Assembly: GCA_002633005.1 (NCBI GenBank)
Contig: NMRA01000006.1
Location: 1,136,442 to 1,200,441, forward strand
From: Phoronis australis
Lineage: Eukaryota > Animalia > Phoronida
Direction: 5' to 3'
Length of the DNA: 64,000 bases
Positions within the stretch are counted from its first letter, which is position 1. Each line of letters begins with the position of its first letter. Shown piece after piece: positions 1 through 64,000 of the stretch. A program made the translations under genes and the position numbers. The notes under the pieces were generated by a model, which was given only the letters and a program-made list of their open reading frames with translations, made no database searches and was not told where the DNA came from.

Positions 1-460
1 AAAAAAAAAAAAAAAAAAAAAACTTGCTGTCAGAGCAACATACTTGGCGGAAGAATTCCGCCAAGTAACAAACTTAGTGGAAGAGCAACATACTTGGCGA
101 AATTTATTTCGCCAAGTAAAAATAGGTTTGCTTTGAAAGCAACTAAATTTCCGTGACTTATGTTTACAAAATTCTTTACACCAATACTACTGTCCGTTCG
201 AAGTAGACTGAGAAATTGCTGTTTTTTCATCCCTTGCTTTCTAAATTTTTTGTATGACTATTGAAATATTCACATAATCATAATTGACATAAGAGTTATT
301 ATTTCTATCTCGTTTGATGATTATTTGAGAAAAATATTAGCAAATATTGGAGACGGTATTGGCCTTTAGTTGTTGACAATAGGAGTTGGTGATAACTTCA
401 ATGTTCGAAGTTGACCACCTCAGTATCAGCGTTATGCTGTATCCACCTGTTTACTGCATA

Positions 461-570
461 GTTAACTAGCGCTGTTGACTAGCGCTGTTGACTAGCGCTG
501 TTGACTAGCGCTGTTGACTAGCGCTGTTGACTAGGGCTGTTGACTAGCGCTGATAACTAGCACTGTTAAC
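461..570. repeat. 13-bp tandem repeat (actagcgctgttg), about 8 copies
   Basis: Seen directly in the sequence. Confidence 0.9.
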
Positions 571-2427
571 TTTTATCCAGAACCCAAGTTAACCATTCGT
601 ACTGCCCGTAACTGCCCAAAACATTGATGCATCGTCATTAGTAAGGGCCTGTAGAGAATAGTTGCATTCAGGGGTTCACCCAGGAGCTCTTGGAACTGCT
701 GCTAGCAAGTTAAGAGAGAGATATCCATGCTCACTTACTTAAAGGGAAATAAATTTTATTTTAATACGTGTCTTGATTAGCTTTCACATTCATGTTTTGC
801 TTCACAAATATTCTTTTCTAAATGCAGTAGGTCCTGGTCACAGAGGACCAGAAGTGCCAAACTTGTGGTTACTACTATAGCCAGCTATGAAAGTAGTGCA
901 GCAGTAGTGCATTCTTTTGACCTATGAGGTCATCTAGGTTGTTGGTTGTGCTAGTTTGTGAACATAGTTGTTTATGTTTTCATAATGCTTACCAAGTTAT
1001 AACTTGGTAATAGAGATGTTAAGTTAAAGCAATGGGTTGGGATTTTAAGTTTGCTTTTGTTTTCTTTTAACAATTAAATTATATGTACTTTAGGTCTTTG
1101 CTAAATGTGATCTGTTGGTTTTGATTTTGAAGTCAGTCCTTAGTGAGAAATATATGTAATTAGCAATGTGTAGTGGGCAATGGCAAAGTTTTTATGCTCG
1201 TCTGCTTGTACCAATACCATGTAGTTGATGGAACGTTTTCATTGGTACTGAAACTAACACTAGGAAGTGAACTGATTTCCTGGAAATAGTTCCTCTTTCT
1301 CGTTGATCATTATCAATGACTCAATGTTCAAATGATATTTCAACACAATGCCTAGAGGTATGTTGATGTATCAATGTGGTGAATTAGACAGTTGAACCTT
1401 AGTCGGGTCGTCCAATGTATGACATGGTGGCACTCAAAACGTTATCTAGGATGTGAAATGTACTAAAGTGCTTATAGTGGTAGAATGATGAACATTTGAG
1501 TAAAAGATATATAATTCCCACCTTTACCCTTTGACAACAACACCTTGTAATAACTGACACTAAAGTTAATCTTTCACATCCCATTGAATGGTTGACATGT
1601 CATCACTAGTAAGTCCAACTGTTTACTGCTAGTGTTCATGGCACAGTGCAATCCCCAAAACATCAATGCATCAATGTTGGTGTACAAAGCTTGAGATGGA
1701 GTATAAGAATGTAACAAGCTTGTCTTGATATTAGCAGCAAATTGCTCATGAAGATTTTTATGCTGTTCGCTGTTTTTATGCTTGGTTGTAAATGATGAAT
1801 CTGCGACTGTTTACATGACGATTTTCTCCACTATATTCTGCGGTATTTTATAACGTGCCCTCTCTTAGCAAATAAGGGGGTTTCGATGCTGTCGGCCAGT
1901 CCAGGTAAACGACTACATCTTAGTGGTGTGCAAAAATAAATAAAAAAAAATTCATATTTTGTGCTCTAAGGCTGATTGCTCAAAACAATGTCATGAAGCG
2001 TACATGGGTTTGGTGAGCCGTATCTCAGTGCAGGTGGCCCGAGTGATTTATTGTAGGGTAAAATCCTGTATTTTTAGCAAATAAAATCCTCTATATTTAG
2101 TGGGTAATGAAGTGTTGATTAAAGACTGGATTTTACTTGGCATGTTGAAATAATGATTACAATAGCAATGAAAATGGCGATTAAAACATCCATGTAAATA
2201 GGCCTATTCTCAGAGTTGCTTTCCTTGGCTGTGAAATACTTCTCCATCTTGCAAAACAATTTGATACAGTATTACCAAATTTACTCCATAAACAAAACGC
2301 AATATCAATGAAGACTGGTGTCTGATAGACACGGAACATGGTTTTCAAGTGGGTTTGTATGAAAGTGGGGTGAGGTTAACTGTATTTATTCCACCTCATT
2401 CTACGATGTGAACACTGTATATTTCAG

Positions 2428-5400
2428 CTCCAGTGAAGGTCGTGACTGAACACTCCAGCCCCCCTCGGTTGTACGTCCAGTTGGGTCGCACTGCCAGGCT
2501 ACACTGTGAAGTGATAGCCTTCCCTCCACCCAGCCTGGTCTGGCGCCGATGGGAGAAGGGTCGCAAGGGCACTACCACGGTGACGGTGAGTGGGAGGGGA
2601 TCTAGAAGAAGTAAATGCATGATGGGTAGTTGTTAGTCACATGACTAAACGAGTTGAAGAATAGTGGTGTACATGATGGCTAAAATTTGTTTTGCTGCTT
2701 ACCTGTTTAGTAAGGTGTGACACGTTTGTAGCTTTGGCTTTGTATGTAGGGAAGGTAACAAAATGTAGATCTTGAGCCATCCGGGAATTACATAACTATA
2801 TTGTAGTAGGACGTGTCTGCTGGAGTCAATATATTGTAGTAGGACGTGTCTGCTGGAGTCAATATATTGTAGTAGGACGTGTCTGCTGGAGTCAATATAT
2901 TGTAGTAGGACGTGTCTGCTGGAGTCAATATATTGTAGTAGGACGTGTCTGCTGGAGTCAATATTTGCTAATTCGTAGTATTTCATAGGTTGATTTACAA
3001 TGTTGCTGACAAGTACTCTGGTCATGTGGGAGATCTTTTCACACACTTTGTTGCAGTTTCCTGTACTCAAGACTTATTTTCTTAGTGCCTGTTGAGACTG
3101 ATTGACAAGAAATGACACCAGATGGTTAAAAACTAAATTGTTTTTTAAACTGTTTCTTGACAATTTGAAAGTGGTTGCACGTTGTTCTATTCATTTTGTA
3201 ATTGGTTCTCCGAGTGTGCTATATACTGCCAACCATTACAATGATACCATTTTGATTGTGCACTGAGCCACTTACAAGTGACTTATAATATGACTATAGA
3301 AACTACATTAATTCCAGATAATGAATGAGACAACTGCTGGTAAGGTGTACAGTGGAAAAACTCTGAGTGTTGGCGTGACTTCCTCACCCAATTATGTGTA
3401 TGAGTGTGAGGGTGAGAACTACATTCAGGGTAGGCCCTACAGAGCCAGGCACACCATAGAAGTTGTAGTCACTAGTAAGTCTGTTCTACGTTCTTTCTTG
3501 TTGGTTAGAAATGCTGACAGTTCAGTCGCATCTGCTCAACACCCTGTTTTACAGCAATTTGTTGCGAGTGCAACAGAATTTATAACAATGAAATCAGTCA
3601 AACGCCAAATGGTTATTTTTTCTCAGATGAATTTGATGGCACTAAGCTTATTTTAGAGTATAGCTTTGTCTCATTTATTCAAGCATGTCTGAATAAGCTT
3701 TTGCTTGACTTGAGGTCTTCCAATGCTCTGAGCTCTGTATAACCAGCAACATAAATTATGTAAATCGGGGGAAGAAAGTGTTAAACAGAGATCTGCTCCA
3801 AACATTGTTCATCAAATTGTATTCTCAGTTTTGTGAATGACTTGTCATCGATATCCATGTTCATTCAAATCTTGTTTGGCTATCGGGTCCACGTAAAGCG
3901 TGGTTTGTGAAGTAATTGATTCTTTTCTGGATTGTAGTTTTGAGACCATGTTCTTTGGGTAACCACTTCAGTGAAATTAGAATTGGAATTGGTCCTCATA
4001 CTCCACCGTGTTCCCACCATTGTCTAAGTTTGCCATAAAATTATTTTCAAAGCATCATCGTCAAGCTTTCAAGCATCTTACATGTAGTTCTAGATGGTTT
4101 ATAACACCAGACATACTGTCCATAAGCTCTCTGTACTTAGTGTTGTAGAAAATGATAAAAGTTGATTTGCCGTATTTCAGAGCTTGAATTATTTCTTCAC
4201 TCAAGGGCAAAATCAAGACTGTAAAACCAAGAGTTGTCCATGAAGTACGTGCACATTCCAGACAGTGTCCAGGGCCGGATCCAGGACTTTGAGTTAGGGG
4301 GGGCCAGGGCAGAGTATTAGCCAGAATTTTGCCCGTCAGACATTCGCATCCCCGTACTGCCAAATGGAAAATGGGAGAATTTTAGGAGGGGCCATGGCCC
4401 CCTTGCCCCCCCTCTAAATCCACCACTGGTGTCACTCCTGTTGTGTGCCCTGAACGTGCATGCACAATCCCTTTTCAAACATCTCTCGTCACCTGTTGTT
4501 TGTTCTAATGGTGCTTTCTGATTGATTTTAGATTACACCACTAGAAAAACAACTACATCTGCACCGCCAGTCACTACTTCTGTCCCTACTACCACGACAA
4601 CTGTTGCCATGACTACCACAGACTCTACAGTGCAAACAAGCATAAAGTAAGTTAAATTGTATTAGCCATCCTAATTTACAAAGGAATGTTTTAGGTGAGT
4701 TTGTTGTAGTTTTATGAATGCTCTGTGTTGCTCAAAATTTGTGTGCCATGTTCCCATCTACTATAGAAAATACAACAGTTTGAAATTCGGTTGTGTATAT
4801 GCATACCTGCATACCAGTCTCAGAAACTGTGTTGGGAGTTACTTAAAGGTAAATGTTCAGATGCAGAGGCTTAATTGGTATAAAATAACAAATAAACAAA
4901 TTTCTTTTGTTAGTGTACATGTAAACTGGGTATGAAAAGGGTGTTTCTAATGCATGGCAAACAGTTAAATGTTATTGGCCACAGCAATTAATTTTTCATT
5001 GTGACTTGTTGTTTGGTTTGGCTTAGCTTTGCTGTTTGTATCCTTACATTGGGACACTATTGTATAACTCTGTGGTACCGTTATGTTTCAGCCCATCCAG
5101 TCAGTGCGTCATTTACACTGGTTCTGTATGCCGTAACTATCTCAAGGGCCGTGTAGTTTACTACAAGCCAGGTACACCCTTGGCCAGAGTGGAAGAGGCT
5201 GTACTCAAGCTCATGGAAGACGTTCTCTCACACTATGCCCAAGGAACATGCCTAGAAGAACTGAACAAGCTAGTCTGTCACAGTGCATTCCCTGACTGCA
5301 CCAAGTCTAATGTGGGTGGCCAATCTTGGCCTGTTTGTCGGTACGTTATTCTTGCTAAGTATACCTTGTTTTCACCTGCCAACAAAACGGACAGTAATCC

Positions 5401-8400
5401 TGCACTTATTTTGCATAGAAATATTTGCCAGAGGTGTCATTTTTATTTGCCCACATTTTTGTGGTCGCATATTGTCTTCTTCCTGCCTGGTCGTCCAGTC
5501 GTGTGGTCATCCGGATGTCTGCTTGATATGTTAAAAAACTCTAGCGGTATTTTGATGAAATTTACCATAAGGATGTTGGGCATCACTATAGCGGTGCATC
5601 GTTGCACTTTTCAACTGGCCCAACCCCCCCCAGAGCTAGGGGGATGGGGCTTTTCAGTGTTTTGGGAGTGCGGTTCCAGATGATGCCCATTCTGTTACAA
5701 GGTCAGATCAGGCATTTTGGAAATTCTTTAAGACAGTTGCTTGTTTAAACACTAAAACCTGTCAAAAAAGTTTTCACTAATTCAAATTGTGGCTAGGACA
5801 TTTTCGCTTTATTTGTAGTTTTTGATAGTTAACTTTGCTAAGTTTATTGACATAAACCATGAGTTTTTCGGAAAATCATCAAATTTTAGTGTTCAAGATT
5901 AATATTCCTTTTTTGTTGTTTTTGCATTGAATTCATCTAAATATCTCGCCTGAATATTGACCTGTCATAGTTTTCAGCACTAAAACTTGATTTATAATGT
6001 ACACTTTAAGTAAGTACTTCACCTGGACGAATGATAACTTTCATCCTCTGGTCATTAAAATTGCCAGTATCAGATGGGTGTTAAAAAGGCATTGAATGTG
6101 AAAACTAATCAAAAATATCTTTTAAACTATTCCTGACGAAAGTACCATCTCATGTCTAGTGCAGAGTAATTCACCTGTGAGGAAATTTCCAGAAATCACA
6201 AAATTTACGATTTTTGAAATACGTGCGAAGGAAAAACTCTGTGGTTACTACAGTTTCTAATTTCCCTCCCACTTATGATAAATGCACTGACACGCAGTTG
6301 CTTGAAGTGGCTTCAGGTCAAATGTCACATTTTCCATATACGGGAAATGTGTTATGTCTATGTCTTGCCATACCAAAGAAGATGTGCTTTGCCTTGTGGA
6401 AGAAAAAATTGCAAAGAGGCGAGCAATTGACAGATTGTTTTTTTTTTGAAATTTGAAGTTTGAAACTGTAAGAAAATGCTTTGATATCAGAAATTTAATA
6501 AAATCTTTACGAACAAACTCTAAAAATACCTGGTGAGCTGGTTGAATTCTGTTTCAGTTGCGGAGAACCACTTTCAACATGATTGCAATTTAATCTGTTT
6601 ATTGCGTTCCAAACCTCTTTAAGTTTATTTTTGTGTGAAACAAATAATTGCACGTGTTATCTTGACCATATGATGCACTTTTATTTCAGGGAAGACTGCC
6701 TGGCCATCAGTAGTTCTACATGTTTCAGTATCTGGGCTCTGCTCACCAAACAGATGAGGTGTAGCTCCACTCCCCTCACTCAGTTCCCAATGACGTGTCA
6801 GGGACTCCCCAGCAGATATAATACCTCGTGTACAGACTTGCACCTCTTTCCACGACATTCCTCATTCACAGGTGTGTTGCTGTTTGCGTTTTCTGGGTCA
6901 ATGTGCCGGGGAAAGTGTTGGGACTCTAGAACTACTTTGTAGTGGCTGCTGTTGATGACAGAAAATGCAGAAATCTCTTTAATTGTAGAATACTATGATA
7001 GTTGCCCCATCCTACATGTGATCACAGGAGTTATAAACTTAAATATTGTTTTATTGTAATCTTGGAATGTCTGAATTAGGTAGTGCAGTGAGGTACGTTG
7101 CACATTCTCCTGAAACATCCTTTGAATTTTTAGTGGTGCATGGCAATATTTTGGTATGGAAACCATTTTAAGGGTTTTCTTGCTATACGGTATGAATGAT
7201 GATAATATGATTGCAATTTATTACATTTTGGACCAATTGGAATTTAGTTGTCGCTTATGTAACACTTTTAATTCACTCTTAATTGAAGTAAGCAATTTTG
7301 TCTGGATCTTATTATTGCTGTATGTAGTGTCAACAATGTTAAATCTTTCGTTTGGGGATTTTTTGTTTATGACTGTATTCAATTTCATATTAATAAGTTT
7401 TATAGAGCATCGCCATGCATTTCAGATGACTGTTACCGAGACAAAGGTCGTTACTATAACGGCACTGTCAACATTACCAGATCAGGCCATGCATGCCAGT
7501 CCTGGTCCGCAAGTCACCCACACGCACATAATTATGATCCAGCTGTCTTCATGGAACTGCCGAAGTTAGACAACTTCTGCCGTAACCCAGGTGACAAAGA
7601 GGACCGGCCATATTGTTTCACAGTAAACAAAACTGTGCGGTGGGAGTATTGTGATATACCTAAGTGTGGTGAGTTGAGTGATTATTGGAATTGTGTGGTG
7701 TATTTAACTTACTTAGTTTTTAAAACATTGACTTAATGTCTTCTTGTTAAAAATCGGCTAAAATTGCCAGCCATTTTTCTAGTGATCCTGGTGTAATGTT
7801 TTGTGTTTTCCTTCTGGATTTTTGCCCGACTTGTATAAAGAATTTTTGATGAAATTTGTCAACTTTCTATCAACAGTTCTTGAAAAAATACACTTGAGTG
7901 TGATAAGCTTAAGTGATGTACCTGCACGTAGTTAGTATACAGTGTGGTATGTTAAAGTGATGTACCTGCAGGTAGTTAGTATACAGTGTGGTATGTTAAA
8001 GTGATGTACCTGCAGGTAGTTAGTATACAGTGTGGTATGTTAAAGTGATGTACCTGCAGGTAGTTAGTATACAGTGTGGTATGTTAAAGTGATGTACCTG
8101 CAGGTAGTTAGTATACAGTGTGGTATGTTAAAGTGATGTACCTGCAGGTAGTTAGTATACAGTGTGGTATGTTAAAGTGATGTACCTGCAGGTAGTTAGT
8201 ATACAGTGTGGTATGTTAAAGTGATGTACCTGCAGGTAGTTAGTATACAGTGTGGTATGTTAAAGTGATGTACCTGCAGGTAGTTAGTATACAGTGTGGT
8301 ATGTTAAAGTGATGTACCTGCAGGTAGTTAGTATACAGTGTGGTATGTTAAAGTGATGTACCTGCAGGTAGTTAGTATACAGTGTGGTATGTTAAAGTGA

Positions 8401-10453
8401 TGTACCTGCAGGTAGTTAGTATACAGTGTGGTATGTTAAAGTGATGTACCTGCAGGTAGTTAGTATACAGTGTGGTATGTTAAAGTGATGTACCTGCAGG
8501 TAGTTAGTATACAGTGTGGTATGTTAAAGTGATGTACCTGCAGGTAGTTAGTATATAGTGTGGTATGTTAAAGTGATGTACCTGCAGGTAGTTAGTATAC
8601 AGTGTGGTATGTTAAAGTGAGGATCATACAGGTAGTTAGTATACAGTGTGGTATGTTAAAGTGATGTACCTGCAGGTAGTTAGTATATAGTGTGGTATGT
8701 TAAAGTGATGTACCTGCAGGTAGTTAGTATACAGTGTGGTATGTTAAAGTGAGGATCATACAGGTAGTTAGTATACAGTGTGGTATGTTAAAGTGAGGAT
8801 CATACAGGTAGTTAGTATACAGTGTGGTATGTTAAAGTGAGGATCATACAGGTAGTTAGTATATAGTGTGGTATGTTAAAGTGAGGATCATACAGGATTA
8901 TCAGACAACATACAGTGTTTTTACCAGTGGTTATTATATTGAAATTTGTGACATGCAAAGCATTTGAACAAATGCTATGTGCAATGTTGCGACTGCGTGC
9001 TCAGAAAACAGTACTTAGGTTTCAAGACAAGTTGCATGTAGAGATTCATCTGTCTTTATCTACATTGTGACAAGAGTTATGGAAATAAGGAGAAATTTTG
9101 TCATTGTAAATCATAAAGTTACCTGGAAGTTGTTTTGCTTTGAAATTATGTAGTGTTTTTTGCCTGAAGTAAAATTATCTGCTTTCTTGTGGAAATTTTT
9201 GTTACTGATATTTTTTAACTGTTTATTACTTACTCATGAAAATGTTAACGTTGTGTTGTTTGTTTCCAGATAAGAAGTTTACTACGCCATTCTTAGAGGA
9301 CTCCGGGCAGCTGGACGTGTCAACTACTCTACTGGTCATCACCATGGTTGTCTCCTCTATGGCTTGTATTATGTTTGTACTCGTTGTAGTCATGTGGCGC
9401 CGCATGAATCATCGTGCTCACACAGCATCCTACAACAGAGGTCCTCGCTCTCTGGCAGTGGATATCAGCTTGGATGAGGTGCCTGACAATGAGGGATACT
9501 TGCTGAAGTCAGCTCATTTAATCAACCCTAAATTGGAAAAACTGGAGTACCCACGTAATGATATCGTATATCTGTGTGATATTGGGCAAGGTGCTTTTGG
9601 TTCAGTCTTCAAGGCTCGCTGCCCGGACATTGTTGATCAGGGGATCAGTACACCTGTGGCAGTGAAGATGCTGCGCATGGATGCCACAGAGGAAATGCAG
9701 GAGGATTTTGAGTGTGAGGCGTCGTTGATGGCCGAATTTGATCATATGAATATTGTTAAACTTTTGGGAGTGTGTGCAATAGGGAAACCAATGTGTCTGC
9801 TGTTTGAGTACATGACAAAAGGAGCCCTGAATGAATTCCTGAGGCATTGTAGTCCGGAACACTTTATTGTTAGACAGCGGGGAAGTATGGGTGGTTACTA
9901 CGGTGATACACCCAAGTTGGACCACATGGAGCAAATCCACATAGCACAACAGATTGCGAATGGAATGGCCTATCTGTCTCGTCTTGGCTATGTCCATCGA
10001 GATTTGGCCACGCGTAACTGCTTAGTTGGCCACAATCTGTGCATTAAAATCTCGGATTTTGCTTTGGCTCACAAACTTGATGGTGATTATTATCATGGTG
10101 ATGACAGTGATGCTGTTCCCATACGGTGGATGCCTATGGAGTCAATATTCTACAATATGTTTAGTGTGGAGTCAGATGTCTGGTCATTCGGTGTAGTCCT
10201 ATGGGAGATCTTCTCTTTTGGGGTACAGCCGTATTATGGCTTGAGTCATGAACAAGTCATCAACTACCTCCAAGAGGGGAGAGTTCTGTCCTGTCCGGAC
10301 AATACACCGCAGGAAATCTATGATCTCATGTGCATGTGTTGGAGTCGTAAGCCGTCCACTAGACCAGTGTTCACTATGTTGTACCGATCCCTCAACATCA
10401 TTAAGGAGACATTGATCAATGCTAAGCTACAAGCCAGTCCTAAAAAGACGTGA
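2428..10453 (+). CDS. MUSK: MuSK/Nrk-like receptor tyrosine kinase (5'-partial; 7 exons in window)
   Basis: Phase-consistent GT-AG exons: 2428-2585 and 3318-3474 (Ig domain, [15 protein letters not shown]...YECEGEN); 4532-4646 (Thr-rich); 5092-5340 and 6690-6871 (Frizzled CRD); 7426-7668 (Kringle, [11 protein letters not shown]...NFCRNPG...WEYCDIPKC); 9270-10453 (TM plus whole kinase: [41 protein letters not shown]). The LEYPRN and [15 protein letters not shown] motifs resemble MuSK/Nrk more than Ror. Confidence 0.85.
2798..2965. repeat. 33-bp minisatellite x5 (atattgtagtaggacgtgtctgctggagtcaat)
   Basis: Direct repeat; it explains the spurious ORF 2699-3070. Confidence 0.9.
4270..4428. mobile_element. 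Small MITE with 5-bp TSD (gtgtc)
   Basis: Ends are cagggccggatccag and ctaaatccaccactg; gtgtc flanks both sides (4265-4269, 4429-4433). Confidence 0.65.
5440..5700 (+). mobile_element. Helentron/HINE-like repeat fragment
   Basis: Shares tgttgggcatcactat and general layout with the element at about 41810-42825. Family assignment is inference. Confidence 0.35.
7913..8896. repeat. 44-bp minisatellite, about 22 copies, in the last MuSK intron
   Basis: Unit gtgatgtacctgcaggtagttagtatacagtgtggtatgttaaa; variant units with gaggatcata occur near the 3' end. Confidence 0.95.
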
Positions 10454-11496
10454 CAAATCCCCACAACCTCAAAGCAGCTTTTTGTTGTTAGTTGATGAAA
10501 CTGCTCTTTCTCATACTGATGGTCAAGTGTTGGAGCATTGTAATTTGTGGAATTTCATGTACTGCTGTCGTTTTTTAAAATGTACAATGGGATGATTGCT
10601 GGCTTGTAAACATTGGTAATAACACAGGTAGTTTGTGGATTTGTAACCTGAATTCATGGTCAGGTTTATTTTGGGCATGATCAGATGGTGTGTGCCTTGA
10701 AAGTTGCTACGGTAAAAATTCTCCCATTGGGGACAGTGAAAAATTAATTATTTTGCTCAAGGTTGGAGCTTGTCCCAAATTCTAGAAATAGGCTCTATTG
10801 GCTGTCCCAAATTCAAGAATTACCCAAAAGATGACAGAATTTCGCAATCTGTAGGTTGATAACGCATCCAAAATTTGAAAAATATGGCGAACGCCAAAAT
10901 TGCCATGTCCCAAATTCTAGAGACAGTCCCAGATTTGAGAATTTATTACAGCAATATTTAGCGTGTACTTATTCAATGCATTTTGAGGCTTGTTTTCAAT
11001 CTTTTATTTTTTGCTATGGTTCCTATGTTTCACTTGCACCAAAACATGTTGCAGTGGACCCTTGATTTATACTCTGGTGATATTCCATCCTATTATTTTC
11101 AAGTCCCTAAGTTATCTGTGATGTCATCGAATGTTTACCAGCTGAGTGATACCTCAGTGCATTTGAAAAATGAGAGCAACATGTCTTTGTGTTATTTTTG
11201 TACACTCCTGAAAATTTTGGGTGAATTACCCGATTTCTGTTCCTCATAAGCAATGATGCGTCTTATATTCAAATATGTATTTGCTTATCGTTAAGTTTAA
11301 GATGGACAAAGTGGAAATAGCTGTCAAGTATGTCACCGTTATGTAGTTGAGTAACATCGAATTAAATTTCTTTACTCTGTCAAGCTGTGCTGTACTGTGA
11401 GCAATTGTTTTAAGTGATGTAATGTATCTGTGATACTTTGAGCATTCTACTTGTTAGTTTGGTTATATTGATGTAGTACCTTTTTATCTCAACATT

Positions 11497-11683
11497 GCAA
11501 TGGCAGTGTATTTTCATGTGCCCACACATATGGCAATGCATTTTCATGTGCCCACACATATATGGCAATGCATTTTCATGTGCCCACACATATATGGCTA
11601 TGCATTTTCATGTGCCCACATATATATGGCTATGCATTTTCATGTGCCCATATATATATACATATATATATATATATATGTAT
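11497..11683. repeat. About 30-bp tandem repeat (atggcaatgcattttcatgtgcccacacat) ending in (TA)n
   Basis: Seen directly in the sequence. Confidence 0.85.
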
Positions 11684-14600
11684 GGGTCCAAGTTGTCACT
11701 TCTGTGTTGATGTCCAGTGTCCATCCTCATATTTACGTAACCACGTGGAAGATCTTCATGATGTCTGATAAACATATTTCTATCTTGGAAGTGATGTACT
11801 CTGTCAAAGGTTGATGTGATCCAACTGCTGCTATTCCTTCTAGAGGTAATTTTAATGTTATGGGTTTGTTGTTCATGTGTCCTGCAATGGATTTCTTGGC
11901 AGATATGTTTGTATAAAGGAGCGGAATTCATCTGACATGTTCTAGACATGTCCATCGTTTTGTGTACCCTCTAGTAGTAATTTTAGTATTTTGTTATCTT
12001 TATTGCATCCATCTCTATCAGTCAAATGATGGAATTTGGTAGGTGAGGATTTTAGGATGGATCTAAATACCAGTATGTCCCCTATTGGCAGTTTTACTTT
12101 TGCACCTGCCGCAATTTCTCCCAAGTTCAAACTGTTGTGGAATTTAAGGGATGAGTTATCATTGATGAGAGCATGGCTGGCATTGAGTTGTTTTGATCAT
12201 CGTGATATCATTCAGTGAAAGTTATGTTGTTGTGTCTCAACGTTCTTTAATGGATGGTCATGGAATTTAGTTGGCATGTTTCCTCTAATGTTGACTTTTT
12301 TACATATCGTTCTAGTGCTGTGTCCCCTAGAAGTAATTTTATTATTCTTTGCTGCAGTCTCAATATCTGTCAGAATTGCCTGTGCCAATTTTGGAATGAC
12401 AACATTGCAATGACAACATTGCAATGACAACATTGCACCCCATGGCTTATGTTCACTAGTGTTACTCACTGAAGGATGTTGGAAAAATGAACAGCCTTAT
12501 ATCTCCCATTTGCGATGTACACAGTGGGCACATACCAAAGCTTTACGTTGCTCTGGTGTGGATGCTGTACATTCCAATATGTTCTATATTGTGATGGGCA
12601 GAAATCATGATTGTTGGTCCACGTTATTTTCAATAGAGGTGACGATCTCAACACTTGTTAGGTAATCAATTGAAATGTGATCTCTTTCTTTTGCCAATAC
12701 TACTTGTCAGGAATTGCTATTTGATAAAGTAGAATATATAGGGAGCATTAATTTTTGTCACACACAGTGCTTCGGGCCCAATCTGTCTCATCCACCGTTT
12801 TCATCACAGTGCAGCTCTAGACTTATGTTCAAAGTTTGTACAGCTTCATGGTGTTTTCTTCAGGTTAATCTCTCGTGGGTAGCATGTTTCTACGGACAAA
12901 AGGCTGACATTTCACATTGTCTTCAACTGATGTGACATGCAAACATATAATTTCACTTTTATTTGCATCCCAAGTAAGTGACGTTGTCCTTGCATGTTGA
13001 AGATGAAGAATACCAGCCGTACTTGCATTACATCCAACCACCGACAACTAATGTGGTGTGCAGCTTTTAAACCATAACCTGTGGTGTTCCAGAGTGTTTT
13101 TGTGACCAGTGTTAGTGTAGGAAATGGCACTGTGCAATGCATCTTAGTAACTGTTAGAGCACCAAGTGTTCCGTTAGAAATAATTACACCTTTTGTAAGT
13201 TAGTCAATCCTACTGTTTGCATATGAAAAACGCGAAATTTTTGTCAGGAACTGTGGATCTGCTAAGGAAGGGAATGTGATATTTTATAGTGAAAGTTGCC
13301 GTCATTTTCATGGAAAATTTAAATTCTTGTTAAACATTCTTTTCTACGTCTTTACACAATGGGGCACTAATGGTGTAAACATTGTTCAACAGACACTGGC
13401 CATGCACTGGCTACATGCAACACTGGCCATTTTGTTAGATGCAACATTGTCTGCATTTTGTTAGATGCAACATTGTCTGCATTTTTTTGTAATATGCTGT
13501 TCAAAGCAATGTCCATAAACAGGATGTAGTCATCTATCTGGTTTACTTAATTGTAGGTGAATGAATGAACACTGTAAATATGATTATGAGTAGCAAGTCA
13601 CTGTTATGACCCTCAGCAGAGTCAGAAGTATGTGCCTCCATTGCACGGAGCTCCCCCTGTTGCTCCACAATTAGGGTAAAGCGAAAATGAGATTTAGTTC
13701 ACCCACTGCATTGCTTTGTTTTCCGTTGATGCTGGGTCTTCCTTTTACTCAAATGTCACACTGCCCTGTGTGTATCATAGCCTCATGATTCTCCCAGTCA
13801 AATTTGAACTCTGACCTGGTACAAGAGTACAATCATACTAAAAAATTCAGATTTTTGGTTCTGTTCATCATCATACATATAGATATTATTTTGTATGTAC
13901 TATGTAATTTGTGAAAACATTCCATTCAGCTTGTAGAGTAGAACTCTACCAGCAGGGTATCTCAAAGATTTATTTACTCCTGAAACGGACACGAGAGGTG
14001 ACATTTCTGAAGGATAGCACTGCCTAGTAATTCCATGTGTTTAGGTTTGTTTTGTACTTAGAGACAATCACTGGCTGTGTGTGTATATTCTATAAATAAT
14101 GACTTGTCTGTTTACAACTTTTATACTTAAGACTTATGAAAACCTGGATATGTAAATAATTATGCAAAAATAAATAAACAAAAACAATTGTTATGGAATT
14201 ACGTTGTTGTTTGTGTATTAAGTTTACAGTTAAATTGTAGTTGAGCAGAGCCACCTGGCATAGACTAAATGTGCATTACACTTATATATCAAGATCTCAC
14301 TGTGGAGTAATTGTCCAGGAAGACACTAAAATAAATGACCAGCAAATAACATGCTACCTTGTCTGCATTACAAGTAGTTACACAATAGCTGCACTTGATT
14401 GATTTCACCTGTTCTGTTGGGTCAAGCGGCTTTCAAATCAATCAGATGTCTTGGATGGTTGACCCAGAGAATTCAATCAAGTGGGCCTAATGTTATTTGA
14501 GGCCACAAATAAAAAATTGCCATTAGATATGGACAAAAAAATTGTAGAAAATATTGTATTGGACAAGTACAAATACTCCAAGTTTGAACTAAAACACAAA

Positions 14601-15235
14601 TAAGACACTTTCATTCTTTTTCAGCACTTCTAGCACATTAAAGTCTAAAATTTACTTTCTGAGGTGTTTCATACACCAGTTTCTGGCACATTGCCAATTT
14701 TTCTCCAGTCTGAAAATCTGACTTTTCATATGATTAAAGTATGCACATGTGCAGAGAAATTAGAGAGTACAAAAATACCCGAGGAATTTCGAAAGCTTTA
14801 GCATTATTGTGTCGATTTACCACCACATGTAGGACCTTGTTTTTTGAGGCAACGCTCGAACACAGGTGTCAGTTCTTACAGGTACATATAAAAAGTAGAT
14901 TACAACCATTTTGTTTAACTGTAGTCTTTTAATTCACAACTGGTATCTAGGTGCTCTTCACATACAATGTAAGACTGTTCTCAGTTGGGCCCATTTGATA
15001 CTATGCCAATGTCTCGCTTACTGTACACAAAAATAATTGTAAAAAATAATTTTTTTCATTTTTCAAAGGCTTATGAATGTCTCGTGAATACCTACAATTT
15101 TTCAAAACATTGTATGATGGTAGCTCGTTAATAGGACTAAACTTGTCACATTTCACAAACACCCTGAAAGGATCTTAGGAGACTGGTTGTTGTATACACC
15201 GACATACCTAAGCACCGTATTGTGGAACCACATAA

Positions 15236-15813
15236 GGGCTGTTCCAGCAAAATCTGTGTGGGAGGGGGGGAAGGCAACTGAAATAAAAATTTATGGGTGG
15301 TTGCGTTTTACTTAAATTCAAAATGCCTGGTGGTCGTACTTCAAAAAAATTAAAATTTACAGGTCGTTGTTGTTTCATTGGGCCATAAATGTTTGATGGT
15401 GGGTAATTTTAGTAAATTTTACAAACAATCTGCACAGAATCAAAAACTGAAACAAAAATGCAACTTGCAAAGAGCTCCGACTTTTTCACTCCCTCCGATC
15501 TCCTCATCGGCATGCCCATAACACCATTTAACCACAGGTGCTCGAATTTCTCGATGGCTAATACAAATAACCATATATAAGAAACATATGTTTTCTTAGT
15601 AATGAATGACGTTAGTGGTGATGGAGGAACAGATAAACTCAATCGCCTGTGCAGTCAACCACAAGAACAAAAAAAAAATTACGGGTGGTTGCATTTCAAA
15701 CTTATAAAAAATTACGGGTGGTAGGCTGAAGAAATAAATGAAAAATATGGGTGGTGGGTGCGAAAAAAAGGTACCTTCCCCCCCCTCCCATACAGATTTT
15801 ACTGGAACAGCCC
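15236..15813 (+). mobile_element. PIF/Harbinger-like MITE, copy 1 (inside the 5' LTR)
   Basis: About 40-bp TIRs gggctgttccagcaaaatctgtgtgggagggg / cccctcccatacagattttactggaacagccc; 3-bp TSD TAA; near-identical inverted copy at 29894-30468. Confidence 0.85.
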
Positions 15814-15990
15814 TAAGTATTATCGTTGCACATCAATAGAGATTTAACCATGAAGTTCTTTGTCTTAAATCCAATAACTTTAAAACCCAAGTTGCTTCAT
15901 GGTGTCAGGTAAATGACCCACAACATGGGTGACTGAACAGGTGTTTTAGAAAGTTCAAACAAAGAGTCAACTTACTTTCAACAGACCCGT

Positions 15991-18900
15991 ATGGGAAAAA
16001 ATGACAGTGTCAAGGTTAATTACCAACTTTTATGGGTCGGCGACGAAGGCCGGGACATCCGCAATGCTAGGGAACTTACTGGTGACGATCTAGAAAGCCT
16101 GGCAGTGCATTATGAAAAGTTTGAAAAATACTGCAAGCCCAAAACAAACTTCCATGTGGCCCCATTCAAGTCATGTGCTCTCCAACAAATGGAGGGTGAA
16201 ACTATTGATGCGTTTTTAACATGTCAATTTGTGCAAAAATCGTTGCATCTGAGTGCAACTATGAACTATGCAGATACAAAGGAACAGCTTCTAGACATTA
16301 TTATGGCAGGTGTAAGGCAAGAAAACATACAGAAAAAAGTTATTGCCAAAGAAGATCTCACGTTAGATAGCTCATTAAGTATGATATGCAACCATGCGAC
16401 TGTAGTGGTACACATGCAGGACATTCAAAATAGTAAGACACCAACAATAGCGATGTACTCAATGACACCTGTGCTCAACCTAAACAGTTTGTCCAAAGAA
16501 AGAAGCCTGCTGTAAAAGAGATGGCAAGACAAACTTCGATCTGCTTCAACTGTGGTGGCAATCATACACGTGAGGAAGAAGCATGCACTGAGTATGGACT
16601 GGTCTTCAATTTTTGCAAAATGACGGGACACTTTGCCAACGTCTGAGACGCAAACAGAGAAACGAACAGACTAATTATGCCTCCCGTAAATGAAGTTAAA
16701 GAAAGCACAAACCCCCTCAACGTACAGGCAAGGTGCATAATGTTGACCAAAGAGTCGAAGTGTACACACTGTACACTATCGAAAATCAAAGCAAAACAAA
16801 ACTAAGACATTTGTCTACATCAAGATGCAGACTGCACAAAAGCGTAATGTGATGGTTCCATGTAATATCAATGCCAGTGCAGAGCTTAATGTCATGCACC
16901 TTCGTGTTTTCAAGCAAGTATGTTCCGACAACATTGATCAGAATGGACTACCTTGAACGAACTTGTCCCCTGCCCCCAACGTTGATTTATATGCTTATGG
17001 TGGAACTCCAATTAAAAAGAACTTTGGTGCCCTGGAGCTGCAAGCTAGTTTCAGTCACAAAACTCTGAATACTAAGTTCTACATTACTGACGTCATAAGT
17101 CCAACACTGATTAGTCTAGTTATGAGTGTTGAACTTGGATTGCTGCCTCTGGATACCCAAAACAGTCTCCATCATCAAATCGGCAAAACCACACAATCCA
17201 ACAACTGTATGAAACTGACGAAACTCCCAGACAATCCCAGTGAAGTGAAAACTTCTCAACACATACAACGACATGTTCAATGGTATTGGTCTATTCCCTG
17301 GTGAATATCACAAAACTCTTAGGCCAGACGCAGAACCAACAGTCAACCCACTGCGTCGAATCCCTGAAAGCCTAAAGGAACCTCTGAAGAAAGAGTTAAA
17401 TAGAATCGTTGATCTTGAAATCATCAAACCTGTCAAGGAAGCAAACCATTGGGTTCACAGTCTAGTGTATGTTCACAAACCCAATGGTGACCTCCGAGTG
17501 TGTCTTGATCCACTTGAGTTAAGTAAGTGGGTAAAGCGAGAACATTATAACACAAAAACACTCGACGACATACTCCCCATGTTCCACGGTGCGAAATACT
17601 TCAGCATTTTAGATGCAAAATCTGGTTATCGGAATGTGAAGTTAGACAAAGAATCATAAGAATTGTGTACGTTCAACACACCACAGCGAAGGTACTCCTT
17701 AATTTCTTCGTCTACCATTTGGCCTCATTTCCCGCCAAGATGTCTTCCAACGGAAGATCAACTCAATTTTTGAAGGGTAACCTGATATCATTGTCTTTGG
17801 CAAAACAGCTGAGGAACACGACAACAACCTAATATCTGCGATTCATCGGGCAAAGGACCAACGACTTTGTCTTAATCCTGACACGTGTCGTATTAAGGAA
17901 CAGAAAATCAAGTTCTTTGGGAACCAAAAATGGTGCAGATGGTCTTGAACCAGACCCTAACAAAATTTCTGCAATCGTCAACATGAAACCACCATGTGAC
18001 ACATGACAGTTGCAGTCCTTCCTAGGCATGCATGGTCAACTACCTTGCAAGATTTACCCTCAACTTGTCTGCGTTATGCAAACCACTGCTAGACATTATC
18101 AAGAAAGTCTCTGAGTAAGTTTGGTGTCGAGCCCAAAAAAAGGCATTCAAAGGTGTTAAGAAGGTATTAGCTCTACGTCAGCTTTACCTTACCTTGATCT
18201 GAAACTCCCAGTTACTGTGCAAACAGATGCAAGTAAACCCGGACTTGGAACCGTGTTGAACCAGAACAAATGCCCAGTTGCCTTCGCAAGCAAGAGTCTC
18301 CCTGACACCGAGTCTAACTACTGTAACATTGAAAGAGAAATGCTAGCTATTGTCTTTGGACTTGAACGCTTTCATCATTACGTGTTTGGGCGACCTGTGA
18401 GAATTGAAACTGACCACAAACCGCTCATGAGTATCACCAAGAAGAACCTATCAAGCGCCCCACCTAGACTGTTAGTTCGCATACGGCAGTAAGACTTTCC
18501 GGTGACCTACACTCCGGGAAAGAACAATCCTGTTCCTGACGCTATCTCTAGAAACTCACTTCCTGGTTCTGCTATCTCCGATATGGACGTGAACATTCAC
18601 AGTCTAGTCAGTGTAACAAAGCCGCGCTTACAAGATATTCGACAACTAGCCGAACAGGACGAACACCTAGCCCAGCTCAAGCAAGCAATCACCCAAGGCT
18701 GGCCTGATTCCAAAGCTGCTTGTCCTATCAGTGTACACGATTATTGGACGTATCTTGATGAACTGTCACTTTATGATGGAATCATCGTGAAAGGAGATCG
18801 TGTCATCATCCCCAAAATCTTAAATTCATACGTAATGGAAAAGTTACACCTTGAACACCCTGGTATAGAGAAATTCAAACTTCGAGCCAAGTTGTCTGAA

Positions 18901-19867
18901 TTTTGGCCCAGATATTGAGCTTATGGAGCAATCTTGTGCCTCGTGTCAACGCAACCAATCGTCGCAACAAAAAGAGCCAATTCTGCACATCGAAGCCCAG
19001 CATCCATGGGTTGTCATTGGTTCTGATTTGTTACAGTGGAACAATAACTCATACATACTGATCGTCGACTATTACAGTTCATTCTGTATTGTTCCCAAGC
19101 TTTCGTTTATGAGTTTGTCAAGAATTATACAACAACTACGTAAAAATGGTATCCTGGTATCCCACATTCCTTTGAGAGCGATAAGAATCCACAATACAGC
19201 AATGACGAATTTCGAAGATTTGCTGAAGAGTATGATTTCAAGCATGTGACTAGCTCCCCGCACTGTCCTCAAGCTAATGGAAAAGCAGAAAGACAGAAAG
19301 AGATGTCTCTAAAAATCGTTAGAATATGGAGATGATCCACTACTATGTCTATGCACTATGCCCATTGACCCTGGATTACCTTCTCCAGTCAAATACATGC
19401 TCAACCGGAAGGTTTGTTCAAATCTACCTGTCGTCAACAACAAAGAAAAGGAACTTCCATATCCTGCAAAGTCCACAAAGCAAGTTGAATATTACAACCA
19501 ACATGCAAGACCACATAAAGACCTTAGTGACAACCAACACGTCAAAGTGCAAAACCCTATCTCTAAGAAATGGGAACCTACGACAGTCGTAAAGAAGCGT
19601 GAACAAGCACCTCGCTCATACATTGTTCGCAAATCTACTGGCGTTGAAGTTCGGCAAAACTGTCGACACATTTGTTCTACGAAAGAAGAGCCACAGCCTC
19701 CCGATGACTACACCCCATACGTGGAAAAAGTCATACAACTGAATGTGCAAGGAGAAGCAAAACACCTGGATGTGCCCGATGGAATGTCAACCACTACGGA
19801 CGATGGTCTCTACCACACCAGATCGGGACGAGCTGTAAAGCCCGCTGCGAGATTTCACGACATGTGA
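15991..19867 (+). pseudogene. Disrupted gag-pol of the Gypsy element
   Basis: ORF pieces 15991-16515, 16963-17304, 17273-17659, 18217-18492, 18502-18918, 18923-19249 and 19358-19867 in Gag-PR-RT-RH-IN order. Confidence 0.9.
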
Positions 19868-21150
19868 AAAACACTATATATACTCACATATAGTTAGAAT
19901 GTGTTTACAAGTTTAGACTTTAGTAATACCTTTATGTTAGTGACTTTATGACCGACAATATGACATGGTTACTGGACTGTACCTTACTTATTGTGCTTAA
20001 ACCTTTTTTTAAACAAGAGGATATGCTGTATACACGTACCTAAGTCCGGTATTGCGGAGCCACATAGAATGTAAGTATTACCGTTGCACACTAGTAGAGA
20101 GTTAACCAATGCATTCTATGTCTTAAATCCAATAACTTAAAAACCCATGTTGCTTCACTGGTATGCATGAAAAATAACAGAATTGCCACAAGGGGGTGCC
20201 ACAGTGGTTGAACCCATCTGAAAATCAATGCAGTCATGCTATTGTCAGTATAAAGAACACATTTGAAAATTTTCTTAATGATCCTTTGACAGTTTGGCGG
20301 ATAGAGATGCTGAGGGAAAAAAAATTAAAAATAATAAAAATGTCAGACAGGTGGCACGGAATACGTCTAGTTGATCCAAAAATAAAAAGTATTTGTCATC
20401 TCCTAAATAGAAACTTATTTGCCAAATTTCATGAAATAAAGGCAAGGAACTCTGAGGATACAAAAGCAAATGCAAAAACTGAAATTGCCAGTAGAGGGTC
20501 AAATTTCATGAAACAAAACTTAAGTTACGTGGGTGCATAACTTAATGAAAAAATAAACAAAATTTTACTTGATCATCATATTGCGTTCTGAATTAGTGAA
20601 ATTTAACTTTGTATTTCACTCTCCAGACCCACCCTCTCAATTTGTGTTCTTCATTGCTGGCTAATGAATTTGTCAGCTTATTCTAAACAAACAAGCCTTT
20701 ATTTGTTTTTCATGAATACAGTAAAATTGGCATAATTCGGATACAACCAGACCAAAAGATGTTATCAGAGTTCGGTTAAATTCTAATGGTACGAACTGGA
20801 ACAACCGTGCCACAGAATTTTGTCCGAGTCAATGGGAAATTTGCCTTATACATGTTTGACTTGTACATAATCCGACTTATGACAGTTTTACTATCGATAT
20901 CAACTAAACAAGAGCCATCCCCACTTTTGTTATGTGAACAGGCAAGCATCTCTTCAGAAAATGATGGCCTTTGAGAAAATGAGCAATCTCTACAAAATTT
21001 CATTCTCTAAGGGCGAGCAAGCTCTCTACATCTCACAAATCATCCTTAACTTTGACCGAAGATGGATATTTGTCACAGTGACCATATTCAGCTCTCCACC
21101 GCCAGACTCTCAATCCTTCATGTCCAACTCTTTGCTCAGAGTGTGGACTG

Positions 21151-24100
21151 TCACCAGACTTTGTTCTCCAGTACTAACTTCTCTGCTCCTTTCATGTTCT
21201 CCACTGTCGTGTTCTTGAGCGCTATCGCGAATAACAGCGGCTTATCCGACTTGATTTGAGCTGCCAGACTACGTGACATCACATGTATCTCTGGCTGTAA
21301 CATATCAAATGAAAATGTGAATGGTGTAATTGTACTCACATCAGTAAAAGTGCTAATACACCTGCCTTCCTTCCAAGAGAAAACTTTTTCTTTATACCAC
21401 ATAAAGCGAGTCTTATCTTGTTCCTTCGTAAGATGAGATGTGGCTTTTGGGCCTGAAGAGATCTGACAGTTATTGCTTGCGACCATGCCCGGTATATAAA
21501 ATGGTCCACCATGGTAAGCTTGGTTTCAAACATGTCAGTAAAGTACTTCTCAAGTCCCTAGACAAATTACTTCTAGTCCAAGTAACTAAGAGTTGACACC
21601 AGTTACATAATGGTACAGTGTACAGTGTACAGTCATGTAAGTGGTCTAAAGCAAAAGTGAACCACAAAAGCGTAACTATAGACAAAAATAAGCAACATCT
21701 GGTTGTCATCGTCTACCAGCAGAAATATATGATGCATTTTGCAATGCAGAACTTATTAAGACGAAATTGAATTTTCTTGATTCTGAAGACTTTGGTGTTC
21801 ATTATATTCCTCAGATACAAAGTCAGTCTGGGGAGGGGGTGGCAGGGCGGGGCGGGGCGGGGNGGGGCGGGTACTGTAACTGTCTATTCAGAATACGTAA
21901 CAACAAAACATGTGTAGCCAATACTGTACCCAAATTTAGGAAATGGGAATTTTTTCTGTCTTAGTGTAACTCATGAATTTGTAATGGACAATAATGCCCA
22001 TTAAAGATTTGGTACAAGCAAAAGAAGTTGTCACTGTCTCAAACTGCTGAAGCTTTACCTTATTTGCTCTTCCAAAGCAATATGGTTGCATTCTTATCTC
22101 TTGTTTTAATAAAATATGGTCACTAACAGTAAATCACTGGGGATCTCCTTAATGGCCCAGTTACCATGGCAACTGAAACTAACCCAGTGTAAACCTTTTC
22201 TGTCAGTTCTTCTCAAGTCAAAAAATTATGTGTAATCCGTGTAAGGAACAAGATGATCAATTTCACAAGTCCATTAAGTGGCCTACATAAAGTAAGTTTT
22301 TAACTGAAGGCATGGGAGTATTGCCCCTTTAAGACTTCTAATTTTTGTCTGTATTGCATTATCTGCTCTCATTAATACCTTGTCAAACATTTAATGTTTA
22401 AATGTTAATAATATCTGACAAAAATACAATTCAATGGCACAACAAAATGTTTGTTAACAATAAATGTGACACCATCACTACGATGATGTGAAGACAAGAC
22501 AGATGGCTCACATCCTATCAATGTGACACCATCACTACGATGATGTGAAGACAAGACAGATGGCTCACATCCTATCAATGTGACACCATCACTACGATGA
22601 TGTGAAGACAAGATAGATGGCGCCACATCCTATCAAATTAGTCTGGCATGCGTAATCAAAAGAAAGTGATTTACAATAAAACCAAACTTCTAATTACAGT
22701 AATGCTTCAATTATTTTACACAAAAATAATTGCAGAAATGGCAGTTGTTCTACTTTTCAATGACTGATTACCTTTTTGCAAATAATGAGGATTTTAGCAA
22801 ATGTTGTTTTGTGACACTGCAAACTATGATTTGTTGATAAATCTAACAAAACAATTATTAATACTCACACATATTGTGTGCTAAGAATTACGACAATATG
22901 AGCACACTTTTTACCTCATCCTTGCCAAGTAGAACTGAAGTTGAAAAAGTTGACATGGATCCTGGTTGTAAAGCTGCATCTTTTGTGACCAGAACCAATG
23001 TCCCAAGTTTTTGATACTGTGTCACGACTATGAACAATTTGTCACCAAAGTTGGTGCACACAACATCAGTGTGAATGTCTTTGACAATCCCAGCAGCCTG
23101 TAAGTCAGAATACAACACAACTGTATAACTGTCCATTGTATTTTTCGTAACAAACATTATTAAAAAAAAATTACTGCAGCACCACAAAAGTCTAGCCTTC
23201 GTGCAAAGCTGTATACTAATCAATATACACCTTTGCCGCCATGTGAGTAGAAAAACTGCATGGCCAAATAGAAGGTGAAACAAAACTATTGTCATTAAAA
23301 TCTACACTATCCATTGAGTAAACTAAATTACTTGACGGTGCTAGAAAAACTGGCATTCTACCCTTACTCTTTAGCTATAGTTGTGGATCTTATGCGTTGA
23401 CTTAAGGTGCCATGAAATATAGCATTACCTATGGCCAGTTTCTTTTTTTGCCGATTCTCCAATCAACTGTTCTTCTTTCATGAGGTTGTGTATATGTCAT
23501 TACAAATTATCAGAAATGTATGGTTTCATTTATAGTTACAAGTATTTTAATACCTGCAAACCGAATTTCAGAACAAATTTTGCTTTTGTGAAGCTGTCAT
23601 TATAACCTGGAGACACGCATCATTTCCTATACTTTTGCAACATCTCTTAATTGGGAGATTATGACAGTAATTCGCAGCAGCAATTTGTTCTGAAATTCAA
23701 TTTGCTGGTATCAAAATTCTAAAACTTATAATCCAGTGAAACCAGTTCCGATAATTTGCAGTGACATGTACGTAACCTTGTGAAAGATCAACAGCTTATT
23801 GAAGAATTAGCGAAAAGGAAACTGGCCAATAGGTGACGCTATAATTCATGATCATTCCACAACTTTAGTGACAGAATAACGGTAGAACGCCAATTTTCAG
23901 ACATCGGTAAATAATTTAGTTTATTCAAGGAAGAGAATAGTTTTCAATGACACTAATTTTGTGTCAGCTTTAATCTGGTCAGTTTTTTACACACACTGGC
24001 CGCGACTGGCGCAAAACTGTAAATTTCTGTTTAGGCCTGCGGCCTACGACAGAGCTTGCAACAAGGCGATTGGTCAGAGGGTAAGACATATGACTCATAA

Positions 24101-24219
24101 CTTTTAGTGTCAAAACCTGCATGCACAGGTTGAAACCAGTGCATAACTAAGTATTGTTCTCTAAATCACACCTGTTTACTATTGATCACAGATTTAGAAG
24201 ATTTCATGGGCGCAGACAT
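21151..24219 (-). CDS. PSMG3: Proteasome assembly chaperone 3 (PAC3), 125 aa, 3 exons
   Basis: Exons 24219-24172 (MSAPMKSSKSVINSKQ), 23097-22915 (AAGIVKDIHTDVVCTNFGDKLFIVVTQYQKLGTLV...VLLGKDE) and 21294-21151 (PEIHVMSRSL...ENKVW*). All introns are phase-0 GT-AG; matches the PSMG3 VVTQxxKxGTL and VLLGxDEPxIHV motifs. Confidence 0.93.
22463..22637. repeat. 57-bp tandem repeat x3 in a PSMG3 intron
   Basis: Unit aatgtgacaccatcactacgatgatgtgaagacaagacagatggctcacatcctatc. Confidence 0.9.
23230..24005. mobile_element. Diverged foldback (long inverted-repeat) element in PSMG3 intron 1
   Basis: The left arm (e.g. tatggccagtttc, gaatttcagaacaaatt) is mirrored by the right arm (gaaactggccaata, aatttgttctgaaattc); centre near 23630. 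Confidence 0.65.
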
Positions 24220-24545
24220 TTTCCTTCTAAAACGAGGCAACGGAGCAATAATTTACCAGACCTCGGACCAGTCCGAGACCAGACTGAGCAAAAACTCAGC
24301 ATTTTATTTTAAAACCTACACATTTTCTGATATTTTGCCATCATTTGTGTCTCATTAGAAATTAACTTATAAATTAATGGGTTTTAAAATTGTTACTATG
24401 AAACTTAGTAGGCTAGGTATAACTTGGTGAAAATTTACTAAAACAAACTATCCCCGTATGTTGACAGGCGAATGGCTGAGCAGTCGGCAGACCGTAGGCG
24501 TACTGCAGTCGAATCAAATTTTGGAGGATTGTAAACAGAAGGGTA
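24220..24545. promoter_or_regulatory. Putative bidirectional promoter of PSMG3/CLIP4 with a possible non-coding CLIP4 exon 1
   Basis: Head-to-head arrangement, locally CpG-containing, candidate donor gaagg|gtaatg near 24542. The TSS cannot be seen in the sequence. Confidence 0.45.
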
Positions 24546-24730
24546 ATGCACAAGTTGTGTGCTGTGTTTCCTTAGTGTCTAGTCTAAAGGTTAAAGTCTC
24601 TTCATACAGTAGGCCTACTGTATCTGTGATTATATCAAATCAATCACACCATCCCCCAAAAGTAGGCCAGTGATCACCGTCTGAGTCTTGTCTATCCCCT
24701 CTCTCTAGCTCTACCGACTCTAGCTGGCCC

Positions 24731-25389
24731 AGTAGAGACGGTGGAGCTCCTATAGGATCTTCATACGCCGGAAGCTTTTAGACAAATTATGCCTCACATT
24801 GACTAAAGCATCAAAGTCACGTTGTTATAAATACCTTTTGCACAGGGAACATCTTAGCATGGGCAGCACAGCACTGAAAAAAAACGTGGAGCACCACCTA
24901 TAGACTATGTGCGGCGTAGCACTGAAAAAGGTGAGGGATCTATAGCCCCCAGCCCCCATGGTGCGCTGCCCATGCTTAGGAGGCCGTCGATATCTTTAAT
25001 TCCTTCAAACTCGAACAAATATTCTTATAATTATCAAACTTTTTGCTCGAGCAGTCCCTCGTTAAGTTCCCAAAACCAGTAACTGCATGGTCATTTTTAC
25101 ACTGCGCACGCCAGGGGATAGGATGTCATACTACCTGCCGTGCACAGTGTTAAAAAGGGCCATTTTCCGATTTTGGGAACTGCAACGAGGGACTGCTTGA
25201 AGGAAACGGGAGCAACGTGTTCGAGTTGGAAGGAATTAAAGACATCGACGGCCTCCTACTAAGGTGTCCCTCTATGTGTATTAGGTATTTATAACAACGT
25301 GACTTTGATGCTTAAGTCAATGTGAGGCATAATTTGCTTAAAACCTTTGGGCGTATGAAGCTCCTACAGGAGCTACACCGTCTCTACAT
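24731..25389. mobile_element. Foldback/palindromic MITE with a nested mini-MITE (24858-24973)
   Basis: gtagagacggtggagctcc...aaagtcacgttgttataaatacc is mirrored by ggtatttataacaacgtgactttg...ccgtctctac. The nested catgggcagc...gctgcccatg is flanked by cttag. Confidence 0.8.
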
Positions 25390-26278
25390 GGGTAGGGTGG
25401 ATAATCTGCCAATTAATTTTATTGTGCTCTGATTTTGAGAACTACAGCATAAGTGTTCTCATGTAGTACCACAATTCTGGGCTCAGTTACATAAAAGTCA
25501 CGCTCAATAGCAACAATGACGTCGCATTATCAAGCGCCACATTGTTATTGTTGAACAATGCACCTGATGTCATGCAACAGTCATACTCATCCAGTGGATA
25601 ATTTTGAAGCTTTATGCAACCCAGCCCTGGTGTCAGAAAAAAAATAACTTGAATGTGATAAAAAAAACTTGAAACCCCATTTGTACGTGTTGGGTTGTCA
25701 AGACAGCAGTGTACACCGCACACCACTCATCATGCATGCCCAAGTGAACATCGGGCAATTATTGCATTTTTAATTCAATAGTGAAAAGCATGGCAAAGTG
25801 ATTCTATACATCAAAAGTGCCGTCCACACATGGACTTACCGTAGAACAAGTCACTCCTGGAACGAGTTGTAGCTGTGTTTGAATGATGGCTGGACGCTAT
25901 TTAAACGAGTTGTAGCTGTGTTTGAATGATGGCTGGACGCTATTTAAACTAATGCAACTTGCCCCACTTCCACTTGTCACAACTTACTCCACCTTACTAA
26001 GGTAGGGTAATTTGTTCTAGGTTACCTTGCACCACTTATTAAGGTAGGCTAATTTGTTCTAGGTTACCTTGCGCCACTTCTAATTGCTGTGTGGCCACAA
26101 ACCTGAGGTGAGGCACAAGTAATTATCAGCTGTTACGTAGAAGTCTTCTTTTTCTTGACGTATTCGCATCAGCTGTTCATTTTGATGCACAGAGCGTTGT
26201 AGATTTACTTTAAGTGCAACATCTCTTTATTATTGTTACAACATTTTAGGTGGTAGTTTAAACTGTGGTAAAACAGCA

Positions 26279-29200
26279 ATGACCCTGGATGGTGATAAAG
26301 GCCCAGAGACATTAGAGGGCAGTCCAGTAGCTGCAGATGTGGTTACACAATGGAACTTTCAACAACGTACCAAACCCATGATTCATTCTGCTGTAGATCC
26401 ACCCCTGTGTGAAAAATGCCAAGAACTCGACTTGTCTTTCTTTGATCCAGGTAAGTTGTCGTTTTTGACAAAACTTTTGGACAGGTGAGGAAGATTGTGG
26501 TGGTGCTGGACAGGAGCTTAGGGGTATTACATCCCCAGTTATTGCTGTTTGTGAGCGAATAGTTACTTTGCAGCCATATCACAGTTCATGGGATACAAAT
26601 GTGTTTTCCACAGCCACCTTTGTGAAAATTGAAATCAGCCTATCACTAAGCAACCAGGGCTTGTTGACCTAATTTAGTTATACCTCATGGGTTCAATAAC
26701 AGTTTGATTTTTTATATTAATTACAAATTAGACAGATCTATATGGGGCATAGGTATATTAGTTACACTTTAGTCACCCTGCTCACAAAGACATAGTAGTC
26801 ATATTTTAGTCACACACATACACACAAGGGAGGATATTATTCACAATTTAGTCATACCCATAATTACAATGATATTTGTCCGTATATTAGTCACAAATTA
26901 ATCACATTTGTCCAGTATATTATGGAACTCTGGCTATAGATCACATATTCTAAGACCTCTTAGTCACATTCTAATCATAACTTATTATTTAATCACAGAC
27001 GTATTGGTCATATTTTAGTCATTACTGAAGCTTTAGTCATGACTAACCTGTGGCAAGAGCAAGGCCAAATTGGTAGTTTTTGTGCAAAAAAATTATAGTT
27101 TGAAAATATGTCAATTGGAGCAATTGCTCTCGTAGTCTTCTTTCCTTAGTTGTTCGTATCCTTCTCTTAGATAAGATTAGTTAGTGCAGATAGTAAGTGC
27201 AGATAGTTAGGTCAGATAGTTAGCGGACCAAACTATAATTTGTTCTCACACTCCCACCATGATATTAACCTGTCGTTTTTAGAGACAAAGCTTGGAAACT
27301 TGGTTTGTCAGTGCTATCATGTGGATCACAGGAAATATTTTGAAAACGGTTGTGAATTTGTTCCCGAACTATGAGACAGGAAACTGCTTTTGACATATTG
27401 ATTTTCATTCTTGACCAACACTGTGCTTGCAAGATACACAGTTTCATTATGGTTAAAATTCATGAATAACCTATTAAATGAGTCACCCGTGTGTACAGTA
27501 CTGCTTTATGTTTCCAGGCTGCCCAGGTTGTTTACAGATCCTTCAGTCAACATCTACCAGTATTGCTGACATTTTCGCTATAATTCGACAATGGACGGCT
27601 CAAACACAACAAAACATTGAACTGTTTACAAGAGAGGTATATTTGATTTTTAAGCATATCACATAACGTAAATCCTTGTCCGTGCAACCAGTGCACTAGA
27701 ATTGGAAACACCTTTGTGCTTTCGCAATGCTTAAGAGTTGGATGTCAAACGTTTTGTGTTGCCTAAAAATTGTGAGTGACAATCAATATTCCACCTAATA
27801 GAGCAGTTGTCATTTCCCAGATCATGGTTAGTGAAATTGACCGAAATGTGAATAATCCAGAGTACATTCAGTGTTCAATAAAATAAGACTAAACTGAATT
27901 ATATGCTTATAAGTTCTGTCCTTTGTATAAATGTGTGTACTGTTTCATCAGATTTTGAAGAGAGGTGCAAACGTAGATGATCGTGATGGTCTTACTGATA
28001 TGACTCTGCTGCACTATGTGTCCAAGGCAGGCACGCGTGGGATGGCTGACCTCGACACTGTCTGTAGGCTGGCCTCCATGCTGATTGACATCGGTGCTAA
28101 TGTATACATCAGGTGTCGATGGACCAATATGACAGCACTGCATTATGCAGCCTACTTCAATGTGGTGCCTGTTATGGAACTCCTTCTCAAAGCCAGCCAG
28201 GGATTAGGTATACTTGTTATTGCAAAAGGTGTTTGGAGTTACTTAACAACTTTCATCACTTAGATGTTGTGTCTTGCCTTGAAAAATAATAACATTATGC
28301 AGATTTGGCTTAGAGCATGAAAACTAGGATGACCTTTCAGTAAACGAAGAATTAAAATTGGCTCAGAATCTCTTTCCATTAAGTTAACAGTAGTATCTTC
28401 ACAAATTTTTCATCTTAAGCCTTTCAACTTGCTGCCTTTTAAATTGTTTCCATGCAAATGTTTGCAGATGTTGACAGCCGATGTTCAGAATTTGACAATG
28501 GTTCCATGCAAATGTTTGCAGATGTTGACAGCCGATGTTCAGAATTTGACAATGGTTCCATGCAAATGTTTGCAGATGTTGACAGCCGATGTTCAGAATG
28601 TGACAATGGTTCCATGCAAATGTTTGCAGATGTTGACAGCCGTTGTTCAGAATTTGACAATGGTTCCATGCAAATGTTTGCAGATGTTGACAGCCGATGT
28701 TCAGAATTTGACAATGGTTCCACCCTTCACATCACCTGTACTAATTTGGCTTATGAGGCTAGCCAGTGTCTACTTACTGCTGGAGCTGATCTACAGACCA
28801 AGGATGACCTGGGCAGGACACCTCTAGGTAAATATGAAGTGGGCATGTGTAGGATTGAAGCTTTTTGTAATATGTAGTCTGCAGCCACCATTGTCTATGA
28901 AACGGGACTCTGCCAACAATAAGTTTGATGGGTATGACACTCAGTCAGGTGTTTCTGACAATTTTATAATTGATGTTTCTTGCTTTGTCCATCTGCTATA
29001 AAGACAATATTGAGATGGCTGCAGAGTGACAAACTGGGTCCACTCTTTCAAAACACAGATTTTGATTGCCCATATGCGTGTAAATCTTTGCTATGTATGC
29101 TTGTGTTGAAATGTTTTATCTGAATATGTTGCACAGTCCTTGCACTTACCATCTCGTTTTGGTTTCTCAAGAATGTATCCCCAAGGAGGATGAGTACCCA

Positions 29201-32200
29201 GACATCCCAGATGTGGCAGCACTTGTCAACAAACTTAAGACGCTGTTAACTGAGGCTGGTTCTGTCAACCGTAAACAGACGCCAGCCAACTATGATAATG
29301 TGAGCGGGAAGGTGACGCTCCAAGCGCTGGGTGTGCAGCTGGGGGAGAAAGTGATGGTAGGGGGAATAAAGGTGGGTAAACGTAACCCTAAATGTAACCC
29401 TGAATGTAACCCTGAATGTAACCCTAAATGTAACCCTGAATGTAACCCTGAATGTAACCCTGAATGTGACCCTAAATGTAACCCTGAATGTAACCCTGAA
29501 TGTAACCCTGAATGTAACCCTGAATGTAACCCTGAATGTAACCCTGAATGTAACCGTGAATGTAACCCTGAATGTAACCCTAAATGTAACCCTGAATGCC
29601 CCCTTGTTGGATTTAAAACTTCAGAAAGTGTGTTAACAAATGTCCTGTGCAAACACTTTGTCACATCAATCGGACAAAACTGGACCTTGAATGATACAAA
29701 CAATCAAGCATAAAAACAGAAGAAAAAACGTCACAGAAGATGTAGTTATGGACTGTAAATGTCGTTTTTGTTCACTTTGATAAACAATTAACTTATGCAC
29801 AACACCAAAAAATATCTGAAATAATCTGAAAATCCTTCTTTGGTGTAATGAGCAGCATACTTTTTAATACAGATTACTTCCTTCATATAATGAGGGCTGC
29901 TCCAGTAAAATCGGTATGGGAGGGGGGAAGGCACCTTTTTTTCGCACCCACCACCCATATTTTTCATTTATTTCTTCAGCCTACCACCCGTAATTTTTTA
30001 TAAGTTTGAAATGCAACCACCCGTAATTTTTTTTTTTGTTCTTTTGGTTGACTGCACAGGCGCTTGAGTTTATCTGTTCTTCCATTACCACTAACGTCAT
30101 TCATTACTGAGAAAACATATCTTTCATATATATGGTTATTAGCCATCGAGAAATTCGAGCACCTGTGGTTAAATGGTGTTATTATGGGCATGCCGATGAG
30201 GAGATCGGAGGGAGTGAAAAAGTCGGAGCTCTTTGCAAGTTGCATTTTTGTTTCAGTTTTTGATTCTGTGCGGATTGTTTATAAAATTTACTAAAATTAC
30301 CCATCATCAAACATTTATGGCCCAATGAAACTACAACGACCTGTAAATTTTAATTTTTTTGAAGTACGACCACCAGCCATTTTGAATTTAAATCAAACGC
30401 AACCACCCATAAATTTTTATTTCAGTTGCCTTCCCCCCCCTCCCACACAGATTTTGCTGGAACAGCCCTGATATAAACCAAATGGGCAAACTTCCTATTT
30501 GTGTATTTACTGTCTGTAGTGTGTGAAAAACATTGATTAGCTGAGTTTTTGTCTTTCCTAGGGTGGTACCCTACGCTACTGTGGTCCCACTGAGTTTGCC
30601 ACGGGTATTTGGGCTGGTATTGAACTGGATGAACCAGAGGGGAAGAATGATGGAAGTGTGGCAGGCTTTTCATACTTCACCTGTTCACCCAAACATGGTA
30701 ACCTTGTCAAGTAGACAATTAGTACAGAACTGTGGTGGCTGTATTTAGGCCCATGCACCCCTATGTATGTGAAACTAGTTCTGTAACGGCTGTATTTAGG
30801 CCCTTGCACCCCTATGTATGGGAAACTGCACTTTTGTTCAGATTCAACTGAATAAATGTGTGTGAAACACTTGGAGTAACACAAAGAAGTAAGCATCGTC
30901 AGATTGAGTGTTATTGTAGACATAAACCTATAAATAAATGTATTTCTGGTAAGTTGATCATTAAGTTATGGATTTGAATCTCTAACCAGATGCCCGTGTA
31001 AATTACTAGTTATGTCAACGCAGAGAACATGTTTGTGGCAGGCTGTAATGTTGTTTTGCTGCTGAATGATTTGCGACATTATGAAGATTATTTTTGACAA
31101 GATTTATCAAGGTTTTAAAATATTTAGAACTTAAGACTGGGTTACACAGCAACGTATTCAATTTCCAGAGTACACTGTTTAGTTTTCATTCGTTTGGTTT
31201 ATTGCAAATGTACAATCATGACACTGCCTTACTAATACATGTTTTGAATTGTGTCAGGAATTTTCGCACCCATCTCCAAAATTAGCAAGCCAGGTAACTC
31301 TGCCAGTGGTTACACTACACCGTCCAAGGGTCCTATTAACCGTGGGAAGATTGAGGTGTCCCATGTGATGGCCAAAGTTGACACAGGTAACGTGGTTATG
31401 CGTAATGTGTTGTGTGAGAAGCGAGTCTCAGTGCTTTACAATTTGTGTAAGGTCAGTTAGTTCATTCTGGTCTGTCCTTTTTTGTGTGCCTGTTCAGGGA
31501 TATTCCTGGACTGCACATTTGCACCATTAGCACATGAAAAAATAAGAAGGCATAAGTACGTTGCAGCAGTGCCCCCCCTCCCCAGGCACATTTTTTAAAC
31601 ACAACAGTCTTCCAAAAATGCAACTTAGTCTGGTAAAATATTAGTTTTCTACAGGCAGGCCTATCTCTAGATGTATGCTCAGTGGAAATATATAAGGAGA
31701 ATTTTCCACAGATATGCTTAACATTTGAGGAACATTTGCATGGTTGAATCCTAAAACTATCCCCAAGTTTCACAAGAAATGGACATCAAACCTGTAACAA
31801 AGTAAATGTTCAACAACAAACTCCTACTTGTCGGGATAATTATACATTGACAATTTTTTAGATTTGAATTCTCTTGGTCTCAATTTGCTCGCGAGTTGTG
31901 GTACTGATACACTTGAATGTATATCTGTCACTTCCAAGTCATGAAGACGTATATTTAGATTTGATATTTTGTCCCTTAACTTTTCCAAATATACACCCCG
32001 AGCTTGTCAACAGAAATCTCTTACAATAAGTTAAGAGTTACTTATAGTATTTCAAAAATATGACGTTTTGCACCATCCATCTGTAATTCAGTTGGATCAA
32101 GGACCTGTCATATTTATCAGCTCAGCTAAGACTATTGTTTTCCAGTAATGTCTGTAAAATCGCAACATTATCCTTCCTTGATGTGTGCAACTGAAAGTCT

Positions 32201-35200
32201 TATTTGAATTCTAAGAAGGACTGTCTGTGCAAGTTAGATTTCTAATTTTGCTCAGTTAAGCATAATTTTATCTTCTGTCCTCTGCTGTGTATGTCAAGAT
32301 GGATGTTAGACCAGCCCTTGTTTGCATTAAACATTCAACATGTTTTAGAAGTGAACAGCTCTTCTTGGACTGTGTGGTTGGTTCTTAAAAGAACCATTGT
32401 GTGTCAGCACCAGCTAATGGCCCTGTCCCTGAGGTCCAGACAGCTTGGCCAGTTGAGTGGTGACTTCATTCATCTCATTCAGCACCATGCCACGGTACAT
32501 GGTGTATACATTCACCAGACCCTCTAGTATGGTGATGCGTAGCTGGATGTTGTAGGACATGGCAGCGTTCCCCCGACTCACCGCCCTCCTATGTCTAATG
32601 TTCAACCCTCTCAGCTCCCTCTGCAGAAGGTGGCTCTGTTTCTCAGCACAGCTCTGCTTAACATTCAACTGAGTGTACTTGTCAACTATTCTGGTAGCCT
32701 TCTTGGACCACATCACTCTTTCTCACTATGAGACAGACTATGGCAGCCAGCTCTTGACACCCTTCTTATATCCTGGCTTGAACTGCTTCTCCCTAGTAGT
32801 CATCTACACCTTCTTCTCTCTGACAGCAGTTGAGACCCTAAGCTGTGACACTGTCATCTTCAGGGAGTCGTCTATTGTTCACCTGAGCAAAGGTGTGAAT
32901 CTGAAGCTCCAGGAGGCTTGAACTCCTATAGTGTCAGGGGATTAGTGTCTGGGGTTGGTTGGTGGCACTGAGCTGAATAATTTGTGTTAGTTTACTCATT
33001 GTCTTCATTTCATTTTTACTCATTGTAGTAGCCACAGTGATCATAATCAAGGTCCAGTGTACTGTTATATAACCATCTGCTCAAGTCTGTATTGAGACAT
33101 GGGACCACTATTGTTGACTGGCATCTCATGGGGAGTGTGTTGCAAATAACCTGGGGAAAGTATGACTGGCATCTCATGGGGAGTGTGTTGCAAATTACGA
33201 GAGGGGAAAGTATGACTGGCATCTCATGGGGAGTGTGTTGCAAATTACCAGAGGGGAAAGTATGACTGGCATCTCATGGGGAGTGTGTAGCATATTACCT
33301 GGGGAAAGTATGAATGGCAGACCAGACTTCAGCTAGCTGAATGGTGATTGAGTTGAGAAGGAATTTGTAGTGTTTAGTTCATCAGGGGCCACTTTTTATG
33401 AAATTTTTCAGTCTAAGTTAAGAAATCGAGTGAATTTAAAACCAAAATGTCTTAGCCCTGTTTTTATGAAATTTCATGAGAAGACTGAAAGTTAGCCTGC
33501 TAAAGAATAGGTTTAAGATTGAACTTTTGATCTAAATAACCAAAATCTAGAAATGTTATCACTGTAAACTGTTGAAGAGATAATTTCGTTGAGATTTGTT
33601 ACAATCTGGCTGGTGTCCCTAAATATTGTATAATTGAATATCGTCTGGTTTCGATTTGAGAACGATCAAGCCAAAGGCTGTAGAGACAATGCAGTGCAAC
33701 CTACCGGCACATTTGAAATGACATTTTCCTGCAGCCTTATCAGGGTGTTCTGAAGCAAACAAGATCTCAATTGTATTCAAAATGTAAATAAATCCTCATT
33801 TAGAGTTTCAAGACCAAAATTATTCTTGAAACTGTATTTAACAAACCACCTCGCTTAGTTTTGTTAACTCGTAACAGGTACTGTAACAAAAGCATAGTCT
33901 GTATGCTGCCAAAATCAACTTATAATTTCTGTCTAAGTTAAGACTGAAGACCATAATCCGACATTTGTTCATCCAGAAATGTTAAGCAACTTTTATGTCT
34001 CACTATTTGACAATCTATTTTCAAGTTGCATTGTATAATCATTCCAACAAACTTTTGTGTGTGATGCAGAGATAAACACTCCATGTCATGAAATCTTGTT
34101 TTCATCTATAATGAGTTCGCTGCTCCATTGCTTTGCCAGGTCTCAGAAGTGGTAGATCACGAACACCTACACTAGATGGTGCCAAGGAGTTTGAGATGGG
34201 TGACAGGGTAATTGTTGCGGGACACAGGAAGGGAGTGATAAAGTTTGCCGGAGAAACTAAATTCGCTCCAGGTATGGAAATGCCCTTCATTTCATTTCAT
34301 TTTGTTACACAGTAATAATTTTAAATTACAATCATATGTCAGATTTGTGATGGGCGTATCTTCACTTTTCCAACATGTCCAATAGCGGAGACATCTGCAG
34401 ATTGAACTACTAAGCAAACATTGCTGGAGCTAGCTGATTTTCAATGTTTAAGCTTCTTGATTTGTGAGCAATCCTGTTGGTTATGTATTTACTGGGAGAC
34501 ATTGACATAAATTAATGTGATGCTGTTAAAGTGACTAATAATGTAATTATGTTCCATCATTAGAGACAATAAGACCACTTAATGTAATGAAATAGGCCTC
34601 AAACTGTTTCTTAGTCATAGTAAGTGTCATTTGTAAACTTGGAAAGAAGTGTCAGATTGTTATTGCTGGCGACCAGGCTCCGCAAATTGACATATCATAC
34701 GGTATCATTTTATTTGCCATGCATGGTCTCCAGGAACAACTGTCAGCTTTTTCAAGACCAAAAATCACTTCTCATCTGAGTAAGGAACGATTTGAGACCA
34801 ATTTTATTGCATTAAGTGGTCTTATCAAAAAACTTAGTTTCTTCAACATAACGCGGGTTTGTCATCGCGTTAATTGGAAGTTTGTCGTTTTTATGGTAGA
34901 CTGTTTTCCTCTGTTTATTTCTCAGTGAAATGACTATCTTGTGTATACTGTAGCTTAACAAGTCATCCTTGGTCACTACCACGCTACGAACAAGTGTATT
35001 TCTGCCAACTGTTGCCTCTCAAAAACACAGAAAGCAGTTGAAAAATGGCGATAACATGATTTTGCACAAAACAAAATGTAGATAAGCCCTAAAGAGGAAA
35101 CGCTTTTCATCCTGTTCTCTTGTTTTTTTCATCCTTGTTTCCAGGTCGTTGGTATGGTATAGAGTTGGACAAAGCTGTTGGAAAGAATGATGGAACAGTC

Positions 35201-38200
35201 AATGGGGAGCGCTACTTCACCTGTCGACCAAAGTGTGGCGTGTTTGCCCCAGCGTCCAGAATACAAAGGTGAGATCCTGTGACATAATCAGTAACACAAG
35301 AGTTAGAACAGCTGACTGACTACACAATGTACCAGGGTTCTCATAATACCCAGCTTCTGTAAGAATTTGTTATTTAGTCTACATTCTTGAAACTGTCCCT
35401 TACACTTGTTTACTTGCTTCCTAGGTTGGGAAGGACAGCCACTCGGTTTGTTATTGCTTGAGACCATGCCAGGTGGATAAGGTGCCCAGCTGAGTTGAGC
35501 TGTCTATTCTGATCTTGTGCACAAACAACTTTTATGAAGTGAATCCTAAACATAGGGACTACTTTTGTCCTCGATAAAGAACATGTTGAGATCATTGTGC
35601 ACCACCGTGGCATTATAATTTATTATAATTTTTTAGGTTTACCATTTTCAGAGTTCTTTGACAGATTTTTCAGAAAATTTGGCAAATAGTTATTTATTAA
35701 GAAGACAACAGCTTTCTATTTTGGATGTATTAGGTGCTCCACCTAATGGGGAGTTCTGTTACTTTCAAGTGGTGCATCTTAGTGGCATTTTTGTTGTTGT
35801 TTTTTACATCCACTGTATCTCCTTAGCCCCTTGCCAGATCTTTGTGTAAAATATGACAAAAGTATGGTTATCTCTTTGGAAATATTGTAGATGATTGGTA
35901 TAACAGCTGCCATAGCTGACAATGGATACCTGACCTACTTAATGAATAGGACAGATCATATCCCAGTCCTACCACTGCTCTGTTGACTAGAAGGACTCTG
36001 AACAAAAGATAGAGGCAACAGGGTCATGGACAATGTTAACTTTTATCCCTGCAATAGAGGTCTTTTCATAATGGCATGGTCTAAAGTATAAATGAGACCA
36101 AGAAAGCAACTCAGATTTGGTGGGCAAAAATTCACAACTACCGTATTTGCCCTAATAAGCGCCCGAAATTGCCCCATTAAGTGCTTTCAGATTTCGTTAA
36201 AATAAGCGCCCAGCCCATGGACGTGTCCCTTACATAGATTTCTTNNNNNNNNNNNNNNNNNNNNNNNNNNNNNNNNNNNNNNNNNNNNNNNNNNNNNNNN
36301 NNNNNNNNNNNNNNNNNNNNNNNNNNNNNNNNNNNNNNNNNNNNNNNNNNNNNNNNNNNNNNNNNNNNNNNNNNNNNNNNNNNNNNNNNNNNNNNNNNNN
36401 NNNNNNNNNNNNNNNNNNNNNNNNNNNNNNNNNNNNNNNNNNNNNNNNNNNNNNNNNNNNNNNNNNNNNNNNNNNNNNNNNNNNNNNNNNNNNNNNNNNN
36501 NNNNNNNNNNNNNNNNNNNNNNNNNNNNNNNNNNNNNNNNNNNNNNNNNNNNNNNNNNNNNNNNNNNNNNNNNNNNNNNNNNNNNNNNNNNNNNNNNNNN
36601 NNNNNNNNNNNNNNNNNNNNNNNNNNNNNNNNNNNNNNNNNNNNNNNNNNNNNNNNNNNNNNNNNNNNNNNNNNNNNNNNNNNNNNNNNNNNNNNNNNNN
36701 NNNNNNNNNNNNNNNNNNNNNNNNNNNNNNNNNNNNNNNNNNNNNNNNNNNNNNNNNNNNNNNNNNNNNNNNNNNNNNNNNNNNNNNNNNNNNNNNNNNN
36801 NNNNNNNNNNNNNNNNNNNNNNNNNNNNNNNNNNNNNNNNNNNNNNNNNNNNNNNNNNNNNNNNNNNNNNNNNNNNNNNNNNNNNNNNNNNNNNNNNNNN
36901 NNNNNNNNNNNNNNNNNNNNNNNNNNNNNNNNNNNNNNNNNNNNNNNNNNNNNNNNNNNNNNNNNNNNACCATTGTGCCCCCTAGTGGCAATTATTTTTT
37001 ACATTTACCTCTGTATCTTTAAAGGTCGTCTACAGATTTTTGTGAAACTTGGCATATAGGCACCTGTTAGTAGGATGATGCTATATTCCTGTTTTCGGAA
37101 GGAGTCAAGGTATTTTGCGCAACCTAATAACCATTTTCACTGTTTTTTGGCATCCGCCTCTCTATCAACCAAACCGCTTTTTAAGATGATTGTAAAAATT
37201 GGCATGCATGGATTTTCTTACTATGAAGAGAAAGCCTGACGATGATTTTCTGATTAATCTGGCTACTGTGGCACCTCCTAGTGGCAGTTTATTGGCGACA
37301 TGATGCTATCTCCTTATTTTCTGATTTATTTGAGACATTTTGCGCCACCTAGTGGCCATTTATGTTTTTTCCAATCGTTTTTTGGCATCTGCTCCTCTAT
37401 CAACTAAACCATTCTATGGATTATTGTGAAAATGGATATATCTGTCCTCAGTTTGAAGAGTATGGCTGACGATGACGACTAACTACTGTGGTGCCTCCTA
37501 GCTTTTTTGCGCCTATAGCTGTATGTCCTAAGCCTACTGCAGGATCTTAATTAAATTTAGCAAGTATATTCATATCATGTTGAGAACAGATATTGACAAC
37601 TTTCAGGTGCATTGCCCCCTAGTGGCCATTCCATTTTTTCCGGTCTTCCTTTGTTTCTGTATAGTTTCTTGACAGATTTTTATGGAAATTGGTAAATATT
37701 AAAGAAAAGATGTATCTGTTTTCGGATGGAGTTGACATGTTTTGCGCCATCTGATGGCCATTTTTATGATACAAATATATGTCACAAGAAGCATGCTGTT
37801 TGTGATGCCCAATTGCTTCAAAATTTTTCGCTCTCCGGCAGCCTTTCGGCGGGGCTCCCTATATTAATATAGGGGGCCCCGCCGAAAGGCGACCGGAGAG
37901 CGGGGCCCCCTATATTAATATAGGGGGCCCCGCCGAAAGGAGGCCGGAGAGCGGGGCCCCCTATATTAATATAGGGGGCCCCGCCGAAAGGAGGCCGGAG
38001 AGCGGGGCCCCCTATATTAATATAGGGGGCCCCGCCGAAAGGAGGCCGGAGAGCGGGGCCCCCTATATTAATATAGGGGGCCCCGCTCTCCGGCCTCCGT
38101 TCAGCGAGGCCCCCTATATTAATATAGGAGGCCTCGCTTTCGAGGTCCGAAATTCAATTTTTTGCTTATGTCATTTTAATAAGAATAAGTCATTTTAAAT

Positions 38201-41200
38201 AATAAGCTGTTTATAGCTTTTTCGGATGGATGCAACTGTCACTGTGCCTCAGAGTTACAATTCTATTTGTTAACATTTGTCTCTGTATCTTTGGAGTTCC
38301 TGGGCAGATTCTCATGAAATTTTGTGAATAGGTCTCTATTAGGGAGACACTGGGGACTCTTCATTTTAGTGGCCATTTTTGATCTTTATTAACACCCCTG
38401 GAAGCATGTTTTTTGCGGTGCCATCATGGACACATTTCAATGTATCATGAATAACTTTAGCTTATTAAGTTGATCGCATAATTCGATAAACATCATTCTA
38501 AGTAAAAATTCTTGGTTATAGGATTGGACTTGGTCGATCATCGTCAGTGGAATCTATAGACTCCATCCAAGGTGACTTGGTAGACAAACTCAGTGGTAGT
38601 TTGACTAGTGTAGCTAGTGCTGGTCGGTCAAGAACACCAGTCAGCAGTGGCCGGTGAGTACCAGTGGTCATTATGTGGTCAAGAGTTATATTTGAGGGCT
38701 TGGGGCTTAAACCTAATTGAGCATTTGAGGTGTTTAGTAAGTCAGTTGTAGATGGTCATTAAGCCATGGCAGGTAATAACACGGAACTGATGACTATATT
38801 TCCAACCTGTTTGTGAGGTGAAATTACCTGAAATTACATGTCACTGAACGAGGGCATTGATGATGTGTATCTCTTATCTGCCCTCTTGATGGATTAGATG
38901 GCCTGGAGTAGGCCACTATACATCATGATCATTTGAGTTCAGGTAGTCAAAAGTGGTCCCCAATGCCACCCATTATTAAGTAACTGTACCTCCTCATACC
39001 TCCAGGTGGCAGCAGTGTGGTCACTACCATGTGATCAGTTCTAATTGCTTAACGATGTATAAGTTGTCTAAATTTTAATCAGTTTTAAGCAATGTTCTCT
39101 TGTTGGCAATCTCTTTAGAAGTCCTTGTTTGACTGCAAATAATGAGTGCACTGGGTATTAACTGATACAGCCCTTGAATACGCACTAGTCAATTAGAAGT
39201 TAAGTTTCACTTGAAAAGTTACAAGCATTTAACATTCTTAGTTTGGCAGTCGCCAATAAAAGCCAGATATGCTAGATAGTCGTTACCAGCCTTGTCCCCA
39301 AACCTCAAGATTGTGCTGTTAGTGATCAGTTTAAGCATTTGAGCCTTGGTGAGGAAATGTCCCTTCTGCGTGCTGATTGGCCCTAGGCATCTCTCGAGAT
39401 GTTCCATCGATTTCCGTAAACCTTAGTTAGAATCATGGCAAGTGAATTTGTCTTCACCAAGACTCAAATGGCTAAGCTAATCAGCGCCATCTTGAGACTT
39501 GGGCACAAGGCTGTAAGTGTTACCTTCTGTTGTGGTTCTTTTCTTACATGTTTTCTACACCAATCAGAACAAGTCTTTTTGTTAAACTGTCAAGTGTTTG
39601 ATAATGGGTATGATGCTGTAGGCCTAATGTATAATGTATTTTCTGTCGGAGTTAAAATTGTATTACCTTCACGTAGCATGTAATGAACATTTCAACTTTC
39701 GGCATATTTGTTTTTTTTTCTGATATCACTAGTCTAACACCAGTGACTAAACGCAGCAGTTCTGCCTCCGGCCGATCAAACACAGTTATGAAGAGAAGGT
39801 GACATATTGCATTGGCCATGGGAACGTGTCGTTACTTTTTGTTCACGTCTATTTTATTTTTTATGCACACAAATTATTTTGGTGCCAGTTTTCCTACTTC
39901 ATTGTAGTTATTAGTTAACGGTGGTCTTTTTGTGTCATTTTTTTTCAAACCAAGTTTGTGTATTTGTCAAAGTTTAAATTTATTTTCCGCACTCTGCTGC
40001 ATTGTATTATTTAGTGTTGCACGCTTTAGCAACCCAGGACCTGTTGAGTTTGTAACCAGTTGTAGCCAAAAGCTTTATACAATGTACATGTCCAATGTTC
40101 GTAATTCAGTTACCTTTAAGAGTTAAAATGTGGTAAGGTATGCGTTGTGCCATGTTTCACTGTCTTGTCATCGTTCATTACCATGTCTGTTCAACTGCCA
40201 ATTTCATTTTCACTACTATCATTGTTTCCCTTCTATGTTACTTATGTAATAGAAACTAAAGCAATATCTAATACTTTAACAATTAAGTATTATTTGAGTA
40301 CAGTTGCAGAATCTCATTTAAACAACAAGTATAAGCTAGTCTGAATTATGAGATTGCACTAGTTTCTTTGTATGGTAAACTCTCACCAATTTCAGACACA
40401 ATATGACCGATGCTTTCCCGTGTTCATGTTTTGCACCACAGCTGCTATCAGACAACATTTTGAAAAGTAATGGTTATTCATGTCAATGTTACAATCCCTT
40501 GAAAAGTGAAAACAGGCATTTTTGAAATTATTTTTGTTCGAAATTGGTGAGATATTACTGTAAATTTGAAAGACCTTGAAGAAGTTTGTAAAGTTTATAA
40601 TTCAGAGTTACGTACTGACAGCTGCATGTACAAATTATCAGAAGCACATTTTTTTCCACATAACCACTTTGCTATGTTTCTTAATCCTACTTAAAGGAGC
40701 ATGCCACCCAAAAAACAACCTAATTTGTATCAATTTAGATCGAGTAGTTCTACTCCATAACAACACGTACCGTTGCGTTACCTGACACCTGACGGCAGAC
40801 GGAGATGTTGAAATTATCCAATGACGTCATCGGTTTCACACGCAGTCTGTTCAGCACTGTATGTCACACCTGTAACAATAAAATTCCCCAATAACAAAAA
40901 AGAAGATATCTAATTCTCATTAAAAGTTTGTCCGCCCACAGTCAGATCTGAAGGTTGACCAATAGCATTGTGGTTATGCCTTGTGACAGTAAGTAGTTTT
41001 TACACAACTCAACAGTAGCTATAATTTACTGATAGAGGTTGTTTGTGTCACACTTAGACAACTGCTCATTACTAGAGACATTTCATACTAAGCACTTGTT
41101 GTTTGAAGAATGTCAGTAAAGTCGCACCAATACAGGATAATACGCCTGTCAGGTGAGTTTTGTTTCTCACTTTTTCATAAGTGATACATAGTGCTAAAAA

Positions 41201-43374
41201 GATGCTTTGTGATATTCAAGTTGTGTACCATGGCTACCAACAGATATTCTGAAAATTTGTGGACTGTCACACCAAATGCTAGAAACAGCCCTTGAAAAAT
41301 GAAAAAGTCCTGTTTTGACAATTATTTTTGTCTGAAATTGGTGAGATTTTACCTTTAGTTAGTGGATGTTCAGACTGGTTTACTTGTCTAATAGACATGA
41401 TACCACATTTGCCATAATATATTTTATTCTATATTGATTGCAGGTCAGTAAGCCATAAGCGAGCTGTTGCTAATGAGGACTTAAGACTGACTGAAGGAAT
41501 GAATGTGTTCTGCAGTGGAGAACTTGGTACCTTTAATTATATTTCTCAAGTGAAGTGTGAACTTATGAAATGTCAATGTTATGTTCAGTTGTTTTGTGAT
41601 TATTGTCTGAGTATACCTTGACTTTTCTTTCAATGTAGTGAGACCATTTGGTTTCGCAGTGGGTTAAATTTAAATGTCTCGTTAAATACAGGTGAGCATT
41701 ACCTTTTGAAGGCAATTTTGTTCAGTTTGGCATGTTTTACTTACTCAGAAATGTATTTGAATCTTTTTGTTGATTTTTATCCTTGAATAGGAAGTGTGAT
41801 GCTGTCAGCATGTTACACAGTGCAGACACTGAGTGTGACTGACTGAATCACTCGTGTTGAAATATGCCTAAAATGTGTCCACACACACATCACGCACACG
41901 CACCCACACGCACCCACACGCACACACACGCACACACACGCACACACACACACACTTTCATAATTATGTTGCTGTGTATTGTCATCATGTCCAGGCATCC
42001 AGTTTTCCATTCGATATCTCAAAACCCCTAGAGTCGGCGCAAGTTTGTTGGGCATCACTATTACAGTGCATTCCACTTTTTTATCTACCCCCTCCCCCCA
42101 GGCCAGTGGTTTTGGGGAAAAGCATTTCCCAATGTTATCTGGTTATCTGTAGAAGCGATGGACAGATTTCAATGAACCTCTGTATGGTATTTGGAGATCC
42201 AATTGTCGGATTTCGATGAAACTTGTCACAAAGGTATTTGATGACAATGCGCTGGAACCAGTTGATTTCCAGGCAAATTTAGTTACAGCGGTGCGCCTTG
42301 TTTGACTATCCACTTTTTATGAGAAGAGCATTTTCCAGATTTCTAGAGAACTGATGGACTTTAATTAAACTTTACAGAGATATATGACTGCAATTTGCCA
42401 CCACTTATCGATTTTCAGATGAATTCAACATCTGCAGAACCCTCTAGTCACTGTTTTGTCCTGGACGCAAGGTGCGTTTCACTATTTTTTTAGCAAAGGA
42501 TCATTTCTGGGTGTATGGAGAACCGATTGATGGATTTGACTCAGTGTTAGGTGACAGCAATGCTCCAGGATTAGTCATCTTTGGTCAGATTCGACCAGTC
42601 ATGCAGCGTTCCTTAGTAGCCATTTTGTTTGGTTACCTTGTTTTCTGGTTGATATCTCAAAAAACCAGGGTCGTATTTTGATTAACTTTAATACTAGGGT
42701 GTAGAGTATCAATAGGGCGGTGCATGTCAATTTTTTGTCATTTCTGAAAAAAGTCATGCAGCTACCTCATATTGTCAAATTGTTATGCACTGTCGGTGTA
42801 TATTAACGCTTTGCATTGCACTTGTACTATCTGTTTCTGGCGTCATTGCTTAAGTCAGGATATCACTGTGTAATGGGCTGGGCTGAAAGTTTTAGGGATC
42901 TTGGTTGTTAAGCATGGTTATGTGAACTGAAAAGCTTATTTTTATAGATATCAACTGAAAAGGCTTAAATACCTTTCATGGCAAGTAAAGCATGCCATAT
43001 TGATCAAAAGGACATTCAAAAAGTAACATGCCATTTTAGTATTGAAATAGAGTGAACACCACCTTTGACCAAATCCAAGAGATGTGCATAAAGATATGTA
43101 CAAAAGTCATAAAGCTTACAGCTGCTCACTGTTCTTTGCAGGGGTTGTACGATACATTGGCCAAGTTGACTTTGCCGGAGGAGTGTGGTTGGGTGTGGAA
43201 TTGCGCACACCCAAGGGCAAGAATGATGGGTCAGTGCAGGGGCGGAGATATTTCACGTGCAAGCCAGACCATGGTTTGATCGTACGTCCTATCAAGGTGA
43301 CCGTCCGTGGTATTAACGGGGCTAAACTGTTAGGGGACACAAGTCAGTATTTGAAAAAGGAAGAATCTGACTAA
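26279..43374 (+). CDS. CLIP4: CAP-Gly domain-containing linker protein 3/4 (ankyrin repeats + 3 CAP-Gly), about 641 aa, 13 coding exons
   Basis: Phase-consistent exons 26279-26450, 27518-27636, 27952-28207, 28684(or 28468)-28827, 29172-29371, 30562-30697, 31258-31386, 34140-34271, 35145-35268, 38522-38653, 39733-39798, 41444-41526 and 43142-43374. Motifs [32 protein letters not shown] and three GKNDG CAP-Gly motifs. Confidence 0.9.
28448..28722 (+). repeat. 54-bp x5 tandem duplication spanning the CLIP4 intron/exon junction
   Basis: Unit ttccatgcaaatgtttgcag|atgttgacagccgatgttcagaatttgacaatgg at 28448, 28502, 28556, 28610 and 28664. Confidence 0.95.
29383..29597. repeat. 12-bp minisatellite (tgtaaccctgaa), about 18 copies
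   Basis: Seen directly, starting just after the donor at 29372. Confidence 0.95.
29894..30468 (-). mobile_element. PIF/Harbinger-like MITE, copy 2
   Basis: Reverse complement of 15236-15813; TSD TGA (29891-29893, 30469-30471). Confidence 0.85.
32414..32803 (-). pseudogene. Intronless disrupted ORF of unknown family, antisense within a CLIP4 intron
   Basis: Reads [40 protein letters not shown]...[20 protein letters not shown] in a single frame with three stops; composition is coding-like. Confidence 0.5.
33113..33320. repeat. About 50-bp tandem repeat x4 (gactggcatctcatggggagtgtgttgcaaat...)
   Basis: Seen directly in the sequence. Confidence 0.85.
36245..36968. other. Assembly gap (N run)
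   Basis: Run of n characters. Confidence 1.
37830..38137. repeat. GC-rich 51-bp array with six 34-bp palindromes
   Basis: gcggggccccctatattaatatagggggccccgc repeated, with spacer cgaaaggaggccggaga in either orientation. Confidence 0.95.
41810..42825 (+). mobile_element. Helentron-associated (HINE/DINE-like) non-autonomous element with CA/CACG microsatellite
   Basis: Microsatellite at 41880-41955 near the 5' end and a 3' end reading ...gcattgcacttgt. Family assignment is inferred. Confidence 0.4.
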
Positions 43375-44435
43375 GCAGCTGATGATACGAAAAAGCAATC
43401 CAGTCATGTCAGGCCGAGACAACAATGGAAAATTGATGTCACTCGTTTTCAGTATGTCGCTACAGTTTTGCACACTTGTGGAAGACAATTTGTCAGCATG
43501 AGTATCAGCTGACTGAGTTCATGAAGTCACATACAGCTGCAGTAACTTGGCCAAGTAGTCTTTCAACTTCAAATTAGAGTTAATTGTCGTGTTTGCAGTA
43601 GCCAAGCAACACAGTCTCAAAAGCAATCTATGAGGCTCTTTCGGTATTAAGTGTGGAACTAGGAATTTATGATATTAAAAATCTCTCGGAGGTTTTTGAA
43701 AGGCATGATATTTGTGGCTTTTAAGTATCTGCCAATTGCTGTTTGCAAAAGAATACTTGAATGTTCTTTCAAGCAGTGTGCGGTGGTCATTGATATATGT
43801 GCTGACTTCACATTATCATATTTCATTTCATGAAAAGTTTCTTAAAGTCAAGTCACAAATTTTGTCTTAAAGCTCCCACTTGGCTATTACTCGATAACAT
43901 TCAGTACAATCATTAGCACATCACATTATAGTAATAAGTTATTCAAATTATCATAATTAGTAGTTAGCAATTATGGGTGTATTCTATGAAACTTTTAACT
44001 TTGCAGAAGTGAGGTTACATTATTGTGTGCAAGATGGACGGCAACAGTCGGATATAATGTGTCCACATTTTTAGATCCTGTTTCATTGATGCCCATTATT
44101 CAGTGGAGAAAACTGGTTCTCAAAATGCAGGCATGTTATATCTGATGGACTTGAGGCCCAAGTCACTTTTAATGAAACAGAATCCACAATGCTTTTGAAG
44201 GTCCAAGTGCATCCTCATTCACCATTGGTTGTGATGAACTTGGCATAGACTTTATTATATAATAGTGTTAATGTTTAATACTTGATGTGGGGTCATTTTT
44301 ATCAATTTTGTATTATTGTTATGTTGATTACTATTCCATGGCAGGTTTTTACTGTGGGTTTGTTTAGAAGTGTTATTTTTACACGATTGATTGCAGAATC
44401 TCTACCTAAGTTGTTAATTTGTTTTTGTTACTTGG

Positions 44436-44441
44436 AATAAA
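44436..44441 (+). terminator. Candidate CLIP4 polyadenylation signal AATAAA
   Basis: About 1.06 kb after the stop, followed by T-rich sequence. Confidence 0.35.
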
Positions 44442-47400
44442 CCGTCCAGAACTAGTTTTTTTTAGAAAATGTTACTTATTTCAGAACTGTTCTACAGGTT
44501 AAAATGTATTTCAAAACTTTAATCAAGTTGTAAAAGCATTTACTGAATGGGATGTTGAATTTCTTCGCATATAACTTTTCACCCTCTATATTGCAACATG
44601 TTATGGCTTGCTTGCTTGTGAAATTTCTTGAAAGTCGTCGTGGATTTTGTAGACTTTTAGGATGAATCCGTACGGTAGTTTCTTCAAAGTAGAACACAAT
44701 ATGGCGGACAGTAAAATTTTATCAAAATTTTCAATAAGAGTAAGCAAGAAGACAATTTTACTTGTCTTACTTCAAAAATTTATGTAGTACTTAAATGTCA
44801 TCAATTGAACTTTAAATACTTTTGACAATACAGCAAGCATTTTAAAAGTGAAGTGACCCATATGTTTGTTCAAATTTGAGTAAACTTTGCGGTACAAAAC
44901 GTGTCAGAAATTCAATTTAATATTTTTCATTGTAATTCATTTCCCCCATTGAAGGCATTATAACAGTGGATAGCTAAATAATAAAATTGGTGTTCTGTAT
45001 TTATTTATGCAACACATAATTCCTTTTCATTTCACACAGGCAGACAAATTTCGCGATGACTCACAACCATATAATAAACATTAGTATTATTAGCAGTAGT
45101 GAGTGATGTGCGTGATGATCGAGGAAAGGTAAACTCAAGTGCCTGTGGCATTTCAAATAAATTAGTGTTGTAAGGCCATTCATTAACCATCACTGTAAAA
45201 ATTACACTGGCTGCGGTCTCGTGTCATTTCTAAACAAAACAGTTCTGTTTGGTTTTAAAGATAATGTCAAGGGCCTCCAAAATTGTGGAGGTGTTTTCAC
45301 AAGGAAAGATTCAGCAATAACTTACACAACTGCCATCTGGTGGTTTTATAGTGATCTCATTTAATACATACGAAGTGTTTTACCAGAATGCCTACTGTAC
45401 GTAGTTGAACGGAGTTTACAACAAACTTGGTGTAGAAACTTTGCTGGATACTGGTTACAATATGTTTTAGAGTGGTTCTTGTACTAAGTGGGGCACTCTG
45501 ACAGTTCCGCCATGGAATAAACAAAACATGCTACTTGGTATGAGTAACTTTTACCACCAGTTTCCCTCGGATTGTGTGTGTGTGCCTTTTCCAAAAATTC
45601 CACAAGGGTTCACTTAGAGATTTTGAAAGGTGCTTTTTCCAACTATACAAATTATGGAAGGGATTTTATGTTTCGTGTATTTTGAAAACTTGTTTGAAAG
45701 ATTCTCATTTTTTACCAAATGGCATCTCGCTATTTCAGGTTATGGATTAAACAATTAGCGACCATAAATACCCAGAAAAGTGTTGGAATTGAACCCTCTC
45801 GAAATCGTAAATATCCCAACTGCCCCGCAGCACCCCCATCAATAATATAGTTGAGCACCCCCCAGATAAGTAATGCAATTAAGATCTAAGCCAGCCTCAA
45901 CATTTCAATCTGACGAGCACTATCCACATTACGAGGCCTATAGCCAGGATGGTGTAACAGGGAAAGCGTAACTCCGTTCACCGTTTCTACAGCTGGCTAC
46001 AGACCTGCTAATAATACCCAATCTGAATTGTGCTTGGATGATAGTGTTCATTAAAAGTCTTTGAATTGAATGAAATCTTTACTGCAAGTGCTACTGCTGT
46101 ATAACAATAATATAACAAGCACATTAACATACACAATTCAAAACAAAATTATGAAAACATGAATAAATAACGGGCCTTACACAGATAGCTTAAATAAAAT
46201 GATACTTTTTACATTAACTGACCCTGAAGACGTATTATGTACAACTACATAGCATTGACAACTCGCACACTGAGACACTAGCTCATGACTGAGTCACCTG
46301 CCATTCATAAAAAAACGGACAATGTTCCCTTAAAACAATCATTTTGCATCGACATAGCTACACCTGAAGCCTTGAATATCCGGTTATAATTTCTAAATAT
46401 GATGACACAGTTTGCTAATACATAAACTATGTATTGCTGCCCTCTCACCGATGAAGCTTTAAAGTAATCAAACATGCATGCCACTACAAATGGACAACTT
46501 TTGATTTAGAACACTAACAGTTGGGGTATTGGTTTTGAACTGTTCGTTTGTTAAGTTACGAATAATGCTGAGAAGTGGTTCATTTTGGGCTCGGAGGGGG
46601 TAACTAGTCCGAATAGCGGACCATTTTACATCAGGGGTATCCTTCGCATAAAATAGGTCTTCTGAAGTATGGACATGCAAGGTCAGGGAAAGCATTTTTT
46701 GTGAACCCTGCTCTTAATCATACAACTGTTGGACTGTGTAACTAAGCACACAACTGTCCAGCTGGACTGTGTAATTAACAAAGCTTAAGGGGTTTATGGT
46801 CGTGCGTGATAAGATAATTGTTTAATTACTCTTATGGATTCCTATCAGCCAAGCCAGGAATGGTTTCAGGGCAGTTTCTTATTTCTTGAGATCATACTTG
46901 GCACATACAATGACCCGCCATAAGCAAGCCAACTTGTGGAGGATAGTCTCAAGAAATAATAATCACGTTCTTTCTAAGGTCAGAAATCCCCTCTAACTTG
47001 ACTAATGGACAATTTGAGACAAATTCCATAATGACAAGACTAAATCAAAAGTTAATTTTTGTGATAGAAGGCAAGTTACAGCCACTCAAAAGCACTTTTC
47101 ATATCATGTATGTATGAGAATAAGGAATGCAATCGTCAAAAGTACACCATAATTTCTTTGTCATTGATGTTATTGGCTATAATTGATCTCATAATATGTA
47201 CCAGGATTTCTCATAGACAAGCCCATGGGTGTGTATTCAGCAAATGAAAATTTTCAGGCGTTTTAGTAATACTACAGGCATTTATTCGTAAAAGGAAGCG
47301 TGTAAACGGAAAGTCATACTTTAATCAAACAAACGCCAGCATGAAGTGCAATATGTATTTTTGTAAGTGAAACAACCCTTCTGAGTTCGCCAACACTTTG

Positions 47401-49366
47401 TTCGTTTTTATTAATGATGAATTCTCCACAATACTGAATTTGTGACTAAAAGTTGACACTAAGTAGACTTTTAAGAGGAAATTTTCCAAATAAACGCCCC
47501 ACTATCTAGACACTTGACGCCAGAAGTTGTAATTTTCCGAAAAAGCGCGTGGGCTTATCTATGGAAAATCCCAGTACTGCTCTATGTATTGATTTTATCT
47601 TGACTACATGAGAAGACAGGGCCATGTCATATACATGTATACTCAACAACATCATTGATTTGTACGACTGACAAAAACAAACCAATTAACGTCAAAAGTA
47701 TTCTGGAAACAACGATACAGTAAAAATTCTGGGACACAGTAAAATGTAAAAAACAACCCGACATGGAGATAACTAAACCAGAATTAGGCGAGGCTAAGAA
47801 TGTATTACATCATCTCGGGTAAGATTGTTCACTCTATTCTGTTAAGTACATATAAACAGACCATCCACTGTGACAGTAGTGACACCTGGTTGAGTGGAGA
47901 TAAAGCTACAATAAACAACCAACAGGAGCACCCCCACATGATTACCATGTTCTCCGAATAGGCGACACCAGTATTCAAGTCAATGCAATATTTTAAAAAC
48001 TTACTGCTACTCAGAAAAAGTGCACTTAATGAATCAATTCATGAAGTTGGGTCAATGTTAACTAACATCAAAGTAATTGCCTAGTGATGGCAAGTCCAGT
48101 GCATAGTTGCACTGCAGTGTTAAACTAAGGTATGTTATTATATACAAAGAGTGGAAAACATGTTTGGAAACCAACTCATAGCTGACTCCACTTGTTTACT
48201 GCAAACTTGCAATGCAATTTTAATTTTAGCTAAACAGGCGATTTAAGCGTTCCCACTGAAAGGTTCTCACATAATTTGAGTCCATTTAACAAAAGTGTGT
48301 AACACTGTGACAATGCAGTTAACCAAGACCACTACGTCTTTTGAACAGCCCACAATCAGCATTTCTCTTGCCACAAGATGTCTCACAGCACATTTATCCA
48401 TAACAAGTGTCCAGTTAGGACTAAAAGTGAAGAAACACTAGGTGTCACCAGTGTACACATTAAAGTAATCAGACTAAATGACCCGTTATTCCCTGTCATT
48501 GCGACTCAGCATGGTACTGAGTCCGTTTTTTTTTGGCTTGTACATTAGGCAAATCTTACGCTAACAGGATTGTCGCGGAAGTGGGCAAGAAAACCTGCAC
48601 CATTTACCACAGAATATCCAGCGAAGTCCTCGGCACATCAAATGCTTGATGGCACTGTCACGGATTGAAGTGAGCTAGTCACTACTCATGGGCTTGACTG
48701 AACATGCTGGATGAGATAATTGCAGTCACACACCAACACGCTTGTTAGCGTACGAGTTTGAAAGTAAAAAAAAAACACTAAGTAAGGCAAACAACCAACA
48801 TGATGGTTTTTAAAATTGAAAAGTAAATAGTAGCCGTCTTTGAATTTTTAAATTCGATAAGAGATATTAGTGACTAGTTTTTCTTCAGAATCGCAGCTAA
48901 GCCAGGAGCACTAATTTGTGAATCGATTAGGCTGGGTAAGTCACTGTCTGACTCGGGATCCCTAAGGCATTGGGTTAACATAACCACAAATGTTAGCATA
49001 GGATTTGTCTCATGACTGAATGCGTACATTTTTACAAAGAATTAAATATAGCAGGAATATACAAACAACAAATGAAACATTGATGGCAGAAGGGATACCT
49101 GAAAGTGACATCAGCTCAGCAAAGCCATGCAGCAAACAGGAATCCCTTATAATTTTACTATCTTTCAGTACTTTCTTGATAACTTGAGCCACAGTCATCA
49201 GCCTCCTTTAATAATATCACACAATACCGCTGCAGCATCACACCAATCAACTGCCACATAACACAGTACAAGCTACAAGCACTTGTAAAGGCAGTTGGGA
49301 TAAGTGTGAGGCTGTGTGCATTGCGGACTGGTCGGGTAGTAACAGGCACACGATAACCGTTGGGCA

Positions 49367-52300
49367 TTACCACGATGTGTAATCAAAAGAGTCCTCTCGA
49401 GAAAACACGAAAAAGTACGCCAGAATGGTGAGAAACACCACAGTGTTCCCACTTAACACTAAAGCACATGCTTGCCACTGGATCTGTAAAGGAAACCAAT
49501 TCAGATCACAACTGTGTACTACATGAAACCCTGTTTTAGCCAATTAGCGGCATATTTACGATGGCTTCCATCACAAAAAACTTTTGATTTAGACCACTTA
49601 AATTATTAAATCAATCTCAAATTGTTCCTTAGTCAAAATAGATGTGATTTATTCGATACCAGACTCAACAAGTTGATTTGTCACAGCGTGTCAATTTTAG
49701 TTTATTTACCAACCATATTAATGAACTGTCAGTTGTTTGCAAGACCATCATCTCGGTAAGATACGACTTGAGATCAATGTTATAGCATTAAGTGGTCGAA
49801 ATCAAAAGTTATTTTCTTCGACAGAACAAGGGTTTATAGCCACTTAAACTCTCTGAATTCAAACAAAATACCTTGAAATTATTGCAAATATTTTTTAGTT
49901 ATAATTACCATCTCATTGCCAGTTTTCTATTTCCTTTGCTTTGCATTTACCTAGTTAGGACTGTCTTTGTCTTTAGAATGCCTTTAAAACCATAACCCGA
50001 GTGAAGCCGTCAAAATTTGAAGCACAAATGGATTGTCGAATGCTCAGATAATTTCAGGGGTGAGTGACTTTTAAAACATCATGAAATAGTTAAACTAATC
50101 TCTAGCAGTTTTTAGGGTTGGTCAACATTCGCTCAATGCAAAATGATGCAATTATGCGAGTTATCGGAGACAACTTTTACTGATTTCAATTCTCAGGCAA
50201 ATCTTTGCAGACAATTTTCGGCCTTCTTATTTTTGGCCTTCTTATTTCCGATGCTTCAAGCAGTTTTGAACATCAGATTCCTAATAAGTACATGGGTGTA
50301 TTTGAATGAAATATGATTTAACTTGTTTTATGGCCTCAGAACCGTGTATAAATTGTTTTTTATTTTCCTTCGAACCACCAGGATATCATCCATCAAAAAT
50401 AAAAACTTGAGACATTATTTGAAAAATGGACTTTGTTTGAGGGTAAATGAAAAACAAAATTTTTCATATAAATGGCAGTTGTGTGGATATTCACAAAAGC
50501 GCAGTTTTCAGACATGAAGTAAGACTTCTCAATAGCTCAGGATTCATATTTTCATCCATTGAAATTAAGTTGCTAAAAAGTTATTGGATGAAACGCGATA
50601 GAACCTGGTGATAGATGAACTATTACATTTAAGTGACTAGCACCACAATTATCAATCTCTGAATATAGCTGCATTCAATGACTTATTTTGTGTGAAGGTG
50701 ACGAGACAACTCGAGTCCGCACGATATCGCTATCCATTGCAGCAATGCAGCAAACAGAGCAGCTCCTACTTTCACTCACAATTAAACAGGACAATACATA
50801 GCTAACTCACCACAGAGTGGGATAATGGCGCATGTGCTAGCACTATGGGCAGGCCATACGCTGAAACAACAATGGCCGCTGTGAGGAAGAGACACGTCTC
50901 AACTAGGGCACTACTCGTTGTGTCCTCGGCATATCGGCGACAGATAAAGGTGGGTACAGGTGACAGGAAGTAAAAGATAAGCACAAACATGGGCCACCAG
51001 TTACTGTAACGAAAACATGCCAACCAATGACAGGATACAGACCAGACTGCAATGGTAAATCTCAATTTAAGACTAGAAATAAAGCATAAGCATACCCCTG
51101 AAGTTTCCTTTTCTAAGTTTTTCACAAAAGATATGTAGCACCAAGTTTAAGCTTTACCATGTTCAAACTCTGTACCATAGCTACCATCAGACAATGTTTT
51201 CAAAGACTAGGGGCAAACATGACCGTGTAAAAGGGCCTGGAAAAATGAAAAAGGCATTTTGGCAAGCTGCAACTATTTTTGCCTAAAACTTCTGAGATTT
51301 TGGCACTACATGAATGCAGTACGTGTAAAAATTAAGAGGACAAAATGACCTGGGAATCTACGTCTTAACAGTTAATTTATCTGTAATCTGTTTCTTAAAT
51401 TGCACATAGCACAAACATGTTTAGATCAGACATGGTAACAAATAAGTCATATCTTTGCGTTACTCATACTAAGCTATGAGGTGCATGTGTACTAGTTCAA
51501 GCATTCGGCCGTTCAAATCTGTTGAATTCCTTTCAATTAAATTGAATTTCTCAGCCCTGTTGGATCTGTAAGCAGTTTTAACTGTACTACAGTGATTCTA
51601 ATTAGAAAATATGAAAGTTACTTACAAGTACAGGGCACATCCTAGTACCAGAAAAGTTATACCAGTGGCAGCAGCAAAGGCCAGGAGTACAATGCTGCAA
51701 AACAATAAGAGAGTGACAGAGTTCAACAATAAGAGAGTGACAATTCAACTATAAGAAACTGACACAATTCAACAGTATGAATCATCAACAGCCTTCGAGT
51801 TTGTCACGAGTCATACAGCGTGCTTCTATTCACATTGAGTACCATGCATATCGCTAAGGTTATATGTGACCTGAAAAAAGTCCAAATTTGGATAACTTTG
51901 AATGATCATAACTCAGAAATGGTTGATTAGATTCAAACGAAACTTTCATATCTTGTAATTGATGCACTGTTTTTCAATATCTTGCTAATAGTTGTTTTTG
52001 AAATGATCCACCCTGGCACACGGGACTATCAAACATTGAGATTTTTATGATTTATATAAAAAAACAACAAAAATGAACATGATAGTCTAATTTTAGAAAT
52101 TGTAGTCACTGTCTTCGGGACTTCATTTTGAAAATTTACATGAAAGAAAAACTGGTCACGATGACGATTAGTAACACGCAGAGGTTTGGTGATGTCCGAA
52201 GCGATTTCTTTTATATTGGATGCAACTTTCTCCACTCAAATGCATGGACCTTTGTACTAAGAAAAATAAAAAAGATGAAACATAAAATAGAAACTTTATT

Positions 52301-55096
52301 CAATCAGTCACATTTTCAAACAGTTTATTCATAGTTGATTGGAGTCCCCGATAAGGATGACCTGGACTGTCATCCTATGCCCTTCCCCCCTTCTGCATGC
52401 TACTGATAGTGATACCTTTATTTTGCTAAGACTGTACCACATAACCTTAAAAATACAGGACTGGTCTTGCCTGGTTTCTCAACTATTTCAGTCAAATAAC
52501 AATTCCCCAAATTGACACCGGCTCTATAATCAAAAATGAAGAAATTTTAAAACACTTCTGCTGGTAATTTAGATTTTATAGAACAAAACTTAATCATGTG
52601 AATTCATAAATTTAGTTTATACTGTGTAGCTCACTAATGTAGTCAGTTTCTGTACCTTAGTCAACAACCAACAAGTCACACGGTATACAGAACAACCAGT
52701 CAGTATAATATCATCTGAAAAACTGCCATTGTATTTCAAAAGGAATCCATTGTGTTTTAAGACTGTAATCTTGAAGCGAAAACACAGAGTGCCTGCTTCA
52801 GTGTTAAATGCAAGTACTTACGCTGTGTATTGACAATATCAGATAACCACAGTGTCCAGGTGAAGAAGTCATGAAATAGAGAAAAAGGAACTGATAATTA
52901 TGAAATATGCAATTGCACAGCTACTAATACTTCTGTATTCTGATAAGGTAGTATACAGTACGATAACTTTCGTTATACCATAATACTGACCAACAACCTG
53001 GCCACGGAATATCACTTTTTATTCATGTCGCGATCTCACCAATAAGACCCTGTAGATTCCATAAACCTTGACAACAAAGGGAGTAGATGTCAATACAACA
53101 AAGCAGGAAAAAATAAGCCTATTTAATGTGATGAAAAGCTAAAAGGAAAGAAACATCAATGGTAGTGTAATGAACCAGGTCATGACTGTGACAATGGTGG
53201 TGTAATGGAACAGGCCAAGACTGTGATTATGGTGGTTTAATGAAACACATCGTGACTGTGACAATTGTGTTGTAATGACTCAGGCCATGACTGTGACAAT
53301 GTTCGGGCTGAGCTGACTAATCTTTCACTTGTCTAACATTTGAAAGTGAGCTTTTCTGATAAAATGTTGTTTGTTCATAACATTTCTGCCCAACAACATT
53401 AATTCTAGGCTCACGCTAGCCGCTCGCCAGCTCGTCATTGGCGAATTTTGAGCGGCACTGGCAATGTTAGAGCTAAGTCCACTCGCCAACTTGGCAAATG
53501 CTTTCGCAACTTGACAAACGAATTAATTTCAGGAAACCTACTCGCGTGTCAACTCAGTCAGCTCGAATCAAGTCGCGTCACCAACAACATTCTGACGGTA
53601 ATTCCATTTGGAGTCCTAAAAATAGCAAGCGAACGTTCCAGTTTATGCCGATCAGCCCCCCCCCCCACCACTGAAATAGCTCTTTTACTCCAACGAAATG
53701 TTCAACTGTGTAGGGAGAAATCTTGGTAACGGCAATTTCTCGCTTCATAGCGAGATCTTGTGTAAGTGCTTCTGCTCGTTGTGTGCAGGTGACAATGTCA
53801 AAATAAAGAATCAAAGACTATTTCGGTAGCAAACGTGACCCAGTTTCTGGTCCGGAGGTACTAAATTACCCGAGGGATAAAACTGGGCCGAGATGAGCTG
53901 TCTCAAACATGCCAAATGAACTCGGGGCTTAAATTTGTTATTTTCATATTGCATGAATCTCTCCCAATTCATTACCAACTTTCAGCGCATAATTTGTCGT
54001 GTCAAATGTTGTTTGGGACTTAACACAAACAGTTTTTCTTTTTGAGTAGTAAAAGGCGCGGATGACACAGGGAAGAAGGAGTTTGTTATCTATTTTTAAA
54101 TCAAAATATATCACATGTCATACCACGTCAGCTCGCTAGATGCCGCAAGTGCACAATAAAAACAGGGTTACACGGCCCTCGATTATCCAAGAGGAAAGGT
54201 GCCTGTGCCTTCAGAGAGGGGAGTTTTTGGGGGTGAGGGGAGAATTCTACCTCCCAATTACCATCAATAGCACCCCCATTCTGTTGCAAGAGCTCACAGG
54301 CTCTGCCCCTGTTGCAAGACCTCACAGGCTCTGCCTATTGGGCTCTGCCTCAAGTAGATAAAAGTAACATTTGCGCTCTTTCAAACTGTACTGAGTTAAT
54401 GTCCACAGTAGTTAAATAATCCGATGTAAACAGGGTCTTAGTCTGTGCTGCCTCCTCTAGGCTGCAATACCATCAGATTTAGACAGGACCCCAGTCTCTG
54501 GCCTCCTTTCAGCTTCAATATAAATCATCAGAACTAAAAAACACCTCAGTCCATACTTCCTCTTCATTGCTGCAATACATATTATAGGATCTAGACAGGG
54601 CCCACTCTGTGCTGCCTCTTCTGGGCTGCAAGTGCAATACACATTATGGGATCTAGACTACACCCCAGTCTTTGACTTTGCTGCCTCTTCTGGGCTACAA
54701 TACACATCATGGGATCAAAACAGGGCCCAGTCTGTATTGCCTCTTCTGGGCTACAATACACATCATGGGATCAAAACAGGGCCCAGTCTGTATTGCCTCT
54801 TCTTGGCTACAAGTCACTGCCTACATGACTAAGACTGAGAGTGTTGACTGTTGTGTTGTCAACTAAGCTGGTAATGACTAATGGTATACAGCATACAGGC
54901 TATACAGCAGAGCATTTCACGACCAAAATCAAATTATGCGTAAACTGTGCCTGTTTTTGAAGTTACAGCTAAGAATGCGTGTGATTTCTAGAAATATAAT
55001 ATCAGACTTCGGATTCGGCATTAAAACGGTGAAAACTTGGCACAATTTTGGTGAGTTTTTGAAGTTTAATCGATGTTTACCTCGAATCCCTGCCAT
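49367..55096 (-). CDS. LEPROT: Leptin receptor gene-related protein / VPS55 family (endospanin), 131 aa
   Basis: Exons 55096-55081 (MAGIR), 52822 (1 nt), 51694-51626 ([22 protein letters not shown]), 51003-50811 ([17 protein letters not shown]...[14 protein letters not shown]) and 49483-49367 ([20 protein letters not shown]...DYTSW*). Total 396 nt. LEPROT and LEPROTL1 cannot be told apart; likely a co-ortholog. Confidence 0.92.
52822..52822 (-). CDS. LEPROT: Predicted 1-nt microexon (C) of LEPROT/VPS55
   Basis: Minus strand reads ...tatctgatattgtcaatacacAG|C|GTAAGTac. It supplies exactly the one base needed to join exon 1 (phase 1) to the next exon (phase 2) as GCC (Ala). Confidence 0.75.
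53160..53300. repeat. About 35-bp diverged tandem repeat x4
   Basis: atggtggtgtaatg...gactgtgaca units. Confidence 0.75.
54430..54812. repeat. About 55-60-bp diverged tandem repeat
   Basis: ctgggctacaatacacatcatgggatcaaaacagggcccagtctgtattgcctctt units. Confidence 0.75.
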
Positions 55097-56224
55097 CGCC
55101 TGGTTGTGACGTTGCAAAATCTGTGCACTCTCATCTGCAGCGCCACCTCAAGTATGAGAATGTACTAAACGTTCAGCAAGCGGGCACTGCCCAAGTAGCT
55201 TGTCCAACGGAGCTAGCTCAGGCAACACAGGCTGCACATTTCTTGATTTTTGAAAATATAGATATTTTCACATAGACAGCCCCACGTCTGAAGGAGGCCA
55301 TTGATGAAATTCAAGTGGCCACAGTTTTTATGCTTCTATTAACAAATTCTGAAGAGTACGCTCCGGAGGAAGGACCCATCATGTTGGACTCGATTACTAT
55401 TTTCCTGTTTTTTGTGAAATCGTGCAACCAACTTTCACGTTGAAGAAGGTCACTTCCTGCACCGTCGTCTGACCACACGACGGTGGAATGAACTGTCACT
55501 CTTTTCCAAACTTAATGTCGTTTAGGTTTTCATAATTAAGGGGTCCCAATTCAGATGGGACCCTCTTTCGGTGGAGCAGTTCGGAGAATTGTCCCTTTGT
55601 CCCTCAATACATCATGAAATCCGACACTGCCAAGTATTCACGAGGGAATTTGTAATTCGAAATTCATTAAAAAAACAAAAAAAAAACATTCATGCACAGC
55701 ACAGCAGTATCAAGACATTCGACCCAAACAACCAAAAAATGTGAAAAAATACAATAAGATTGACCGCCATCGTAAGGCACTGAGTCAGGAATTTTAAAGA
55801 ACGTGAAGACCGCTGTTTGTTAATTACACAAAATGACTATTTCCGATGGTTAGTCATAAAATAATGTTACTGTTTCCCATATTGTCACAAGAATAGTATC
55901 TCTTTTGAAGATGGTTATTATGAGTTGTAGTTGTATATAAGGAATTCCCACAGGTGGAAAACCGTGCTGCTGTCGAGGCTACCATTGGGGTGACCGTGTA
56001 CATGTTGAACGAGTGTACCCAAATGCTCTCAATAATAAACAAATTAAACAAATATTTCAGCGTTTTTTTGTTTTTTTTAGGTCAAGTGAACCGTTATAGG
56101 TACCTCGGAAATACACCTTATTATAAATGTCTAATGTCCCATTTCGCCCAGTTACCCGTCAAAATCTACAAGCATGGCTACGTAAATTGCTTAAAATATT
56201 CAATTTTGATCAACAAACTCGTTG

Positions 56225-56860
56225 GTTTCTGATTTACATGTTTATGTATTTACGAAAACCGACAGGTTAATAGGTGATTTTTGGCAATTAGAAGCTAATC
56301 GTTTAAGACATGATGACGATTCAGGGAATTTAGTTGAAGCCTCAATATGAAAATAAAACTATGCGATCCCCAAATAGTGAAGTGCACTTGGACGCTGAAA
56401 TAACTCTCAAAAACGTTGATGAAATTTGGACACTTCCCAAAAAATTACTCACAACTCAAATGACAATAAATGCATTGCTTTTTGACTTCGGTAAGATTTG
56501 TTGTTTAAAGTCATTAACAGGGGATCAAAAATTAATTAAGTCATTAAATCAAGGTAAACGCATTGCTCATGTATTTGATTGTTGCTTTCTGATTTACATG
56601 TTTATGTATCAACGAAAGTGGACTTATTGACGATTTTTTGACAATTAGAAGCTAATCTTGTAAGAAATGGCAATACTTCAATGAAATTAATTGCAGGCCG
56701 ACATTGGGAAAATTCGATCTATCATCAGATCCCCAAATATAAAAGTACGGTAAACGATTTTTGTCTATCTGAAATAAGTCTCAAGGAAATTGATGATTTT
56801 CGGACAGCTCAACAATATATCCTCAAATGTTCTCACAATTCAAATGACAATAAATTGTTT
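56225..56860. repeat. Diverged tandem duplication of about 360 bp
   Basis: tttctgatttacatgtttatgtat, caattagaagctaatc, gatccccaaata and caaatgacaataaat each occur twice in the same order. Confidence 0.7.
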
Positions 56861-59503
56861 ATTGGCTTAAGAACTAGGTTACTGGGTTTAAATTTACAAA
56901 CCGTAGATCGAAAACGAAGTTTAAGAACTTAAATAAATAAAATCAAACTTATTAGTCATCAACTTGGAAAGGTTGTCTTTGAACTTCCTTTATGTTTTTG
57001 GTTTCCAGTAGTATTGGGAAATGATTTTTTGTTCTTCAAAGCTGAATCGTTTGCTTGCATTTCCCGTGCATACCGTACATTCACGGCATGCGCACACAGC
57101 CTAAAATACAGGGAGGTTCGAATATTTGAGGATGTGGACCTTTTACTAAAAAAACGAATACGGGGTTCGTTATGGGCTATGAATTGTGCATACGCCGAAT
57201 CCTGCCTTTTTGTGGACTTTTGTCAGTTGTTTTTCTCGGACTTTTTGTTTCTCTGAGGCGGATCATTTTGCCCACTTTGTCATCGAGGCCCCTGAGTCCC
57301 CCCAGGTGCGCGCATGCACGGAGCACGTCATGATAGGCACACCCACGTTAAAAATAAGGTGTAGGACCTAACTATGCTGTAGGCCTGCTTTGTATCTCAG
57401 TTACACACGGGAACTGAATTTGAACTCCAGACGTTGAAGTGCGTACATTTTGGACCTGTATCATTTTACCTAGCAACCACAAACTGGACTACCGGCTGTG
57501 TTTCATCAAGAGATTCTGAAACGGCCACGAAGGCACTTATACCAGGCACCTCGGGACCTCACCTTTCTAAAAATTACTTCAAATAATGGCCATAATAAAA
57601 TGAAGTTTTCCCGAAACTGGCTATTAATCAAAGGAATCTTGACCTTCGACCCAGCTATAGTTACTTCAGGCAGCTCCCAGCTCAGTACCCGTCAGTGCAT
57701 GCGCTCGGTGCATTCACCCATCCTTACTCTCCGTGAATCTTTGTTGGTTCACGGTTACTCAAGTCCTGATGGCTGCATCCCCGTAGTAATACCCCCACCT
57801 ATCGAGACGTGAAGGCCGGGTTCGATACAAATATAGTGACATCCAGCGAACGAGGGACCGGGGGTTACGATAGCAAACTAGGAGGAAGGTTGGCGAAGTC
57901 AAATTGGTTTGTACCGGGGTTTTCGGTAGATTAGCCCATCCGATGACAAAACGGCGGCCCATGGGCCGCTATTTGGTCGGTGTAAGTGTAGAAATGCAGT
58001 GGGGCATTTAGCGGTTTGAGTGGCCCTACATTATTGGTGTCATATGAACTGGCTAAATCTTCCATTCTAGTCATTTACTATTTAAATCTGAACACTGGTA
58101 TTTAAAGCAGCATTGGTGGCATTTTGTATGTTTATCGTTATAAAAAATAAAGTTTTGAACAAAAATTACTCATTTGTTTTTTTTCTGGATACTATATGAA
58201 CTCCTGTTTCTGTTGCTGGAATGTCCATTCCATATTAGTTACTTGTACATTTACCGGTGCTATCTGTTTTGAAACCAAACTTTACACTACATAAGTGGAT
58301 TTAGGCTTCCCTTTCGCACATGATAAAAATGGCATTGACATGTCGTTTTCAGTTCCTGAAATCCTTAGCCATTTCTGATACCTACTACTGATTCCGGAAT
58401 GATAAAATTTCGTTCCATATTATTTATCTGTACACTCACCAGCACAATCTGTTTTGAAACCAAACGCAGGGTCGGATCCAGGTTTTTCAAAAATGGGTTC
58501 AAATCAACAATTCGAAAATTCTAGATTTTACATAACTAAAATCAAGGGAAAAAGGGATCCGGAACCCTTTTACCCCCCTGGATCCGCCTATCAAACCGTG
58601 ACGGTACGCTGCATGGATGGATATAGGGGGTCCGAGGGGGTCCAGGGCTCTCTCATTCTGCACACGGTTAAAAAATGGCGCCGACCTTTCGTTTTCAGGG
58701 ATCTCGCGAGGGTTTTTCCTACAAAAATTGACGTCACGCCCCTTGCAAGGCTATTAGGAAGGTTTATCCTTCGGAAATTGAGGTCGGGGCCCCCACTTCC
58801 ATGGATCCGTCTATGGGTATGAGTTCTTTTTTAATAAATGTGATACCTTCAACACAGCATAAATTAAAAACAGAAATATAATGTTAAAAAGGACTAGTAC
58901 ACTAGCTGCGTCTCATGAAGTGCTCTATGTGCAATAATTTCAGAATTCATTTTTTAGCAAAATACATGACCGGCGTGCTTCTTGTTGCACTCAGTGACTG
59001 GGAATGAACATAATCAATCCAGGCTAAATCTTCCTCATTAGGGCTTGAAAATCGTACTACAGATCACGAAACTTTAAGTGACTGCTTTTTACATTTCTGG
59101 CCGCAAACCCGTTTTCAACACCCTGTTGGACACCGTTTTTTTTTCAGAAAATTCATTCGAAAACAGCATTTTTGATATCTAGGTCACACTGTTCGTGACC
59201 TCCGCTATCGGCAAACAAGGGAACTGAATTATACTCTCCACAGATTTGATTTGAAAATGGGTTTGGGCTCAAAAATTGCCTTCCGGGCGATTGGCTGTGT
59301 ACCATCAACATGGCCAAACTTCAAACTTCAATGGACACCGAAAAATCTTCACCAATCTTTCCAATATTCAGCATAATGAATCCTTAGATCTATGTTTTTC
59401 TCGCTAGCTATCGGCAAATTGCAGAGTTGTCTCCCCTAAATCAAAATTCCTCGGAAAACCCCTTCTTGTGTGTATTTCTGTGGGGGAATAGTTAGCTGCT
59501 GGC

Positions 59504-59515
59504 TGCGCATGCGCA
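59504..59515. promoter_or_regulatory. NRF1-type palindromic motif TGCGCATGCGCA upstream of the zinc-finger gene
   Basis: Perfect consensus. A YY1-like aaaatggcgg (about 59984) and a candidate first-exon donor ccag|gtactg (59874) lie nearby. Confidence 0.45.
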
Positions 59516-60493
59516 CTGCCTATGTCAGATATTTCTGGCGTTGACGGTGCTGAAAAACGTCAATTAAATGAACGGGCAATTTGTGACACATTTGCCCTGG
59601 TTTTGCTAGCGGTTTGAGTGGCCCTACATTATTGGCGTTTCGCCAGTATGTAGTCAAATCTATCAAAGGACCCGTGACAGTGCGAACATATAGAGACCTT
59701 TGTATTGTCGCAACTGGCAAAAGCCTGTCATTATCCTGGCACACATTTCATTACCATGCGTTATTACCTTGGCACACTTAATTTCTTGATTCCGCAAGCT
59801 TAGCTAGGCGCCTCTTCACTCATCAGTGAACGTGCTGAACAGGCGAAGTATAATAAGCTCCGTAAAAACTCCAGGTACTGTTCCAGGTTTTTTAATTTAC
59901 TTGTGTTGTGCATTGAAGCTAATAACGATCTACTACAACCACATAGACACACTATTACACGAGTGGGGTGAGCAAGCTAATTAAAATGGCGGAACTTCAA
60001 CAGGAGCGATAATTTGTCATTTTTCATGTTTTTTAAAAGCTCATATATATTAATATCCTTAATGGTGGAAAACTCAAAATGTTCCAGTAAAATATTTAAA
60101 CTTTCTTTTTTCGTTTGACACTCATTTAAACTAATGGGGGAATTGAGTGCAAAGCCAAAGTCCCTCCATTTGTTCGCAGGCCAAAATTTGGAACATAACT
60201 CGACGTTTGAAAAACATCCTGTCCGTGACATGTTGCCGTACTCGCCGATCATTGCAAATTGTGGGACTTCTGCTGTTTATGTATTCAACAATTAGTTTTC
60301 CATGAAAAAAGCCTCGGAATGGGTTTCCATTATTGGGTAATTCGAGTTTGCTCCTCTAGCACTCAATACCTTCCATGCAATGGAAAATGGTCAGCACTAA
60401 AATGACACATGACCCTATTATGCATGCCACTTACTTTGGGAGGTATAAAACAAAGCTGGGGTTTGGTTTTTAAATATTGAGAAAAGACATTTC

Positions 60494-61748
60494 ATCTTCA
60501 CTCGCTCTTGTTCAAATAAATTGTCCATGTAACAGTGACTTACTTTGCATTGTTTAACTTAAAGTTGATACTTGCTTATTTGTAAAAGCATAAAGAGTAT
60601 TGTCATAAAAGGCATTGTAGTAAATAAACATCACAAAAATTCCCCTCTAAGTAAAGGTACGAAATTTCCCTTCTTAGTAAAGTACACAGCAAAAGTTCCC
60701 CTTCTAAAAGGTACAGGCACCTTTCCTTCTGGGCCCTGGATGATTACGGAATGGTTTTGTTGTAGAAATGCGACTAATTATTTTCTTTTTGAGCAGAACC
60801 CATTTCAGTCAACGGGCTAAATCTTGACAAAAATTTTGGCAATGCGCCACGCACTTTATCAAAATCATGACAACTTACTTCAAACTTCCTTTTACACAAA
60901 TAAACATTTACTGGCTTGTCACAATGACGTCATATTTTAACACCAGCTGGGTAAAGCTGCACAAAAGTATTTCCTGAGCACATCCCCAGAAATCACTTTC
61001 GCATTACAACCAGGTTCCCATTCATTCCCTCGCATACAATCATTACTATTACCGAGCTCAGAGGATTAATGCTTGATTGTCAGCCAGCCAGTAAAGCCAG
61101 GATTCGAATCCGGGTCTCAAAGGGGAGTCCAGAGTGCAAACTACTGAGCCACACTGTCTCCTTATTGTGACATCAAGACTTCTACTAAACTGGCACTCTA
61201 GTTTATTGTGGAAACTACTGTACTGTTACGTTCACATAAATAATGCCCAAGGCCGTTTTTATGAAATATTTGGTCTTGTGCTTCCACTTTGCAGTTGCTG
61301 AATAAAGTTTTAGTCTAGATGAGTGCATCACAGTCTATAAATAATTGTTAAGTTACTAGAAGTTATGTGTATATTCTCAGTAATAGTGTGTGTGTGTATT
61401 CATGAGATTAGGTGGCACCTTTTCAACAAATCTGTCAAAGTTAGACAATTATCTACAAAGTTTTTTGAATTTAACTCTTGACAGTAAAATTTTTTTATTT
61501 TCTGAAATTAGAATGCAGGGCCCTCACTCACCTGAAGGGAAAGGTGCCTGTACCTTCTAAAAGGGGAATTTTCTCCTCGTCTTTTATGAAGAAGGGAATT
61601 TTGTGATGTTTATTTACTAACAATGCCTTTTATGACAATACTCTTTATGCTTTCAAAGTAAGCAAGTATCAACTTTAAGTAGAGCAATACAAAGTAAGTC
61701 ACTGTTACATGTACATCCACAATTTATTTGTGCAAGAGTGAGTGAAGA
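60494..61748. repeat. Inverted repeat pair (about 240-bp arms, 60494-60738 and 61516-61748)
   Basis: catgtaacagtgacttactttg...aaggtacaggcacctttcc versus ggaaaggtgcctgtacctt...caaagtaagtcactgttacatg. Confidence 0.8.
60880..61161 (-). mobile_element. tRNA-derived SINE
   Basis: Minus strand shows an A box gtggctcagtag, a B box ggattcgaatcc and a body motif aatgggaacctgg. Confidence 0.55.
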
Positions 61749-62979
61749 CAACCTGTTGTCACATAGATGAATGATCAGCCTAGCTGCGCTTTCGGCATCC
61801 ACCTGCCATTTATTACTGTTTTCACAGTGCTTGGCTTATGAAGGCAACACCAAGACAATGGTTCATTTATGCTCCAGCACAGAACAATGGAGTTGTTCGT
61901 AAATATTCATGGGAGGAAATAAATTTCAAAACTAGCTGCGAAATATGCCAGCACTACTAACACCTTAGAGACAAAGTGAGTTGAGCGATGCTTGTGACGA
62001 ACAGACCCTCAAATTGCATCATAGAATCCACTTTGCAGGCACAATAATGAAGGGTTTTAGCTAAACAATGTTTTTAATCTCTCACAATAGTACGAGTCAC
62101 ACATCATCAAATTTGACCATTTAGTCCTTTGTCCACCACAATGAATAGACGAGAAGAGCACTGCTTAATGACTGTTCTTAGATGAGTTGTTGATGACACT
62201 GAATAATTCTGATGGGGTAGCTGTTCAAACTTGGTCTGCTTGAGACTGCTTGTGAGGGGAGTGCACCGTGCATGACAAGTTCATCAGTGAAAAGACACTT
62301 GCCTGTATGTTTCTATGCTCCGCCGCATGGCTTTTCGTAATTTTCCGCTTATAGAACTTGTTGGTGTGCCATTTTGAGCTGTAGACGAATGGAAGTTGTC
62401 TTTTAGTTTTGTGTTTTTAATACGTGAGGGTGAAATATTGCAAAACTGGTTCTCGTACTCTGTATGTGGCACTTGCTTTATAAGGAAACCACCTTGTGAT
62501 GTTTCTGGTGTCACCGTGTCTGGTGGCCTTGTGACTAAAGTCAGTGGGTTTGAGGTTGTCTGAGATTAAAATAATGAGGATAATTTTTGATGGCTCAAAG
62601 GGGAATTTTTTGACCTAACGAGAGTATTTTTGCATGATTTTTTAATATTTTTGAGAGGGAAATGGGGCTGATATTAGGCCCCGATTTCAAGAGATCAAAG
62701 GCGTTATAATGCTGATAGAATTTGAGTTTTTACTTCATACCTTTCTGCCATTACATGGGTCCCATGACCATGTCTTTTTCATGAAATTTAAAACAAAAAA
62801 GAAAGGTACATTTGTAGTAAAACCAATGGTTTCAATGACATGACCAAATTTTATTTGGTTGTATACAAAATTTAAGATGAGATCTCAAAAACGCTTTTCC
62901 AGTTTTTGGTTATACTGGTCAGTTTCTTGCATTGTCCAACCACATTGTATTGTCAACTGAAATTTAATTTCTAATTTAG

Positions 62980-64000
62980 GTATTGCCTGATGTCATGGAA
63001 GAAAACTACTGTCATGTGTCGACAATACAACAAGAATGTGTTACTGACCTGAAAGATGGAGATTTGCTTGTGACCGAGTGTGGGGAGCATCATGCTGATG
63101 GCCTACGTGTGGTGTATGGCATAAAATATGCCAGTGCTAATACTGTTGGCAGTCCAAGTATGGGTAGTGGTCGAGGGAGTTCTGTCATGTTTGGGCAACA
63201 TCATCAGGACAGCCTGAATATGGGCGGCAGTGTAGAACATGATACTGCTGGAAGTTTAAGTGAGTCCTGTGATAGAGAAATATCTATCAAGCAAGAGTTG
63301 AATGAAGATCTAGTTGAGTGTGAAGGAGGTGGATATGCTGTTGGTAACAATTTATTTGTACCAACTGAGTTCAATCTGGAGTGTGATGAATACAACAATG
63401 TGGGGGATCGAAGAAGCTTTGAATCTCTGTCAAAGGAGACTTGTTATGGTGCAACACAACCATGCAATTGCAATGAATGTGTTGAGGTGGTCACACACCA
63501 GAGCCATCTGTTGGAGCATTCAGAAACAACTACCGGGGAGAATCCCTACGTCTCTAATGTTTGTGGAGAGTCGTTTCCATGCAAGTGTGGTATTGTCCAC
63601 TCAAACACAAATGCCAGTATGAAACTGTGCAAGGGTGTTTGTAGAAAATTAGTTTATAAAAACAGTGAACATGTGAGGCATTCCACCCATACACCATACA
63701 GTTGTACTGTACGTGGAAAGTCCTTTGAGAAAAATTGTGTTCTTACACATACAAAAATGCAAATTACAGATATTCTTGATACAGTGACTGGAGAACATTC
63801 TAGTAGGAGTCTGTATAGGTGCACTGTTTGTGGAAAATCATTTAAATACAACAGTGCTTTTGTTATTCATAAAAGAATACACTCTGGGGAGAAACCATTT
63901 ATGTGTTCTTTATGCGGAAAGTCCTATGGCCGAAAAGCTCATCTCATTAATCACTTCAGAACACACACTAATGAAAAGCCATACAGCTGTTCTTGGTGTG
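62980..64000 (+). CDS. C2H2 zinc-finger protein (3'-partial)
   Basis: Acceptor ctaatttag at 62979; the frame is open to the window end (ATG 62995, MEENYCHVSTIQQEC...). Fingers YRCTVCGKSFKYNSAFVIHKRIH-SGEKP-FMCSLCGKSYGRKAHLINHFRTH-TNEKP-YSCSWC. Absent from the ORF track because there is no stop in the window. Confidence 0.88.

Follow-up and report, generated by a model that had tools for sequence, protein, structure and literature searches.

On the reverse strand of the window, by which we mean the whole 64,000-nt stretch of DNA analysed here, lies a LEPROT/VPS55 gene of five exons, whose coding parts (16+1+69+193+117) form a 396-nt CDS of 131 aa that contains a single stop. On its own, exon 4 reaches a score of 68.6 bits against Pfam Vps55 (PF04133; cut-off 24.6), and the same family is present in 25 of 25 homologues. 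Four membrane helices and a role in endosomal or Golgi sorting are features of the family and would be expected of this product. No relative was found among viral contigs or genome contigs, and no solved structure in the PDB was found to be related by sequence to the LEPROT/VPS55 product. Elsewhere in the window, the forward strand carries receptor tyrosine kinase exons with a kringle and a kinase domain (3312-10453), belonging to a gene which we take to be MuSK/Ror-like, as well as a broken LTR-retrotransposon pol-like region in several frames (15937-19867), one piece of which matches RT_RNaseH. Ankyrin and CAP-Gly exons on the same strand (27931-43329) are probably those of one gene, presumably CLIP3/4-like, which lies tail to tail with LEPROT; this region contains tandem repeats at about 28333-28877, 29246-29703 and 37806-38198 and an N gap at 36245-36968. 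An exon of proteasome assembly chaperone 3 (PAC3) lies on the reverse strand at 22888-23301.

Features of the LEPROT/VPS55 gene, in the order of transcription (positions are those of the window)
Feature	Position	Strand	Description
Exon 1, coding part	55081..55096	-	16 nt (5 codons + 1 nt); ends in phase 1; weak GTAAAC donor
Intron 1	52823..55080	-	2258 nt, GT-AG
Decoy island TAG/C/GTGAGC	53415	-	AG 9 nt upstream; pyrimidine-poor; crossed by uninterrupted reads
AG-free zone	52825..52890	-	66 nt; distal pyrimidine tract at about 52862-52890
1-nt exon (C)	52822	-	Between acacAG and GTAAGT; middle base of codon 6 (G+C+C = Ala)
Intron 2	51695..52821	-	1127 nt; consensus GTAAGT donor
Exon 3	51626..51694	-	69 nt; starts in phase 2
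Exon 4	50811..51003	-	193 nt; matches Pfam Vps55
Exon 5, coding part and stop	49367..49483	-	117 nt; 3' UTR extends beyond

Without the C at 52822, the reading frame meets a stop after 17 codons. A NAGNAG acceptor or a shifted donor was ruled out as a repair of the frame by the absence of nearby alternative sites, there being no other GT or GC donor within 14 nt of the end of exon 1 and no other AG acceptor within 15 nt of the start of exon 3. The preliminary description of this DNA had proposed that the C, spliced as an exon of its own, supplies the missing base and restores a 131-aa frame; every coordinate, phase, intron length and CDS length that it gave held when checked, and RNA reads and the frame translation agree with the proposal. 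The length so obtained is the one expected of the family (131 aa for LEPROT in the accessible part of PMC5385356), and the N-terminus agrees with that of transcript-type homologues.

The AG preceding the acceptor of the single-nucleotide exon lies 70 nt upstream, leaving the AG-free zone listed in the table, and pyrimidines make up 86% of positions -40 to -68. A CTGAT branch-like motif has its A at 52839, 17 nt upstream of the exon, and a TGAC branch-like motif within the AG-free zone has its A at 52869; both are candidate branch points. Among shuffled introns, YAG-N-GTRAG is expected in 18% and YAG-C-GTRAG in 2.8%; the 3386-nt span between exon 1 and exon 3 itself contains six AG-N-GT sites, of which one, at 53415, is a second C-bearing site. 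Being common by chance, the loose motif alone is weak proof, a point missed in the preliminary description, so RNA was needed to settle the status of 52822. A further TAG/C/GTAAGA motif on the reverse strand at 48560, about 800 nt past the stop codon, is likely there by chance.

RNA was taken from four runs under one species label, comprising one contig set and three raw-read runs of a single study; about 18-19% of each raw-read run was used, and the label was matched to the window by read identity only. Joints were listed only at >=3 reads, a threshold at which a minor route starting with the upstream intron would escape notice. The joint at 55081 marks the 3' end of exon 1, and eight read ends piled up at 55110 in run X4 indicate the likely 5' end of the transcript at about this position. 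The edges of exon 3 are defined by joints at 51626 in all four runs and at 51694 in the three raw-read runs, while introns 3 and 4 are spliced in 121 and 48 raw reads, respectively. All 32 reads that connect exon 1 to exon 3 (55081-51694; 9+7+16 reads) contain one extra base, a G on the forward strand and hence the predicted C in the mRNA, and the same extra base appears in 13 further loose-end reads of run X4. C-less reads were absent among these 32, in a single study. In the skipped message, the stop is followed by 224 nt up to the last junction, so that the message for the 17-codon product is a likely NMD target; as such a message would likely be degraded, NMD might hide skipping, and the 32/32 count may overstate inclusion of the exon.

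The partly spliced product that the preliminary description had suggested looking for, in which the acceptor and the C are followed directly by exon 3, is also present. Two reads in run X3 and three in run X4 span a junction between 52822 and 51694 and extend into the sequence of intron 1, with a skip of 1127, an unambiguous cut and 46-49 nt on the short side; as mates overlap, these five reads represent perhaps about three molecules. Narrow read mapping places the beginning of the intermediate reads exactly at 52822 (bin depth 0.74 = 2x13/35); neither joints nor loose ends reached the threshold of 3 reads in this mapping. With the same cut-off no 55081-52822 joint was listed. Across 52590-52799, intron 2 is without coverage in each of the three runs, and intron 1 has a depth of about 1-5 per run. 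Because the intermediates join 52822 to exon 3, they place the base at 52822 and not at 53415, and the C at 52822 is a real single-nucleotide exon of LEPROT/VPS55, a conclusion that we regard as practically certain. In both runs the intermediate reads seem, judging from bin depth, to stop at about 52870 on the reverse strand, adjoining the TGAC motif, at 47 nt upstream of the exon; a reverse transcriptase halted close to a branch point might account for these ends, as might an indel between alleles within the pyrimidine tract, or they may be fortuitous. Short interspersed repeats at 49566-49850, 54180-54340 and 55231-55277 attract many partly matching reads on both strands.

One metagenome scan yielded 57 LEPROT/VPS55 loci, of which 27 were kept and 30 left out (6 spliced transcripts and 24 loci without an exon starting at residue 7). 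The acceptor of the exon 3 equivalent is in phase 2, as in the window, in 25 of the 27 loci, and the other two (L007 and L044) have a phase-1 acceptor, a single intron and no micro-exon. Exactly one copy of a strict island, YAG/C/GTRAGT, lies upstream of exon 3 in 15 of the 25 phase-2 loci (12 distinct loci after removal of near-identical pairs), with a chance expectation of <=0.04 per locus, and it is found in 7/7 of the phase-2 loci where the pattern also located exon 1. The same search gave no strict island in either phase-1 locus, in about 105 kb of downstream DNA, or in any of the 28 sequences when read on the reverse strand. Of the 15 sites, 13 have a GTRAGT donor after the micro-exon, whereas the relatives' exon-1 donors are weak and varied. 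Across the 15 sites, which are non-independent, the median AG-free zone is 75 nt at the micro-exon versus 35 nt at the next acceptor (p=0.0015), with the pyrimidines set back. The island that the preliminary description hoped to find in related invertebrates is thus conserved in its strict form, and conservation of the single-nucleotide exon across Lophotrochozoa is very probable; since 8 of the 12 distinct island loci fall within one clitellate-like clade, the set amounts to only about five independent lineages plus the window.

The strict island is missing in the remaining 10 of the 25 phase-2 loci, and 8 of these 10 contigs do not reach exon 1, so that they are maybe too short and uninformative either way. 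L015 and its copy L021 show a variant arrangement, with exon 1 followed by a 54-nt intron, a G, a GC donor and a 56-nt intron, resulting in Gly; L015 (80-216), which is AT-rich, divergent and presumably rotifer-like, counts as an eighth locus spanning exon 1. Gly is also seen at the same position in Bradybaena and Macrostomum models and in transcript L001. In two other phase-2 loci (L012:345 and L013:37) the sole good candidate is a T followed by a GTACGT donor, which would give Val, and the true island may lie beyond the contig end. L044 (1693-2177) and L049 (3923-4969) are sisters with a support of 99, and the single-nucleotide exon is present in L049; in L044 a lone phase-1 intron is followed directly by this base and exon 3 as one unit, an arrangement that looks like an exact loss of intron 2. 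This sisterhood implies that exact loss of intron 2 does happen and that absence of the exon can be secondary. In L007 (8-300), which we take to be cnidarian-like, a single phase-1 intron follows exon 1, and the equivalents of exons 3 and 4 have no intron between them. At L029:1141-1496 the start of exon 4 is repeated three times in tandem.

The canonical LEPROT start is absent in 33 of 35 named mollusc, annelid, nemertean and brachiopod protein models, and the single-nucleotide exon offers an explanation for these wrong N-termini. The faulty lophotrochozoan models diverge immediately before residue 7, with Arg at this place in seven and Ala in twelve, Arg being the residue expected from read-through of a phase-2 acceptor. 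Mytilus models are of both kinds, and a Mytilus-like sequence from assembled reads has a normal start. Among 38 vertebrate clusters (sequence clusters, and not a sample of species), 19 are canonical, and the other 19 have Ala before residue 7 in 13 cases and Arg in none. Outside the lophotrochozoan group, three proteins (P0228, P0190 and P0232), whose group we take to be arthropod, have an Arg-Leu read-through or an insert at the same junction and may mark the single-nucleotide exon in arthropods. In a quick tree, in which 4 of 59 branches are starred and none of the starred ones places the window, the window groups weakly with Capitella and clitellates (83 and 86, unstarred), and L043 groups with heterodont bivalves.

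The acceptor AG of the single-nucleotide exon also forms donor positions -3 and -2, so that U2AF and U1 cannot occupy the site together. Given this overlap, the two introns have to be handled in turn, and the intermediates, which retain intron 1 although 52822 has already been linked to exon 3, suggest a downstream-first order. In the model that we propose, the strong GTRAGT donor would offset the poor base at -1 and intron 2 would go first, after which the C would be the first base of an ordinary 70-nt exon; the long AG-free zone with its distal pyrimidine tract would protect the acceptor and keep it base-exact, and intron 1 would be removed second. A precedent for such a layout is the 4-nt exon of human MPC1, for which the accessible part of PMC9929638 describes an upstream zone of 67 nt, a distally placed pyrimidine tract, and branch points at positions -68 and -64; there, the exon was still spliced in HeLa cells when cut to 1 nt, and the downstream intron was excised even with a mutated acceptor. 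Taken as a whole, we are confident in a one-base spliceosomal exon with an in-frame role, spliced in two steps with the downstream intron first and of early spiralian or older origin.

Several other accounts of the extra base and of its splicing deserve consideration. The C might derive from the 53415 island, where a C also stands between AG and GTGAG and which mature reads alone cannot separate from 52822, or from a longer exon of 3n+1 nucleotides; both are very improbable. The longer exon was rejected because mature reads show exactly one additional base, and the decoy at 53415 was rejected on the intermediate reads, which map to 52822, while the reads that cross 53415 show no joint and no loose end there; that island also lacks the AG-free zone and the GTRAGT donor common to the relatives. 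Still further from credible is an assembly error, with a base missing at an exon edge, or RNA editing by C insertion: the phase mismatch recurs in independently assembled relatives together with the island, the intermediates read through the genomic sequence of intron 1 as far as the C, and no indel is listed at either exon edge in the RNA reads. Both were rejected. The order of splicing is less firmly settled, although removal of intron 2 first is probably the main route. The exon might be real and the upstream intron removed first, in a recursive-like manner that keeps one base, or both orders might be used equally. Either order regenerates usable sites, recursive splicing is the route suggested for APC11 in the accessible part of PMC4674806, and with so few intermediate molecules a slow side product can be over-represented. 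Nevertheless, we consider this unlikely, as the sole joints seen, in two runs, are downstream-first, intron 2 is uncovered beside the exon while intron 1 is covered, the micro-exon donor is stronger and more uniform than the relatives' exon-1 donors, and potato invertase loses its second intron first (cited in PMC4674806, in the portion available).

The single-nucleotide exon probably goes back to an early spiralian ancestor or an older one, and how much older is a finely balanced matter. It is about an even proposition that VPS55 has had two introns one base apart since the common ancestor of plants, fungi and animals, with the exon surviving for more than a billion years among land plants and spiralians, and probably also in arthropods and early fungi, with an exact loss of the downstream intron in vertebrates and others, and with a fixed downstream-first order. 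Somewhat less probable is an independent animal origin, in which the protostome or spiralian line, already possessing an old phase-1 intron, acquired a second one a single base further downstream. The latter would fit the single phase-1 intron of L007, which lies outside the lophotrochozoan group, and of L044, the phase-1 read-through of the non-canonical vertebrate models, and the distribution in the green lineage, where Zygnema has the plant VPS55 exon and none is predicted in Chlorophyta (PMC11096116 and bioRxiv 10.1101/2023.01.31.526407, as far as their accessible parts go). However, L044 is the sister of the exon-bearing L049. Moreover, omission of the plant exon costs 13 N-terminal residues (accessible part of PMC8831610), which puts it within the first 13 codons, and its donor is the same GTRAGT; this fits codon 6, without proving it. 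It would also be a great coincidence for a feature of such rarity to arise twice near the beginning of one small gene. The codon and phase of the plant exon were not found in the text or searched supplements of PMC8831610, PMC12409088 and PMC11096116, the first of which, in its accessible part, shows the position in figures only. No plant-type VPS55 sequence was recognised in the best 150 of 720 representatives, a search of the aphelid region gave two matches, and the ESM Atlas names a Streptophyta-rich cluster.

The window provides an RNA-supported natural single-nucleotide exon in an animal nuclear gene. None was found in print, in a full-text search of largely open-access literature, and none is described in the accessible parts of PMC8632122, PMC7392893, PMC12780178 and PMC13128491; likewise, the accessible part of PMC9929638 reports that no natural 1-bp microexon was found in human, and that of PMC3064661 mentions unverified 1-bp exons in old annotations. 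With kilobase introns exon definition is the usual model, and it cannot operate on one base, so that a natural gene becomes available in which the order of splicing and the location of the branch can be tested directly.

Among known systems with sites of similar form, recursive splice sites are zero-length exons, in which an acceptor and a donor abut behind an AG-free zone and an upstream pyrimidine tract. The window site differs in that one base is kept, and only downstream-first joints are seen. Neural SRRM4/eMIC microexons have a frame-preserving length, regulated inclusion and a UGC motif near the acceptor. In contrast, the exon described here is 1 nt long, which is not a multiple of 3, and is required for the frame; TGC occurs 0 times at -8 to -45 of its acceptor, and 19 times over 13 sites versus 8 at the next acceptor. 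The introns of placozoan mitochondrial cox1 are of the self-splicing type. A single-base exon has been described in that animal gene (accessible part of PMC5436844), which differs from ours in being mitochondrial and not spliceosomal.

Closer parallels come from spliceosomal exons of other kingdoms. Arabidopsis APC11 (PMC4674806) and the fungal P450 gene CYP621A of Fusarium (PMC12940212) each have, according to the accessible parts of these papers, a constitutive single base between AG and GT that is needed for the frame, and in CYP621A, as in the window, it is the middle base of a codon and leads from phase 1 to phase 2. They differ from our case in gene and kingdom and in size, both introns together measuring 422 and 139 nt, respectively, and the APC11 exon was shown by mutagenesis, whereas the window exon is known from RNA reads and conservation. 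Which of the two introns leaves first is stated for neither gene in these parts. Human MPC1 shares with the window a frame-shifting second exon, long introns, a zone of roughly 67 nt and a consensus donor, and differs in its natural length of 4 nt (PMC9929638, accessible part). A further parallel is plant VPS55, assigned to cluster 2 by Yu et al. 2022 (PMC8831610), whose 1-nt microexon the preliminary description had mentioned and the accessible part of that paper bears out. Plant and window genes belong to the same family, have the exon near the N-terminus with a GTRAGT donor, and were missed by annotation with wrong N-termini as a result; the window differs in its animal host and kilobase introns. 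In early land plants, the form retaining the upstream intron codes for a second protein (PMC8831610, accessible part), whereas the intron-1-retained form of the window has an in-frame stop six codons upstream and no Met; the second protein is not universal in plants, so its absence does not decide homology. If the animal and plant exons occupy the same site, they would represent an extreme conservation of intron position and a sharp marker for exact intron loss.
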